A program made the translations under genes and the position numbers. Of a DNA stretch of 49,265 nt, positions 1-49,265 are shown in pieces. The notes under the pieces were generated by a model. That model did no database searches, had not been told where the DNA came from, and saw only the letters and a list, made by a program, of their open reading frames with translations. The number at the start of each line of letters is the position of its first letter. Position 1 is the first letter of the stretch. The stretch lies in IMG/VR virus record IMGVR_UViG_3300045988_047456; one strand, written 5' to 3'. Origin of the DNA: a virus.

Positions 1-834
1 CAGTGCGGAACGATCACGACCGCGACAGTAACTACAATGACAGCAACCATAACTGCAGGAACCACTCAGATCCAGACAACAGTGACAGCAGGATGCGCGA
101 CGGTAACCGCTACCGTTCAGTCATCAACGAGCCAGATTGTAAGTGTTGTACAGTCCGGAGCAATGATGGCAGCCGCCGCGGTACAGGCAGGAATGAGCCA
201 GCTTGTATCTGCAGTAAGCAGTGGATGCAGTCAGGCGCTCGGAATAGCCCAGAGCACAGCAAGCGGCATCTATGGAGCATTTGCCGGAATCAGCCTTTAT
301 GGCGCCGGCGTGAATATGATGTCTGGACTGGTAAATGGTATCAATGCTATGCGTGGAGCTGTTATGGCAGCAGCGGCAAGCGTGGCCAGCGCAGCATCCG
401 CAGCAGTCAACAGCGCCCTGAAGATTCACTCTCCATCAAGGGTCATGGTGGAATCCGGTAAATTTACCGGCCAGGGTCTTGTAGTAGGTATGCAGGATAT
501 GCGCGGAGCCATTCAGGCAGAAGCGCAGAGATCACTGGCAGCGCCAATCCAAGACGCAGCATCGCCCGGAACTAAGAGCCTGGAGATGCCGACGTTCAAC
601 AGGAGTTCGGTGATCAGAGAAACTATTCAGAACTTTACCGGCGGCGGAAACGACAAGCCGGAGAAAGACCCGAAAGATTCAAACCCAACCTTCGTATTCA
701 GTCCGACCTATCAGTTCAACGGAGACGCTCCGGATAAGAAAGATATCCAGGACGCGAACCGCATGAGCCAGAGAGAGTTCGAGAAGATGATGAAGGAATA
801 CCTTAGAAATAAAGGCAGGGTATCATTTGCGTAA
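1..834 (+). CDS. tail tape measure protein, C-terminal part (continues from 45494..49265 across the circular junction)
   Basis: The frame of ORF 37..834 is open back to nt 1. It is continuous with the open + frame leaving the window end once the 55-bp overlap (1..55 = 49211..49265) is collapsed. The sequence is Ala/Gly/Ser/Thr-rich and repetitive. Stop TAA 832..834. Confidence 0.85.
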   Translation, partial: QCGTITTATVTTMTATITAGTTQIQTTVTAGCATVTATVQSSTSQIVSVVQSGAMMAAAAVQAGMSQLVSAVSSGCSQALGIAQSTASGIYGAFAGISLYGAGVNMMSGLVNGINAMRGAVMAAAASVASAASAAVNSALKIHSPSRVMVESGKFTGQGLVVGMQDMRGAIQAEAQRSLAAPIQDAASPGTKSLEMPTFNRSSVIRETIQNFTGGGNDKPEKDPKDSNPTFVFSPTYQFNGDAPDKKDIQDANRMSQREFEKMMKEYLRNKGRVSFA

Positions 835-846
835 AGGAGGATAAGC

Positions 847-1113
847 GTGGACATCTATGTAACAAGTCAGGGCGACACATGGGATTCAATCGCATACGAT
901 CTGTTCGGAAGCGAAGGATACATGGGAATCCTGATGGATGCAAACCTGGACCTCCTGGACGTTCTTGTATTTTCGGCCGGTACCGTTATTCAGGTGCCGG
1001 AGGAAATACCGGAAGCAGTAGACGAAGATATGCCGTTCTGGAGACAGGACGACGGTAACGATGAATATGAGTATGACGAAGACGACGAGGAGGAAACAGA
1101 AGACTATGAGTAA
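847..1113 (+). CDS. LysM-like tail protein (P2 gpX / XkdP-like)
   Basis: 88 aa with a GTG start, directly after the tape measure. 'YVTSQGDTWDSIAYDLFG...ANLDLL' resembles a LysM/tail-X fold. Very acidic C-terminal tail. Confidence 0.55.
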   Translation: MDIYVTSQGDTWDSIAYDLFGSEGYMGILMDANLDLLDVLVFSAGTVIQVPEEIPEAVDEDMPFWRQDDGNDEYEYDEDDEEETEDYE

Positions 1114-2137
1114 TCCGAGGCAGGTTGCGGTCAGCTTATCTTTCAACGGAAAACGGGCAAAGACAAGCATGGCCAATTACATCAAGTCCCTTTCATATAC
1201 GGACGTGGCATCCGGATCCAGTGATTCGCTGGACCTTACGATCCACAACGCCGATCTGAAATGGATCAGCTCCTGGTACCCGTCAAAAGGGGACAAGGTA
1301 AGTGCAAAGCTCACCTTTAAGAACTGGCTGACGGACGGACAGAACAAAGTCCTAAACTGCGGATCCTTTGTTCTCGATACAGTCAAATTCACTGGCGGAC
1401 CGCTGGAAGCTACCATGCAGGGCCTGGCGATTCCGTCGAATTCATCATTCAAAGTCCGGGAGAGAACAAAAACCTGGAAGAAAGTAACTATAAAACAAAT
1501 CGCAGCAGAGATCGCAAAGCGGTACAAAATCGGTCTGAGTTATGTAGCTTCAAGTATCAGAATTACATCAATCGAACAGAGCAAGAAAACAGATTCTGCA
1601 TTTTTGTATGACCTTGTAAAAGATTACGGTTTATCCATGAAGGTTTTCCGGAATAAGATCATTATTTTTGACAAGGGAAGATACGAGAAGAAAGCAGCAA
1701 TAACGACCATACACCGGAATAACTTTGTTGATGATGACTGGGACTATTCAGATACGCTGGAAGGCACATACACTGGCTGCCGGATAACTTATAAGTCGGC
1801 CAGTAAAAAACAGAAGGCCCTCAGCACCTATGTGGGTCTGAAGAAAGAAAATGCCAAAGGCAGCCGTATCCTTCGTATCAATGAACAGTGTGACAGTCTC
1901 GCAGAAGCAAAGAGGAAGGGAGCCGCGCAGATCAACCTGGCAAATGAGGAAGCAACGACCCTCACAGGTACGATTTTTTACAATCCGAAGGTTGTGGCCG
2001 GCGTGACTGTTACAATCGCGGATTTAGGGAAGGCGAATGGCAAATATTACGTTGATCAGGTCAAGGTGGTTGTTTCAGACAGCAGGACCAAACAGGAGAT
2101 CACGCTGCATAAATGCAAAAAACGTATTGCAATTTAG
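1106..2137 (+). CDS. late-control-D / XkdQ-like baseplate hub protein
   Basis: 343 aa from ATG 1106 (ATGAGTAA overlap with the upstream stop). The track ORF starts at 1061 inside the previous gene. Position and size match gpD-like proteins that follow TMP and gpX. Confidence 0.55.
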   Translation: MSNPRQVAVSLSFNGKRAKTSMANYIKSLSYTDVASGSSDSLDLTIHNADLKWISSWYPSKGDKVSAKLTFKNWLTDGQNKVLNCGSFVLDTVKFTGGPLEATMQGLAIPSNSSFKVRERTKTWKKVTIKQIAAEIAKRYKIGLSYVASSIRITSIEQSKKTDSAFLYDLVKDYGLSMKVFRNKIIIFDKGRYEKKAAITTIHRNNFVDDDWDYSDTLEGTYTGCRITYKSASKKQKALSTYVGLKKENAKGSRILRINEQCDSLAEAKRKGAAQINLANEEATTLTGTIFYNPKVVAGVTVTIADLGKANGKYYVDQVKVVVSDSRTKQEITLHKCKKRIAI

Positions 2138-2148
2138 AAGGAGGATAT

Positions 2149-2562
2149 ATGTCAGATTTAATCAGAGTCGGATGCGTATCCAAAATTAACTACGAGGAAG
2201 GCACGATCGAAGTCACCTATCCGGATCGGGACGATGCGGTAACAGATCCATTCCCGGTGCTTTCATTCAACGATGAATACAAAATGCCGGAAATCGGTCA
2301 GGATGTCCTGGTGCTTCATCTCTCGAACGGATCCGCACTCGGGATTGTCCTGGGGCCGTACTGGAACAAGGACAATAAGCCAGCAGTGTCCGGAAAAGAT
2401 GTCTACCGAAAAGAGATGGCCCAGACACCAGGCAAAGCCTATACACAGTACAAAGACGGTACCGTAGAACTGCGGGGTCCCGCCGTTCGGCTCACCTGTT
2501 CTTCAGGAGCCATCACAGTGGCGCAGCTTCTGGCAATGAAGAGCAAGGTCGATAGCCTGTAG
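2149..2562 (+). CDS. baseplate spike/assembly protein, gpV-like
   Basis: ATG 2149 is preceded by GAAGGAGG. 'GCVSKINYEEGTIEVTYPDRDD..PFPVL...PEIGQDVLVLHLSNGSALGIVLGPYW' fits the gpV/Gp5 OB-fold pattern. Confidence 0.55.
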   Translation: MSDLIRVGCVSKINYEEGTIEVTYPDRDDAVTDPFPVLSFNDEYKMPEIGQDVLVLHLSNGSALGIVLGPYWNKDNKPAVSGKDVYRKEMAQTPGKAYTQYKDGTVELRGPAVRLTCSSGAITVAQLLAMKSKVDSL

Positions 2563-2575
2563 GAGGTGACGACCT

Positions 2576-3382
2576 ATGCCAAGCAAGACACCGAAATGGG
2601 TAGGAAAGGTCACTGCCAACAGTGGGCTGAATGTTAGAACGGGCCCGGGAACCAATTATGGAAACGTGAAGGCCTGGCCGCTTTTAGGAAAAGGAAACCT
2701 GGTTGATGTATGCGACACCGTAGGAAACTGGTATTACATCAGAATCGCCGGAAAGGTGTATGGCTACGCTTCCAAAACCTATATCACTAAGAACGGCGCG
2801 GCCAAGAAGTCCATCGGTAAATCTGCTTTAAAAAGTAAGAATACCAAGAACAATAAAAATAAAAAAGACAATAAAAAGAAATTAACGAAAGCCCAGGAGC
2901 TGGCCCTTAAGAAGAAAAAGGAAGCCGAGCAGAAAAAGCTGCAGCAGCAGAAAATCGATGCGTACAATAACAAGATCAAAAAGAAAAGTAAGATCGGGAA
3001 TTTTGGCGAAACGATAGTTTTCTCTGTCAGCAGCAGTAAGATCCTGACTCCGAAGGATATGAAGAGGACTGTGAGTGCCAGATGGGAGCAGCACAAGATC
3101 CTCGGAAAAGCACCGAAGTCAGAGTTCGTTGGACAGAACGCTCCGGAAACAACAATGACCGTAGTGCTATCTGCAGAGCATGGAGTAAAGCCTCGATCTA
3201 CGCTCGGAAAAATCGAAAAAGCAATCAAAGCTGGAACGGTCAACTGGCTGGTAATTGGCGGGAAATTCGTTGGAGGCCGGAAGATGTACATTTCTTCCTG
3301 TTCAGAAACCTGGGACGAGATCTGGAACAAAGGGGAACTGGTAAAAGCAACCGTAAACCTTACCTTTGTGGAATACACATAA
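2576..3382 (+). CDS. tail protein: N-terminal SH3b-like domain, Lys-rich linker, C-terminal P2 GpU-like domain
   Basis: N-terminus 'GLNVRTGPGTNYGNVKAW..GNWYYIRIAGKVYGYASKTYI' is SH3b-like. It is followed by a roughly 70-aa K/N/Q-rich coil. C-terminus 'RWEQHKILGKAPKSEFVGQNAPETTMTVVLSAEHGVKP...LVIGGKFVGGRKMYI...ATVNLTFVEY' matches the GpU pattern from memory. Confidence 0.5.
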   Translation: MPSKTPKWVGKVTANSGLNVRTGPGTNYGNVKAWPLLGKGNLVDVCDTVGNWYYIRIAGKVYGYASKTYITKNGAAKKSIGKSALKSKNTKNNKNKKDNKKKLTKAQELALKKKKEAEQKKLQQQKIDAYNNKIKKKSKIGNFGETIVFSVSSSKILTPKDMKRTVSARWEQHKILGKAPKSEFVGQNAPETTMTVVLSAEHGVKPRSTLGKIEKAIKAGTVNWLVIGGKFVGGRKMYISSCSETWDEIWNKGELVKATVNLTFVEYT

Positions 3383-3394
3383 GGAGGTGATCGC

Positions 3395-3706
3395 ATGGCA
3401 TATGTTGGACTGGCCACGATCAAGGCCAGCGGAGACATTGACTATGAAGAACTGGAGGCATACGACGAACAACTTCAGTGTCTGATATCTACAGTGGAAG
3501 GCACACTTCCAGGAAGCAGGGGATTCGGTCTTGATCCAGACATTACGGACAAGACACCGGATGATGCCCTGAACCTGTTCGCTATGGACCTTCAGGAAAA
3601 AGTGGAGAAGTTTATTCCTGGCATTGGAATCGCAAATGTATCTGGAAAAATGAACGATTCTTCACTTGAAACACAAATCTACATAGAAAGGAGGGATACG
3701 GAGTGA
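3395..3706 (+). CDS. baseplate wedge protein, gpW/gp25-like
   Basis: 103 aa. 'LISTVEGTLPGSRGFGLDPDI....LQEKVEKFIPGI' fits the GPW_gp25 pattern. It lies immediately upstream of the J-like gene. Confidence 0.6.
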   Translation: MAYVGLATIKASGDIDYEELEAYDEQLQCLISTVEGTLPGSRGFGLDPDITDKTPDDALNLFAMDLQEKVEKFIPGIGIANVSGKMNDSSLETQIYIERRDTE

Positions 3707-4845
3707 TCAAAGAGTTAGAAATTCTTCCTGACGTCAGTTTTATTGGAAATACGACGCTGGAGAGCATAGAATCAGAGATGAAAAGCGACTATGAGAAAAA
3801 GTACAACGAAGTCACCGGAGAAAGCCTGGTTCTGGCCAGATCGGATCCGGCCACCCTGATTTTGTATGCATGTGCGGTACAGTTCTTTCAGGGCTTCAAG
3901 TATATCGATAAAGCCGGAAAAATGGACCTTCTGAAATACACGCAGGGGGACTACCTGGACCACGTCGCAGCTATGAGGGGAATCGCCAGAGAGCCTGCCA
4001 AGCCGGCCAGGGCCATGGTTCGTTTCACTCTTTCAGGAATTCGTCCGGAGACTGTAGAAATTCCACAGGGAACACAGGTCACAGACGGAGAAATCTACTT
4101 CGAAACGGAGAAATATGCGGAGATTAAAGCCGGAGAAGAAAAGGCAGATGTCGAATGCGTATGCCTGGTTTCAGGGGTTGACGGAAACGACCTGCAGCCT
4201 GGCGAGATTGATACCCTGGTAAATCCGATTCCCTATGTGGCCAGCGTGGCCAATATAGAGAAGACGGCCGGCGGGGTGGATATCGAGGACGATGACAGCA
4301 TGAAGGGACGTGTCTACATAGCACCTTCTAAATACTCGGTAGCCGGTCCGGAAGATGCATACAAATACTGGGTCAAAACCTACAACGCAAGTATCTCAGA
4401 CGTACTTGTTAAGAGTGACAATCCGGTGGAAGTTATCATCGAATTCATCATGGAGAACGGAGAGCTGCCGACGGAAGGTATCATCCAGGGGCTGCAGATT
4501 TATTTGTCAGATAAACAGATTCGACCGCTTACCGACAAGGTAAAGGTCAAAGCGCCAGATACGGTGGACTACAAGCTCGATGTGAAATATTACATCAATA
4601 CCAGTGATCTGAAGCGTGCTGACACGATCAAGGCCAACGTGGCTGCTGCCGTAGATCAGTACGTTATCTGGCAGAGAAGCAAGATCGGCCGAGACATTAA
4701 CCCTTCACAGCTCATTCAGATGATGGTATCCGCAGGAGCTAAGAGAGTAGAAGTCAAGCTGCCAGTTTTCCAGGTTGTCGGAGCTACCAACGTGGCAAAG
4801 CTGGTGAGCCAGAATGTGACATACGGAGGTATCGAAGATGATTAA
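3703..4845 (+). CDS. baseplate J-like protein
   Basis: 380 aa. Its GTG start overlaps the upstream stop (GTGA). It lies between the W-like and I-like genes, and size and order are typical of gpJ/XkdT. Confidence 0.65.
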   Translation: MIKELEILPDVSFIGNTTLESIESEMKSDYEKKYNEVTGESLVLARSDPATLILYACAVQFFQGFKYIDKAGKMDLLKYTQGDYLDHVAAMRGIAREPAKPARAMVRFTLSGIRPETVEIPQGTQVTDGEIYFETEKYAEIKAGEEKADVECVCLVSGVDGNDLQPGEIDTLVNPIPYVASVANIEKTAGGVDIEDDDSMKGRVYIAPSKYSVAGPEDAYKYWVKTYNASISDVLVKSDNPVEVIIEFIMENGELPTEGIIQGLQIYLSDKQIRPLTDKVKVKAPDTVDYKLDVKYYINTSDLKRADTIKANVAAAVDQYVIWQRSKIGRDINPSQLIQMMVSAGAKRVEVKLPVFQVVGATNVAKLVSQNVTYGGIEDD

Positions 4846-5752
4846 ATTCACAGAAGGCGGTCTCATTGATATCTGGCCAGAGAAGGATCCGGAAATCCAG
4901 GCTCTCAGTTATGCACTTCAGCAACAGTTTAAGAAGCTGAAAGCCTACGCAGACAAGACCCAGTGCTACAGCGATGTGGACGACCTGGACGAAGACATCC
5001 TGGACTACTTCGCGGTTGAGATGCGAAGTATGTACTATGAGCAGAATCTGGAGATCGAGAGGAAGCGAGAAATCGTTAAGAACACTCTGAAATGGTATAC
5101 CTACGCAGGCGTGCCGGCAACCGTCGCAGAGATGGTCGGGGCAGTCTTCGGATCCGGAAAAATCGTGGAGTGGTTCGACTACGATGAGCCGCCATTCACA
5201 CCTGGAACCTTCGACATCATCACATCGGCGCGGCTGACTCCTGATATCATCGATCAGCTGAACGCGATAATCCAGAAGGCAAAGAACGTCCGGTCGCATA
5301 TCCGCCGGGTAACGATCATCCGAGATGTACACTCAGCAATGCACCTGGCTGCCTTTCAGACGGCCGTACAGGAGTGTACCGTTCTGAATATTATCCGAGA
5401 GGATAAAGAGGCAGGACAGGTCACATACGCAGCCACAGCGGCAGGCACAAGAGACAGAGACAGCTTCGTACTCAACACGACATCTGGAGATGCACAGGCA
5501 GCCCAGGCAGGACGTCAGGGAGCTATTGGCATCGTGGATAAAGCAAGAGGCACAGAAGTTTATAACACTCTGCAGGCAGATGCCGGAATCCAGGCTGAAA
5601 ATCACCTGGCAGCGTTCGGATCCGTAACAGACAACCGAAGCTGCGTAACAAATGAGACTGCAGGTAATGCTGCAGCGCACAGCGCAACCATCGTCGCCCA
5701 AAAGGGAGACGCCTACAATATCACATCATTTATCAAGGAGGAAAAACACTAA
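4838..5752 (+). CDS. tail protein I-like (gpI/XkdU-like) baseplate protein
   Basis: 304 aa, overlapping the J gene by 8 nt. The N-terminal 150 aa ('ILDYFAVEM...KREIVKNTLKWYTYAGVPATVAEMV...IVEWFDY') fit the P2 gpI pattern. Confidence 0.5.
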   Translation: MIKFTEGGLIDIWPEKDPEIQALSYALQQQFKKLKAYADKTQCYSDVDDLDEDILDYFAVEMRSMYYEQNLEIERKREIVKNTLKWYTYAGVPATVAEMVGAVFGSGKIVEWFDYDEPPFTPGTFDIITSARLTPDIIDQLNAIIQKAKNVRSHIRRVTIIRDVHSAMHLAAFQTAVQECTVLNIIREDKEAGQVTYAATAAGTRDRDSFVLNTTSGDAQAAQAGRQGAIGIVDKARGTEVYNTLQADAGIQAENHLAAFGSVTDNRSCVTNETAGNAAAHSATIVAQKGDAYNITSFIKEEKH

Positions 5753-7692
5753 TGTTAATGTGGAATCCCAGTAAATTAACAACCGCAGGAAAAGCCCTCC
5801 TGGCAAAAGCCCAGGCAGGACAGACAAGCATCCAGATCACCAAGGCACAGACTGGATCCGGTTCTTATTCTTCCGGAGAAAACATCGAGAGCAGAACAGC
5901 TCTGAAGACTCCGAAGCAGACCTTCCCGATTCAGAATAAGGTGATCAACGATGCAGACAACACAGTGATTCTGAAGATTGCGATCACAAACAAGAGCGAA
6001 GAAGAAACCCTGAGCACCGGATACGACATCACTGAGTTTGGTATCTTTGCACAGGATCCGCAGAAGGGAGAAATCCTGTATTCCATCGCTACTGCATCCA
6101 CAAGCGATTATATGCCGGCATACAACGGTGTACTTCCGTCAGTGATCAACATGAGTTACTACCTGGAAGTTTCAAACGCTGAGAATGTAACAATCAACAG
6201 TGCCGGAGCTCTGGCTCTTCAGGCCGATCTGGAAGCCCTGGAAGCAAGAGTGACCACCATCGAGAAGAACAAAGTAGAACTGCTCGGAGTAAGAAGAAAA
6301 GTCGGTGTCAGCTCTTCGACATGGGAGCGCATCGGGGACGCTGTCGGCATGGTCTGCAAGGCAGCAGTCGGAAACGGAACCGTTCAGAATGACATGATGA
6401 GCCACTATCCATTCAATGAAATGCGTCCATGTAACCTGGCAGAAGACAGAACTGTCAACGCATACCTGGGAGATGCAACCTTCCAGTGGGATGGCACGAA
6501 CGGGGACGTTATGCTGGAAGTGCCGATGACATACACCGGCCGCTGGTTTGAAACTGATGCAGACGGCGTGAAGTGGGAATACAGAGCTGTATCTTCCGCA
6601 CAGATCGGACACCTTCACCTGGATCACCTGTTTACAGATGGCGCTGATCGCAGAATTTCCGAAAAGGTATACATCCCGATCTTCCCTGGCTCCATTGAAA
6701 CAGTTCAGAGATCAGTGAAGAATAGCCAGGGCACCTATGATCTTAAACAGGTAGATATCCTGAGATCCAAAGCAGGAGTTGTGCCGGCACATAACAAGAC
6801 ACGCGGACAGTTTAGAACCTTATGCAAGGCCAAGGGAGACAACTGGTATCTCGACGACGTATGGGCTATGCATTTCCTGGATACCTGCTTCCTGGTAATG
6901 TTTGCAAACAGCAACGCGCAGGCTACTCTCGGATCCGGACGTACAGAGTTCCCGGAGGATGGAACAAAGGGACTGGCTCTTCAGGAGAGAACCGGCAATT
7001 ACATCACTGTGGCAAAGGACTATGGAAATCGCTTCGCCGTCGGACAGGCAATCTCCATCGGTGCCGGCTTGTGGAGCCAGAGTCTGGCAGCAGACCGCCT
7101 GGTAACTAAAATCGAAGATTCCACCGAAGTAGATAACGCAGTATGCGTATACTTCGACGGCGATCCGGTAGCGATCACATCAACCAGCGTCCTGTGGTCT
7201 TCTATTCAGCCGACAGGAGCAACTATCGGAATGGCAGCACCAAACGGCCGCGTAGAGGGTAAAACAAACGGAATGAGTGCGATCCGTTTCCTCTGGATTG
7301 AAGACTGGTACGGAAATATGTGGCAGTTCAGAGACGGAGATAACATTCAGAAGTACCAGCATTACTACTGCAATGACAGAAGCGCATATGCCGACAAGGT
7401 ATATGATGGCTCATATTTCAAAGTCGGATATGTAGCAGGTACCGCCGAAGGCTATGTGAAAACATTCGGTTTCGATCCGGAATGGCCGGAAATTGAAATC
7501 TGCACAGAAAACGGAGCGTCCAGCAACACCTATTTCTGCGATTACTATTATGCCGCCGAAGGCGGAGAAGTGGTCTTCTCGGGTGGTCACGTGAACTACG
7601 GGGCGTTCTCGGGTCCGTTCGACCGGCGCTGCAACTCCTCGGCTACGTCCTCGTTCTGGAGCATCGGCGGTCGCCCTCAAGCTAGAAAGTGA
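5752..7692 (+). CDS. tail fibre / receptor-binding protein with C-terminal C-type-lectin/FGE-like variable domain (DGR target)
   Basis: 646 aa with a TAATG start overlap. N-terminus 'LTTAGKALLAKAQAG..IQITKAQTGSGSY' resembles a tail-collar fibre. C-terminus 'IRFLWIEDWYGNMWQF' followed by 'FSGGHVNYGAFSGPFDRRCNSSATSSFWSIGGR' is the CLec-type end typical of DGR variable proteins. The VR occupies the last 40 codons. Confidence 0.85.
   Translation: MLMWNPSKLTTAGKALLAKAQAGQTSIQITKAQTGSGSYSSGENIESRTALKTPKQTFPIQNKVINDADNTVILKIAITNKSEEETLSTGYDITEFGIFAQDPQKGEILYSIATASTSDYMPAYNGVLPSVINMSYYLEVSNAENVTINSAGALALQADLEALEARVTTIEKNKVELLGVRRKVGVSSSTWERIGDAVGMVCKAAVGNGTVQNDMMSHYPFNEMRPCNLAEDRTVNAYLGDATFQWDGTNGDVMLEVPMTYTGRWFETDADGVKWEYRAVSSAQIGHLHLDHLFTDGADRRISEKVYIPIFPGSIETVQRSVKNSQGTYDLKQVDILRSKAGVVPAHNKTRGQFRTLCKAKGDNWYLDDVWAMHFLDTCFLVMFANSNAQATLGSGRTEFPEDGTKGLALQERTGNYITVAKDYGNRFAVGQAISIGAGLWSQSLAADRLVTKIEDSTEVDNAVCVYFDGDPVAITSTSVLWSSIQPTGATIGMAAPNGRVEGKTNGMSAIRFLWIEDWYGNMWQFRDGDNIQKYQHYYCNDRSAYADKVYDGSYFKVGYVAGTAEGYVKTFGFDPEWPEIEICTENGASSNTYFCDYYYAAEGGEVVFSGGHVNYGAFSGPFDRRCNSSATSSFWSIGGRPQARK
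7570..7676 (+). repeat. DGR variable repeat (VR)
   Basis: A 107-bp match to 7866..7972 (offset 296) with 100 identities. All 7 mismatches (7576, 7588, 7597, 7607, 7621, 7655, 7661) correspond to A in the TR copy. The invariant GC-rich 3' block CATCGGCGGTCGCCC (7662..7676) looks IMH-like. Confidence 0.9.
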
Positions 7693-7708
7693 CCATTTCA
7701 AGGGGGGA

Positions 7709-7730
7709 CCGGGGGACTTTTCTCCCCCGG
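7709..7730 (+). promoter_or_regulatory. GC-rich hairpin downstream of VR (candidate DGR target-recognition hairpin/cruciform)
   Basis: CCGGGGGA (7709..7716) pairs with TCCCCCGG (7723..7730) around a 6-nt loop, 33 nt after the VR end. No T-tract follows, so it is not a classical terminator. Confidence 0.55.
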
Positions 7731-7865
7731 AGCTTCCGGCAAAGGAACCGTAACACATGCATGCCGGGAGCCCTCTCTCCTGCGAAATTCTGAAGCCGAC
7801 ACAAATGTCGGTCGCAAATAAAAGTAACTCGTAAACTACATAGGGGATAAAGGAACGCGCGATCG

Positions 7866-7972
7866 GTGGTCATCTCGGGTGGTAACGTGAACAACGGGGC
7901 GTACTCGGGTCCGTTCAACCGGCGCTGCAACTCCTCGGCTACGTCCTCGTACTGGAACATCGGCGGTCGCCC
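7866..7972 (+). repeat. DGR template repeat (TR)
   Basis: Non-coding copy of the VR. It carries A at all 7 variable positions and contains several AAC/TAC/ATC codon-equivalents. It lies 169 bp upstream of the RT gene. Confidence 0.9.
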
Positions 7973-8140
7973 ACTTTGTTAATAATCTCATTCCGACATA
8001 TTTCTCAATTTTTGATTTTATAAATATGTCGTTCCTTTATTCGCTGGCCATAGAGCCACCGCCATGCAGAGCCATGGTGCCGCACCGCTTGGTGAAAATG
8101 GGCCGTAAATGGCACCGGTTAGTAGCATGATCGAAAGCCG
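7973..8140 (+). ncRNA. DGR RNA spacer between TR and RT (predicted structured)
   Basis: No ORF. Hairpins: CGACATATTT (7994..8003) with AAATATGTCG (8022..8031); CACC-gctt-GGTG (8083..8094); GGTGCC (8076..8081) with GGCACC (8111..8116). A related CCGACA/TGTCGG hairpin (7796..7811) lies upstream of the TR. Confidence 0.4.
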
Positions 8141-9307
8141 GTGAGGCTAACAAAGAGATTAAATATACCAATGATAACTGAACCAATAAAATTCACAAAG
8201 AGAATCGGCCATCTCTTCGAGAGAGTGGTAGACCTGGATAATATCAAGCTGGCGATCAGAAACGCTGCGAAGCGTAAGAGCGACCGTCCCTCAGTCAGAA
8301 GGATTCTGCTGGACGTTGACAAGTACGCGCAGAAGCTGCAGGAAATCCTGATCACAGAGAGCTGGGTACCCCATGCGTACCACATCCGAGAGATCAACGA
8401 TGGCATTAAGAAAAAGAAACGTATCATCGCAGTACCGCGCTTCTTTCCGGATCAGTGCATTCATCACGCATTTGTCCTGGTATTTAAGGAAGTCGTGGAG
8501 CATGGCTCCTACGAGCATAGCTGCGGATGCGTGCCAGGGAAAGGAACTGACGGAGCCCGGAAGGTTATAAAGCGCTGGGTTGTGAATGATCCAAAAGGGA
8601 CGAGCAAAGTCGCTGTCTTGGATGTGAAGCAGTGCTATCCGACGCTGCCGCATGAACAGCTCCGTCTGAAGCTGGAAAAGCGTATCAAGGACCGGAAGTT
8701 CCTGCGACTTGCCTTTAAGATCATAGCCAGCTATCAGCAGGCCATGGCAAACAAGACGCAGCTGCTGCCGGAAACTATCGCAGTCGGAATTCCCGTCGGC
8801 TTATACACGTCTCCCTGGTTTTTAAACTTTTTCTTTCAGGACCTGGACCACCTGATTGCAGAGAAGTGTGGCCTCAGTCATCTCGTAAGATACGTTGATG
8901 ATATGGTCCTGTTCGATAATTCAAAGAAACGACTGCACGCAGCGATCAGAACAGTCGGAGATTATCTGCAGCATATGCAGATGAGACTGAAAAGCACCTG
9001 GCAGGTGTATCACTTACGGATTCGCCCGCTTGACTTCTTAGGGTTCAAGTTCCATGCGAACGGGAAAATAACCCTCCGGAAGTCAATCCTGTACAGGATA
9101 TCCCGCAAGGCCAGGACAATAGCACGAAAGGGCTATGCTTCAGTAACCAACGCCTCCGGTATGATCAGCTACAAAGGATACATGGATCATTCAGATTCCT
9201 CCGGATTCTATGAGAAATGGGTCCAGCCGTTTATAAATTTCAAAGTTCTGAAAGGAGTAGTAAGCAATGAGAACAGAAAGCAATGTAAAGCCCTCTGCGC
9301 AGCTTGA
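8141..9307 (+). CDS. DGR-type reverse transcriptase
   Basis: 388 aa from GTG 8141, or 378 aa from ATG 8171. RT motifs 'IIAVPRFFPDQCIHHAF', 'DVKQCYPTLPH', 'GIPVGLYTSPWFLNFFF' and catalytic 'YVDD' (8891..8902). Adjacent to the TR/VR pair. Confidence 0.9.
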   Translation: MRLTKRLNIPMITEPIKFTKRIGHLFERVVDLDNIKLAIRNAAKRKSDRPSVRRILLDVDKYAQKLQEILITESWVPHAYHIREINDGIKKKKRIIAVPRFFPDQCIHHAFVLVFKEVVEHGSYEHSCGCVPGKGTDGARKVIKRWVVNDPKGTSKVAVLDVKQCYPTLPHEQLRLKLEKRIKDRKFLRLAFKIIASYQQAMANKTQLLPETIAVGIPVGLYTSPWFLNFFFQDLDHLIAEKCGLSHLVRYVDDMVLFDNSKKRLHAAIRTVGDYLQHMQMRLKSTWQVYHLRIRPLDFLGFKFHANGKITLRKSILYRISRKARTIARKGYASVTNASGMISYKGYMDHSDSSGFYEKWVQPFINFKVLKGVVSNENRKQCKALCAA

Positions 9308-9659
9308 GATCGAAGCATTCCCGAAGAAGGAAGGAGCTGCCTGCACCGTAATCCTGTACGATAATATCGCCGGCCCGTTCACAAAAGACAACGGCGCGGA
9401 TCAGGAGCCATCCACCTACTTCACCTATGACCGGTACGAGGTAGAGACCTACTACAGAGAAGGCCTGGAAGAAAGCGTCCAGAATTCCTTTGATGCATGG
9501 CTTCAGAAGGCCAAAGAGGCCGAAGCAGCCGGCGAACCGCTCACTGAGATCGAGATTCTGCAGCAGACCGTCGAAACACTGACAGCCGCAAACAAGGAAC
9601 TCAGCAGCACCGTAGATGACCTGGTCATCGCATCCCTGGGAGGTGATCTTGATGCATAG
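9267..9659 (+). CDS. XkdW-like tail-fibre-associated protein (hypothetical)
   Basis: 130 aa. A good RBS (AAAGGAG) precedes ATG 9267, which overlaps the RT 3' end by 41 nt. It sits upstream of an XkdX-like gene, as in PBSX-type modules. It is acidic, so not Avd-like. Confidence 0.4.
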   Translation: MRTESNVKPSAQLEIEAFPKKEGAACTVILYDNIAGPFTKDNGADQEPSTYFTYDRYEVETYYREGLEESVQNSFDAWLQKAKEAEAAGEPLTEIEILQQTVETLTAANKELSSTVDDLVIASLGGDLDA

Positions 9660-9801
9660 TGCAATGTATGAAAGACTTAAAAGGTTATATCTGGCTGATC
9701 GCCTGACAGACGCAGCCCTTCAGACTGCAGTCAAGAGAGGATGGATCACCGATGAAGAAAAAGAAGAAATCATCGAAGCCAAGAAAGAGACTGCAGAGTA
9801 A
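9652..9801 (+). CDS. XkdX-like small protein
   Basis: 49 aa from ATG 9652. 'MYERLKRLYLADRLTDAALQTAVKRGWITDEEKEEI' matches the XkdX family pattern (..KGWIT.EE..EI). Confidence 0.55.
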   Translation: MHSAMYERLKRLYLADRLTDAALQTAVKRGWITDEEKEEIIEAKKETAE

Positions 9802-9970
9802 TTTCATTTGCGGCCACATTGATGAAAGGAATATCTGCAGGCGCTCATATGAGCCCTGTACCGGGCCGCTGTGCCGCTTTTATGAATTCTGCGGAGAATG
9901 CCGCAGCTATCATATACCGGCCAGCCAGGAGCCCTGCAGGAGCTGTATGAAAGGAGAAAGAGATGGTTGA
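9752..9970 (+). CDS. hypothetical basic/Cys-rich small protein (doubtful)
   Basis: 72 aa with 10 Cys. It overlaps the XkdX-like gene by 50 nt and has no in-frame start downstream. Without it, 9802..9962 would be a 160-nt gap. Confidence 0.25.
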   Translation: MKKKKKSSKPRKRLQSNFICGHIDERNICRRSYEPCTGPLCRFYEFCGECRSYHIPASQEPCRSCMKGERDG

Positions 9971-10313
9971 AGCATTGATCCTGGCAGCCGGGATTCCTTC
10001 AGCGGCCGTCGGTTTCTGCTTCTGGTTTCTGGAAAAGAAACTGGAAGCCAGGGCGGCCGCGGAGAAAGAAGAACGCCAGCGCCGGCAGAAAGCATTCGAT
10101 GAGAGAGAGAAGAAACAGGAACAGCTGCAGCTCGTTGTGATTAACAGCGTGAATGCCTGTATGTCTCTTTCAGAAGCTACGGCCAGAGCAGTACAGAGAA
10201 TCCCTGATGCGCACTGTAACGGGGACATGCACGCGGCCCTGGAGTATGCAACGAATGTAAAACATAAGCAGAAAGAGTTCCTGACAAAGCAGGGAGTCGA
10301 ACATATTATTTAA
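9963..10313 (+). CDS. membrane protein of the lysis cassette (N-terminal TM helix plus coiled coil; possible holin-family or holin partner)
   Basis: 116 aa with RBS AAAGGAGAAAGAG. 'ALILAAGIPSAAVGFCFWFL' is a TM segment, followed by a charged coil. It lies directly upstream of the holin and endolysin. Confidence 0.4.
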   Translation: MVEALILAAGIPSAAVGFCFWFLEKKLEARAAAEKEERQRRQKAFDEREKKQEQLQLVVINSVNACMSLSEATARAVQRIPDAHCNGDMHAALEYATNVKHKQKEFLTKQGVEHII

Positions 10314-10330
10314 GCAAAGGAGGAAATGAC

Positions 10331-10588
10331 ATGAAAGGTATTAACTGGACAAAGAAACTGACAAGCCGGAAGTTCTGGCTGTCCATCGCGAACTTCGTGA
10401 CTATGATGATCGTGGCATGCGGTGGAACAGAGAACCAGGCGTCCCAGGTAGCTGCGCTGATCATGGCCGGAGCTACAGTGATCGCATATGTGATTGGAGA
10501 AGGCCTGGCTGATGCAGCAGGAGCTAACCCGTCCATCGATGGAACTGAGGTCCTTCCTGGCATCGGCGTAGATGACACTGAGGAATAA
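10331..10588 (+). CDS. holin
   Basis: 85 aa with RBS AAGGAGG. 'KKLTSRKFWLSIANFVTMMIVA' and 'VAALIMAGATVIAYVIG' are two TM segments, followed by an acidic C-terminus. It lies immediately upstream of the endolysin. Confidence 0.6.
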   Translation: MKGINWTKKLTSRKFWLSIANFVTMMIVACGGTENQASQVAALIMAGATVIAYVIGEGLADAAGANPSIDGTEVLPGIGVDDTEE

Positions 10589-10636
10589 GAAACAGAGGGC
10601 GGCACTGCTGCCCTCTTTCAGAAAAGGAGGACCAGC

Positions 10637-12094
10637 ATGGAAATCAAAGGAATTGATGTCTCTGCTTGGCAGGGACAGATTGACTGGGATAAGGTAGCGA
10701 GTTATGGGATGGATTTCGTTTTTATTCGGATCACAGAAGCAGGCAACGTGATCGATAGCTGCTTCGAGAAAAACTTCTCCGGATGTAAGAAACACAACAT
10801 CCCGGTCGGCGTGTATAAATACAGCTATGCAATGACGATCGCAGAGATTCAGAGCGAGGCCAGGAAGGTCGTGTCCGTCTTAAACGGAAGGAAGCTGCAG
10901 TATCCGGTATGGCTTGACCTGGAATACAACAACCAGAGAGCTATCGGAGCAGAGAGCATCCACAAGATGGCCGATGCCTTCAGGGAGATCGTAGAGACAG
11001 CAGGGTACAAGTTTGGTATCTACTGCAACGTGGACTGGTACATGAATGTGATCTGCAGTCATCTGAAGAAGTATGACTTCTGGATCGCAAGGTATCCGGC
11101 CAACGATGATGGGTGGCTTCAGGAGAGACTCCGGCCAGACTTCGGTGTCGGCTGGCAGTACAGCTCCAAGGCCAAGATCCCTGGAATTAATGGAACTGTA
11201 GACCGGAACGTCTTCTACAAAGATTATTCCGAAGGAAAGAAGGAGGAACCGGAAGTGGCGGCAAAAACAAAAGAACAGATCATTCAGAACATCCGGAACG
11301 ATGCGGTAGAGTTTGCAGTCGGAATCGCAAATGATAACGATCACGGATACAGCCAGAGAATCCGCAGTCTGTACGAGATTGAAAATCCGAAATCTTTCGA
11401 CTGCAGCTCTCTGACTCTGACTGCCTATTACTACGCACTCATGAAGAACGGACTGACACAGCAGGCGCGGTATCTGAAGGAACACTGCAGCTATACCGGC
11501 AATATGCTGGAAATGTTAAACTGCGGGTTTGAGGTCGTGGCCAGAAATCAGACAACACATGCACAGATGATCAAAGGCGATCTGGAGCTCAACACTACAC
11601 ATCATGTAGCAATGGCGATTGATAAGGACAATATTGTCCATGCCAGAAGCTCCGAGGGAACGACGGACACAAAGGATAACTCCGGAAATGAGATCAGAAC
11701 GCAGCCGTGGTACCTGTACAGCCATGGCTGGACGCACCGTCTCAGATTCACCGGAAAAGGCGTCGACTTCTCCGGTCTCGTAAATACGAGCGGAAGTAAG
11801 CCGACAAAAAAACCAGAAACTGTGACACCGGAAACAACTACGAAAGGAGCTGGCTATATGTTTGAACCTAGCCTCGTGAAACTTGGATCCACAGGAACCT
11901 CTGTCCTTCTGTTGCAGGAAATCCTGCGCGCAAGAGGATTTAAGGGCAAGAACGGAAAAGCCCTGAGCTTATCCAGAAAAGCAGATGAAAACACCATCCA
12001 TGCGCTTAAGGCTTACCAGAAATCCAGAAACGGAGCACTGGTAGTCGATGGAGAATGCGGGGAGAATACCTGGAAAGATCTGATTGCAATTTAA
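10637..12094 (+). CDS. endolysin: GH25 muramidase, NlpC/P60-like cysteine peptidase and PG_binding_1 domains
   Basis: N-terminus 'KGIDVSAWQGQIDWDKVASYGMDFVFIRITEAG' is GH25. The middle region 'FDCSSLTLTAYYYAL...HHVAMAI...VHARSS' is a Cys-His peptidase-like domain. C-terminus 'GSTGTSVLLLQEILRARGF...VVDGECGENTWKDLI' is peptidoglycan-binding. Confidence 0.85.
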   Translation: MEIKGIDVSAWQGQIDWDKVASYGMDFVFIRITEAGNVIDSCFEKNFSGCKKHNIPVGVYKYSYAMTIAEIQSEARKVVSVLNGRKLQYPVWLDLEYNNQRAIGAESIHKMADAFREIVETAGYKFGIYCNVDWYMNVICSHLKKYDFWIARYPANDDGWLQERLRPDFGVGWQYSSKAKIPGINGTVDRNVFYKDYSEGKKEEPEVAAKTKEQIIQNIRNDAVEFAVGIANDNDHGYSQRIRSLYEIENPKSFDCSSLTLTAYYYALMKNGLTQQARYLKEHCSYTGNMLEMLNCGFEVVARNQTTHAQMIKGDLELNTTHHVAMAIDKDNIVHARSSEGTTDTKDNSGNEIRTQPWYLYSHGWTHRLRFTGKGVDFSGLVNTSGSKPTKKPETVTPETTTKGAGYMFEPSLVKLGSTGTSVLLLQEILRARGFKGKNGKALSLSRKADENTIHALKAYQKSRNGALVVDGECGENTWKDLIAI

Positions 12095-12106
12095 TACGGA
12101 CAAAAA

Positions 12107-12140
12107 GAAAGCCTGGGAGCTTAGCTCCTGGGCTTTCTAG
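12107..12140. terminator. bidirectional intrinsic terminator between convergent endolysin and reverse-strand genes
   Basis: A 14-bp stem, GAAAGCCTGGGAGC (12107..12120) pairing with GCTCCTGGGCTTTC (12124..12137), with 2 G-U pairs and a TTA loop. A-run upstream and T-rich downstream. Confidence 0.7.
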
Positions 12141-12159
12141 GCGTATTAGATTGTTATTG

Positions 12160-12363
12160 TCAATACTCATAATCAATGCATTCATCTAATTCAGAATAAT
12201 ATTCTCCATCAAATCCTTTTCTCATTAACTTCTCCCAACAAGAAGAACATACGAGCCTAAATGTTATACCATGGCAGTCTCTTGTAAAATTCATATTGCT
12301 TCTCTCGGTTTCCTGATTACAGCAAGGACATATTCGAATGTCTCTTTCTATCTGTCTATTCAT
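12160..12363 (-). CDS. hypothetical zinc-ribbon-like small protein
   Basis: 67 aa with 'CPCC...CSSC' Cys pairs. Its start overlaps the stop of the upstream gene. Confidence 0.5.
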   Translation of the reverse strand: MNRQIERDIRICPCCNQETERSNMNFTRDCHGITFRLVCSSCWEKLMRKGFDGEYYSELDECIDYEY

Positions 12364-12641
12364 ACAACTCCTCCTTCCACGATTTCTAATGATTTTTTAT
12401 AGGCATCCAGCCGGCACTTGCTTGAAAATTCAAAAGCTGTTTTTCTATCTTCCATCAGCTCTAATCTAGCTTTCGATTCTTCTTTTTTCAATTGATCTAT
12501 AACTTTATCCACATCAAACACTGTCGGCTGTTTATCAATCAGTTCAGTCAAAGCAATTGCTTTGACTTGTGGATAATTATGCGCAATCATCATCGCTGTA
12601 ACCTGATCTTTAAATTTATCAGCATTAATCAGTCTACTCAT
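12360..12641 (-). CDS. hypothetical protein
   Basis: 93 aa, helical and charged. Its ATG 12641 abuts the TGA (12644..12642) of the upstream Cys-rich reading frame. Confidence 0.5.
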   Translation of the reverse strand: MSRLINADKFKDQVTAMMIAHNYPQVKAIALTELIDKQPTVFDVDKVIDQLKKEESKARLELMEDRKTAFEFSSKCRLDAYKKSLEIVEGGVV

Positions 12642-12849
12642 TCAATCACATCCCTCTTTCCTCATAATTTCTTTTATGCATTTCTCACAGTAGCAACCTT
12701 CCTGTCCCTGTATCTTATACAAGAAGCACGCCCAGTGTCTGTTCCAGATGCCTTTATCGTCGCATCTTTTGCAACTACCTTGCCCGTTTCCCTCACATCG
12801 TATTATATTTTTAACATTTTTCGTCCTCCTTCTTTTCCTGTTCTGTCAT
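12642..12849 (-). pseudogene. Cys-rich (CxxCxGxG / CxxC) small ORF interrupted by a +1 frame change at an A5 run
   Basis: ATG 12849 opens 'MTEQEKKEDEK' and then hits a stop. The adjacent frame reads '..VKNIIRCEGNGQGSCKRCDDKGIWNRHWACFLYKIQGQEGCYCEKCIKEIMRKEGCD*' but has no ATG/GTG/TTG start of its own. The 208-nt span is not divisible by 3, and the junction lies at GAAAAAT (about 12817..12823). Confidence 0.3.
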
Positions 12850-12870
12850 TATGTCCTCACTTTCCCCATG

Positions 12871-13035
12871 TTAATTCTCCCAAAGCTCAATGTCGTGAAT
12901 TTCGATACCGGATCCGAACTGAACCTTTGCGGCCTTCCTGGCCTGTGCTTTTGTATCAACATAAGCTCTGACCACATTCCAGGCGCCACCAGGATAACTC
13001 CAGGTTACTAAATATACTTTGTTTGTTCTTCTCAT
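12871..13035 (-). CDS. hypothetical 54-aa protein
   Basis: Translated by hand as 'MRRTNKVYLVTWSYPGGAWNVVRAYVDTKAQARKAAKVQFGSGIEIHDIELWEN'. ATGA overlap with the upstream gene's stop. Below the ORF-track length cut-off. Confidence 0.4.
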   Translation of the reverse strand: MRRTNKVYLVTWSYPGGAWNVVRAYVDTKAQARKAAKVQFGSGIEIHDIELWEN

Positions 13036-13217
13036 AATGCTGCTCCTTTCTTTGGATAATAATGTGTAATACGCGACCGGTTCTCAAAGAACATGATCAC
13101 CGACGCAGGCTGTCCGGTTTCGTTTGCAACGCCCTGAGCAGTCAAGGCAGCCTCGCGCTGGCTGATGGTTTCCAAAAAGAAATCGCCGGATCCGAATACA
13201 TGATAAATAGCTGGCAT
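13032..13217 (-). CDS. hypothetical protein
   Basis: 61 aa from ATG 13217, preceded by AAGGAGG at an 8-nt spacing. The track ORF starts at TTG 13223. Confidence 0.45.
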   Translation of the reverse strand: MPAIYHVFGSGDFFLETISQREAALTAQGVANETGQPASVIMFFENRSRITHYYPKKGAAL

Positions 13218-13295
13218 AAACAACGCCTCCTTCCATTTTTGGTATTTCGCTTTTTTATAATGCGGGGTGAAAGACGCATGATAAAAAAGTGAGCC

Positions 13296-14867
13296 TCAAA
13301 GCATAATAGAAAGGGACTCCCCGTCCCATACACATTTTTTTATTACGTCTTTCACAATAGCATTTTTCTCCGCAGCGGAGAAGGAATCCAGATCACTGAC
13401 AAGCCGGTTAATCTCAGATACCTTTGAGAGCGTGTCCTGCTGCTGCAGGGACCTCTTTCTCTCGACGGCCAGTGCCAGGTTGTGCTCGCGCCGTAGCGCC
13501 TGAATTTCCAGGTCCAGCCGTTCCAATTCGGCCAGAATATACTTCTGCGCGGAAGAATCCGCAGCCAGGGAAAGCGAGGATACCAGGCGGTCGATGCGGG
13601 TCTGACAAGTGTTGATCTTCGATGCGAGGACCTTCGGATCCGGGCCGGATAGCACCTCAGTGTTTTGTTCCGCAAATTTCTGAATGACACCAGGATCCCG
13701 CTTGATCGACTGCAGGAGCTCCAGGACTTTCTGATCCAACAGCTCGCATTTGATGTGGTGAGAATCACAGACTTCTTTCCCCTGCCTCATACGCTTCAGA
13801 CAGTAATACCAGGAGGACACTCCCTCCTTTTTCTTTTTCCTGGACACGCACATAATAGAGCCACAGGAACACCGGAGCACTCCCTTCAGAAGAGGCACGT
13901 CGTACTTCATCGTTTTATCGAATTTGTTCTGCGCGAACCTGGCCTGCACAGCTAACCATTTATCTGCCGGCATGAATGGCTCATGAGCACCTAGGCAGAC
14001 GAGCCACTTCTCCGGAGGCTGCATCTGGTGCTTTTTGTTTTTCTGAGTCGTCCGGCCATAGATCATGACGCCGCAGGTACCGTCCCATTGTTCCCTGGGT
14101 GACTCAATATCCATCTGGCAGCCCTTGGCAGCGTAATAGTCGTAGACTTCCGGAGTAGCCTGTGCGCAGTACGGCATGGTCAGAATTTTATGCAGCTGGG
14201 TAGTTGAAAAGAAAGCACCGGTACGCGTCCGGATACCCTGCTTCTTGAAAGCCGTCTCCATGCTCTGAAGAGAGTAGCCGTTCTGCAGAAAAGTATCAAA
14301 GATCCAGGTTACATACTTCACACCTTCCGGATCCGGAACGATGGAACAGTGTTTTTTACCATTCGCCTCGATGCGGGTACGAACATATCCTTCAGGAGGA
14401 TTCCCTCCGGTCCAGTATCCCTTCTTTGCAAGGCCGATCATATTATCCGCCACCCTGGCTGCGATGGTCTCACGTTCCATCTGAGCAAAGACGACGGTAA
14501 CATACATCATGGCGCGCCCGATCGGCGTGGACGTGTCAATATTTTCTTTGATAGAGATAAACTTCACATGGTGCTCTTCCAGGATTGCGTAGATATTCGC
14601 AAAGTCCCGGACATCCCTGGAAAGACGGTCCAGCTGATACACGATCAGAATGTCGCAGTTCCCGGCGGCGATGTCTACCAGGAGACGCTGCAGATCAGGA
14701 CGCTTGATGTTCGCACCAGTGAAAGCCTCGTCCTGGTATTCCAGAAAGGAATCCACCTGTCCGGAGAATTTCATTTCCACATAGTCCCGGCACATCCGGA
14801 ACTGGTTGTCGATGGAATCTGAGTGATCAGAATAGATCGACTTCCTGCCATAGCAACAAATGTTCAT
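13296..14867 (-). CDS. large serine recombinase (integrase)
   Basis: 523 aa. It has an N-terminal resolvase domain ('YGRKSIYSD', 'VYQLDRLSRD', 'ERETIAARV'), a recombinase domain, a Cys-rich zinc ribbon ('CSCGSIMC...YYCLKR...CDSH') and a C-terminal coiled coil. Confidence 0.9.
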   Translation of the reverse strand: MNICCYGRKSIYSDHSDSIDNQFRMCRDYVEMKFSGQVDSFLEYQDEAFTGANIKRPDLQRLLVDIAAGNCDILIVYQLDRLSRDVRDFANIYAILEEHHVKFISIKENIDTSTPIGRAMMYVTVVFAQMERETIAARVADNMIGLAKKGYWTGGNPPEGYVRTRIEANGKKHCSIVPDPEGVKYVTWIFDTFLQNGYSLQSMETAFKKQGIRTRTGAFFSTTQLHKILTMPYCAQATPEVYDYYAAKGCQMDIESPREQWDGTCGVMIYGRTTQKNKKHQMQPPEKWLVCLGAHEPFMPADKWLAVQARFAQNKFDKTMKYDVPLLKGVLRCSCGSIMCVSRKKKKEGVSSWYYCLKRMRQGKEVCDSHHIKCELLDQKVLELLQSIKRDPGVIQKFAEQNTEVLSGPDPKVLASKINTCQTRIDRLVSSLSLAADSSAQKYILAELERLDLEIQALRREHNLALAVERKRSLQQQDTLSKVSEINRLVSDLDSFSAAEKNAIVKDVIKKCVWDGESLSIML

Positions 14868-15024
14868 AAGAACCTCCTAAAAAAGGGTATAAAAATAACA
14901 CCTATGCAGGTGCCATGAACTGTGCTATAATTCTCTTGACTAGAGAGCATTGTAGCCAGCCAAACGGCTGTGTCTGCAAGGATTTCACAAAATCGTCTGG
15001 TGTTGGTAGCGCTGGGCGATTTTT

Positions 15025-15201
15025 TTATTCAGTTTCTGTGTCAGATACAGATTTGTTTCCTATCTCGCAGGTATAGTTTGTAATGATACCTTTATTGTTT
15101 GCAGTCACTCCTGCAATAGCTCTCAATAAATATCCAACGAGTTGTTCTTCCTGAACACGAGACTTATCTGTACATTTAATGTCAAGAGTCATCTTAATCA
15201 T
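15025..15201 (-). CDS. hypothetical 58-aa protein, co-transcribed with the secreted protein
   Basis: Translated by hand as 'MIKMTLDIKCTDKSRVQEEQLVGYLLRAIAGVTANNKGIITNYTCEIGNKSVSDTETE'. RBS GGAGGG lies 7 nt upstream. Below the track cut-off. Confidence 0.4.
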   Translation of the reverse strand: MIKMTLDIKCTDKSRVQEEQLVGYLLRAIAGVTANNKGIITNYTCEIGNKSVSDTETE

Positions 15202-15215
15202 TGTTTTGCCCTCCG

Positions 15216-15737
15216 TTATTCACTTTCCTCTGCGTTCAGATCTTCCACTTCTCCAGTTTCAATGTCAATCCAGTAATCACCGGTGACTTCTCCGCCAAAG
15301 AGCAGCTTCGCATCGTGTTCTTCGCCATCCACATATTTGTGAACAGTTACAGAAACGTATCCGGAAATCGGCGCGTCGCTGATCTTTGTAGTTGTCTGAT
15401 CAGTGAAGTTTACGACCGCATGGATCTCGTCTTTAGAGGTCACGAACTCTTTGTAATAAGCCAGGGCGAAGTCCAGAGAAGATTTGTCAGAGGCCAGGGT
15501 AGCAATACGCCAGTTCCCGGTCACATCGTTTCTGACTTCATTCGAGAAGTGTAACTGGATCGCGTCCTCGTCCTTATCATCTTCGGAACACTTCAGATCA
15601 TAGGTCCCATTTTTGACCGGTTCCTTCTTTTCTTCTGCCGGAGCTTCTGTGGTGGAAGCGTTCTCGGCCATGACTGCGTAGCTCGGAGCAACTGCAAGAG
15701 TTCCGGCCAGCAGTAAAGCGGCTATTTTCTTCTTCAT
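15216..15737 (-). CDS. secreted protein with Sec signal peptide (lysogeny-side accessory gene)
   Basis: ATG 15737 is preceded by GGAGGG. 'MKKKIAALLLAGTLAVAPSYAVMA|EN' is a signal peptide with no lipobox Cys. Mature product about 150 aa and acidic. Confidence 0.6.
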   Translation of the reverse strand: MKKKIAALLLAGTLAVAPSYAVMAENASTTEAPAEEKKEPVKNGTYDLKCSEDDKDEDAIQLHFSNEVRNDVTGNWRIATLASDKSSLDFALAYYKEFVTSKDEIHAVVNFTDQTTTKISDAPISGYVSVTVHKYVDGEEHDAKLLFGGEVTGDYWIDIETGEVEDLNAEESE

Positions 15738-15884
15738 TAGCACGCCCTCCTTTGAGTGAGATTTATATGAAACAGAGCACCAGGCGGTGCCCGTATTTCC
15801 AGAACTTACCAGTATATCCGCGGTATGTACTAAAGGTATAATGTTTGTCGGCCCAGTCGCTCCGGCCAGAAAAGGGGGAGTCGT

Positions 15885-16004
15885 ATGAGCAAAAAATACA
15901 TTTTCTTAGATCGGCAAGACATATATGCGATTTACTATCGGAGCAATCACACTATTTATTATAACCTTAATGCACAAAGGGCACAGATAATTCTAATACG
16001 ATAA
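15885..16004 (+). CDS. possible 39-aa Tyr-rich peptide (doubtful)
   Basis: RBS GGGGGAG plus ATG 15885 gives 'MSKKYIFLDRQDIYAIYYRSNHTIYYNLNAQRAQIILIR'. TATAAT lies at 15837..15842, and a hairpin with a T-run follows at 16019..16051. It is the only + strand unit between two reverse-strand units. Confidence 0.2.
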   Translation: MSKKYIFLDRQDIYAIYYRSNHTIYYNLNAQRAQIILIR

Positions 16005-16018
16005 AGGGCCAAACATGA

Positions 16019-16051
16019 GGGACTGGGTTGTTTTACCCAAGTCCCCCTTTT
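16019..16051. terminator. hairpin overlapping the repressor stop codon (possible bidirectional terminator)
   Basis: GGGACTGGGT (16019..16028) pairs with ACCCAAGTCCC (16035..16045) with one bulge. It is followed by CCTTTT on the + strand. Confidence 0.4.
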
Positions 16052-16494
16052 GTGTCCTCGTTTTTAAGAGGCGGGAACTTCTGCTCAAGTTCTTCCGGCG
16101 TATCAGGGACATCTGAATAATCCCCTGCGGATTCCTGCATAGAAGCAACAACATCCTTCATGAACTCCAGGATCGCATTTCGGGTGTCTGCTTTCAGACT
16201 GACATATTTTTCAATCAGCATCTGATCAGCAGCAGTCAATTTATATTTTTTCGCCAAGGCTTCCAGCTCGTTGTCCGGATCCGGAACACGCATATCGCCA
16301 ATTCCATCTCGAAGCCATTCTTCGTTCACTCCAAATTCCCTGCATATAAGAGAGATCACAGGAGCTGACGGATTTCTTCGTCCGCTTTCATAACCGGTAA
16401 TTGTATTCTGTACAGATCCAATTCTGGAAGCGAAAGCCTCCTGCGTCAGATCAAATTCTCGACGAATCTTTTTAATTCGATCTCCAATCGTCAT
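16033..16494 (-). CDS. CI-like repressor, XRE-family HTH
   Basis: ATG 16494 is preceded by AGGAGG at an 8-nt spacing (the track starts at GTG 16503). 'IKKIRREFDLTQEAFASRIGSVQNTITGYESGRRNPS' is an HTH_XRE motif. It is divergent from the early operon. Confidence 0.85.
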   Translation of the reverse strand: MTIGDRIKKIRREFDLTQEAFASRIGSVQNTITGYESGRRNPSAPVISLICREFGVNEEWLRDGIGDMRVPDPDNELEALAKKYKLTAADQMLIEKYVSLKADTRNAILEFMKDVVASMQESAGDYSDVPDTPEELEQKFPPLKNEDTKGGLG

Positions 16495-16517
16495 TTTTTT
16501 CACCTCCTATGGCTTGA

Positions 16518-16546
16518 ATTATAAAGCATAAATACCGCATTGTCAA
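16518..16546 (-). promoter_or_regulatory. consensus sigma-70-type promoter for the repressor gene
   Basis: On the reverse strand: TTGACA (16546..16541), a 17-nt spacer, then TATAAT (16523..16518). Confidence 0.65.
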
Positions 16547-16625
16547 CAAAAAACCGCGGTGGCAACAAAAAAGTGTTGACAAACACGCTTGCGTCAACAT
16601 ATAATAACGGCATAGACAACAAACA
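16540..16625. promoter_or_regulatory. operator-like repeats in the switch region
   Basis: Five copies of G(T/G/A)CAACA: 16542..16553 and 16561..16572 (a 12-mer GNCAACAAAAAA direct repeat), the inverted pair TGTTGAC (16574..16580) and GTCAACA (16593..16599), and GACAACAAA (16615..16623). They overlap both promoters. Confidence 0.55.
16576..16605 (+). promoter_or_regulatory. early rightward promoter
   Basis: TTGACA (16576..16581), an 18-nt spacer, then TATAAT (16600..16605), upstream of the ATG 16654 gene. Confidence 0.65.
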
Positions 16626-16653
16626 CAACGCACCAACGAAAGGAGGAACCAAG

Positions 16654-16821
16654 ATGGCAGAGAGAAGATACACGACAGAGCAGCTCGAAAGCGCTGAAAC
16701 CATCATGAAGATGCTGGCGGCGGTGCCAAAAGAAAAACGAGCTGAAGTGGTGAAAGCCACGAACATCTTCATGGCCGGCATGGAAGCTCAGAGAGCAATC
16801 GACGAACCGGCCATGGCCTAA
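16654..16821 (+). CDS. small early protein at the cro position (no clear HTH)
   Basis: 55 aa from ATG 16654 with RBS AAAGGAGG. The track ORF 16540.. starts at a TTG inside the operator region. Confidence 0.5.
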   Translation: MAERRYTTEQLESAETIMKMLAAVPKEKRAEVVKATNIFMAGMEAQRAIDEPAMA

Positions 16822-17238
16822 AACTAAATAGAGAGCTGAGGGACGCGGGACCTCATTAAAAACCCAGGTATGGTGGAGCCGACGCAGATAAATCCACTCG
16901 GCGGGAAATCCAATGCCTGCGGAGAGCCGTCGTAATAGGGGTGGAAAGCGCAGACCCTAGTAAAAAAATCCCGGCTTGGAGGCAGATGAGAACACCAGAG
17001 AGAGAACATCCGGAGCATGGACTGGTGGGTGCGATTTAACCCCGGATGGCTGACCTGAAACGATCAGCACTGCAGGCAACGGCTATACGGCTACCCCACA
17101 CAATACTCAGGGAGCATAAGCAGACAGGTTCTTCAATCGCCTTGGAGAACCTGTCACAGACTACCGGACCCAGCCAAGCCTAGAGAGCATAATAAAACCC
17201 TTCCGGTAAGTCAAGTACATTCAGAAAGGATGGTAACT
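16822..17238 (+). other. 417-bp ORF-free region (candidate structured RNA or regulatory element)
   Basis: Frequent stops in all three + frames, and the only long reverse-strand ORF has no RBS. Contains a perfect 10-bp hairpin, GACAGGTTCT (17123..17132) with AGAACCTGTC (17146..17155), and several shorter helices. Confidence 0.35.
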
Positions 17239-17373
17239 ATGAACATAAAGATGGAGGTGCAGTACACAGATGGGTATGAGAAACGATTCACAGAATCCAT
17301 GCTTAGACAGATATCTAAGAGGGATGGAACAGAGAGAGAGGAACAGGAAACGCCGCAGAAACGCTCGGCTTAA
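17239..17373 (+). CDS. possible 44-aa ORF (alternative to the 5' part of 17270..17584)
   Basis: RBS AAAGGA lies 8 nt upstream of ATG 17239. Product 'MNIKMEVQYTDGYEKRFTESMLRQISKRDGTEREEQETPQKRSA'. It overlaps the next ORF in another frame. Confidence 0.25.
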   Translation: MNIKMEVQYTDGYEKRFTESMLRQISKRDGTEREEQETPQKRSA

Positions 17374-17584
17374 GAAACTCCTGAAGGAAGCGGCCATCTG
17401 CATAGGTGCAGCAGTTCTGACAGCAGGGGGACTCCTGTACATGATCTTAAACGATCCATACGAAGCTCCGGCAGCTCCCATCGAAAGAACCTACTGGAAT
17501 GGACAGCAGTATACCCAGGAGAAATACGACGCGATGATGAGTGAAAGAGCAGAGTATCTGCAGCAGGAGGGTATCCAGAAATGA
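17270..17584 (+). CDS. hypothetical membrane-anchored protein
   Basis: 104 aa with an Arg-rich N-terminus followed by the TM segment 'AAICIGAAVLTAGGLLYMIL'. GGAGGT lies 11 nt upstream. Confidence 0.4.
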   Translation: MGMRNDSQNPCLDRYLRGMEQRERNRKRRRNARLKKLLKEAAICIGAAVLTAGGLLYMILNDPYEAPAAPIERTYWNGQQYTQEKYDAMMSERAEYLQQEGIQK

Positions 17585-17961
17585 AGATGGCACTGACAGA
17601 CGGAATGGTCCGGATCATTGAAGCCGATGCCATTCAAAAGACGATCATCAAAAGCTGGAACCAGATGCGATGGATCAGAGGACAGCAGATGTATGAAGGA
17701 ATCGCCAGCGCTGAACTTTTGAACAAGCTGGCCACCCTCGTACATCTTCCTCCATCCATCGAAGCGGAACGAATCCGCATGAATACGGTTCAGGAGGCGG
17801 TAGATCAGGAACGAACCCGGGAACATCCGGAACCCCTGTATAAATACCCAGTAACCAAGAACCTCTATGAACACCAGGTAAGAGCAGCCAACATGGCACT
17901 TATGACCTTTGGATTCATTGAGACCACGAAGAAGGAGGACCCTATCAATGGTAAAGATTGA
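17581..17961 (+). CDS. hypothetical protein
   Basis: 126 aa with an ATGA start/stop overlap with the upstream gene. Confidence 0.5.
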   Translation: MKMALTDGMVRIIEADAIQKTIIKSWNQMRWIRGQQMYEGIASAELLNKLATLVHLPPSIEAERIRMNTVQEAVDQERTREHPEPLYKYPVTKNLYEHQVRAANMALMTFGFIETTKKEDPINGKD

Positions 17962-18172
17962 GCCGAGGAAGCCAACAGACAGAGGCGGCTGGCTATGTAT
18001 GCCACGCTTAGAGAATTGTCCAGATGGAAAACCCGGATGGAAGAAAATCCATTGTCCGATTTGCGGAGACTACTGCTGGGAGAGACCTGAAGACGCAGGA
18101 GTTATTTATCACAGCAACCTGGAGGGAGCATGTTGTACCTTGTGTGCTCTGAAGAAAGGAGCTGCCCAATGA
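17948..18172 (+). CDS. hypothetical zinc-ribbon protein
   Basis: 74 aa from ATG 17948 (RBS AAGGAGG). Contains 'CPICGDYC...CCTLC'. Confidence 0.5.
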   Translation: MVKIEPRKPTDRGGWLCMPRLENCPDGKPGWKKIHCPICGDYCWERPEDAGVIYHSNLEGACCTLCALKKGAAQ

Positions 18173-18176
18173 ACAA

Positions 18177-18410
18177 ATGTCACTCGGAATTTACTTCGAG
18201 ATAACGGATGCAGAGCTCTATGGCGGTAAAGATTCAATCGGATACGCTGCCACAATCGTAGGGATTACAGCAAATGCTTTACAGAAAATGGACTTTGCTA
18301 AATATGCCGACAGACAAAGAGAAGCGGCAGCAGGCATGTGCAAGGTTCCACTGGAGAATGTAAGAATCATATCAAGAGAAGAGTACGAAGAGGCTGAGGA
18401 CGAATGTTGA
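18177..18410 (+). CDS. hypothetical protein
   Basis: 77-aa ORF in the early operon. Confidence 0.45.
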   Translation: MSLGIYFEITDAELYGGKDSIGYAATIVGITANALQKMDFAKYADRQREAAAGMCKVPLENVRIISREEYEEAEDEC

Positions 18411-19009
18411 AAAAAGTAATTGATATTTTAAAGTTCGTTATCAACAAATATGAACTGAAACATCCGGAATATGCGAAACCCGTTTTTATATGTCCAAATA
18501 TCAAGACAAGAAATGAGCATAAGAATGATAAATACAAGATTCCGGAAGATCAGCCGCAATGTCCTGTTTACAAGGATAACAGGTGCTGTGGAGGCTGTAG
18601 CTTTGCCGCGACGTGTGATCACTGTGTAGAGTGCCACTGTTTTGGATTTACATATGCTCAGATGGGAGGAACCGACAAAGGATATTACCTGCATAAAGCG
18701 TCTAATTATTACGAATTAGGAAGGCTCAAAGACGATGGAAAATTTGACTGGGACTATTACAAAGTAAATGCAAGGAAGTCTGAAATTCAAAAAGGCAAGT
18801 TTGTCTATATAAGAGGGCGAATTTACATGATCAATAGTCCCGTCAATAAGCATGGAAAATTCTCGGTAATCAGTTGTGAAACCAACAAACATAGGAGATT
18901 CAGACTCAGAGACATTGAGGGTGCATCGATTTATGACAATTTTGAAACAGCAAAGTTGTGGGAAGAACTTATGGAGGTCAAGAATGAGGATTCAGATAGA
19001 AGTACCTGA
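18404..19009 (+). CDS. hypothetical Cys-rich protein
   Basis: 201 aa in an AT-richer segment. Contains the cluster 'CCGGCSFAATCDHCVECHC'. Confidence 0.5.
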   Translation: MLKKVIDILKFVINKYELKHPEYAKPVFICPNIKTRNEHKNDKYKIPEDQPQCPVYKDNRCCGGCSFAATCDHCVECHCFGFTYAQMGGTDKGYYLHKASNYYELGRLKDDGKFDWDYYKVNARKSEIQKGKFVYIRGRIYMINSPVNKHGKFSVISCETNKHRRFRLRDIEGASIYDNFETAKLWEELMEVKNEDSDRST

Positions 19010-19214
19010 AGAATTTGAAGAAGACTATCGAAAAGATAGATTCAGAGATTTCTTTGAAAGAGTAAGAACAGACATCGACTGCAGAGGACTCTGCGGGAAT
19101 TATGAAAGAGAAACCGCAGGAATGTTTATAGATGCGTTTCAGGATTCACGATGCGTGGACTATGAAAGAACTCATCGACGCGCAGAGCCAACGAAAGAAA
19201 GAGGGCTTAGATAA
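18984..19214 (+). CDS. hypothetical protein
   Basis: 76 aa from ATG 18984 (RBS GGAGG). The track ORF starts at 18876 inside the previous gene. Confidence 0.45.
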   Translation: MRIQIEVPEEFEEDYRKDRFRDFFERVRTDIDCRGLCGNYERETAGMFIDAFQDSRCVDYERTHRRAEPTKERGLR

Positions 19215-20125
19215 TGAAGACAACAGAGAAGCCAAGAGCTGAACCCAGATCAAAGAAGAACTGGACAAAGGAAGAAGAATGCTACCTCATGGATAAATGG
19301 GGAACCGTATCTATTCCGAGCCTGGCTAAGAATCTCGGCCGAAGTGTCGATGCAGTGATATGCAGGAGGCAGAAGCTGGGGTGCGGACCTCACCTGGAAA
19401 GTGATCACAGAGTATCTTTAAACCAGTTAATGCTGGCACTATACGGCGGATGCGAGATGGGAACATACACAACTAACCGCCTGGTACGAGAAGGCCTGCC
19501 AATCCACTGGCATAGAACGAAGACCGATCGCTTCAGAGTAGTAGATATGGAGGAATTCTGGAAATGGGCCGAGCAGAATCGAATGATTCTGGATTTCTCC
19601 CGATTTGAAGAATTTTCCCTGGGAAAAGAACCTGTCTGGGTCAAAGAAAAGCGCAAGGCAGACTTCGAAAGAAATCAGCAGGTTGGGAGACATAATACAG
19701 CCTGGACAAAGTCAGAAGACGAGAAGCTGAAACGTATGCTTTCAAGACATCAATACGGATACAGAGAACTAGCCAAAGAGCTCCGGAAGACAGAAGGAGC
19801 AGTTAAGCGCCGCATTATTGATCTTCAGATTAAAGATCGTCCTGTCAAAAGTAAAAACCGTATGTGGACAGAGCCTGAGATAGAGATTCTTTGCGACATG
19901 GTTGAAAAAGGATATTCATGGGAACAAATCGCAGAGAAGCTGGACAGATCGGCGCTGGCCACCAGGGGAAAGTATGAACGGCTTATGAACCCGGCATACA
20001 TGAAAAGATATTACAGAGGGAATGACACTGAATATCAAGACATCTACAGCATGAAACCTTCAGAGGTCCTGGCAAGACACAAGGTGATGCAGGATGTGAA
20101 ATTCAGCGAAGCCCCCCCCCGATGA
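19214..20125 (+). CDS. DNA-binding protein with three Myb/SANT-like repeats
   Basis: 303 aa with three repeats of the W-T-x2-E...L pattern ('NWTKEEECYLMDKW', 'TAWTKSEDEKLKRML', 'RMWTEPEIEILCDMV'). It ends just after a C9 run. Confidence 0.5.
   Translation: MKTTEKPRAEPRSKKNWTKEEECYLMDKWGTVSIPSLAKNLGRSVDAVICRRQKLGCGPHLESDHRVSLNQLMLALYGGCEMGTYTTNRLVREGLPIHWHRTKTDRFRVVDMEEFWKWAEQNRMILDFSRFEEFSLGKEPVWVKEKRKADFERNQQVGRHNTAWTKSEDEKLKRMLSRHQYGYRELAKELRKTEGAVKRRIIDLQIKDRPVKSKNRMWTEPEIEILCDMVEKGYSWEQIAEKLDRSALATRGKYERLMNPAYMKRYYRGNDTEYQDIYSMKPSEVLARHKVMQDVKFSEAPPR
20112..20120 (+). repeat. C9 homopolymer in the last codons of the Myb-like gene
   Basis: GCCCCCCCCCGATGA, read directly. It encodes ..APPR*. 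Confidence 0.9.
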
Positions 20126-20157
20126 CACAATTATAACAAAGATTCAAGGAGAAATAA

Positions 20158-21516
20158 ATGCAGAACGTAAACAAAGGCTTCGGCCTGCTATTTGAGATGG
20201 GCTGCGGAAAAACGCTGACAGCGATCGCGATCGCCGGCGCCGGATATCAGATGGGGAAAGTCGAACGCCTCCTGATCGTAGCGCCGACCTCTGTCGTGGC
20301 AGTGTGGCCAAAGGAGCTGCAGGAATATGCGAAATTTAAATACACCTGTAAAACACTCTTGGGAGAAAAGAAGCAGCGCATAAAGCAGATCGATGACCTT
20401 CTGAAATTTCCATTCAAGGCTCTAAAGGTCGCGGTGATCAACTATGAGTCAACCTGGCGGCCAGAGATCCTGGAGAAACTCAAAGAGTTCGATGCGGACA
20501 TGGTGATCGCAGATGAGAGCCAGCGTATCAAAACATACGATGCAGCACAGAGCAAGGCCATGCATGAGCTGGGAGATCAGGCCAGATATAAACTGATCTT
20601 ATCCGGAACTCCAGTCCAGACTGCAGCTATTGACATCTGGTCACAGTACCGCTTCCTGGACAAAACCGTATTCGGAGATAACTTCTTCAAGTTCCGCGGC
20701 CGGTACGCTATCATGGGCGGCTATGGAAACAAGAAGATCGTCGGATACAAGGACCTGGAAGGCCTGATCAAGAAAGAACACAGCATCGCCTTCAGAGTTA
20801 CCAAAGACGAGGCTCTGGACCTTCCGGAGCAGACGTTCGAGACAAGGAAGATACAGTTTAGCCAGAAAGAAAAGAACCTGTACGAGAGAATTAAAAAGGA
20901 CAGCTACGCAGAGCTGGACGGAGGCGGCCACATTACCGCGACCACAGTCCTGACAAGGCTGCTCCGCCTGCAGCAGTTGGCCGGAGGGTTCCTGGTTCAG
21001 GATGACGCGCAGAAGCCGCAGCTGGTAAGTAGAGCCAAGCTGGATGCCCTGGGCGATATCATCGAGGACTATGTGATCGGATCCGGAAAGAAGCTGGTGA
21101 TCTTCGCAAGGTTCATCGCAGAGGTAAAAGCAATCATGGAGCTGGCCGACAAGGTCCTGCCGAAAGAACTGAAGCAGGTGGCCATCTACGGTGATATTAA
21201 GAAGGAAGACCGAGGCGACATTGTGAAGCAGTTCCAGGAGGACCCGAAAACAGTTCTCTTTATCGGACAGATTGACACTGCCGGTACCGGAATCACGCTG
21301 ACAGCTGCAGATACCTGCGTCTATTACAGCAAGAACTTCAACTACGCAACGTACAGCCAGAGCCTCTCCCGTATCCACAGAATCGGCCAGAGGAACTGCT
21401 GCACATACATAGACCTGGAGATCGAAGGAACCATCGACGAGCTGATCAGCAAAGCACTGAGCCGCAAAGAGGACATGGCCAAGACGGTCGTAGATAACTG
21501 GAGGGATTTCTTTTAA
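20158..21516 (+). CDS. SNF2-family helicase
   Basis: 452 aa. Motifs: 'EMGCGKT' (Walker A), 'VIADESQRIK' (motif II), 'TAGTGITLTAADTCVYY', 'QSLSRIHRIGQ' (motif VI). Confidence 0.85.
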   Translation: MQNVNKGFGLLFEMGCGKTLTAIAIAGAGYQMGKVERLLIVAPTSVVAVWPKELQEYAKFKYTCKTLLGEKKQRIKQIDDLLKFPFKALKVAVINYESTWRPEILEKLKEFDADMVIADESQRIKTYDAAQSKAMHELGDQARYKLILSGTPVQTAAIDIWSQYRFLDKTVFGDNFFKFRGRYAIMGGYGNKKIVGYKDLEGLIKKEHSIAFRVTKDEALDLPEQTFETRKIQFSQKEKNLYERIKKDSYAELDGGGHITATTVLTRLLRLQQLAGGFLVQDDAQKPQLVSRAKLDALGDIIEDYVIGSGKKLVIFARFIAEVKAIMELADKVLPKELKQVAIYGDIKKEDRGDIVKQFQEDPKTVLFIGQIDTAGTGITLTAADTCVYYSKNFNYATYSQSLSRIHRIGQRNCCTYIDLEIEGTIDELISKALSRKEDMAKTVVDNWRDFF

Positions 21517-22082
21517 TGAATAATGACAAATTACGGCAAGCAGGCGAAAAGTTCAGAGAAGCCGCAGGTCTCATGTGTGAATGGTTGTCAGATCAGTTTG
21601 AGGCGATAACCGATGTATTTAATAACATGGCAAAAGCGGGGATATCCACGAACGACGCCTTAGATGCATTACTGACCGCACATCGAGCGGCCAGTAGGAT
21701 CCGGGAAGATCCGGAAGGGAAAAGCAATAACTGGCTTAAGATGCATGGATATCCAATGAGAAGGGAGGTCGCGGGAAGACATGGAAGAAGGAAAGAACAT
21801 ATCTGCAGAAACGGTTCAGGAAACTGTCCAGAAGATAATGGACTCAGTAAAAATAAATACCAAGAGCCAGGATGCGCTCCTGAAATTGAACCAGAAGTAC
21901 ATAACTGCGAGGGCGAAGATTTACCTGCTCAAAGAGTTGGAACTGATCGGAGCGGAGACGTGTCTGAAGCTCCTCGACAGCCTCAACTCGCAGTATGTGA
22001 CACTGGCCCTGGAAATCAGAACATAAGGAGGAACCAGAATGGCAGAAGGTATTCTGGCGGCTGGCCATCACGCAAGAGATAG
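21516..22082 (+). CDS. hypothetical protein; only the N-terminal ~85 aa look protein-like
   Basis: TAATG overlap with the helicase stop. After '..NNWLKMHGYPMRR' the frame becomes R/G/N-rich and fully overlaps ORF 21781..22026. Confidence 0.35.
   Translation: MNNDKLRQAGEKFREAAGLMCEWLSDQFEAITDVFNNMAKAGISTNDALDALLTAHRAASRIREDPEGKSNNWLKMHGYPMRREVAGRHGRRKEHICRNGSGNCPEDNGLSKNKYQEPGCAPEIEPEVHNCEGEDLPAQRVGTDRSGDVSEAPRQPQLAVCDTGPGNQNIRRNQNGRRYSGGWPSRKR
21781..22026 (+). CDS. hypothetical helical protein
   Basis: 81 aa with amphipathic helix-like sequence. GGGAGG lies 12 nt upstream. It is followed by coupled small ORFs in compatible spacing. Confidence 0.45.
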   Translation: MEEGKNISAETVQETVQKIMDSVKINTKSQDALLKLNQKYITARAKIYLLKELELIGAETCLKLLDSLNSQYVTLALEIRT

Positions 22083-22107
22083 AACTCACAGGAGGGAGAG
22101 AAAATGA
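22039..22107 (+). CDS. possible 22-aa coupling/leader ORF
   Basis: AGGAGG plus ATG 22039. Its stop overlaps ATG 22104 (ATGA). Confidence 0.2.
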   Translation: MAEGILAAGHHARDRTHRRERK

Positions 22108-22265
22108 AACTGAATGACGTATATACGAAGTCCCTGAAAGATGTTGTGGAACAGATGAACCTTACAGACATGAAAGTCCATACGGATGACGCCGGGGACG
22201 TGAAATCCATAGAACTGAAGTACGAGCCAGACGGGCAAAATGAGCTCGGCAGACAGAGAAGTTAA
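22104..22265 (+). CDS. hypothetical 53-aa protein
   Basis: RBS GGAGGGAGAG. Product 'MKLNDVYTKSLKDVVEQMNLTDMKVHTDDAGDVKSIELKYEPDGQNELGRQRS'. Below the track cut-off. Confidence 0.35.
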   Translation: MKLNDVYTKSLKDVVEQMNLTDMKVHTDDAGDVKSIELKYEPDGQNELGRQRS

Positions 22266-22284
22266 GAAAGAGAGGACAAGAACA

Positions 22285-22734
22285 ATGGCACTTATTGACA
22301 TGGTAAACAGTTACCAGGAACTCCTGGAAAAAAAGGAATCCCTGGCAGAAGAAACCAAAGATAACAACGCGAAGATCGAGGCGTTAAAGCAGGAGATCGC
22401 GCAGCAGATGATCGATGACGACTGCCCGCGAATCGCAGCGGGGGATTACATGTTCAGCCTTCAGATCAAGAGTAAGTATTCAAAGAGATCAGAGGAATAC
22501 CTGGCAGCCAATGGCCTGGATTTCTTCGAGGTCTTGAGAGAACAGGGCTTTGCTGATCTGATCAAAGAGACAGTCAATGCCGGTTCCCTTCAGAGCGCTA
22601 TGAATGCCCTGGTAGAAGAGAACGGCGAGCTTCCGGAAGAGCTGGCAGAGGTAATCAGTCAGTTTGACCAGACGGACATCTTAAGAAGAAAGCAGACAAG
22701 CAGCGCACTGAAGAAAGCAAAAGGAGGAAAATAA
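22285..22734 (+). CDS. hypothetical coiled-coil protein (possibly Gp157-like)
   Basis: 149 aa from ATG 22285. An N-terminal coil is followed by 'DYMFSLQIKSKYS'. The family call is from memory and weak. Confidence 0.4.
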   Translation: MALIDMVNSYQELLEKKESLAEETKDNNAKIEALKQEIAQQMIDDDCPRIAAGDYMFSLQIKSKYSKRSEEYLAANGLDFFEVLREQGFADLIKETVNAGSLQSAMNALVEENGELPEELAEVISQFDQTDILRRKQTSSALKKAKGGK

Positions 22735-22735
22735 A

Positions 22736-23212
22736 ATGGGATACGAACAGATGGAACTCGATGTAACTCTGACCTGCGACAGAGAGTTAAAAGACAACGT
22801 AGGCCTGGCCGTAGAGTTTGCGTGCCGCCAGATAGCTGCACAGAATCAGAAGGTTGTAGAAAGTAACCACGAAGGATATGGAATCGCAGCAGAGGGCAAA
22901 GTAGCCCTGGATTCCGCAATGAAGAAAGTCAGCGACGACATGAAGCTCTTTCTCCGTATCCTTCCGGCAGGCAGCAGCGAAGCGATCAGCGCAGCCAGCA
23001 GTCTGAAGAACTCAGCTATCGAGGCGGCCTTCGAGGCAGTGAAACTGGCAGCCAATGCGGACAAGATCATGAACGATCTGTACAAGGTAGCGCAGAGCGA
23101 GACCACCCCGATGGAAGAGTACCTGGGAGACCAGGATGGAGAGTTTGAGGAAGCCGAAGATCAGGATCCGGAAGATGCCGAAGAGATGCAGGAGAATAAC
23201 GAAGATGAATAA
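22736..23212 (+). CDS. hypothetical protein with acidic C-terminus
   Basis: 158-aa ORF with tight spacing to its neighbours. Confidence 0.5.
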   Translation: MGYEQMELDVTLTCDRELKDNVGLAVEFACRQIAAQNQKVVESNHEGYGIAAEGKVALDSAMKKVSDDMKLFLRILPAGSSEAISAASSLKNSAIEAAFEAVKLAANADKIMNDLYKVAQSETTPMEEYLGDQDGEFEEAEDQDPEDAEEMQENNEDE

Positions 23213-23519
23213 AGAAAGCGTAAAGATTAATATCACCTGTGCTGGTGGAAGAGTTGAAGAAGTGGAGAGCGATGCCATATACGGATGCGCGGTGACAGAA
23301 GACAATGAAAAAGGCGGAATTGCCTGCCGCAGCTTCTTCACTGGCCGTTTTAATCCGGTGAGAATGGGAGTCCCGATGGGAAGTAGCGTCGCTCTGGTCA
23401 CAAAAGAGATGTGTGAAGGAAACACAGAACTCGAATACATTGTCCTCAACCAGGCAATCGGCGTACTTGCGACAAGATTAGAAGAAATCACAGGAGGAAA
23501 TAGCCATGGCGGGAATTAA
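23205..23519 (+). CDS. hypothetical protein
   Basis: 104 aa from ATG 23205 (ATGAATAA overlap with the upstream stop). Confidence 0.5.
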   Translation: MNKESVKINITCAGGRVEEVESDAIYGCAVTEDNEKGGIACRSFFTGRFNPVRMGVPMGSSVALVTKEMCEGNTELEYIVLNQAIGVLATRLEEITGGNSHGGN

Positions 23520-23775
23520 CGTAAAGCAGCAGGTTATCCAGGAATTCAGCGACAGCTACGGAAACGAGATTCACGAAGGAGACCTTCTTCTTCTCTGTAT
23601 CAAAAAAGCAGAGAAAACAGAGAATGTCCTCTGTGTCTTCAAAGGAACCAAGGGACAGTACCTGGTAACCAGCACCGTAGATCATAAATTCTTAAACCAG
23701 TACCGTCTGAGCTCTGTAAATGAGTGCCAGGTGGTAGAGGGTATCAGATTAAAGAAAGTGGAGGATGAAGAATAA
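23506..23775 (+). CDS. hypothetical protein
   Basis: 89-aa ORF overlapping both neighbours by a few nt. Confidence 0.5.
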   Translation: MAGINVKQQVIQEFSDSYGNEIHEGDLLLLCIKKAEKTENVLCVFKGTKGQYLVTSTVDHKFLNQYRLSSVNECQVVEGIRLKKVEDEE

Positions 23776-24611
23776 TGGCAGCAGAAAAGAAAAGCACAGC
23801 ACTGGCAACTGTTGATTCATTTCAGATCGTAACCGGCATGGAAGGCATGGATGAGGACCTCCTGGCCGAGCTGGAAGATGAAATGGACGACCTGGACGAT
23901 GTGAAAGGAATCTCCTGCAGGCACATCAAGATTCCGTCCGGAGGCGGCAAAGCGTATGAGGTCGAAGGCGATGATCCGGATGATCCGGATATCGAAAAAG
24001 AGATCGAGGCAGTGATCATTTTTACTCACAGAATGAACTCCTACTGGGAGGGTGAATTCGGAGCTACCGCGGAAGACGGTTCCCCGAACATTCCGAAATG
24101 CAGCAGCATGGACGGAAAGACCGGAGTCGATCTGGATACTGGAGAGGTCAAGACCTGTGAGAACTGCCCTCTGAACCAGTATGCAGATGATGGATCCGGA
24201 AAGCCATGCAAGAACATCCGCCGTCTGTACCTTCTTATTTCCGGGAAACCGGGCGTTTATCTTCTCAGCGTTCCGCCGACATCTATCAAGGATGTAAATA
24301 AGCAGCTGGCCAAGATCATGGGAATTCAGAAGATCCCGTATAGCAAGATGGTGGTTCGCCTGAAACTGGAGACTGCAGTAAATCGCGGCGGAATCAAATA
24401 TAGCAAAGTGGTCATCGAAAAAGCCGGTATCCTTCCAAAAGACATCTGGCCAACAACCTCAGCCATGAGAAAAGAGCTGAAGGAAAAATATAAAGACGTA
24501 GCGATCACTCCAGATGATTACAACCAGGGCAGCAGCTCCGCACCGGTTGACAAGGAAGGATTCATGGACGTGGATGGAGCTATCACAGAAGACGTACCTT
24601 TTAACCAGTAA
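23775..24611 (+). CDS. replication/recombination-module protein with acidic N-terminus and Cys cluster (function unresolved)
   Basis: 278 aa. 'IKIPSGGGKAYEVEG', then 'CSSMDGKTG....CENCPLNQY...GKPCKNIRRLYLL'. It lies directly upstream of the primase-helicase. Confidence 0.5.
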   Translation: MAAEKKSTALATVDSFQIVTGMEGMDEDLLAELEDEMDDLDDVKGISCRHIKIPSGGGKAYEVEGDDPDDPDIEKEIEAVIIFTHRMNSYWEGEFGATAEDGSPNIPKCSSMDGKTGVDLDTGEVKTCENCPLNQYADDGSGKPCKNIRRLYLLISGKPGVYLLSVPPTSIKDVNKQLAKIMGIQKIPYSKMVVRLKLETAVNRGGIKYSKVVIEKAGILPKDIWPTTSAMRKELKEKYKDVAITPDDYNQGSSSAPVDKEGFMDVDGAITEDVPFNQ

Positions 24612-24661
24612 ACAACGGGGGGGCTCAGGCCCCTATCCCCCTCGATTTGTAGGAGGGCAAC

Positions 24662-27418
24662 ATGAATACGGAAATGGCGGACCTCGACAGCATAGTCGAT
24701 TACAGAAGTGAATATGGCGTCATTAAGAAAGCGAAGATCACAGGTGATCAGTTGATAGGTCTCTGCCCTTTCCACGATGACAGCAACAACAGTTTCTCGG
24801 TGAATTTAAAGACCGGACAATGGCATTGTTTTGCAGAAGACCGCGGCGGAAACTTCCTGGACTTCTATGCAGAGTTAAATGGCTGCGATACAAAGGAAGC
24901 CTATGCAAAGATCATGGAAAAATATGGAGTTGACACCGGAGAGCAGAAAAAACTGGAAGCGCAGAAAAAAAGCTACAGTTTAACACAGTATGCCTTCGAG
25001 AAAAAGCTCCCGGAAGAATGGCTGGCCAGTGAGTGTTTCTTAAGTACCGTCAAAGATAAGCGAGCCGGTGCTTCTTACATGAAAATCCCGTATCTGGACG
25101 AGAACCGGAAAGAATCAACCTATCGAAAGCGCTTTGCACATAAGGACTTCCGGTGGAAATATGGCTCTTCCGGAAAGATCGGGCTGTACGGAGAATGGAG
25201 ACTGCCGGAGATCCGCAGCGTAGGCTATGCGGCCATGGTGGAAGGAGAATCCGACTCACAGTCAATGTGGTACATGGGTATCAGCTGCCTGGGCGTTCCA
25301 GGGGCGTCCATGTTCAAGCCGCACCAGGCAGCCATGCTGCAGGACTTAAAGATTTACCTGCACGTTGAACCGGATCAGGGCGGCGAGACGTTCCTCCGGA
25401 AAATGCTGGCAGGATTAAGAGAAGGCGGATTCATCGGAGAAGTATACCGCTTTTCCTGCAGCAGGATCCAGGGATGCAAAGACCCGTCAGATGTCTATGT
25501 CAAATTCGGAAAAGAGGAAGCACAGAAGAAGATTCTGCAGCTGATCAAAAATGCAGAGAAGATCGACCTGGATGCTCCGGAAGAAATCCCGGAAGCCATA
25601 CAGGGAGCCCCGGTGAATTTAAGACAGCCAGAGAGCTGGATATATTCAGATAAAGGGATCAGCCACATCGATGAGAAGCAGTACACACCAAAGATGGTCT
25701 GCAGGACTCCGATCATATTAACGCAGCGTCTCCGGAGCATTGAGTCCGGAGAGGAAAAGATAGAGATCGCCTTCAAGAGAGATGGATCCTGGCACAAAGC
25801 TATCTTCCCGCGATCAACAATATTCACAGCAAGAGGCATCACCGTCCTGGCCGATCTTGGATGCACCGTCACATCGGAAAATGCAAAGCAGGTCGTCCGG
25901 TTCCTGGCGGCTCTGGAAGCAGAGAACATTGATATCATTCAGAAAGCGGATGCGACATCCACATTCGGATGGCAGCCAGGAAAACGTTTCATTCCAGGAA
26001 GGGAACAGGGAATCGTGCTGGACATTGATCCGAGCCAGAAGGGAACGGCCATGGCTTACTGCCAGGTCGGAGAGATGGAGAAGTGGGTGGAAACCATGAA
26101 ACCCCACCGGGACAGGGACAAGTTCAGATTTATCCTGGCGGCCAGCTTCGCAGCTCCCCTGCTGCGGATCCTGAAGCAGAGAATCTTCTTCGTGTATAAC
26201 TGGGGAGGCTCCAAGGGCGGAAAGACTGCAGCACTTAAAGCAGCCCTGTCTGCCTGGGGTGATCCGGAACGATTGATGGTCAATTTCAATGCAACGCAGG
26301 TCGGCCTGGAACGTACCGCCAGCTTCTTCTGTGATCTTCCGCTGGGAATCGATGAAAGGCAGCTGGCCGGAAAGAATCAGGAAGGCCTGGAGAAGACCAT
26401 CTACATGATTGCATCCGGTACCGGAAAGATAAGAGGAAGCAAGGGTGGCGGCCTTCAGACCACGCATCAGTGGCGAACAGTGGCTCTGGCCACAGGAGAA
26501 GAACCGCTATCCACAGAAACCTCGCAGACCGGCGTCAGCACTCGTGTCCTGGAAATCTACGGTGGGCCATTCAATGATGAAAAGGCAGCCAGTAAGATGC
26601 ATCAGGACGCAGGAGCAAACTGCGGATGGGCTGGCCCGGAGTTCATCGATCATGTGATCAGCGTCTCAGAGAGATCCATCTGCGAGAAATATGAAGAGAT
26701 GGTGAAATTCGTCTCCGGGATCGCGAACGGGAAATCCGGAAGCCATGTGGCAGGAGTCAGCGCAGTGGCCCTGGCCGATGCCATGATCGATACCTGGTTT
26801 TTTGCACAGCCAGTGGAAAACAATGTGGGTAACTCCGCTGAAAATAATATGAATGTGGATAACTTGAAAATCCTGGATTCCTCATGGGAACGGGCAAAGC
26901 AGATGGCAGCAGCTATCCTTCAGGAACAGATGAACGCAGATGTCGGAGATGTTAATGAGAACGCGGTCCAGTTCGTTGTGGACTGGGTTCTGCAGAATCG
27001 GCTCTACTTCGGAGAGAAAGCCATCGGCACCTGCCTGGGTACCTTTTCAGAATCCGGAAACACCGCATACATATTCCCCTCGGCATTGAACCAGGCACTC
27101 ACGAAGGCCGGGTACAGCGCCAGAAAAACTCTGAAATACATGGCTGACAATGGCCTGATCACGTCGCAGGAACGCTCTGATCACAAAGGAAAGACCTACC
27201 AGGTCGTGAAACGATTTGACAACCGCCTCTGTAAGTTTGTGGAGTTCTTCGTCGGAAAACTTTCTGAAAAAGAGGAAGCAATAGACATCGATGACGATGA
27301 GGAAGAAACAAAAACATCGAAGCCAGCAGAGAAAAAACAGCAGTACAAACAGGAAAGCCTGACGGACAAAGACGGGTTTATACCAGTCGATGAAGGCTAC
27401 GAACTTCCATTCAATTAG
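24662..27418 (+). CDS. primase-helicase (CHC2 zinc finger, Toprim, C-terminal P-loop helicase domain)
   Basis: 918 aa. 'CPFHDDSNNSFSVNLKTGQWHCF' is a CHC2 finger, 'MVEGESDSQS' is Toprim-like, and 'NWGGSKGGKTAALKAA' is a Walker A. Confidence 0.85.
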   Translation: MNTEMADLDSIVDYRSEYGVIKKAKITGDQLIGLCPFHDDSNNSFSVNLKTGQWHCFAEDRGGNFLDFYAELNGCDTKEAYAKIMEKYGVDTGEQKKLEAQKKSYSLTQYAFEKKLPEEWLASECFLSTVKDKRAGASYMKIPYLDENRKESTYRKRFAHKDFRWKYGSSGKIGLYGEWRLPEIRSVGYAAMVEGESDSQSMWYMGISCLGVPGASMFKPHQAAMLQDLKIYLHVEPDQGGETFLRKMLAGLREGGFIGEVYRFSCSRIQGCKDPSDVYVKFGKEEAQKKILQLIKNAEKIDLDAPEEIPEAIQGAPVNLRQPESWIYSDKGISHIDEKQYTPKMVCRTPIILTQRLRSIESGEEKIEIAFKRDGSWHKAIFPRSTIFTARGITVLADLGCTVTSENAKQVVRFLAALEAENIDIIQKADATSTFGWQPGKRFIPGREQGIVLDIDPSQKGTAMAYCQVGEMEKWVETMKPHRDRDKFRFILAASFAAPLLRILKQRIFFVYNWGGSKGGKTAALKAALSAWGDPERLMVNFNATQVGLERTASFFCDLPLGIDERQLAGKNQEGLEKTIYMIASGTGKIRGSKGGGLQTTHQWRTVALATGEEPLSTETSQTGVSTRVLEIYGGPFNDEKAASKMHQDAGANCGWAGPEFIDHVISVSERSICEKYEEMVKFVSGIANGKSGSHVAGVSAVALADAMIDTWFFAQPVENNVGNSAENNMNVDNLKILDSSWERAKQMAAAILQEQMNADVGDVNENAVQFVVDWVLQNRLYFGEKAIGTCLGTFSESGNTAYIFPSALNQALTKAGYSARKTLKYMADNGLITSQERSDHKGKTYQVVKRFDNRLCKFVEFFVGKLSEKEEAIDIDDDEEETKTSKPAEKKQQYKQESLTDKDGFIPVDEGYELPFN

Positions 27419-27426
27419 CTCCTAAA

Positions 27427-27717
27427 TGTTACTCCTTTTTAAAAGGAGTAACATTGGAGTAACAAAAGGAGTAACAAAAAAAGCCAGTATTTATGCGGCT
27501 TTAGAGGGTATGTTACTCCTGTTACTCCTAAAATAGAGATATATAGTGTTTTTATGGAAATTTGTACCCTGTGTACCCAAAAACGGTACAAATGGTACAA
27601 ATTTTAAAAAATTTCATTGTGTATTTAAAAAAAGGAGTAACAGGAGTAACAATGCCCGGAGCCCTAGTAAAATCAAGGGTTTTCGTGTTACTCCTTTTTA
27701 AAATCAAAAGGAGTAAC
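27427..27717. repeat. iteron-type origin of replication
   Basis: Ten copies of GGAGTAAC or its complement GTTACTCC at 27428, 27445, 27456, 27468, 27512, 27521, 27634, 27643, 27687 and 27710. Two pairs form perfect palindromes. The central AT-rich core carries a second inverted repeat, AAATTTGTACC...GGTACAAATTT. It lies directly after the primase-helicase. Confidence 0.7.
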
Positions 27718-27721
27718 AAAA

Positions 27722-28285
27722 ATGAAATGTACATGGCAAGAATTCACCGAAAAGCTCCGAATATACCGTAAAAACAGGGAAAACGTGCCCTTGCAGGAGC
27801 TGAAAACAAAATATGCAAAGGGATACAACAAACTCGTTTCAGATTTGTACCAGATGGCCGCGGAAGTTTTAAGAGATGTGATCTGCTCCGGAATGTACAC
27901 AATGACCTGTGATACTGCAGAAAGAAAAGAGCTGGCAGACCGGATAAACCAGATCATTGATTCAGAAAAAGAGGCAGGAATAGGCAAGGAACTCCGTCAG
28001 GCCATGTTTAAGGAATACGATCCGGAGAAGTTTTTGGGTATCGCAGTCGAGAAGCTACATATGCCGGCGTGGTACCAGGCATACGCTCCGTACTGGGTGT
28101 CGAAATGTAAAAAAGGGCAGGACGGACGGATCCGGTGTGATCTGCTTCCGGAATTTTGCTGGGACGAAAGCTGTCAGGTATGGATAAGGGAAGACAACGG
28201 CACATGGGAATTTACATCCATGCTGCCGCCAACAATGGAAATGGTTAGAAAAGAACAGGAGGACATGAAATGCCACAGGACGTAA
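27722..28285 (+). CDS. hypothetical protein
   Basis: 187 aa. The last iteron (AAAGGAGTAAC) doubles as its RBS. Confidence 0.5.
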   Translation: MKCTWQEFTEKLRIYRKNRENVPLQELKTKYAKGYNKLVSDLYQMAAEVLRDVICSGMYTMTCDTAERKELADRINQIIDSEKEAGIGKELRQAMFKEYDPEKFLGIAVEKLHMPAWYQAYAPYWVSKCKKGQDGRIRCDLLPEFCWDESCQVWIREDNGTWEFTSMLPPTMEMVRKEQEDMKCHRT

Positions 28286-28506
28286 TTACACTCGTAATCT
28301 TAGCTGTAACCGTAGTTATGATTGTATCGCTGATCACTGACTGCGTGAAAGACGGACACAGAACAGAAGAAAGAATTCTGATCAGAAAAGAATCCATGCT
28401 GAGAAGAAAGATTGAAGCTAAGGAAAAGAAGAGAGCTGAAAAGTTACCACTTCAGAATGAAGCAGGCCAGGAGGAAAGTGCCGATGATAACAAAGAGAGC
28501 CATTGA
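28270..28506 (+). CDS. small membrane protein
   Basis: 78 aa with the N-terminal TM segment 'VITLVILAVTVVMIVSLI' followed by a charged tail. Confidence 0.45.
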   Translation: MPQDVITLVILAVTVVMIVSLITDCVKDGHRTEERILIRKESMLRRKIEAKEKKRAEKLPLQNEAGQEESADDNKESH

Positions 28507-28657
28507 AATCGCCAGAGACATACATAACGACGAAACCGAAGTGGAGGATAAACTGACAGCGATCCAGGACGTCGTGGAGCTGGACAAGGTGCCGAAAAGC
28601 GTCAGAAAAGAAGACCTGGTGGAAATGCTCCGCTGGTTGATCGAAGAATATATCTAA
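28484..28657 (+). CDS. hypothetical 57-aa protein
   Basis: ATG 28484 is preceded by AGGAGG. The track ORF starts at 28412. Confidence 0.4.
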   Translation: MITKRAIEIARDIHNDETEVEDKLTAIQDVVELDKVPKSVRKEDLVEMLRWLIEEYI

Positions 28658-28670
28658 GGAGGATAAGACC

Positions 28671-29384
28671 ATGACAGATAGAGAAAGATTTGAGAAATTG
28701 ATGCAGACCATATCAGATCGGCCAGGATTTGACCGGTTAATGAATTACATCCGGAAGAGCGACTTCTATACCGCGCCGGCAAGTACCAGATTTCACCTGT
28801 CCTGCGAAGGAGGGCTCCTGCAGCATAGCCTGAACGTATATGATGCGCTGATCGGAAGACTTGAGAAGCAGCAGGACGGAGAATATCACTACCTGGTGGC
28901 CGGAAAGAGCGTCGCTTCCTTCAGCCAGGGAACTCTGGTCGTGACAGCTCTGCTCCATGATATCTGTAAAACCAACTTCTATACAGTCGAATACCGGAAC
29001 AAAAAGGTGTACAGCGAGAAAGGCTCCAAGAGAGATGCCGGCGGCCGGTTCGACTGGCAGACGGTACCGGCATACGCAGTCGATGATAAGAATCCATATG
29101 GACACGGAGAAAAGTCCGTCATGATGGTTGAAGAATTTGTGAAGCTCTCCATGGAAGAGCGCTATGCGATCCGCTGGCATATGGGAATGGGAGACTGCAG
29201 CTACAATCAGATTCAGGCATTCAATGCCAGCTGCGAACTCTACCCTCTGGTTCTTCTTCTTCATAACGCGGATCAGGAAGCGAGTCACTTCATGGAGGAT
29301 CCGGATGGAATAAAACAGATATTTAAGGAAGCAGCGGAGCCGGCAGCAGCTCCGGCCAGCCAGGACGTATTCATGGAATGCTGA
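28671..29384 (+). CDS. HD-domain phosphohydrolase
   Basis: 237 aa. Contains 'RFHLSCEGGLLQHSL', 'ALLHDICK' (HD), 'GHGEKSV' and 'RWHMG'. Confidence 0.75.
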   Translation: MTDRERFEKLMQTISDRPGFDRLMNYIRKSDFYTAPASTRFHLSCEGGLLQHSLNVYDALIGRLEKQQDGEYHYLVAGKSVASFSQGTLVVTALLHDICKTNFYTVEYRNKKVYSEKGSKRDAGGRFDWQTVPAYAVDDKNPYGHGEKSVMMVEEFVKLSMEERYAIRWHMGMGDCSYNQIQAFNASCELYPLVLLLHNADQEASHFMEDPDGIKQIFKEAAEPAAAPASQDVFMEC

Positions 29385-29394
29385 GGTGATGCCC

Positions 29395-29550
29395 ATGAAC
29401 ACCGAAAAAGACGATCAGGAACAGATTGAATTTCTGAATGAATGGAAGCAAAAGCAGGAGGATAAGAAACATGCTAGAGAGATACGAGCCAAACTTCGAC
29501 GAGAGCTCATTTATAAAATCTTTCATGGAGGCAAGAGGCCTCCGGACTAA
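29395..29550 (+). CDS. possible 51-aa ORF overlapping the VRR-NUC 5' end
   Basis: RBS GAGGTGA plus ATG 29395 gives 'MNTEKDDQEQIEFLNEWKQKQEDKK...'. It overlaps 29471.. by 80 nt in another frame. Confidence 0.3.
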   Translation: MNTEKDDQEQIEFLNEWKQKQEDKKHAREIRAKLRRELIYKIFHGGKRPPD

Positions 29551-29983
29551 AAAAGAGGCACTGGCCATTTTAAGAAAAGAAATCAAAAAGGAACCGTACT
29601 ATCAGGATAAGATCAAGATAGCCCTGAAGACAAAATATCCAAAATCCTACATAGCAAAGATCAGTCAGAGCATGTACAGCCAAGCTGGAATCCCGGATAT
29701 CATGATGATTTATTGCGGTCACTATTTCGGATTTGAGGTAAAACGTCCGGTGGTTGGCGTACCGTCAAAGCTCCAGGAGGAAACGATCCGGAGGATTACT
29801 GCTGCCGGCGGTACCGCGCTCTTTGTACGCTGGCCGGAGGAAGCCATCCAGGCAGTGGAAGGATACGCAGAAGAGAATCTGAGAAACGCCGGCGCTCAGA
29901 TCGTGGCCGGGATTGGCGATGTGATCAGAGGCTCAGCAGAAACCCTGATGGAAAACCAGGTAAGCTATTCAAGAAGGAGATAA
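29471..29983 (+). CDS. VRR-NUC domain nuclease
   Basis: ATG 29471 with AGGAGG 9 nt upstream. 'GIPDIMMIYCGHYFGFEVKRP...LQEETIRRITAAGGTALFV' matches the PD-(D/E)xK VRR-NUC core. Confidence 0.7.
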   Translation: MLERYEPNFDESSFIKSFMEARGLRTKKEALAILRKEIKKEPYYQDKIKIALKTKYPKSYIAKISQSMYSQAGIPDIMMIYCGHYFGFEVKRPVVGVPSKLQEETIRRITAAGGTALFVRWPEEAIQAVEGYAEENLRNAGAQIVAGIGDVIRGSAETLMENQVSYSRRR

Positions 29984-29987
29984 TGCC

Positions 29988-30206
29988 ATGTTAAGTGAAT
30001 TCGAGACTAAGCAGATAGGTGACTGGTTGAACGACATTGAAAATGTCAGAAGTCTTTCTTCAGAAGAGCAGATGGAGCTCGCTCAGGCAAACAAAGAAAT
30101 CTGCGACGCGCAGCTGCAGCTAGAAGAAGCCTGCCGGACAGTGAAAAACATCGTAATGGGCGCGATGACGAAACAGCAGAAAACCACATTCCTTTTTAAG
30201 TTATAG
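29988..30206 (+). CDS. hypothetical protein
   Basis: 72-aa ORF. Confidence 0.45.
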   Translation: MLSEFETKQIGDWLNDIENVRSLSSEEQMELAQANKEICDAQLQLEEACRTVKNIVMGAMTKQQKTTFLFKL

Positions 30207-30217
30207 GAGGGCAGGAT

Positions 30218-30478
30218 ATGAACAGAAACAGAAAAGGCGCCATGCCTGAAATCACCAGAGCAATGTATAAAGATATCAAGAAATACGACCGGCAGCAGTT
30301 TACAGGATTTTGCACTGATCTGTACGGTTATGGATTCGAGGACGGAAAAGCAGCTGTCCCTGGCGTGGATATCAAGGAAGTGTATGCTGCTTTAGATCAG
30401 GTAAAAGGAATCGGGCCGAAGGTGATGGAGAGAATCCACGCCGCGCTGGATCCGCTCTTCCAGGAGGAAAAGAAATGA
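30218..30478 (+). CDS. hypothetical protein with helix-hairpin-helix-like motif
   Basis: 86 aa with RBS AGGAGGG. Contains 'LDQVKGIGPKVMERI'. Confidence 0.5.
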   Translation: MNRNRKGAMPEITRAMYKDIKKYDRQQFTGFCTDLYGYGFEDGKAAVPGVDIKEVYAALDQVKGIGPKVMERIHAALDPLFQEEKK

Positions 30479-30858
30479 AGGCACTCACTGTAGAAGAATT
30501 AAGAGAAATGGCCGGCCAGCCGGTATGGTGTCCGGAAGAAGATGCATACGGAATCGTAATGTGCGATAAGCATGGAAAATGGGCCGGAATCCCGTTTCTG
30601 CATGGAGTGTGACAGCAGGATGAAGTAGGTGTCGAATTCAATCACAATATCATTGGGCGAAAACTGAAATGTTACAGAATTGAAGACAAGAAAGAAGTCC
30701 CGATGGAGCTGGTACCGAAAATCGACGACTACGGGAACGGGAAAATGGTGTGTCCGAGCTGCGGAGAAGCGGCGGTGTTTAATCCGTTCAGATCACCGGC
30801 AGAAACGTACCCGTACTGCCCCTGGTGTGGACAGAAATTGAAGGGAGAGACAGAATGA
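30475..30858 (+). pseudogene. 127-codon reading frame split by a single in-frame TGA (30610..30612): 45-aa N-terminal part plus zinc-ribbon C-terminal part
   Basis: ATGA-coupled start at 30475. The frame reads 'MKALTVEELREMAGQPVWCPEEDAYGIVMCDKHGKWAGIPFLHGV*QQDEVGVEFNHNIIGRKLKCYRIEDKKEVPMELVPKIDDYGNGKMVCPSCGEAAVFNPFRSPAETYPYCPWCGQKLKGETE*'. No RBS or start codon lies between the TGA and ATG 30703. Confidence 0.4.
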
Positions 30859-31013
30859 AGGCACTCATAATCGCACTGATGAAATTCCTGGTCGTTTGTT
30901 GGATATGGCAGCGCCTGGAAATAAAGTTTTATGGATCCATCCAAGTGCGAGAAGTCGATAACTATATCGCATTTATCCTTTTTTATTATATTTTGAAGGG
31001 AGAGCAGGGATGA
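30855..31013 (+). CDS. small hydrophobic membrane protein
   Basis: 52 aa from ATG 30855 (ATGA overlap, RBS GGGAGAG). Contains 'ALIIALMKFLVVCWIW'. Confidence 0.45.
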   Translation: MKALIIALMKFLVVCWIWQRLEIKFYGSIQVREVDNYIAFILFYYILKGEQG

Positions 31014-31312
31014 GCAAGAAATACACAGAAATTCACGTCCTGAAAGATCGGCTGAGAGAAGCCGGAATCCCATATGAAGTCCAGAAAGCAAATGATGGAT
31101 GGCAGGTCGGAATCCCACATTTGTATCCGGAAGAAAGCCGGATCAGCGTGATTGAACACTTTGCAAGCTACGGATCCGCGTTTGATCTTTTGGAAATTCA
31201 GTTTCCGGACGGGGAGATCCGGGGATTTTTGAAAGCAGAAACAGCTTTTACACTTATTCAGAGAATCAGGGAGAAAGAGCATGAAAAGAAGGAAGCCGAA
31301 AACGGAAAATAA
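31010..31312 (+). CDS. hypothetical protein
   Basis: 100-aa ORF with an ATGA overlap. Confidence 0.5.
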   Translation: MSKKYTEIHVLKDRLREAGIPYEVQKANDGWQVGIPHLYPEESRISVIEHFASYGSAFDLLEIQFPDGEIRGFLKAETAFTLIQRIREKEHEKKEAENGK

Positions 31313-31532
31313 GAAATTATTTCTTCCGCCACTGAGCCAGACCGCACAGATGAGGAACTTTCTTCTTCAGATGCCGGTACCGGCACTTTTGTCAAGTCTG
31401 GAAACTACGGTGAGTATCCTGACAGAAAAAGGCATTGAAATAAAGGACTGGGAAGACAAGGACAGATACCTGGTGCAATTTAGACAGCTGGGAGGAAAGT
31501 GCTACTTCTTCGCACAGCGGAAAGAGAGGTAA
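31281..31532 (+). CDS. hypothetical protein
   Basis: 83-aa ORF. Confidence 0.4.
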   Translation: MKRRKPKTENKKLFLPPLSQTAQMRNFLLQMPVPALLSSLETTVSILTEKGIEIKDWEDKDRYLVQFRQLGGKCYFFAQRKER

Positions 31533-31537
31533 GACCC

Positions 31538-32062
31538 ATGGACAGGGACGAAAAAGAAGATAGAGAAATATTGAAGTTCGTTCTGGAACAGATCTATCGG
31601 GCGAAGCGCCGCAAGGGCCAGCTGGACCGGAGGCTTGAGAATTTGAAGTGCGATATGCGATCCGCACCAGGAGCACAGGGGCGTGGCCGCAGGACCACCG
31701 GAGACCATGGCGATGGCACAGCCAACCTGGTAGTGAAGCAGTCCAGCATCGAAGAGAGAATCGAGAAGCAGAAGTACAACGTCAGCCTCTCGATCGAAAA
31801 GACCATGGACTTATTAGAACTGCTGCCGGAGACGTCCCTGGAACGAGAGATCATGGAACGCAGGCATCTGGACATGGAAGACTGGAAGGACATAGCGGAC
31901 GGCATCTACATGAGCCGGAGTCAGTGCAATAAGCGTTACAATGCAGCACTTAACTATCTCCTACAGCAGGATGGAGTCCTGGACATCGTAGATGAGAACA
32001 AGGCAGTTTACCAGAAACATCTGGCTCAGAAAATGGCCAGGAAAAAATTCTGGAAAAAGTGA
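31538..32062 (+). CDS. late-gene transcriptional activator, sigma-70 region-4-like (ArpU/RinA/DUF1492-like)
   Basis: 174 aa from ATG 31538. 'LEREIMERRHLDMEDWKDIADGIYMSRSQCNKRYNAAL' resembles a sigma region-4 HTH. It is the last gene before the packaging module. Confidence 0.55.
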   Translation: MDRDEKEDREILKFVLEQIYRAKRRKGQLDRRLENLKCDMRSAPGAQGRGRRTTGDHGDGTANLVVKQSSIEERIEKQKYNVSLSIEKTMDLLELLPETSLEREIMERRHLDMEDWKDIADGIYMSRSQCNKRYNAALNYLLQQDGVLDIVDENKAVYQKHLAQKMARKKFWKK

Positions 32063-32115
32063 TACCCGGGGGTATAACCCGGAAAATATTTTCAGGAATT
32101 TTTTTTCAGGAAAAT

Positions 32116-32143
32116 AAAAGCTCGGTGCATCCGGGCTTTTATT
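32116..32143 (+). terminator. intrinsic terminator after the activator gene
   Basis: AAAAGCTCGG (32116..32125) pairs with CCGGGCTTTT (32131..32140) around the loop TGCAT, followed by ATT. It is preceded by two direct TTTTCAGGAA repeats (32089..32098 and 32103..32112). Confidence 0.5.
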
Positions 32144-32149
32144 CCGGAG

Positions 32150-32750
32150 TGAAGCAGGCAGGGCAGTAGGCAGTGACAGGGTAGCAGCTCAAGACCGTAG
32201 CTGCAGCACAGCACTAGCAGAACGCCATGCAGGGAACACAGTAGGCCATGGGTCAGAGACAGGCGTACAAAAGAAGACACCCCGGTAGACGGGGCCAGAT
32301 ATCCGCCCAGGAATATACAGGGCTTACCTTCAGATGGATAGCCGCAGCCAGGGCAGAGGGAGAAGACAGCAGGGGCCAGGCAGCAGGGAACAAGGCCAGT
32401 CAGGACAGGCCAGGCCACACAGCAGCCAGGGCAAGGACAGACAGCACAGGCACAGTGAGGCAGGGCAGGCCATGGGCAGAGCACAGGGACAGGAGGACAG
32501 CATGGAGACACAGCAGGTCAGGCACACACACCACGCACAGCAGACAGAGCCACATGGCACGCAGGGCAAGCGAGGCAGCAGAGGGACGAGGCAGGCCAGG
32601 GGCCAGGCAGCATGGAGCGCAGGTGCAGAGGACCACCCTCTTAAACATGAGACACACTGAGACATCCAACTGTGCTATAGTGGTAGCGTGGCAAGAGAGT
32701 GAGAGAGGACGAGCAAGGCAGGGCAGCACCCCGGCCCACCAGCTCGTAGA
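32150..32750 (+). other. T-depleted (A/G/C-only) non-coding tract
   Basis: I count about 9 T in 32341..32640 (3%) and about 13% T in 32161..32340. All six frames are open simply because stop codons cannot form. CAGGGCA recurs at 32159, 32349, 32427, 32461, 32562 and 32719. The 15-mer AGGGGCCAGGCAGCA occurs twice (32371 and 32598). Confidence 0.8.
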
Positions 32751-32751
32751 G

Positions 32752-32784
32752 AGAGACAGTCGAGAGGCTGTCTCTTTTGTTTTG
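32752..32784 (+). terminator. strong intrinsic terminator closing the T-depleted tract
   Basis: AGAGACAG (32752..32759) pairs with CTGTCTCT (32768..32775) around an 8-nt loop, followed by TTTGTTTTG. Confidence 0.75.
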
Positions 32785-32789
32785 CCTTC

Positions 32790-32880
32790 AGACGCCTACG
32801 CGAGCAGGCCACCCGGCCAGCGCGGCGCGGCTTAGGTACTACCCAGGCCCCCTACGGCCCGCGGCGCGGGGAAGGCCCGG
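32790..32880. repeat. GC-rich direct-repeat cluster (candidate late promoter/activator site or packaging-related site)
   Basis: CGCGGCGCGG occurs at 32821..32830 and 32860..32869. Each copy is preceded by CCTACG and GGCC elements. Local GC is far above the genome average. Confidence 0.3.
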
Positions 32881-32960
32881 CTCTTCACCGGATATGAGCA
32901 AAAATTTTTTCTCTATTTCGTTACGCTTGCCCCAAAATCCCCAGGAAGGAGGCAAAAACC

Positions 32961-34325
32961 ATGGGAGATTATATGAAGATGGAACGCCGAAGGCTTTCAG
33001 ACCTGAGACCTGCGGAATATAACCCAAGGGTTCCGCTTCAGCCGGAGGATAAAGAGTACCAGGACATAAAATGCAGCATCGAAGAGAACGGATACCTGGA
33101 TCCAATCGTGATCAATTACGACGGAACCATCATAAAAGGCCATCAGCGCCGCACAGTTATGATGGACCTCGGAATAGAGGAAGCAGAAGTCGTTGTTCTC
33201 AATATCAGAGACAAAGGAAAGGAAAAGCAGGCCAATATCGCCCTGAATAAGATAACTGGACGATGGGATGAGCTGAAGCTCAGGGACCTACTCTTGGATT
33301 TGGAACTAAATGAGTATGATCTTGCAGCGACTGGATTCTCTACTAGCGAGCTGGAAGACCTCTGCGTGGACTTGGAGAAAGATGCCGAAGCAGAAGATGA
33401 CGACTTCGACCCTGAAGAAGAATACAAAAAAATCGATGAGCCCATAACCAGAAGGGGAGATATCTGGATTTTAGGGCGTCATCGATTAATGTGCGGAGAC
33501 AGTACGTCTCCATCTGACATAGCAGAACTGATGGCCGGTGAAGAGGCCGACCTCATCATAACAGACCCGCCATACAACGTCAACTATGGAGGAAAAACTG
33601 AATTTATGAAGGATTCTGGCAGAGGCCAGGGACAGTCATGCATTCAGAACGACGACATGGATGAGGAAAGTTTTCACGACTTTCTGTTTGACGCTTACGG
33701 ATCAGCTGTCAGTATCATGCGGCCAGGCGCCGCAATTTATGTATTTCATTCCGATTCGCATGGCGAAACATTCAGGAGGGCCTTCAGAGAAGCTGGCCTG
33801 AAGCTGAGCGAGTGCCTGATTTGGGAGAAAAACTCCTTCGTGTTAGGCCGGAGCGATTACCAGTGGATTCATGAACCCATTTTATATGGGTGGAAGGAAG
33901 GCGCTGGCCATTATTTCATTAATGACCGTACTCAGGCTACGGTTCTCATGGATGAAGAGCTGGATCTCGAATCCATGAAGAAAAAAGACCTGATCACATA
34001 CATCGAACAGATCCGGGAGGCGTTCAAAGATCAGACTACGGTTTTATTTGAGAATAAGCCTTTAAGAAACGACATCCATCCAACCATGAAGCCGGTACCG
34101 CTGATTGGAAGACTTATGAAGAATTCCAGTAAACCGGGATGGAATGTCACGGACCTGTTCGGAGGTGGTGGTTCCACCCTCATGGCCGCGGAACAGCTGA
34201 ACCGCGCAGCCTATCTGATGGAGCTTGACGAGAAGTTCTGTGACGTAATCGTCCGCAGGTGGGAAGAGTATACAGGAGAAAAGGCCTTCCGTTTATCGGA
34301 TTCAGACCTAAACCTGCAGCTATGA
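32961..34325 (+). CDS. ParB-like nuclease domain fused to an N6A/N4C DNA methyltransferase
   Basis: 454 aa. N-terminus 'YNPRV..IEENGYLDPIVINYDGTIIKGHQRR' is ParB/Srx-like. 'LIITDPPYNVNYGG' is motif IV and the C-terminal 'DLFGGGGSTLMAAEQL' is motif I (beta-class order). Confidence 0.8.
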   Translation: MGDYMKMERRRLSDLRPAEYNPRVPLQPEDKEYQDIKCSIEENGYLDPIVINYDGTIIKGHQRRTVMMDLGIEEAEVVVLNIRDKGKEKQANIALNKITGRWDELKLRDLLLDLELNEYDLAATGFSTSELEDLCVDLEKDAEAEDDDFDPEEEYKKIDEPITRRGDIWILGRHRLMCGDSTSPSDIAELMAGEEADLIITDPPYNVNYGGKTEFMKDSGRGQGQSCIQNDDMDEESFHDFLFDAYGSAVSIMRPGAAIYVFHSDSHGETFRRAFREAGLKLSECLIWEKNSFVLGRSDYQWIHEPILYGWKEGAGHYFINDRTQATVLMDEELDLESMKKKDLITYIEQIREAFKDQTTVLFENKPLRNDIHPTMKPVPLIGRLMKNSSKPGWNVTDLFGGGGSTLMAAEQLNRAAYLMELDEKFCDVIVRRWEEYTGEKAFRLSDSDLNLQL

Positions 34326-34345
34326 GCGAAGAGTCAATGTTGCTA

Positions 34346-34355
34346 GGGGGGGGGG
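34346..34355 (+). repeat. G10 homopolymer 6 nt upstream of the terS start codon
   Basis: TGCTAGGGGGGGGGGATTTTGATG, read directly. It occupies the position of the RBS. Confidence 0.9.
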
Positions 34356-34361
34356 ATTTTG

Positions 34362-34949
34362 ATGGCCGAGAACGGTGAAGTCAAAGGAAGCCTCTATCGA
34401 ACCGAAGTAATCGCGCAGCTTTTCGGAGTCAGCGTCCGGAGAGTGCAGCAGTTGACTCAGGAAGGGATAATCTCCACAACAAAGATCCTGGAAGATGGTC
34501 ATACGGTCCGCAGATATGACCTGGTACCGACTATTCAAAGCTACATCAAGTACCTGTCTGAAAAGGCGTATGGGAAAGCTGGGCGGTCGGAAAAGGAAGT
34601 GGAGCTGCGAGAGCAGAAGATGAAGGCGGACGTCGCTCTCAAGGAATCCCAGGGAGAGCTGCACCGGTTAAAAACCGAGATTGCAGCAGGTAAATACATT
34701 TCTATCGAGGAAGTAAAGCTCGATTATGCGAAATTTTTCGTTGCTTTTAAGAAGTTCGCAACATCACTCCCGTCCAGAATCATCGGGATGCTTTCAGGAG
34801 GTATAGACCCAACGGAAGCCCGGCATCTGGAGAAGGAACTGGCCAGTGAGGTCAATCGGCTTTTAGGCGCCTTCGTAGTCGCAGGCGTCGTAGGACCGGA
34901 AGATGTACATGGAACTCAAAAGAAAAAGAATTCAGATCCGCAAGTATAA
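34362..34949 (+). CDS. terS: terminase small subunit (Nu1-like, N-terminal HTH)
   Basis: 195 aa from ATG 34362. 'EVIAQLFGVSVRRVQQLTQEGII...RRYDLVPTIQSYIKYL' is a Nu1-like winged HTH, followed by a coiled coil. It lies directly upstream of terL. Confidence 0.65.
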   Translation: MAENGEVKGSLYRTEVIAQLFGVSVRRVQQLTQEGIISTTKILEDGHTVRRYDLVPTIQSYIKYLSEKAYGKAGRSEKEVELREQKMKADVALKESQGELHRLKTEIAAGKYISIEEVKLDYAKFFVAFKKFATSLPSRIIGMLSGGIDPTEARHLEKELASEVNRLLGAFVVAGVVGPEDVHGTQKKKNSDPQV

Positions 34950-36762
34950 CGTCGCGGAATATCAGAAGGAGGCTATGCGGCAGCTGCAGCCTCCGGAGAA
35001 CCTCACCGTTTCCGAATGGGCCGAAAAGTACAGAATGCTGGACTCGAAAACATCGGCCATGCCTGGGCCATGGAGGAATGAAAAGACCCCATATCTCAAA
35101 GAGATCATGGACGAATTCATTAATTACGACACAGAAGAGATCATCTTCTGTAAACCATCCCAGGTCGGAGGAACCGAGGCAATGCAGAACATGCTCGGCT
35201 ACGTCATTCAGCAGGATCCATCGCCTACGCTTATCGTTTATCCGACAGATACCCTGGCGGAATCAATAAGCAAGAACCGACTGGAACCAATGATCAGAGC
35301 CAGCAAGCCTCTGCGCAAGCTGTACAACGAAAACGAATCATCGAAGCTGGAGCTTCAGTTCGAGGGAATGTATCTCAGTCTCAATGGTGCCAACAGTCCA
35401 TCCGCACTGGCATCTAAGGCAATTAAATATCTTTTTCTGGACGAGGTAGACAAATACCCCGGAGCCAGCAAGAAAGAAGCGGACCCTATCAGGCTGGCCA
35501 GGGAACGTACAAAGACGTTCACCAACCAGAGAAAGATATACATGACAAGTACCCCCACACTGCAGACCGGCCATATTTGGCAGGCCCTTATGGGAGCAGA
35601 TATCGAAAAGCATTACTTTGTCCCATGCCCGCACTGCGGGGAATACATAGAACTGAAATTCAGCAACCTGCGCTTTCCGGACGGAGAAGGCCTGGACAAT
35701 TCAGAGCGCGCTGACATGGCCGTCTATGTTTGCCAGGAATGCGGATGCAAGATCACTGATCAGGACAGAGACCGCATGATTCGATATGGAGAGTGGAGGG
35801 AAGTCAGAAGGAACACGAAGGCAAGTAAGAAAGTCGCATTCTGGATTAATACCCTGTATTCACCGTTTGTGCGCTTTTCTGAAATTGTAAAAGAGTTCCT
35901 CGACAGTAAAGACAATCCTGATCTTCTTCAGAACTTCGTAAACTCATGGCTGGCAGAGCCATGGGAAGACACCAAACTGAAAACGGATGCGGACATGGTC
36001 ATGGAAAGGCAGACAGATCTGCCGCAGCTTGTGGTTCCGGACTGGGCCAGATATCTGACAGCAGGAGTGGACGTCCAGGAGACGTGCCTCTACTGGACAA
36101 TCCGAGCCTGGGGACCGTATATCACGAGTCAAAACATCGCACATGGTCAGGTTCTATCTTTTCAGGATATCGAAAGCATCATGAACACCCCGTACTTGAC
36201 GGAATCCGGAGAACAGGTAGTCGTGTCGCTGTGCCTGATTGATTCAGGATATAACGCAGACAGCACATATGATTTCTGTGCATCAAATTCTGAGTGGGCT
36301 ATGCCGGTAAAAGGCGCCAATAATCCCATGATGTCTCACTTTAAAACATCAAAGATCAACAAGGTAGACAGCAGAGCCTACGGCATGAACTTAGTTCTGG
36401 TTGATGGTGATAAGTACAAAGACATGATTGCATCCAGGATGCGAAAAGACAATGGGAAAGGCGCCTGGATGGTATACGAGGGATGTGATCGGGAATATGC
36501 CGAGCAGGTGACTGCAGAGCATAAAGTCAATGTGAAATCAGGATCCAGAACCATACAGAAGTGGGTACCTAAGCACTCGCACATAGATAACCACTATCTC
36601 GACTGTGAAGTTTACTGCCTGGCCGCTGCGGATATCCTCGGAGTCCGGATGCTTCACCTTCAGGTCGAAGCTGAACGCAAAGAGCAGCTGCAGAGGCAGC
36701 GGGAAGAGAAGCAGGAAACCCCGGAAGAAAACTGGATCCGGGCAAATGAACACTGGGTATAA
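34903..36762 (+). CDS. terL: terminase large subunit, lambda GpA-like
   Basis: 619 aa. 'LTVSEWAEKYRML....PGPWRNEKTPYLKEIMD', the Walker-like 'KPSQVGGTE' and the zinc motif 'CPHCGEYI...CQECGC' are typical of GpA-family terminases. Confidence 0.9.
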   Translation: MYMELKRKRIQIRKYNVAEYQKEAMRQLQPPENLTVSEWAEKYRMLDSKTSAMPGPWRNEKTPYLKEIMDEFINYDTEEIIFCKPSQVGGTEAMQNMLGYVIQQDPSPTLIVYPTDTLAESISKNRLEPMIRASKPLRKLYNENESSKLELQFEGMYLSLNGANSPSALASKAIKYLFLDEVDKYPGASKKEADPIRLARERTKTFTNQRKIYMTSTPTLQTGHIWQALMGADIEKHYFVPCPHCGEYIELKFSNLRFPDGEGLDNSERADMAVYVCQECGCKITDQDRDRMIRYGEWREVRRNTKASKKVAFWINTLYSPFVRFSEIVKEFLDSKDNPDLLQNFVNSWLAEPWEDTKLKTDADMVMERQTDLPQLVVPDWARYLTAGVDVQETCLYWTIRAWGPYITSQNIAHGQVLSFQDIESIMNTPYLTESGEQVVVSLCLIDSGYNADSTYDFCASNSEWAMPVKGANNPMMSHFKTSKINKVDSRAYGMNLVLVDGDKYKDMIASRMRKDNGKGAWMVYEGCDREYAEQVTAEHKVNVKSGSRTIQKWVPKHSHIDNHYLDCEVYCLAAADILGVRMLHLQVEAERKEQLQRQREEKQETPEENWIRANEHWV

Positions 36763-36773
36763 GGAGGAAGAGA

Positions 36774-37004
36774 ATGGCAGAAGAAGGACAGATGACAGCT
36801 GCGGAAATGCTGCAGCAGGTTAATGAAGCAATCACAAAGGTCCTGATCGGTGGTCAGAGCTATCAGATCGGTAGCCGCAAACTGACCAGAGCCGACCTCT
36901 CCATGCTCCGCGCAATGAAGAAAGAACTGCAGGCAGAGGTGAATGCCGAAGGAAGCAGCAGCCTCCTGGACAATACCTATGTCGCGTTTTTTGACGGGAG
37001 GTAA
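36774..37004 (+). CDS. head-tail joining protein, lambda gpW-like
   Basis: 76 aa between terL and the portal, as in lambda. Contains 'ITKVLIGGQSYQIGSRKLTRADLSMLRAMKKEL'. Confidence 0.5.
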   Translation: MAEEGQMTAAEMLQQVNEAITKVLIGGQSYQIGSRKLTRADLSMLRAMKKELQAEVNAEGSSSLLDNTYVAFFDGR

Positions 37005-37007
37005 TAA

Positions 37008-38567
37008 ATGAACTGGTTAGATTCAGCGATTTCCTTTATTTCCCCAAAATTGGGCGCGAAAAGAGCAGCGTGGAGAAACTACGCAGATGAACTTCGGAAT
37101 TATGACGCAGGGAACTACGGTCGACTGAATGCCGGCTGGCGAGCTACGAATAATTCCGCAGAAATTACAGACCGGATGAGTCGCGAGACAGTCCGGGCCA
37201 GGGCGAGAGACCTGGAAAGAAACTCTGACATTATGAATTCAGTAATCCTGGCGTACAAGAGAAACGTCGTCGGCCATGGATACCAGATCCAGGCAGCTAC
37301 GTCTAACAGCTCATTAAATAAGCAGCTGGAAGAACTCTGGAAGCAGTGGTGCAAGCCACGCAACTGCGACGTCACCGGAACACAGAGCATGAATGACATT
37401 TTAAGAATGGTCGTCCGCAGGAAGAAAGTGGACGGAGGCATCCTGCTCCTGAAGAGATACACAAAGGACGGTATGGTCCCGTTCAAGCTCCAGGCCCTGG
37501 AGGTTGACGAACTGGACAATATGCAGACCGGACCGAATGAAAAAGGGAACCGAGTGGTCGGTGGTATCGAATATAACCGATATAACCGTCCCGTAGGTTA
37601 CTGGATCCGGCAGTATCAGATCGATGGGTACACCATAGCGGAACCGGTATATATTCCGGCGAAAGATATGATCTTCATTTTTGAGAAGAGGCGGCCATCG
37701 CAGATCAGGGAGATGTCCGACATGGCCTGCACTGTTCCAAGGGTGAGGGATACCAATGAATTCATGACGGCTGTATCCGTAAAAGAAAGGATCGCCGCCT
37801 GTCTTTCAGTCTTCATTAAAAAGCAGCTGCCGCCGGTTGGTGTAGGCCGTTCCGGAAGTAACAGCGGAAATGCAGGACAGAAGGAATACGACGGAAAGAC
37901 CCTGACTCCTGGAATGATCAAAGAGCTGAATGCCGGAGATGAAGTTCAGGTGGTAAATCCAACCGGACAGGCTACCGATGCGGCCAGCTTCACAAAGCTC
38001 CATCAGAGGATGATTGGAGCGGGACAGGGACTCAGCTACGAGGCAACGTCCCGCGATATGAGCGAAACAAACTATGCATCCGCAAGGCAGGGAGCCATCG
38101 AAGACGAGCTGACCTATGCGGAAGAGGAAGAAAAGATCATGACAGCCTTGGATGAAATCTACGAGACGTTTGTGATCAGCTGCGTGTTGGCTGGACTGGT
38201 TCAGATCAAGGACTTCTGGCTCAAGAAGGACAAGTATCTGAAGCACGAATGGATTAAGCAGCCGAAAAAGTGGATTGATCCGCTTAAGGAATCATCCGCA
38301 ACAAAAACAGCTATGCAGACAGGACAGAAGACGTTCAAGCAGATCGCAGCTGAGAGTGGCCGGGATTGGCGGCGTCAGGTTGACGATATGGCCGAAGTCC
38401 TGGAATACGGACGCAAAAAAGGAATTGACCTGGAAGGGGTGATATTCAATGCCAAGAGCAAAGAAAAGGATCCGGAAAAAGAAGATGCAGCAGGCCAGGA
38501 ACCTTCTTCTGAAGAGGGAGGCGGCGGCGACACCACTGCAGGCGGATCCGAAGCATCAAAAGAATAA
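37008..38567 (+). CDS. portal protein (lambda family)
   Basis: 519 aa. Position, size and the acidic/Gly-rich C-terminal tail support the call. Confidence 0.8.
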   Translation: MNWLDSAISFISPKLGAKRAAWRNYADELRNYDAGNYGRLNAGWRATNNSAEITDRMSRETVRARARDLERNSDIMNSVILAYKRNVVGHGYQIQAATSNSSLNKQLEELWKQWCKPRNCDVTGTQSMNDILRMVVRRKKVDGGILLLKRYTKDGMVPFKLQALEVDELDNMQTGPNEKGNRVVGGIEYNRYNRPVGYWIRQYQIDGYTIAEPVYIPAKDMIFIFEKRRPSQIREMSDMACTVPRVRDTNEFMTAVSVKERIAACLSVFIKKQLPPVGVGRSGSNSGNAGQKEYDGKTLTPGMIKELNAGDEVQVVNPTGQATDAASFTKLHQRMIGAGQGLSYEATSRDMSETNYASARQGAIEDELTYAEEEEKIMTALDEIYETFVISCVLAGLVQIKDFWLKKDKYLKHEWIKQPKKWIDPLKESSATKTAMQTGQKTFKQIAAESGRDWRRQVDDMAEVLEYGRKKGIDLEGVIFNAKSKEKDPEKEDAAGQEPSSEEGGGGDTTAGGSEASKE

Positions 38568-39168
38568 GGGCATCCGGGAACTTACTATCGGAAGTATTCG
38601 TGCTTTAGAAGGCGAAGGAAATGAAAGAACCTTCGTTCTCAGTTTCTCTTCTGAAGAACCATATGATCGGTGGTTTGGCCCTGAGATTCTGGATCACGCA
38701 GACGGATGCGTAGATCTTGAGAGAATCAACAGTATCGGATGCGTTTTATTTAACCATAAACGTGATTACGTCATCGGAAAAATCAAGAGGGCGTGGATCG
38801 AGAATGGTCGAGGCCAGGCAGAAATCGAGTTCGATACTGATGAAGCCTCGGAAGTTATCTATCAGAAAGTCAAAAGCGGAACCCTTAAAGGAGTCAGCGT
38901 CGGCTACATGGTAGATTCCTGGGAGGAAGTAATGCCAGGAAAGCAGTCTGCAGATGGAAGATTTACAGGACCATGCAGCATCGCAAGGAAGTGGGCGCCT
39001 TACGAGATCAGCATCGTATCTGTACCGGCAGATCCAACCGTCGGGGTCGGAAGATCCGACGGCGATGGGGAATCCGGGAAAACCAGCCTGGAGATGTGCG
39101 AACGGCAACTTCAAATAAACAAAAATTTAATGGAGGAAGAGACAGATGACAATCAGAGAAATGATTGA
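38449..39168 (+). CDS. prohead protease (HK97/S78-like)
   Basis: 239 aa with RBS GGGGTGA 6 nt before ATG 38449. '..FVLSFSSEEPYDRWFGPEILDH...LFNHKRDYVIGKI...SGTLKGVSVGY...EISIVSVPADP' fits the pattern. It overlaps the portal 3' end by 119 nt. Confidence 0.7.
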   Translation: MPRAKKRIRKKKMQQARNLLLKREAAATPLQADPKHQKNKGIRELTIGSIRALEGEGNERTFVLSFSSEEPYDRWFGPEILDHADGCVDLERINSIGCVLFNHKRDYVIGKIKRAWIENGRGQAEIEFDTDEASEVIYQKVKSGTLKGVSVGYMVDSWEEVMPGKQSADGRFTGPCSIARKWAPYEISIVSVPADPTVGVGRSDGDGESGKTSLEMCERQLQINKNLMEEETDDNQRND

Positions 39169-40726
39169 AAGACAGCAGCAGATTGTTAATGCGGCAAGAA
39201 CTGCCGGCCGAGATATGACGTCGGAAGAAACCGCAGAGTTCGAGCGTCTGCAGAGAAGCATTGATGCTGCAAGAGCTGCTGCCACACATGGTGCCGGAAG
39301 CTCCGGCCAGGGATCCTCTGCAACACCTGCTGCAGGATCCAGACAGCAGAACACCGGCGATGATCCGGATGGTGATCCTGACCCGGAGGGTGACACTCAG
39401 AGGGCAGTAGCTGCAGAAAGAGCAAGAATCCAGTCTATCACAGAGATGTGTGCTCAGTTCGGTATGGAATCAAGAGATTACATTCAGAACGGAACCACAG
39501 TGGATCAGATGAGAGCTGCAGTCATCGAGCACCTTACAAACGGAGGCGCTCCGGTAAACACAGGGGTCAGAGTCCTGAGATCCGAAGAAGACAAGTACAG
39601 GGCAGCAGTCTCCGATGCACTTCTTCAGAGAGGCGGAATAACAGTCGAGAAACCTGCGGAAGGCTCCAGGGACTTCATGGGAATGAGTATCCGTAACCTT
39701 GCTGTTGAATGTCTGATCAAAGAAGGCGGAAGTACAGACTTGTACAGAAAGTCCGCTGAGGAAATCTATCAGATGGCAGTCAGAGGATTCTACAATCCAG
39801 AATCTGCGTTCCCTGCAATCCTGGATCAGACTATCGAGAAAGCCTACAAGGAAGGATACAACAAAGTAAACGTGACTTTCGATAAGTTCTGCAAAAAAGG
39901 AACACTGACAGACTTTAAGAAACACGACAACTACTATGTAGCAGGACCCGTCGGTGAGTTCTACGAGGTACCGGAGAACGGAGAACTGAAACATGATGTA
40001 TTTAGCGATGCGAAGTTGCCGCAGCGACAGCTGAAAACATACGGTCGCCAGTTCACACTGTCCAGAAAAGCCTTCGTGGACGATGACATCAGCCTTGTAA
40101 CATCCGTTCCGGCCAGATATGCAGCAGCCTCAAGAAGAACCCAGAACAAACAGGTATTCGAGATCCTTCTGAAGAACCCGGCCATCTACGATGGAACTCA
40201 GCTCTTTGGAACAGCTCACAAGAACCTTGTTAAAACTGGTACCGGTGTCACCCAGGAAGCTATGCAGACGATGATTATGGCACTGGCAAACCAGCGTGAC
40301 CAGTTCGACCAGGCAATCGTGATCAATCCGCGCACCATCGTCGTTCCTTCTGGCCTGAGCTTCGACATGTACACACTATTCAACAGCCCGTACATCGAAA
40401 CAAAGGATAATACCCAGGCAGTAAACCCGCTTTACAACTACCGCGGAATGCTGGAAGTCGTAGAGGACCCGACCATCAACACACTGTGCGGAGGTATGGG
40501 AAATATCATGCCATGGTTCCTGTTCGGTAATCCTTCAGACTGCGACGGAATCGAGATCGACTACCTGAATGGCCAGGAAATCCCGACGATCAGAAGAATG
40601 GAAGCTCCTGGACAGCTTGGATTTATCTGGGATATCTACCTCGATTGGGGCATCACCGTAATGGATTATCGCTCCATCGTCAAGAACCCAGGCGTCAAAG
40701 TCAGCACCAAGCTGGAACTTGCGTAA
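39146..40726 (+). CDS. major capsid protein with long N-terminal scaffold/delta-like region
   Basis: 526 aa. An N-terminal coil ('IERQQQIVNAARTAGRDMTSEETAEFERLQ') is followed by a G/S/D/P-rich linker, 'AERARIQSITEM', and then a roughly 350-aa capsid-like body. Confidence 0.75.
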   Translation: MTIREMIERQQQIVNAARTAGRDMTSEETAEFERLQRSIDAARAAATHGAGSSGQGSSATPAAGSRQQNTGDDPDGDPDPEGDTQRAVAAERARIQSITEMCAQFGMESRDYIQNGTTVDQMRAAVIEHLTNGGAPVNTGVRVLRSEEDKYRAAVSDALLQRGGITVEKPAEGSRDFMGMSIRNLAVECLIKEGGSTDLYRKSAEEIYQMAVRGFYNPESAFPAILDQTIEKAYKEGYNKVNVTFDKFCKKGTLTDFKKHDNYYVAGPVGEFYEVPENGELKHDVFSDAKLPQRQLKTYGRQFTLSRKAFVDDDISLVTSVPARYAAASRRTQNKQVFEILLKNPAIYDGTQLFGTAHKNLVKTGTGVTQEAMQTMIMALANQRDQFDQAIVINPRTIVVPSGLSFDMYTLFNSPYIETKDNTQAVNPLYNYRGMLEVVEDPTINTLCGGMGNIMPWFLFGNPSDCDGIEIDYLNGQEIPTIRRMEAPGQLGFIWDIYLDWGITVMDYRSIVKNPGVKVSTKLELA

Positions 40727-40744
40727 GAAAGGAGGACATAGAAC

Positions 40745-41074
40745 ATGAGTAAAGCCGCATATCACCAGAGAGGTGAAACTCTTGATTACACAAACACCGG
40801 AGCCAGCGCGATTGAAGCAGGGACTATCCTGACAATCGGAAAAAGGATCGGTGTAGCCGCTACTCTGATTCAGCCGAAAGCGCTTGGAGCTGTTGATGTA
40901 GTCGGCGTATTCACAATGCCAAAGACCTCAACCAACGCAATCACAATGGGAACTCCGGTCTACTTCGATGGTACAGGAATCACAGAGACCGCATCCACTA
41001 ATGTCCTGGCAGGCTACGCAGTGGCCGACGCAGCTGCCGGTGATAAAGAAATCCTTGTAAAGATCAACGCATGA
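40745..41074 (+). CDS. DUF2190-like capsid decoration/cement protein
   Basis: 109 aa. 'GETLDYTNTGASAIEAGTILTIGKRIGVAA......GVFTMPK....ITMGTPVYFD' matches the DUF2190 pattern from memory. Confidence 0.55.
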   Translation: MSKAAYHQRGETLDYTNTGASAIEAGTILTIGKRIGVAATLIQPKALGAVDVVGVFTMPKTSTNAITMGTPVYFDGTGITETASTNVLAGYAVADAAAGDKEILVKINA

Positions 41075-41343
41075 AGCTGATCGCAAAAGTTCCGATCTTA
41101 TATTTTGCACATCTGTATGAGGTCGGAGATGAGCTGCCGCTTCAGAGCCAGACCATGGTGGATGCGTGGTTGAAAGCAGGAACTGCAGAGAGACTGGAAG
41201 ACGGTCAGGAGCAGAAAAAGCCTGCGAAGCGGCCGAAAGCCAGAATGGCAACGGCCAGACCTGGACAGATCGGGATATCCACGACCGGTAACGAGGAAGA
41301 CCTCGCCGGCAGGATTCCGGATTCTCCGGAGCGCCATGCATGA
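41071..41343 (+). CDS. hypothetical head-module protein
   Basis: 90-aa ORF with overlapping start and stop. Confidence 0.45.
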   Translation: MKLIAKVPILYFAHLYEVGDELPLQSQTMVDAWLKAGTAERLEDGQEQKKPAKRPKARMATARPGQIGISTTGNEEDLAGRIPDSPERHA

Positions 41344-41681
41344 GCTTTAAGGACATAATCGCAGAAGATGTGCACCGAACATTCATGAACCCGGAAGAGT
41401 TCTCTGACATTCACAACCTGAATGGAGTTAATGTCCCCGTTCAGATTGACTCAAACGAGCAGATCGAGAGGGAGAAAAGATTCAACCAGCATATGGATGG
41501 AATCTACCTCAATCAGAAGCTGATCTATGTATCAGCGGAAGATTACAGGAAAGCCCCTGGGCGGTCAGGTATGCCAAAGCAGGGAACTGCACTGTCACTC
41601 GACGGAAAAATATACCGCGTAGCCGATGCAATCGACGAAGGCGGTGTGTATTCCATCACACTGGAGGCGAACAAAGCATGA
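41340..41681 (+). CDS. head-tail adaptor-like protein
   Basis: 113 aa. Supported by position and '...GTALSLDGKIYRVADAIDEGGVYSITLE'. The family call is weak. Confidence 0.4.
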   Translation: MSFKDIIAEDVHRTFMNPEEFSDIHNLNGVNVPVQIDSNEQIEREKRFNQHMDGIYLNQKLIYVSAEDYRKAPGRSGMPKQGTALSLDGKIYRVADAIDEGGVYSITLEANKA

Positions 41682-42214
41682 TCACGTTTCAGGTAGACCA
41701 GGCCAGCCTGCAACATGTACAGAAAAAGCTGGGAACGATGCAGAGCAAGGCTCCGATCGTTATATCCAGAGCCCTGAACAAGACGGCGGTAAGCGCCAGG
41801 CAGAGACTGGCAAACAGAGCCCAGCAGGCATATACGGTCAAGTCCGGAGGATTCAAAAAAGATATGCAGATCAAGAAGGCGTCGTCCGGAAACCTAGTGG
41901 CAGAAATCAGGTCTCAGGGCCGCCCTCTTAAGATCACAAAGTTTAAATATTCAGCTCCGCAGTCCGGAGCCAAGGCAGACATCACAAAGAGTGGTCTGAA
42001 AGCCCTTGTGATGGGAAACATTAAGGCATTTAAAAGAAATGGTCAGATTTTCCAGAGGCGTTCTGCTGCCAGGCTACCGATTAAGGTGCTGTCGTCCAAC
42101 TCAATCCCGAAGATGATCGGAAGTGAGAAGAGGGTGTACGGTATCGTGAAGCCGAATATCGAGAGCGACCTCCGGAAATACATGGAGGCACAGATCAAAA
42201 TGCTTGTGGGGTGA
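41678..42214 (+). CDS. neck/tail completion protein (gpZ-like?)
   Basis: 178 aa and basic. Contains 'ISRALNKTAVSARQRLANRAQQAYTVK'. The call rests mainly on position. Confidence 0.4.
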   Translation: MITFQVDQASLQHVQKKLGTMQSKAPIVISRALNKTAVSARQRLANRAQQAYTVKSGGFKKDMQIKKASSGNLVAEIRSQGRPLKITKFKYSAPQSGAKADITKSGLKALVMGNIKAFKRNGQIFQRRSAARLPIKVLSSNSIPKMIGSEKRVYGIVKPNIESDLRKYMEAQIKMLVG

Positions 42215-42218
42215 TTGA

Positions 42219-42689
42219 ATGACAAGAAAAGATTTGCAGGACGCCCTGGTTAAAGAAACCAAAGAGCTCCTGAAGGACGTGTGGGCTAAGAATTCACTTG
42301 GAGAAGACGTCCAGGCTCAGGTGTTCCCACAGCGCCTGCCAGTTATGACTGAAGATGAAGACGATGAAACGAAGTTATTCCCTTACGCTATCGTTCGCCT
42401 GGGAGATGCAAAGACTGCCGGAGATGAAGACCCATGGCACGTCACAGTTGACTGGCTCCTGGGAGTGTATGACGACGAACGAAAAGGCCAGGGACATCTT
42501 CATATCCTGACGATGATCGAAAGAATCACAGACCGCTTCATTGCGGAGCCCTTACTGGATCACAGATACAGGGCAGAACAGGACATGGAAACAGCTCTTC
42601 AGGATGAAGACACCTATCCCTTCTATTTTGGAGGGGTGGAAATAACATTTTCAATACCAAAAGTAGGAAGGAGAGACGAATACGCATGA
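42219..42689 (+). CDS. hypothetical neck/tail protein
   Basis: 156-aa ORF in the structural operon. Confidence 0.45.
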   Translation: MTRKDLQDALVKETKELLKDVWAKNSLGEDVQAQVFPQRLPVMTEDEDDETKLFPYAIVRLGDAKTAGDEDPWHVTVDWLLGVYDDERKGQGHLHILTMIERITDRFIAEPLLDHRYRAEQDMETALQDEDTYPFYFGGVEITFSIPKVGRRDEYA

Positions 42690-43015
42690 GTGCAACAGAA
42701 AAAGCTGCTACAGCTGATGAAAAGACACCTGTGGCAGTTCAGAAGGCCCCGTCTGAGGCCGAGAATAAGGCCCGGGAGCCACTTATGTACGTCGGCCCTA
42801 CAATTCCTGGAATCGCCATCCAGAACACCGTATATGAGCCGATTCCGGAAGCAGCCATGGAAGCTGCAAAAGGGCTCCCGGTTTTCCTTGATCTTTTTAT
42901 TCCAATCATGAAATATCCCGATGCGGAACAGCAGATCAGGAAGAAAACCGGACGATTATACAGTGCTTTCATAAAAGCGCTGACACTCAAAAATAAAGGA
43001 GGAAAAGCAGAATGA
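42686..43015 (+). CDS. hypothetical structural-module protein
   Basis: 109-aa ORF immediately upstream of the sheath gene. Confidence 0.45.
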   Translation: MSATEKAATADEKTPVAVQKAPSEAENKAREPLMYVGPTIPGIAIQNTVYEPIPEAAMEAAKGLPVFLDLFIPIMKYPDAEQQIRKKTGRLYSAFIKALTLKNKGGKAE

Positions 43016-44448
43016 TTAATCATGGAATCAAGATCAGGGAAGAAGCTACTGCCTTGACCGCACCAGTTACTGGCGATTGCTCAGTGCCGGTCGTAATCGG
43101 TACCGCACCGGTAAACATGGCAGCGGATCCAGCGGCAGCAGTGAACGTCCCGATTCTGGCAAATTCTGCAGATGAAGCAATCGAAGCACTCGGATACATT
43201 GCTGATTTTAAAAATTACAGCCTTTGCCAGATGATGTACCTTACATCTAACGTATACCAGGTTTCTCCAGTAGTTTATATCAACGTACTGGATTCGGCGA
43301 AGCACAACAAAGCGCTTGCTGAAACAGAAGTCCAGGTCAATGACCTTCAGGCAGTGCTGGCAGTAGAAGGCGTCATTCTCGATGGTCTTACCGTAAAGGC
43401 AGGCAGTGCAGCCCTGGCAAAAGGAACTGACTATGATCTGGAATTCAATGAAGATGGACACCTTGTAATCAGTCTCATTGGTACCGGTGCCGGAAAGTCA
43501 GCTACATCTTTGAAAGTATCCGGAAAGCAGCTTGACCCTTCCAAGGTCACAAAAGATGACATTATCGGAACATACAGCGCAGGAAAAGAGACAGGAATGC
43601 AGCTGATCAGACAGGTGTATCCGAAACTCAGCATCGTTCCGGGACTCCTGATCGCTCCGGGCTGGTCTCAGATTCCGGAAGTTGGCGTAGCTCTGGCAGC
43701 CAAGGCAGCAAACATCAATGGCGTGTTTAAAGCTCAGGCCCTCATGGATCTGGATACTGCAAAAGCAACCAAGTACACCGACTGCAAACAGGTGAAAGAA
43801 GATTCCGGATTCACATCTATATTTGGAGTCCCGATGTGGCCATGCGACAGGATCGGCGATCTGATCTTCGCAAAATCTGCAGTTATGGCTGCGAGGATTG
43901 CATATCAGGACGCTGAGAATGGAAATGTGCCGAACCTTTCTCCGTCAAACAAGCTGCTCGGCGTTACCGGTCAGTGTCTGGCAGATGGCACTGAGGTCAT
44001 CCTGGATCAGGATCAGGGAAATACAGTCAACTCATTCGGAGTATTGACTGCCATCAACCTGAAGGGCTGGAGAAGCTGGGGTAACTACACCGGAGCATAT
44101 CCGTCCAGCGGAGATGCAAAAGACATCTGGATCGCTGTGCGTAGAATGTTCAACTGGCACGGAAACACATTCATTCAGACCTACTTTGACAAAGTAGATG
44201 ATCCGATGAATACAAAGCTCATCGAGAACGTGGTCGATTCTGAGAATATCCGTACCGGAGCATACGCACCAGAATACTGGGCCGGAGCTTCTATGGAGTA
44301 CAGAAAAGACGATAACCCGACAACTGATATCCTGGCAGGCAAGATGACATTCAGACAGCACATTGCGCCATACACACCGGCCCAGGAGATCAACAACGTA
44401 TTGAGCTACGACACAGATATGCTGGCCGCAGCACTTGGAGGTGAATAA
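43012..44448 (+). CDS. contractile tail sheath protein
   Basis: 478 aa, directly upstream of the tube gene. The N-terminus 'HGIKIREEATALTAPV....VPVVIGTAP' is sheath-like. Confidence 0.8.
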   Translation: MINHGIKIREEATALTAPVTGDCSVPVVIGTAPVNMAADPAAAVNVPILANSADEAIEALGYIADFKNYSLCQMMYLTSNVYQVSPVVYINVLDSAKHNKALAETEVQVNDLQAVLAVEGVILDGLTVKAGSAALAKGTDYDLEFNEDGHLVISLIGTGAGKSATSLKVSGKQLDPSKVTKDDIIGTYSAGKETGMQLIRQVYPKLSIVPGLLIAPGWSQIPEVGVALAAKAANINGVFKAQALMDLDTAKATKYTDCKQVKEDSGFTSIFGVPMWPCDRIGDLIFAKSAVMAARIAYQDAENGNVPNLSPSNKLLGVTGQCLADGTEVILDQDQGNTVNSFGVLTAINLKGWRSWGNYTGAYPSSGDAKDIWIAVRRMFNWHGNTFIQTYFDKVDDPMNTKLIENVVDSENIRTGAYAPEYWAGASMEYRKDDNPTTDILAGKMTFRQHIAPYTPAQEINNVLSYDTDMLAAALGGE

Positions 44449-44451
44449 AAA

Positions 44452-44979
44452 ATGGAAGCAGGACTGATTATTCCTGAACTCTTGAACCATTACAACGTGT
44501 ACAACGATGCACAGAAACTGATTGGTATTTCCGGAGATGTTGAGCTTCCGGATTTTGAGGCCATCACAGAAACCATCGAAGGAGCCGGAGTGCTTGGAGA
44601 AATCGAAGCAGCAGCGACAGGACAGTTTTCTTCCATGACCGTAAAAATCCCGTTCAGCGTTCTGTATGAGGATATGTTTACAATCGTGAACTCTGCATCA
44701 GGAGTACAGCTGACTCTGAGAGGCTCCATGCAGTTCATGGATCCAACCACAGGAGTTACTGATCACTATCCGATCAAAGTAGTGATCCGCGGAAAATGCA
44801 AGAAATATTCCCTCGGCAAGATGACCAAGGGTAAAAAGATGGATCCAAGTGTAGAACTTGAGATTCTTTATATCAAGATCGATGTAAACAACAAGTCAGT
44901 GGTAGAGCTGGACAAGGCGAACTTTAAGTACGCTGTCAATGGCGTCGATCTTCTCGAAAAAATCAGAAGTCAGTGCTAA
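44452..44979 (+). CDS. tail tube protein (P2 FII-like)
   Basis: 175 aa. 'LNHYNVYNDAQKLIGISGDVELPDFEAITETIEGAG' is typical of myovirus tube proteins. Confidence 0.75.
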   Translation: MEAGLIIPELLNHYNVYNDAQKLIGISGDVELPDFEAITETIEGAGVLGEIEAAATGQFSSMTVKIPFSVLYEDMFTIVNSASGVQLTLRGSMQFMDPTTGVTDHYPIKVVIRGKCKKYSLGKMTKGKKMDPSVELEILYIKIDVNNKSVVELDKANFKYAVNGVDLLEKIRSQC

Positions 44980-44997
44980 ATCACAGGAGGAAAGATA

Positions 44998-45351
44998 ATG
45001 AGCAAAGAAGAAGCAACCAAAATCGTAAACATTGACAAAGCCGGGGAAGATGCGCAGGATAACGACCTTTTAGTCAAACTTACGCGTACATACAACTTCG
45101 AGGGAACAGAAATCTCCGAGGTTAACCTTAGTGGCATGGACAACCTGACAGCGAATGACATGATCAGAGCTAACAAGGTTCTTCAGAACAGCGGAACAAT
45201 CACTGCGGTTCCAGAGACAAACCTGGAATACGCCATGATCATCGCGGCAAGTGCAACTGGTACCCCGGTTGAGTTCTTCAAGGGTCTGAAACCTCGCGAT
45301 GCGATCAAAATCAAGACAAAGGTCACGAATTTTTTCTTCGGAGAGGAATAG
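44998..45351 (+). CDS. tail assembly chaperone (gpE/gpG-like), zero-frame product
   Basis: 117 aa between the tube and the TMP. It ends 13 nt after a slippery heptamer. Confidence 0.75.
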   Translation: MSKEEATKIVNIDKAGEDAQDNDLLVKLTRTYNFEGTEISEVNLSGMDNLTANDMIRANKVLQNSGTITAVPETNLEYAMIIAASATGTPVEFFKGLKPRDAIKIKTKVTNFFFGEE

Positions 45352-45497
45352 ACCCCAGTGATTTGTCCGACCTCCGCAAGCTGTGCCTTGCACTGGCCTT
45401 AAATCTTAAGACAGGCCTGGATTACTTCATGGGCCTGTCAATCTTTGAGCTTATAGACCTGTGTGAGGACCTTCAGGAGGTGAGCAAACAACAGTGA
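44998..45497 (+). CDS. chaperone -1 frameshift fusion product (gpE+E'/gpGT analogue), 166 aa
   Basis: After the slip the frame reads 'LRRGIDPSDLSDLRKLCLALALNLKTGLDYFMGLSIFELIDLCEDLQEVSKQQ*'. Its TGA (45495..45497) overlaps the TMP GTG start (45494) as GTGA. Confidence 0.6.
45330..45336 (+). promoter_or_regulatory. -1 programmed frameshift slippery heptamer T TTT TTC
   Basis: The zero frame reads AAT TTT TTC, an X XXY YYZ pattern. The -1 frame is open for 53 codons from here. Confidence 0.6.
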
Positions 45498-48400
45498 GCG
45501 ATTACAAGATTAATATCAAGATCGCGGGCCAGTTAGAGAAATCGTTCTCTGCGGCCATGAAAGCGGCAAAAACCGGACTGAAGGGTCTGAGCACGATCGG
45601 AAAGATCGGAGCAGCAGGGCTCGGAGCTGCCGGAGCTGCCATCGCTGCAGTAACTGCGGCAAGTGTTAAGACCGGCTCAACCTTCGAGGCGGCAATGTCG
45701 TCAACTGCTGCCACTGCAGGAGCCACAGCAGAAGAATACGACAAGTTAAAAGCGGCAGCCATGCAGATGGGCCGCGAGACATCCAAGACGGCCACAGAAT
45801 CAGCCCAGGCCCTCGAATACATGAGTTTGGCCGGCTGGACGGTAGATCAGTCTATCGCAGGCCTGCCATCGGTTCTGAGACTTTCAGAAGCGACCGGTCT
45901 GGACCTGGCTAGGACATCTGACCTGGTTACGGATTCCATGTCCGCCTGCGGTGTCACTGTTGATGGCCTCGCAGATTACCTGAATATCTGTGCAAAGGCG
46001 AACAATAAATCTAACCAGACTGCAGAACAGCTCATGGAAGCCTACATCGGCGTAGGCGGAACCATGAAGAACCTCGGCGTGCCGATCACAGAGAGCGCAA
46101 CGGCTCTTGGCGTAATGGCGAACAGAGGTATCAAAGGCAGCGAGGCCGGAAATGCCCTGAATGCGATCATGGTCAACCTGACATCCGGAGCCGGACAGGC
46201 GGGAACCATGATGGAGAAGTTGGGGCTCTCGGCATTTGACTCGGCCGGAAACTTCAAAGGCCTTAAGGGAACACTTACGGAGTTGAATACAAAGCTCTCC
46301 GGGATGACGCAGGAAGAACGAAACGCGGCTCTAGCGGCGATCGGCGGAAAACAGCACGTCGATGCTCTGAATGACCTCCTGCAAGGCCTGAACGCTACCA
46401 CAGCAGACGGCGCCATCGAATGGGACGCCCTGGCTAATGAACTTCAGAATGCAGATGGTGCGCTGGAGGATATGGCCAAAACAAAACTGGATAACTTGAA
46501 TGGCGACATGGCTATATTCCAGTCGGCATTAGAGGACACCGGTATCAAGATCTATGACAACCTGAATAAACCTCTCCGCGCGGCCGTACAGTACGGAACG
46601 CAGGAGATTTATAAACTGTCAGATGCGCTCGTATCCGGAGGCTTCTCTGGATTCGTTGGAGAAATAGGATCGGTTCTGGCAGATGGAATCGTTCAGATTT
46701 CAGCCTATGGTCCGAAAGTGGTCAACATGGCCACTGCATTAACAACGAGCTTTCTGACGGGAATCCGGAATAATGCCGGAGCTATTGGAGATGGAGCAGC
46801 TGAGATCGGCGCCTCGTTTGTTTCCGGAATCATCCGGATTGTGCCAAGGATTCTACAGACAGGGACGCAGCTCCTGGATGAATTCCTAAAGGGAGTAGAC
46901 ACCAGGCTGCCGGAGCTTATGACGTTAGCAACTAAGGTCGTTGAACAGTTCAGCAGCGGAATCACGTCTCATCTGCCAAGTATCGCAAGTTCAGCTGTAA
47001 GCATAGCGACAACGCTGGCTCAGGGTTTGGGGGATTTCGTCCCGGCGCTGATCACAGCCGGTGCAGATGCTATCGTGGCCATTGCGGACGGACTGGCAGG
47101 AGGTTCTCCGGAGCTGATCACAGCAACGGAAGAAGCTATCAGCAAAATCATGGATGCGGTCGTTCAGGCGGCTCCGAAATTACTGCAGGCAGGGCTCACG
47201 CTCGCGCAGTCGATCGGAAAAGGACTGATGGACGGAGTAAGTAACTTCTTCACAGACCTCGGAAACGGAAACGCCAGTCTTTCACAGGGCGTGGCTGCAT
47301 TCGCACCACTGCTTCTGATCGGAGGCAAGATCGCGCCGGTATTCAAAAAAGCAACTGATGCGGTGAAAGCGCTCTCGCCAGCATTAAAAGGGCTCGGTTC
47401 CAAGGCAGGAACGGCCTTCCAGGTACTGGCAAACTTCCCGTCAATCGCAAAGCAGTTCGTTATTGATTCAGGAGGAATGAAGAACGCGATCGCATCGATC
47501 GCAAAAGGCGGCCTGAGTAAGATCGGCGGTATGTTTAAAGCAATCGCATCACCAGCAGGAATCGCAGTAGCAGCCATCGCGGTATTAACTGCAGCATTCT
47601 TGCATCTATGGAATACAAACGAAGGGTTCCGGAGCGCAATCTCAGGAATCTGGAGCCAGATAACCAGTACAATAAGCAGTTTCGGACAGAGCATCGTCTC
47701 GTCGCTGAATGGCTTAGGCTTTAACTTTCAGAACATCACCCAGGTACTCTCCGCGGCATGGAATGGATTCTGTAGCTTGCTGGCCCCGGTTTTTGTCGGA
47801 GCTTTTCAGCTGATTGCAGATACCATTCAAGCAGTAACCGGAGTTATATCCGGAATCATTCAGACAATCGCTTCGATCATTCGTGGAGATTGGTCAGGAG
47901 CAATGCAGGGAATTCAGACGATCACGTCGTCCGTTTGGAATTTCATTCTGAACATAATCAACACAATCGGTTCAACGATTTGTGGTGTGATCAACGCGTT
48001 CCTGAGTCTGATCGGAGTTGACTGGCAGGTATCCTGGGACAGCATTAAGAACGTAGCGAGCAACGTATGGTCGGGAATTCAGTCCGTTATTCAAGGCGGT
48101 CTGTCGATAATCCAGGGAATCATATCAGTTGTGATGGACGTAATCCATGGGAACTGGTCCGGAGCCTGGGAGACGATCAAGGGCGCAGCGTCTGCTGCTG
48201 CCGGTGCACTTCCTGGCCTGGTAAGCGGCGGATTAAACCTGATGCAGTCCGTAATCACTGGAATCGGAAGTACCCTGGGGTCCCTTCTGGATTCAGGATG
48301 GGAGCTTCTAAAATCGGCGGCTTCCGCTGCTGTAGACGCGCTGCCTGGTTTGGTATCCGGAGGACTGAGCGCTCTCGGAAGTGCGATCTCAGCAGTTGGA

Positions 48401-49265
48401 AGTACCCTCGGCTCTCTGCTTGATGCAGGGTGGCAGGCACTGTCCTCTGCAGCGTCCGCAGCAGTCGATGCATTGCCTGGTGCAGTGTCCGGAGGACTGA
48501 GCGCCCTTGGAAGTGCGATTACTACTGTAGGAGGAACTCTTGGAAATCTTCTGGATTCAGGATGGGAGGCATTGAAGTCGGCGGCTTCCGCTGCTGCAGA
48601 TGCCATGCCTGGTCTGATTCAGGGCGGATTTAGCGCCATGACGACAGCTATCTCCGGAATCGGAGACGGTCTCGGTTCCTTGCTTGATGCAGGATGGGAG
48701 GCACTGAAGTCCGGAGCTTCAGCAGCGGCTGAGGCGGTCAAAGGCGCCTGGGAAGGCGTGAAGGATTTCTTCGGAGGAATCTGGGACGCCATTACCGGTG
48801 GAGGAAAATCTGCAGAAGTTTCAACACCGACAGTAAATACCACTGCGGCGCAGCCACAGCAGATGACCGTCCAGGTGGACACATCAGCCATTGAGGCGGC
48901 CAATACTGCAGTGCAGGCATTACAAGCAAGCATTGAGGCAGCAAAGACCTCCATGACAAGTATGGGAACCGGCTTCACTGGTTTGTCAGCAACGATCACA
49001 TCACAGCTGACAAGCGTACAGTCCAGCATCACCACAAGTACAACGTCATGGAGCACATCTGTACAGATGGGAATGACGCTCATGCAGACGGCCATGCAGA
49101 CCGGAATCACGACAATGAGGTCAACACTTCAGACCGGATTCACAAGCATGGGAACAACGTCCATGACCTCATTCACTCTGATCACAACAGCGGTCAGAAC
49201 CAGCATGACACAGTGCGGAACGATCACGACCGCGACAGTAACTACAATGACAGCAACCATAACTG
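45494..49265 (+). CDS. tail tape measure protein, N-terminal part (runs off the window end; total 1516 aa with 1..834)
   Basis: GTG 45494 after AGGAGGTGA. 'SDYKINIKIAGQLEKSFSAAMKAAKTGL...', then the conserved TMP core 'TSKTATESAQALEYMSLAGW...LMEAYIGVGGTMKNLGVP...GVMANRGIKGSEAGNALNAIMVNL...EERNAALAAIGGKQH'. It is absent from the ORF track only because it has no stop inside the window. Confidence 0.9.
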   Translation, partial: MSDYKINIKIAGQLEKSFSAAMKAAKTGLKGLSTIGKIGAAGLGAAGAAIAAVTAASVKTGSTFEAAMSSTAATAGATAEEYDKLKAAAMQMGRETSKTATESAQALEYMSLAGWTVDQSIAGLPSVLRLSEATGLDLARTSDLVTDSMSACGVTVDGLADYLNICAKANNKSNQTAEQLMEAYIGVGGTMKNLGVPITESATALGVMANRGIKGSEAGNALNAIMVNLTSGAGQAGTMMEKLGLSAFDSAGNFKGLKGTLTELNTKLSGMTQEERNAALAAIGGKQHVDALNDLLQGLNATTADGAIEWDALANELQNADGALEDMAKTKLDNLNGDMAIFQSALEDTGIKIYDNLNKPLRAAVQYGTQEIYKLSDALVSGGFSGFVGEIGSVLADGIVQISAYGPKVVNMATALTTSFLTGIRNNAGAIGDGAAEIGASFVSGIIRIVPRILQTGTQLLDEFLKGVDTRLPELMTLATKVVEQFSSGITSHLPSIASSAVSIATTLAQGLGDFVPALITAGADAIVAIADGLAGGSPELITATEEAISKIMDAVVQAAPKLLQAGLTLAQSIGKGLMDGVSNFFTDLGNGNASLSQGVAAFAPLLLIGGKIAPVFKKATDAVKALSPALKGLGSKAGTAFQVLANFPSIAKQFVIDSGGMKNAIASIAKGGLSKIGGMFKAIASPAGIAVAAIAVLTAAFLHLWNTNEGFRSAISGIWSQITSTISSFGQSIVSSLNGLGFNFQNITQVLSAAWNGFCSLLAPVFVGAFQLIADTIQAVTGVISGIIQTIASIIRGDWSGAMQGIQTITSSVWNFILNIINTIGSTICGVINAFLSLIGVDWQVSWDSIKNVASNVWSGIQSVIQGGLSIIQGIISVVMDVIHGNWSGAWETIKGAASAAAGALPGLVSGGLNLMQSVITGIGSTLGSLLDSGWELLKSAASAAVDALPGLVSGGLSALGSAISAVGSTLGSLLDAGWQALSSAASAAVDALPGAVSGGLSALGSAITTVGGTLGNLLDSGWEALKSAASAAADAMPGLIQGGFSAMTTAISGIGDGLGSLLDAGWEALKSGASAAAEAVKGAWEGVKDFFGGIWDAITGGGKSAEVSTPTVNTTAAQPQQMTVQVDTSAIEAANTAVQALQASIEAAKTSMTSMGTGFTGLSATITSQLTSVQSSITTSTTSWSTSVQMGMTLMQTAMQTGITTMRSTLQTGFTSMGTTSMTSFTLITTAVRTSMTQCGTITTATVTTMTATIT
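48167..48750 (+). repeat. 132-bp (44-aa) tandem repeats within the tape measure gene
   Basis: The W(E/Q) codon pairs recur at 48167, 48299, 48431, 48563 and 48695, exactly 132 nt apart. Unit is about 'GWEALKSAASAAVDALPGLVSGGLSALGSAISAVGSTLGSLLDA'. Confidence 0.8.
49211..49265 (+). repeat. 55-bp exact terminal overlap with 1..55 (circular assembly signature)
   Basis: CAGTGCGGAACGATCACGACCGCGACAGTAACTACAATGACAGCAACCATAACTG is present at both ends. Confidence 0.95.

Follow-up and report, generated by a model that had tools for sequence, protein, structure and literature searches.

A diversity-generating retroelement with an eroded template at the tail-fibre gene of a human gut phage

Introduction

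The tail-fibre gene of the phage studied here is followed by non-coding DNA that repeats part of the gene almost letter for letter, and then by a gene for a reverse transcriptase (RT). This raises the question of whether the region is a diversity-generating retroelement (DGR), with which the phage would rewrite the tip of its fibre, and whether such an element is still in working order. The window, that is, the whole stretch of 49,265 nucleotides that was analysed (IMG/VR record IMGVR_UViG_3300045988_047456), is a complete genome of about 49.2 kb from a temperate, contractile-tail-type phage of the human gut. We conclude, with a probability of about 0.93, that the region is a DGR of compact target-TR-RT layout without an accessory gene (VR, the copy in the fibre gene; TR, the non-coding template copy), which would act by TR-templated mutagenic homing and whose template is eroded. 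The features are collected in Table 1.

Table 1. Features of the region, in window positions.
Feature	Position	Strand	Remarks
Target gene, tail fibre, 646 aa	5752..7692	+	N-terminal tail-collar fibre domain
C-terminal variable-protein domain, 317 aa	6739..7689	+	Predicted TaqVP-like C-type-lectin fold with beta-rich insert
Target VR	7570..7676	+	In frame in fibre gene, encodes VVFSGGHVNYGAFSGPFDRRCNSSATSSFWSIGGRP; base-by-base alignment, repeat finder, degenerate-pattern scan
GC-rich 3' element of VR, CATCGGCGGTCGCCC	7662..7676	+	Same letters as TR 7958-7972; IMH-like position
GC-rich hairpin CCGGGGGA-CTTTTC-TCCCCCGG	7709..7730	+	33 nt past VR; seen in folded structure
TR-bracketing helix, 5' arm	7842..7857	+	Ends 8 nt before TR; inverted repeat; MFE and centroid folds; covariation
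TR	7866..7972	+	Non-coding; 17 adenines; eroded form of the family's usual 26-adenine TR
ACTTTGTT	7973..7980	+	Directly 3' of TR; candidate cDNA-initiation or priming region
Hairpin, 7996-8003 paired with 8022-8029	7996..8029	+	Adjoins 3' arm of bracketing helix on its 5' side
TR-bracketing helix, 3' arm	8030..8045	+	Inverted repeat; MFE and centroid folds; covariation
RT-18 RNA, Rfam RF03021	8083..8157	+	Spacer-RNA position between TR and RT; 74.6 bits vs gathering score 41.3, full length 1-84
DGR RT, 378 aa	8171..9307	+	PF00078; YVDD; motif 4 VGLYTSP
Acidic protein, 130 aa, pI 4.1	9267..9659	+	Start overlaps final 41 nt of RT

Results

Base-by-base comparison of VR and TR, which lie 296 nt apart from start to start, returned the 100 identities and 7 mismatches of the original prediction. 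Every mismatch falls on an adenine of the TR (VR/TR: 7576 T/A, 7588 C/A, 7597 T/A, 7607 T/A, 7621 G/A, 7655 T/A and 7661 G/A), and the 107 aligned positions hold no mismatch at a non-adenine TR position, the observation named beforehand as speaking against a DGR. Direct counting gave 17 adenines among the 107 TR positions, where about 17 had been announced; the probability that 7 random mismatches would all hit them is 7.5e-7, and every one of the 17 corresponds to codon position 1 or 2 in the VR frame. The amino-acid changes (I>F, N>H, N>Y, Y>F, N>D, Y>F and N>S) were also correct as claimed. The 107-bp extent of the repeat stands but its sharp 3' edge does not, since the next position (7677/7973) is again T/A. 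Homology stops directly after the GC-rich 3' element; one survey calls an element of this kind near-universal in DGRs (PMC5758913). An independent repeat-finder run returned the VR/TR pair as its longest family, and a degenerate pattern with N at each TR adenine matched two copies in the window, the VR and the TR (0 expected from 100 shuffles); the window therefore holds no second target found by this search.

Polymorphism of the VR had been predicted to be confined to positions matching TR adenines. Across samples, examined here instead of reads, this was borne out: 531 of the 550 VR/TR mismatches in 40 related loci lie on TR adenines. Of 79 viral contigs (37-99% RT identity), 41 show VR, TR and RT in the same arrangement, again with mismatches specific to adenines. 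In the comparison of VRs, 41 loci gave 35 distinct ones. Among these, each of the 26 adenine columns is polymorphic, on average with 3.77 alleles and at a heterozygosity of 0.60 against 0.031 at the other columns, where polymorphism affects 16 of 81 positions and mostly consists of lineage markers. Genomes with an identical 1818 nt of fibre gene have VRs that differ at 15-18 of 107 positions, and the RT protein of the window is found unchanged in 10 loci, each with a different VR. A common scaffold, GGEVVxSGGxVxxGxxSGPFxRxCxxSAxxSxWxxGGRPQARK, with x marking hypervariable positions, runs through about 120 homologous fibres.

The RT matches PHROG 1423 (E 4.5e-82), and the identical protein recurs in 565 blocks of a metagenome collection. 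Among solved structures it matches 8ub7 best (E 1.6e-14), a chain with the sequence of BPP-1 brt at 100% identity; group II intron and retron RTs follow with E-values no better than 2e-10. The expected place of the RT in the DGR group was thereby upheld. The RT also matches 131 phage records, mostly of DGR-carrying types (Bordetella, Bacteroides, crAss-like, LBR48, FP_Epona). Motif 4 departs from the canonical (I/V/L)GxxxSQ and has no SQ dipeptide, whereas the canonical form IGNYTSQ is present in relatives at 47% identity or less; one DGR survey counts SP at this motif among rare exceptions. The start codon first proposed, GTG 8141, lies 169 nt past the TR and is readable, but it falls within RT-18, and the real start is ATG 8171, which gene callers use in all public copies to give 378 aa. 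The 3' end of RT-18, AAAGAG, is Shine-Dalgarno-like and stands 13 nt ahead of this ATG. A Pfam scan of 33 small ORFs returned no Avd homologue; the Bordetella mechanism, which requires a bRT-Avd complex, is therefore not directly transferable.

RT-18 occupies the equivalent place in 19 of 19 related loci (20 of 20 with the window). Upstream of it, both sides change in 11 of the 16 pairs of the bracketing helix and in 7 of the 8 pairs of the adjoining hairpin (93.5% of cells paired). For the two together, 18 of 24 pairs change on both sides and paired cells make up 91.5%, compared with 37-54% when the partners are slid; 0 of 500 shuffles attain the observed figures. By folding energy, the TR-to-RT RNA does not surpass shuffled sequence (z +0.36), and it is therefore the covariation, not the energy, that argues for this structure. 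Directly after the TR, 16 aligned relatives (61-99% RT identity) all keep ACTTTGT (7973-7979) while the neighbouring sequence varies, and cDNA synthesis may be initiated or primed here. The hairpin past the VR has no counterpart after the TR. Its folding energy is by itself not significant; a GGGGG/CCCCC-type core is kept in most of 27 relatives that span 37-99% RT identity, the stem base varies in a compensatory manner (CC/GG, TAC/GTA, TGTT/AACA, CAC/GTG, CAT/ATG, GC/GC), and an AT-rich hairpin replaces it in a few distant loci. It may act at the target site as a hairpin or cruciform. In the interval from the fibre gene to the RT, the + strand shows no sigma-70-type promoter.

The fibre carries PF12571 at residues 9-156 and, from residue 16 to residue 641, matches PHROG 5302 'tail protein'; upstream of it lie Baseplate_J and P2 gpI-like genes, in an order kept in all relatives. 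The VR codes for the final ~40 residues of the variable-protein domain. Of the 1744 representative homologues of the C-terminal domain, the best 150 listed match at or near their C-terminus. The C-type-lectin fold claimed for the tip was supported in two ways. The family profile matches the DGR variable protein TaqVP (5VF4) in three collinear stretches (E 2e-6), and an AF2 model of the C-terminal 317 aa (pLDDT 87.8, pTM 0.84) has TaqVP as its sole Foldseek match in the PDB at E<=0.001 (E 1.7e-5). As the TM-score is just 0.42 and neither a lectin nor an FGE domain is found by Pfam, it is the Foldseek and profile statistics that speak for the fold. In BFVD the model matches, among others, tail-collar fibres, tail fibres of crAss-like type and proteins annotated as TvpA or FGE.

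Of 79 related viral loci, 63 have the gene for the 130-aa protein directly behind the RT, and this holds down to ~37% RT identity. The protein itself has no Pfam or PHROG match, and a relative (P0414) contains the tail assembly chaperone domain PF16778. Its role is probably that of a chaperone in fibre assembly and not of a DGR factor.

Discussion

We propose the following scenario. The TR-bearing transcript, with the TR in a large loop closed by the 15-16-bp helix and the RT-18 structure after it, would be the template, and probably the primer scaffold too, for the RT encoded just downstream. The RT would be faithful on C, G and U and would insert any base opposite adenine. The resulting cDNA would take the place of the VR in the 3' end of the fibre gene; the GC-rich 3' element common to both repeats and the conserved hairpin found after the VR, but not after the TR, would direct this homing. 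Eleven codons (6 AAC, 2 TAC, 2 ATC, 1 ACG) would thus be recoded on the C-type-lectin-fold tip, presumably the receptor-binding surface.

The expectation that the TR stays invariant failed, both in related loci and in the window: the family TR usually has 26 adenines and that of the window 17. All 9 differences of the window TR from the usual family TR are at adenines (P 8.7e-7); these are now G, C or T, and the VR has identical bases there. Against L002, a relative with an intact TR, the window shows 2 mismatches in 3342 flanking nt and 9 in the 107 of the TR. The template is thus eroded, and the theoretical repertoire falls from ~2e15 peptides with 26 adenines to ~1e10 with 17. Erosion is also seen elsewhere: the TR of L132 has just 14 adenines, and the 5' half of the L012 TR equals the VR common to its sister loci L013 and L014, whose TRs stay intact, a pattern that VR-to-TR gene conversion would explain best. 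For the window, comparison of the repeats suggests that the most likely route is likewise gene conversion from VR to TR between the 107-nt repeats. Mutagenic homing would then have run at least once more and given the 7 present differences. These 7 differences could also predate the erosion if conversion was patchy.

The template might instead have been eroded by mis-targeted homing of mutagenised cDNA straight into the TR, which we consider possible but distinctly less likely. TR and VR have the GC-rich 3' element and 5' homology in common, a BPP-1 TR given the IMH of the VR reportedly becomes a homing target, and the L132 TR has a T where the VR keeps the ancestral A, so that this change did not come from the present VR. 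However, the TR is without the conserved downstream hairpin, and the new bases of the L012 TR equal a VR that already existed, as L013 and L014 share it; random cDNA would not match it.

Is the cassette then a decaying, inactive DGR, with historical VR/TR differences and adenine loss as its onset? According to a theory preprint, TR adenines should be lost progressively in a stable environment (10.64898/2026.02.18.706561); 9 of 26 are gone here, the relative L131 has a frameshifted RT, and the support for activity comes from cross-sample comparison, not from the window genome itself. We nevertheless find inactivity improbable. The RT ORF is intact, and its protein is the one shared with the 10 loci of all-different VRs; RT-18 is likewise preserved, as are the bracketing helix and the target hairpin, and ~1e10 peptides are still within reach. 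Moreover, the 7 positions at which VR and TR differ are interspersed among the 9 changes common to both, even at adjacent bases (TR 7902/7903 and 7950/7951), which is more simply explained by a later homing round than by single-base conversion patches.

It is very unlikely that the altered TRs are assembly artefacts, in which short-read assemblers threaded VR-variant reads through the near-identical TR. The repeats do lie 296 nt apart in populations with heterogeneous VRs, and part of the support comes from loci assembled by Logan (L003, L005), which uses small k. However, the 55-nt terminal overlap of the window suggests k=55, and the 9 changes (TR offsets 33-84) are all within 54 nt of a unique TR flank, so that, judging from the coordinates, each should link to that flank within one read k-mer. 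An independent assembly named k119, longer than the whole repeat, has TR and VR identical to those of the window; the L005 change is confirmed by L006, named k141, and all L012 and L132 changes are likewise anchored to a flank. An unrelated RT (group II intron, retron or Abi/DRT) beside a chance or duplication-derived repeat is hardly credible: a group II intron RT/maturase model is the top NCBIfam match, DRT and retron models match weakly and one relative bears the JGI label 'retron-type', but these NCBIfam matches are far under their cut-offs (e.g. 100 vs 300 bits), bRT is the best solved relative, the window yields RT-18 and no group II intron or retron RNA family, and the adenine-only mismatches recur in dozens of loci.

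Among the closest known systems is the BPP-1 DGR (mtd-avd-TR-brt). In both, a phage tail-fibre tip is the diversified part, the target gene has its VR at the 3' end, the RT is preceded by a TR that contains AAC codons, and a GC-rich 3' element, a GC-rich hairpin past the VR and a structured RNA between TR and RT are present; bRT is also the closest solved relative of the window RT. The window differs in having no avd gene, in motif 4 (VGLYTSP against IGSLTSQ in bRT), in homology that stops at the GC-rich element without an extended imperfect IMH/IMH* pair, and in its host, a gut Firmicute and not a proteobacterium. The spacer RNA also differs, being RT-18 instead of RT-10, the motif that Weinberg et al. 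2017 placed in the TR-to-RT gap of BPP-1 (PMC5737381). RT-18 matches over its full length in the same gap; that paper describes it only as 'near RT genes' and treats DGR use as speculation, whereas in our 20 of 20 loci it is part of a DGR with VRs that differ from sample to sample.

With target, TR and RT on one strand and no avd, HRDC, MSL or CH1 gene, the region falls under architecture A in the scheme that Wu et al. published in 2018 (PMC5758913) and resembles its class A1, the TR-RT core. In that study the accessory-gene-less layout accounts for 75 of 372 DGRs and Avd-independent homing is proposed; its available text describes no RNA structure for the class. In TaqVP of Thermus aquaticus, the C-terminal strands align with those encoded by the VR (GGxxxxGxxAGxxxxxxxxxxxSxxWxxGxR), but identity is 12-15% at the TM-score given above, and the window protein adds a beta-rich insert and a phage tail-collar fibre N-terminus. 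Deposited phage genomes contain no nucleotide-level match to this DGR lineage, and the best protein match there is 36%. The DGRs of the Firmicute phages Lactobacillus LBR48, Butyrivibrio Arawn/Idris and Faecalibacterium FP_Epona have RTs 28-36% identical and share the order tail protein, ~0.4 kb non-coding gap, RT, small ORF, XkdX-like gene, holin and/or endolysin; the small ORF overlaps the RT end in LBR48 and FP_Epona, and the XkdX-like gene is annotated or noted in FP_Epona and Arawn. Identity to these DGRs is low, and the small ORF of LBR48 is without similarity to that of the window. Altogether, this is a genuine phage system of a common kind, whose RT would rewrite the receptor-binding tip of the tail fibre. 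DGRs are very common in gut phages, being reported in 84% of high-quality human-gut Myoviridae genomes (PMC8241571); the type of system is known, and the erosion of its template is the unusual part.

Repeat pair and natural variation

Base-by-base alignment of the variable repeat (VR), which forms the 3' end of the tail-fibre gene, with the non-coding template repeat (TR) gave 100 identities and 7 mismatches over the 107-nt direct repeat, at exactly the positions noted before and with the seven amino-acid changes given there. All seven mismatches (7/7) have an adenine in the TR copy, and the probability that seven random mismatches would all hit the 17 adenines of the TR is 7.5e-7. Nine of these adenines are at codon position 1, eight at position 2 and none at position 3; of the 11 variable codons of this TR six are AAC, compared with ten AAC codons in the usual TR of the family, and the VR ends 16 nt before the fibre stop codon. 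A VR at the 3' end of a coding target, facing an AAC-rich TR with adenines at codon positions 1 and 2, is what a diversity-generating retroelement (DGR) displays. When the window and 100 shuffles of it were searched with a TR pattern carrying N at each of the 17 adenines, the pattern matched the VR and TR copies only, and nothing in the shuffles. No second VR was found in the window by this search; the element therefore has a single target.

Loci for comparison were taken from contigs encoding an identical reverse transcriptase (RT) protein (565 blocks listed) or a 92%-identical RT, and from contigs sharing the TR 3' flank. Among 41 loci, 35 distinct VRs were found. All 26 columns opposite the adenines of the usual TR were polymorphic in these loci (mean 3.77 alleles, heterozygosity 0.60), as against 16 of the 81 other VR columns, which had a heterozygosity of 0.031 and were mostly lineage markers. 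The adenine-restricted polymorphism expected of the VR is therefore borne out between samples. When each VR was compared with its own TR in 40 loci, 531 of the 550 mismatches were located at TR adenines, 54% of which were changed on average. Genomes whose fibre genes show no more than one difference in 1818 nt diverge at 15-18 of the 107 VR positions. About 120 fibre proteins share the scaffold GGEVVxSGGxVxxGxxSGPFxRxCxxSAxxSxWxxGGRPQARK, in which x is hypervariable. Of 79 viral contigs at 37-99% RT identity, 41 showed the VR-TR-RT layout with adenine-specific mismatches. Altogether, the adenine-only mismatches, an RT resembling that of Bordetella phage BPP-1 (bRT) and the VR hypervariation across samples support the DGR interpretation. 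The element is a real DGR and, as such, ordinary, since the kind is known and very common: in the human gut, most temperate phages of the contractile-tail type are reported to carry such a cassette, and among high-quality gut Myoviridae genomes the share with a DGR was 84% (PMC8241571).

Features of the element and of its phage
Feature	Position	Strand	Remarks
Tail-fibre gene	5752-7692	+	646 aa
VR	7570-7676		3' end of the tail-fibre gene
Hairpin CCGGGGGA/TCCCCCGG	7709-7730		33 nt 3' of VR
TR	7866-7972		non-coding; 296 nt from VR, start to start
Inverted repeat bracketing the TR	7842-7857 with 8030-8045		
ACTTTGT	7973-7979		in ACTTTGTT (7973-7980), directly 3' of TR; invariant in 16 relatives
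Hairpin adjacent to the inverted repeat	7996-8003 / 8022-8029		
RT-18 RNA (RF03021)	8083-8157		74.6 bits, gathering score 41.3; model positions 1-84 of 84
RT gene	8171-9307	+	378 aa
130-aa acidic ORF	9267-9659	+	pI 4.1; start overlaps the last 41 nt of the RT gene
Large serine recombinase	13296-14867	-	
cI-type HTH repressor	16033-16503	-	
Tandem array AAAAGGAGTAAC x 3.3	27441-27479		Shine-Dalgarno-like units; directly 3' of primase/DUF927 gene (24662-27418)
DNA methylase (N6_N4_Mtase)	32961-34325	+	weak, below-cutoff ParB N-terminal domain match; upstream of terminase
132-nt tandem repeat, 2.5 copies	48284-48613		70% identity; near contig junction, upstream of baseplate genes

The target domain

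In the fibre protein, Pfam recognised the N-terminal tail-collar fibre domain only; the C-terminal half gave no Pfam match at E<=10, and 25 family members yielded one weak FGE-sulfatase match (E 0.007). The C-terminal 317 aa have 1744 representative homologues, and in the best 150 of these the match lies at or near the C-terminus, behind varied N-termini. A profile built from 25 diverse members gave one match among PDB sequences, 5VF4 (E 2e-6), made up of three collinear segments, with the VR-encoded end among them. This entry is TaqVP, the DGR variable protein of Thermus aquaticus. A full-length AF2 model of the fibre, based on an alignment of 75-98% identity, was too poor to use (pLDDT 46, falling to about 25 in the last 160 aa) and was discarded. 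The domain model rebuilt on the diverse 25-sequence alignment, with representatives at about 30-50% identity, reached a pLDDT of 87.8 and a pTM of 0.84. TaqVP chains were the sole matches of this model at E<=0.001 in a Foldseek search of the PDB (E 1.7e-5, probability 1.00, TM 0.42), the TM-score being modest because a beta-rich subdomain is inserted. Matches in BFVD were tail-collar fibres, tail fibres of crAss-like phages and proteins annotated as TvpA-like or FGE-like. Profile and predicted structure both support the C-type-lectin fold proposed for the fibre tip, a variation-tolerant fold that is the target in most DGRs. In Mtd and TaqVP the variable positions are grouped on one face exposed to solvent.

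The reverse transcriptase

The RT ORF carries an RVT_1 domain and the YVDD motif. A GTG at 8141 lies inside the structured RNA, and the ATG at 8171 is the start in all public gene calls. The top PDB sequence match of the RT is chain A of 8ub7 (E 1.6e-14), above group II intron and retron RTs. The aligned part of this chain is 100% identical to brt of BPP-1, the prototype DGR RT; we set the identity of 8ub7 by this sequence comparison, and a literature search on '8UB7' found no paper. A tblastn search against deposited phages yielded 131 records, none of which reached 60% identity and among which DGR-carrying types predominate; LBR48, Butyrivibrio Arawn and FP_Epona head the list, and crAss-like, Bacteroides and Bordetella phages are also present. 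An NCBIfam scan left the RT claimed by no model: the best match, a group II intron RT, was three-fold below cut-off and, like the sub-threshold DRT and retron matches, was rejected as a classification.

Motif 4 of the RT reads VGLYTSP; the (I/V/L)G of the DGR signature (I/V/L)GxxxSQ is kept and SQ is replaced by SP, with proline at residue 215. All relatives with at least 54% RT identity have VGL[YF]TSP, and those at 47% identity or less have the canonical IGNYTSQ. This canonical motif in distant relatives, the match to the BPP-1 enzyme and the matches to DGR-carrying phages argue for the predicted placement of the RT in the DGR clade. In the survey by Schillinger et al., 90% of DGR RTs had SQ and 15 of 155 had variant endings of motif 4, SP among them; SP was counted with rare exceptions that are possible errors or inactivations (PMC3521204). 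SP is therefore a minority state that was already known and does not exclude an RT from the DGRs. Among the sequences compared here, SP marks a large clade with hypervariable VRs.

In one related locus (L131:3920-4648, Logan SRR12324977 contig), the RT frame breaks just past motif 4 (SPWF|FKLF...) and the protein is called at 242 aa; an intact TR with 26 adenines and a strongly diversified VR are kept. The break reflects either recent inactivation of the gene or misassembly of a T/A-rich run.

Cis elements and the spacer RNA

Both VR and TR end at their 3' side with CATCGGCGGTCGCCC, beyond which the flanks are unrelated. The GGGGG/CCCCC-type core of the hairpin downstream of the VR is kept in most of the 27 relatives examined, down to 37% RT identity, and its stem base changes in compensatory fashion; its folding energy alone gave z -1.1. 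The TR has no counterpart of this hairpin. Thus the element has, as is usual for DGRs, an IMH-like GC-rich sequence at the 3' end of its repeats and, 3' of the VR, an inverted repeat rich in GC that is a candidate target-site structure.

RT-18, the single Rfam family in the whole window, scored above its curated gathering score and occurs at the corresponding position in all 19 related loci. In the work of Weinberg et al., RT-1 to RT-19 are motifs located close to RT genes; RT-10 was assigned to the interval between TR and RT in BPP-1, and further motifs of the series were suggested, as a speculation, to serve other DGRs (PMC5737381). In the window RT-18 occupies this place, as spacer RNA between TR and RT. 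In the helix bracketing the TR and the hairpin next to it, 18 of 24 pairs change on both sides among 16 relatives, and 91.5% of cells are paired, versus 37-54% with slid partners; 0 of 500 shuffles reached the observed value. The fold of 7835-8170 was no better than that of shuffles (z +0.36), and the RNA structure is therefore based on covariation only. A scan of 7500-8300 revealed no sigma-70 promoter or terminator on the + strand, and the template RNA may be part of a late transcript. A small hairpin in the VR-TR spacer (CCGACA-CAAA-TGTCGG, 7793-7810) is kept in close relatives, and the region is replaced in distant ones.

Accessory genes

Neither the VR-TR gap (189 nt) nor the TR-RT gap (198 nt) contains a + strand ORF of at least 40 aa, and none of 33 small ORFs across the genome matched PF05635 (Avd-type) or another accessory family; the window lacks a recognisable avd or other accessory gene. 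According to Wu et al., avd is present in 74% of 372 DGRs, the accessory-less architecture A in 75 of 372, and homing independent of Avd is proposed (PMC5758913). As about a quarter of catalogued DGRs have no avd, Avd is not a universal feature.

Of 79 related viral loci, 63 have the 130-aa ORF directly after the RT. We did not adopt it as a CH1-like accessory gene, since the LBR48 counterpart is unrelated and one relative carries a PF16778 tail-assembly-chaperone domain. We read it as a putative fibre chaperone gene.

The phage and its host

Positions 1-55 of the window are repeated exactly at 49211-49265. This 55-nt terminal repeat indicates a circularly closed k=55 assembly; the phage genome, about 49.2 kb in size, is therefore complete. 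The structural and lysis genes comprise terminase gpA, a lambda-type portal, capsid, cement, tail tube, Baseplate_J, a P2 gpI-like gene, holin and endolysin; the P2-like tail module (tail tube FII, Baseplate_J, gpI-like) is of the contractile-tail type. The 132-nt tandem repeat is probably inside a tape-measure-like gene spanning the window ends. Given the large serine recombinase and the cI-type repressor, the phage is temperate, and since the same element lies within contigs of up to 226 kb, it exists as a prophage. No tRNA was found in the window. Beyond the endolysin, related loci carry T2SSE/T2SSF-like genes or PAPS reductases, and there was one tyrosine-integrase match. As genes past the endolysin differ, lysogeny and junction modules are exchanged between close relatives.

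The exact fibre protein also occurs in a contig from a human sample (ENA ERZ28572079 scaffold_1072); the source sample, SAMEA2784513, is also represented by ENA assembly ERZ27250587. Relatives are found in a Dysosmobacter MAG and others are labelled Lachnospiraceae, Faecalibacterium or Eubacteriales by their sources; the host is probably a gut clostridial Firmicute. A megablast search with 5752-9307 gave no nucleotide match to deposited phages, and the lineage is known from metagenomes only.

Erosion of the template

Benler et al. term the TR 'invariant' (PMC6199706), and the original prediction held the same for this element. This part of it fails: 18 distinct TRs were found among 47 loci, which departs from an information flow that runs only from TR to VR. 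In 24 of the 47 loci the TR is the family's usual one, with 26 adenines. The nine differences between this TR and that of the window are all at adenines (P 8.7e-7), and the window VR has the same nine bases at the eroded sites. Between the window and L002, a near-identical genome with an intact TR, the 1818 nt of the fibre gene and the 189-nt spacer are free of mismatches and the 1335 nt of spacer RNA and RT contain 2, as against 9 in the 107 nt of the TR. Altered TRs are present in three of six near-identical genomes (the window, L002, L003, L005, L007 and L010). Among other eroded TRs, that of L012 has 19 adenines and that of L003 has 20, and L022, L005 and L006 have smaller losses. The TRs of the window, L132, L012 and L003 have lost adenines only, and their flanks are near-identical to those of genomes with an intact TR. 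As a separate observation, the most eroded TR seen is L132:3614-3720 (ENA ERZ28638625 scaffold_81), with 14 adenines and 12 adenine sites lost.

With this erosion the number of possible peptides declines from about 2.2e15 to about 1.2e10. The window and L132 TRs share four identical changes, which set codon 12 to Ala and codon 20 to Arg and alter the first base of codon 27; in VRs, too, Ala and Arg are frequent at the corresponding positions. There are hints here that favoured residues become hard-coded in the TR.

Route and direction of the erosion

The 5' half of the L012 TR equals the L012 VR, and the same complete VR is found in L013 and L014, both with intact TRs. The VR therefore came first, and the L012 TR was converted to it. 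In the window, the seven VR/TR differences are interleaved with the nine shared changes, down to adjacent bases, and the simplest history is a whole-tract conversion followed by a new round of mutagenic homing. In L132, one site has kept A in the VR and has T in the TR, so that the change in its TR was independent of the VR it has now. Events of more than one type therefore occur, and this same site speaks for direct mis-homing of cDNA into the TR, which is a possible route. For the window, a patchy conversion of the TR by the VR is a less simple history that we still regard as conceivable. An assembly artefact is an unlikely source of the altered TR, since all nine changes lie at most 54 nt from unique flank, so that each should be linked to the flank within a 55-mer from the reads, and since a second assembly, named k119, has identical TR and VR.

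We propose, at somewhat less than even odds (about 0.45), that information flows back from VR to TR, by gene conversion or mis-homing, and that this backflow hard-codes selected residues and heritably shrinks the search space, as a natural and fairly frequent way of tuning or winding down a DGR. A 2026 preprint predicts the loss of TR adenines in stable environments, by point mutation (10.64898/2026.02.18.706561). If true, backflow would be a much faster route than the point mutation of current theory. In a non-exhaustive literature search we found theory only; the search brought up no description of adenine-specific TR erosion in nature or of transfer from VR to TR.

Comparison with known systems

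A single feature of this element is out of the ordinary: its template has been eroded specifically at adenines, and there is evidence that sequence passed from VR to TR. Found in near-identical genomes, such erosion offers an empirical handle on the lock-in of DGR solutions or on DGR decay. In its other traits the element is a DGR of accessory-less architecture with an SP-type RT and an RT-18 spacer RNA. This formerly orphan Rfam motif, together with the covariation-supported helix bracketing the TR, provides a defined RNA as a candidate for priming. For BPP-1, the target-site logic set out in two papers fits a hairpin after the VR but not after the TR (PMC3240598; PMC5758913). The present clade is large, common and evidently active; it has no Avd, and SP replaces SQ in RT motif 4. 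It therefore limits how far the bRT-Avd mechanism of Bordetella can be generalised, and likewise the idea that the SQ motif explains adenine mutagenesis.

Follow-up and report, generated by a model that had tools for sequence, protein, structure and literature searches.

The question raised by this locus is what kind of element a stretch of phage DNA can be when one of its strands does almost entirely without one base. In the window (the whole 49,265 nucleotides of viral DNA that were analysed), windowed base composition gives 9 T in the 300 nt from 32341 to 32640, i.e. 3% (with A 30%, C 28% and G 38%), and the original count of about 9 T there was thus borne out on recounting. No other part of the window approaches this: the segment is the minimum for the T fraction of 300 nt, the next non-overlapping minimum being 11.3%, and the sliding mean across the window is 20.5% (sd 4.2%). 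A T-poor region described as about 600 bp long does exist, but it is really a 300-nt core with less extreme shoulders, and for the whole span 32116-32784 the T content is 10.3%. Its placement between a late activator (a PHROG transcription regulator) and the packaging genes, also claimed earlier, holds.

Composition and immediate surroundings

The features from the activator gene to the end of the late leader, in order along the window, are as follows.

31499-32062, plus strand: late transcriptional activator gene, matching phrog_36 and phrog_248, with no Pfam match
32113-32143, plus strand: hairpin just 3′ of the activator gene, its 13-nt arms 92% complementary, followed by TTTTATT
32144-32339, plus strand: T-poor 5′ shoulder, about 6-20% T per 50 nt, with the core's k-mers and one copy of CAGGGCA
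32279-32295, minus strand: terminator-like hairpin GCCCCGTCTACCGGGGT followed by GTCTTCTTTT, at the tract's left edge, from the terminator scan
32340-32638, plus strand: the 'thymine-free' core of a maximal-segment scan, 8 T in 299 nt, with A 31%, C 28% and G 38%
32648-32664, plus strand: two direct repeats of TGAGACA, 10 nt apart, abutting the tract
32673-32681, plus strand: extended -10 element TGCTATAGT
32684-32691, plus strand: conserved initial transcribed box TAGCGTGG
32749-32788, plus strand: strong intrinsic terminator that ends the late leader

The composition of the core goes beyond the missing base. Among its dinucleotides CA is at 2.4 times and AG at 1.6 times expectation, AA and CG are at 0.18 and 0.19 times, and the scarcity of AA, CG and GA is confined to the tract, with the remaining genome not sharing it. 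On a count in the window sequence, the palindrome GGCC, which consists of G and C only, is not avoided in the tract.

Two intrinsic terminators had been said to bracket the tract. The downstream one is as strong as claimed, with a 13-pair stem (32749-32778) and then a T run. For the upstream one, the inverted repeat with TTTTATT is present at 32113-32143, but is missing from the output of the terminator scan; it is probably a bidirectional terminator. Relatives carry minus-strand terminator-like sites similar to that at 32279-32295. The tract is not a single unit between the two, as the late promoter sits between the core and the downstream terminator, which for that reason belongs to a separate leader. 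This promoter, conserved among relatives, comprises the two direct repeats and TGCTATAGT (32648-32681). The sequence of the repeats varies by lineage and their position is conserved, and they are probably the site at which the activator acts on the late promoter. The late leader would start near 32688 and be some 90-100 nt long. The module at 32648-32788 is reminiscent of lambda pR′-6S RNA-tR′ in that its -35/spacer region holds regulator sites, its -10 is strong and a short leader with a strong terminator comes before the late operon, but the likeness is that of a neighbouring module and not of the tract, and the regulator matches PHROG transcription-regulator families rather than Q.

The chromosome end and recurrence among relatives

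Earlier advice to look for genome termini nearby proved well directed, with a lambda-type cos site 225 bp downstream of the tract. At least 10 independent IMG/VR contigs (L002, L007, L034, L036, L058, L059, L061, L067, L068 and L074) begin at the aligned position 32864, a common start column that lies 51 nt before ATTTCGTTACG. These contig starts, a large terminase of the gpA type and invariant cos boxes together point to a cut at 32864, and the features on either side of it, with subsites named after the cosQ-cosN-cosB scheme (PMC4669245), are these.

32833-32842, plus strand: cosQ-like element TAGGTACTAC, about 21 nt before the cut, invariant in 10/10 aligned lineages
32864-32875, plus strand: left chromosome end GCGCGGGGAAGG, from the contig starts; by analogy with lambda, a putative 12-nt cohesive end
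32915-32926, plus strand: cosB-like box ATTTCGTTACGC, invariant, 51 nt past the cut
32961-34325, plus strand: ParB-N and N6/N4 DNA methyltransferase, the first gene past cos
34359-36762, plus strand: small terminase (phrog_57) and lambda gpA-type large terminase (GpA_ATPase 8.7e-81, GpA_nuclease 1.3e-73)

If the parallel with lambda extends to packaging order, the tract would be at the right, last-packaged end. Its T-free strand runs 5′ to 3′ into cosQ and ends 3′ at that presumptive right end. What is shared with the lambda cos region (PMC4669245) is the gpA-type terminase, a defined chromosome end, which in relatives starts GGGCG.., and a conserved box on each side of the cut, the upstream one short and invariant and the downstream one beside the terminase genes. 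The difference is the T-poor tract upstream of cosQ, without which relatives having the same cos manage. A second cos type (GCGCCTTGAGCC...) was considered and is without a T-free tract. We know of no lambda-like cos site in which a compositional tract precedes cosQ.

With a score of 70 or more upstream of cosQ as the threshold for a T-poor segment, 64 of 113 distinct IMG/VR loci with this cos have the tract, always in the same polarity, and the 64 represent 24 mutually unalignable lineages. Prophages of Lachnospiraceae and Oscillospiraceae also show it, and tract-bearing prophages are carried by Blautia ammoniilytica Sanger_23 (L226), Agathobacter sp. LCP21S3_B2 (L255) and Clostridium sp. OF03-18AA (L200, L270). 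For the same loci A- and G-poor scores do not exceed 68. C-poor scores reach 97, and the idea of C-free counterparts in AT-rich relatives was dropped since the high-scoring segments inspected turned out to be ordinary AT-rich sequence, coding or intergenic, in varied places; L004 (96% methylase identity) is the sole relative with a C-poor segment at the homologous place, its spacer being of ordinary T content. Another candidate, a T-poor stretch downstream of cos in L091, is the Lys/Ala-rich N-terminus of TerS. On whether near relatives would lack the tract, the answer is divided: it is kept at the locus in the 64, but some close relatives are without it, and therefore it is accessory. L012, L015, L041 and L054, for instance, have the same cosQ/N/B and the late promoter and no tract, the upstream gene abutting the promoter.

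In all lineages the tract is 35-230 bp from the physical end, and its distance to cosQ ranges from 1 to about 215 bp. It abuts cosQ in L135, L097, L144 and L065/L240, and the promoter module of L135 and of the L065/L067 lineage is located beyond cosB: the tract is tied to cosQ and not to the promoter. One proposal is that the tract forms a run-up for packaging or an array of binding sites. Terminase would read it while translocating, or TerS or the ParB-methylase would wrap it, and recognition of cosQ-cosN as packaging ends would be aided; by analogy with other viral packaging motors, terminase may track the 5′ to 3′ strand in the direction of packaging. The tract invariably lies on the side from which cosQ is approached and its polarity is fixed, which is in keeping with this, as are GCTGTGCC boxes that punctuate the T-poor blocks of the L240/L065 lineage and recur directly after cosQ, and CCGGAAAA arrays adjoining the tract that resemble the cosB box CCGGATATGA. 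However, about 43% of loci with the same cosQ/N/B have no tract, the distance to cosQ varies as given above, no box is common to the lineages and a packaging motor with this way of reading sequence is not known to us. A packaging role is quite improbable. The herpesvirus pac1 and pac2 elements, short and essential cis elements near termini that are partly defined by composition (G/C-rich, T-rich), offer a parallel in being defined partly by composition and not by exact sequence, but they differ in their shortness, essentiality and base composition.

Polymorphism is informative about T itself. It is the majority base in 18 of 1113 tract columns, and half of those are polymorphic, versus 9-13% of columns with A, C or G as majority; T constitutes 21% of minor alleles in the tract, a normal share, and the flanks do not have such an asymmetry. 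Contexts of the leftover T are near expectation, so that T is disfavoured regardless of its neighbours, and ATG and GTG contexts are not specially avoided. Either selection against T or T-specific hypermutability would fit, the polymorphism being compatible with both. Ongoing hypermutation of the tract as a whole was discarded, with close relatives 94-99% identical there, similar to the flanks. Comparison among relatives establishes thymine depletion, not sequence, as what is conserved.

Coding, RNA and repeat interpretations

Overlapping ORFs of 108-195 aa are open here on both strands, as pointed out at the outset, when they were put down to composition. That the tract is non-coding is upheld from three directions. 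There is no 3-base periodicity (identity at lag 3 is below expectation, z -5.7, and the lag-3 autocorrelation is negative); frameshifting indels separate relatives, single 1-nt ones distinguishing the close pairs L017/L018, L016/L037 and L016/L030; and family matches are lacking, five ORFs over the tract giving no Pfam or PHROG match at E<=0.1 except one of 0.088, which is at chance level.

The GGG runs that had suggested G-quadruplex potential are present, yet the potential is weak, with no canonical G4 motif and a mean G4Hunter score of 0.26. An array of quadruplexes was likewise set aside, there being one motif with 12-nt loops, a G4Hunter maximum of 1.4 and only 3 windows that reach 1.2. 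Nor is an excess of G over C conserved among relatives, the sign of G-C varying by lineage, and for a Rho-utilisation (rut) region the plus-strand RNA has the wrong balance in the window, G 38% versus C 28%.

At gathering thresholds the sole Rfam match in the window is RT-18 at 8083-8157, and a scan of 31900-33000 at E<=5 gave one chance match, outside the core. Folding z-scores of the tract RNA (-1.3 and -0.6) reveal no excess structure, and versus mononucleotide shuffles the mean z is +0.6, a tendency too weak, and not general enough, for selection of an unstructured strand. Promoter scans found no promoter-like site on either strand in or beside the tract, a leftward promoter for an A-free minus-strand RNA was not convincing by eye or in the scans, and a replication origin was rejected on a GC skew without inflection.

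Several of these results bear on an unlikely interpretation, that the tract is a U-free transcript or an R-loop zone, transcribed rightward by polymerase that passes the activator's terminator or starts at a promoter that has escaped recognition. Without weak rU:dA pairs its RNA:DNA hybrid would be unusually stable and the RNA resistant to U-dependent RNases. Roles for hybrid or RNA would be to prime replication, to open the region of the late promoter or to serve as a stable RNA. By nearest-neighbour tables the tract is indeed the genome-wide minimum for hybrid-versus-duplex stability (-0.28 kcal/mol per nt; mean -0.08, sd 0.05), though CA, the most enriched step, disfavours hybrids in those same tables, and G>C is the variable feature just described. 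Disfavour of T in any context is what RNA or hybrid composition would lead one to expect, the polarity is that of almost all genes and in the window a strong terminator follows. But a terminator hairpin also precedes the tract, no promoter-like site is upstream and a -10 element cannot occur in DNA free of T. L240 has a genuine minus-strand amidoligase as its upstream gene, leaving no plus-strand operon to feed the tract, and in L097, L135 and L250 the tract enters cosQ without a terminator. The Rfam and folding results, and the lack of a skew inflection hinting at an origin, count against it too. R-loop-prone or G-rich non-template tracts are represented by the ColE1 RNA II region, T4 oriF/oriG and immunoglobulin switch regions. 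A purine-rich sense strand and hybrid stability that is extreme for the genome are points in common, but here the scans gave no promoter, relatives do not keep the G richness, an origin signature is lacking and the near-complete exclusion of T exceeds a simple G excess.

The repeats reported earlier are real. CAGGGCA does occur six times within 32144-32760, versus 4 plus-strand and 4 minus-strand copies in the other 48.6 kb, and the duplicated 15-mer is an exact 16-mer at 32370 and 32597. The spacing of CAGGGCA, which might have been conserved, is irregular, and the motif is absent from several lineages; regularly spaced or helically phased AGGGCA boxes were sought with no such pattern emerging. 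Across tracts there are 22 copies of CAGGGCA versus 1.1 expected, in 9/15 lineages; GGCAG is in the tracts of 15/15, but is a word that is also common genome-wide. A tandem repeat or microsatellite is not indicated, Tandem Repeats Finder giving only 2.6 copies of one 16-mer (32571-32612) and autocorrelation no dominant lag. The earlier statement that nothing links the tract to the diversity-generating retroelement (DGR), whose variable region is at 7570-7676 and template at 7866-7972, stands: no stretch of the tract longer than 16 nt has another copy, and the candidate of its being a DGR template or variable region fails for want of a near-identical one.

The tract is built of words that are common and strand-skewed genome-wide on the coding strand (ACAGCAG, for example, 19:1), and degenerate duplications occur inside it. 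Together with its absence from some relatives, this is what functionless, slippage-prone low-complexity DNA would look like, arising by CAG-like expansion of coding-strand words. Against that, the depletion recurs in the 24 unalignable lineages despite the proportion of T among minor alleles; drift would restore T, hence neutrality is disfavoured, and the paucity of tandem copies is a further point against. On balance neutrality is very unlikely.

A full-text literature search turned up no description of such a tract, in agreement with the initial remark that no described phage element of this composition was known, and in the INPHARED phage collection the matches were the methylase gene of Faecalibacterium phage FP_Epona and weaker ones, with no close relative of the tract.

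A possible inert spacer, signal or protected end

The best explanation, tentative as it is, is that the tract is a non-coding, signal-free buffer ahead of the late promoter and cos that acts as DNA, as part of the right-hand, cos-proximal chromosome end. Its mechanism would be the exclusion of signals. Where the top strand lacks T, the bottom strand lacks A, and AA and CG steps are few, no signal that needs A and T on one strand could form. That would dispose of -10 or -35 promoter hexamers on either strand, U-tract terminators, AUG, GUG and UUG starts on the top strand, stop codons in any frame, the CTA/TTA primase site, AT-rich sites for a nucleoid protein or regulator, and palindromes containing A or T. 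The outcome would be an inert duplex, resistant to melting and 100-300 bp long (up to 540 bp), that keeps the early operon's end apart from cosQ-cosN and from a late promoter under tight control, so that on the approach to the late operon and to the packaging cut nothing initiates, terminates or sits. As for the fixed polarity, it could serve a function, or it could be a choice once made and then frozen, which the excess of A over T on the coding strand throughout the genome would have favoured.

A signal-free buffer is consistent with the position at a chromosome end, the recurrence in over half of the loci in association with cosQ and not the promoter, the keeping of composition rather than sequence with T disfavoured whatever its neighbours, the tract-specific AA, CG and GA depletion and the negative promoter scans. 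It has weaknesses, however. It offers no positive ground for a phage needing an inert spacer, and L004 and the four tract-less loci named with it above do without one despite the same cosQ/N/B and late promoter. One T does not make a -10 hexamer, and the predicted selection per T is weaker than the data suggest; ATG and GTG contexts, and GGCC, escape the avoidance that might be expected. In the window lineage the promoter and activator sites are between tract and cosQ, which is not a 'clean' run-up, the AA, CG and GA depletion is explained post hoc, and anti-T selection and T-specific hypermutability are not separated by the polymorphism.

The location near an end permits another view, of protection after injection. 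The end last packaged would, by analogy with lambda, be the first into the cell, and AddAB or RecBCD would load on this right end and scan the 3′-ended, T-free strand; the tract could then be a Chi-like brake, or a dispensable, fast-evolving buffer, limiting degradation and CRISPR spacer capture. Published work on AddAB has the injected cos end as its substrate, and as that of spacer acquisition up to the first Chi (PMC8860600), and the tract is both close to the physical end and in the polarity of the strand scanned for Chi. Its presence or absence among close relatives is like that of many anti-defence loci, and it contains short, oriented G-rich words, CAGGGCA and GGCAG, in the lineages counted above. 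Yet no single word is common to all tracts, spacing is irregular, elsewhere in the phage CAGGGCA is neither enriched nor skewed, a motif model leaves the disfavour of every T unexplained and right-end-first injection is carried over from lambda rather than shown. End protection is improbable. With Chi and the KOPS and SRS words the tract shares strand polarity and short, G-rich, largely T-free words of the sort read by a translocating enzyme, and its orientation is the one that an end-entering AddAB/RecBCD would read, but those systems employ specific 5-8-mers spread over the genome, whereas here composition is kept and there is no enrichment outside the tract.

Finally, and doubtfully, exclusion of thymine may itself be the signal. 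Lambda-type-cos phages of gut Clostridia would then have, at the chromosome end injected first, a strand-polar cis element coded by its composition. Its target would be a single-strand reader, either host AddAB/CRISPR-adaptation or phage terminase, or it would work via a U-free R-loop.

Phage non-coding DNA is usually read as promoters, terminators, cos or pac sites and small RNAs, all defined by sequence or structure. Here it is the base composition of a single strand that recurs, across two dozen unalignable lineages, beside the chromosome end, and the phage family with this cos is widespread in human and animal gut Clostridia. From a practical perspective the tract fills all six frames with piles of false ORFs, and in metagenomic contigs it serves as a marker of genome orientation and of the cos site. 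If it is functional, an undescribed selective force would be operating on phage chromosome ends; it could come from nucleases or CRISPR adaptation acting on the end that enters, from what the packaging motor requires, or from the need for a late operon to stay silent. Should exclusion prove to be the signal, the tract would represent a new class of non-coding phage element, defined by an absent base and not by sequence.

Composition and limits of the tract

The thymine depletion of the original prediction is borne out, with 9 Ts in the 300 nt at 32341-32640 (A 30.3%, C 28.3%, G 38.3%, T 3.0%), the minimum for all 300-nt windows of the whole stretch, where T averages 20.5% (sd 4.2%) and falls no lower than 11.3% at any other independent minimum. 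Of the ~600 bp proposed for its extent, the T-free core is real, at 32340-32638 in a maximal-segment scan (8 Ts in 299 nt), but T depletion is no more than moderate in the shoulders (32144-32339 and 32639-32748). CAGGGCA does occur six times, in 32144-32760 (4 per strand in the remaining 48.6 kb), and what had been taken for a 15-mer present twice is duplicated as an exact 16-mer, at 32370 and 32597. The overlapping ORFs on both strands, a strong downstream terminator and an upstream hairpin (32113-32143) are likewise present. The plus strand has a strong coding-strand word skew, e.g. ACAGCAG 19 versus 1 and ACAGCA 40 versus 4, and in its gene-bearing parts an AT skew between +0.2 and +0.3; the tract is composed of the same words.

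In the tracts of most related lineages CA is enriched 2-2.4x, and AA (0.2-0.5x), CG (0.15-0.4x) and also GA are depleted, a pattern not shared by the genome outside the tract; the lineages farthest removed retain T depletion as the sole compositional bias. Coding DNA is rejected, as lag-3 identity is below expectation across 24 lineages and single-base indels separate close relatives; five ORFs over the tract gave no family match in Pfam or PHROG. The suggested G-quadruplex potential did not hold up, with no canonical motif, a mean G4Hunter score of 0.26 and, in several relatives, tracts with more C than G. No known RNA was matched in Rfam, predicted folding is no different from that of shuffles, and tests for a tandem repeat and for a rut site failed. 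With a Chi cluster the tract has polarity in common, and with an R-loop zone the thermodynamics. It is not a DGR partner, in keeping with the earlier view that nothing links the two: the VR/TR pair (107 nt, 93% identity) is elsewhere, at 7570-7676 and 7866-7972, and an RT-18 RNA motif (8083-8157, 74.6 bits) lies upstream of the reverse transcriptase ORF.

The late promoter and the chromosome end

Relatives, collected via the methylase, the cos DNA pattern and TerL, have a conserved non-coding architecture around the late promoter and cos, next to packaging genes for TerS and a lambda gpA-type TerL.

Features flanking the tract (window coordinates on the plus strand)
31499-32062, 'transcriptional regulator/activator' gene (PHROG)
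32648-32788, late promoter module, with two direct repeats (10-11 nt apart in relatives; TGAGACA twice, 10 nt apart, in the window)
32673-32681, extended -10 element, TGCTATAGT
after the extended -10, conserved box, TAGCGTGG
from near 32688 (start inferred), variable leader, ~90-100 nt in the window
32749-32788, strong terminator
32833-32842, cosQ-like invariant box, TAGGTACTAC
between the cosQ-like and cosB-like boxes, conserved cos element, CGG(G)GCG(A/G)GGAAGGCCCG
32915-32926, cosB-like invariant box, ATTTCGTTACGC
32961-34325, ParB-N/N6_N4 DNA methyltransferase gene

The layout of the late promoter module resembles that of lambda pR'-6S-tR'. By eye only, the leader of one lineage (L139) has pseudoknot-like a-b-a'-b' complementarity.

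Genome termini are indeed nearby: at least 10 independent IMG/VR contigs share a start column in the alignment, 51 nt before ATTTCGTTACG, where relatives read GGGCG... and the window lineage GCGCGGGG.... This fixed column together with the gpA terminase identifies a lambda-type cos (subsites as in PMC4669245), and the neighboring element at 32833-32926 qualifies as such by its terminase and its fixed chromosome end. The window thus represents a cos phage that is either circularly permuted or in prophage order. The left chromosome end is at 32864, so that the T-free core stops 225 bp short of the right end; the T-free strand is the one ending 3' there, and by analogy with lambda the right end would be packaged last and injected first.

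Distribution and flanking boxes

Among 113 distinct IMG/VR loci in which this cos is preceded by 900 nt or more of sequence, 64 have a T-poor segment of 110-540 nt, scoring 70 or higher, upstream of cosQ and on the same strand in every case. Elsewhere A-poor and G-poor scores are at most 68; C-poor scores reach 97, the inspected high scorers being ordinary AT-rich sequence at scattered positions. Downstream of cos, a comparable T-poor stretch is found only in L056 (score 70) and in L091, where 5900-6260 is coding, for a Lys/Ala/Thr-rich low-complexity TerS N-terminus. The tracts form 24 groups with almost no 12-mers in common, and the trait, a family one, is defined by composition. Tract-bearing prophages are in Lachnospiraceae and Oscillospiraceae, e.g. 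Blautia, Agathobacter, Dysosmobacter and 'Clostridium sp. OF03-18AA', and GC is ~48% or more in nearly all tract-bearing loci. The fixed polarity may be functional, or may go back to a single ancestral tract whose initial orientation was set by coding-strand A>T skew.

Tract position tracks cosQ and not the promoter, the tract adjoining cosQ in L135, L097, L144 and L065/L240, with the late promoter module 3' of cosB in L135 and the L065/L067 lineage (also L068 and L074). The tract is accessory. In L012, L015, L041 and L054 the late promoter directly adjoins the upstream gene, and L004, with a methylase 96% identical to the window's, has in the tract's place (900-1130) a spacer rich in purines and T but poor in C (6%), its T content being ordinary. 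No T-free tract is upstream of a second cos type (GCGCCTTGAGCC...), with which L323, L325, L326, L328 and L343 all start, at position 1, as GCGCCTTGAGCCCG, and which is also at L316 3986, L320 3703 and L322 4216; L322 has a ~100-nt A-poor, T-rich stretch instead.

Several kinds of box flank the tract. Arrays of 9-15 CCGGAAAA(T) repeats lie between it and the activator gene in L009 (3150-3300), L017 (3180-3420) and L051 (3100-3300), with a few copies at window 32030-32115; they score as tandem intrinsic terminators on the minus strand. Their likeness to Noc/ParB-type half-sites (TTTCCGGAAA) and to the cosB box CCGGATATGA makes them candidates for the sites where the ParB-methylase or TerS would load. 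In many lineages CCCC-ATATA-GGGG palindromes and TTTTCAGAA boxes are 5' of the tract, as are, in L050, L115, L139, L152, L185 and L090, repeated CCCC-(A/T)6-GGGG palindromes, e.g. CCCCTATATAGGG, -10-like without the final T. Conserved TTTTCAGA(A) boxes just 5' of the tract (L006, L009, L017, L028, L193; window 32085-32110 and 32328-32336), frequently occupying the loop of a small GC hairpin with a stem that varies in sequence by lineage, look similar to the center of the CodY consensus, AATTTTCWGAAAATT.

In L240 (5920-6640) and L065 (1-420), GCTGTGCC boxes punctuate T-poor blocks. Their recurrence immediately 3' of cosQ in that lineage would suit a terminase run-up or binding array, which is improbable given that a tract is missing from ~43% of loci that have this cos.

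Probable selection on T and possible roles

Between close relatives tract identity is 94-99%, about equal to that of the flanks, so the tract is not hypermutating overall. Across five clusters of closely related sequences, just 18 of 1113 columns have T as the majority base; half of these are polymorphic, versus 9-13% of A, C and G columns, yet T accounts for 30 of the 142 minor alleles; the flanks have no such asymmetry. The window and L063, 94% identical overall, share 2 of 7 T positions, and residual T contexts, ATG and GTG included, are near expectation. T thus arises by mutation but rarely reaches majority, whatever its neighbors. Purifying selection against T is the simplest reading, though T-specific hypermutability may be an alternative. 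This behavior speaks against neutral low complexity, which is given very little weight.

No hypothesis accounts for all observations. Ranked first, tentatively, is a signal-free DNA buffer. A strand that has A but lacks T, and in which AA and CG are scarce, leaves no room for a -10 or -35 hexamer, a U-tract terminator on either strand, a top-strand start codon or a stop codon in any frame, nor for any CTA/TTA primase site, AT-rich binding site or A/T-containing palindrome. A buffer would cover most of the compositional rules and fit both the location ahead of the late promoter and cos and the lack of promoter-like sites in scans of the tract, but gives no positive reason for a spacer to exist and would place each single T under no more than weak selection. 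A U-free transcript or R-loop, for which the RNA:DNA hybrid stability of the tract, a genome extreme, would speak, is rather unlikely: its promoter was not found, and the upstream gene in L240 (L240/L065 lineage) is a minus-strand amidoligase (Pfam 7e-49). Similarly doubtful is end protection. The cos end is known to be a substrate of AddAB and, as far as the first Chi, of spacer capture (PMC8860600), and the tract's polarity is the one that AddAB/RecBCD would scan from the entering end, but no word is common to all tracts.

Literature searches turned up no description of such a T-free tract, as the original prediction had supposed, and a paper on Faecalibacterium phage Epona makes no mention of one. 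With this, and the failure of the tests for coding DNA, G4, Rfam RNA, tandem repeat, DGR partner and rut site, it is classed as a real and widespread compositional element, of a kind new to description, that selection apparently maintains.
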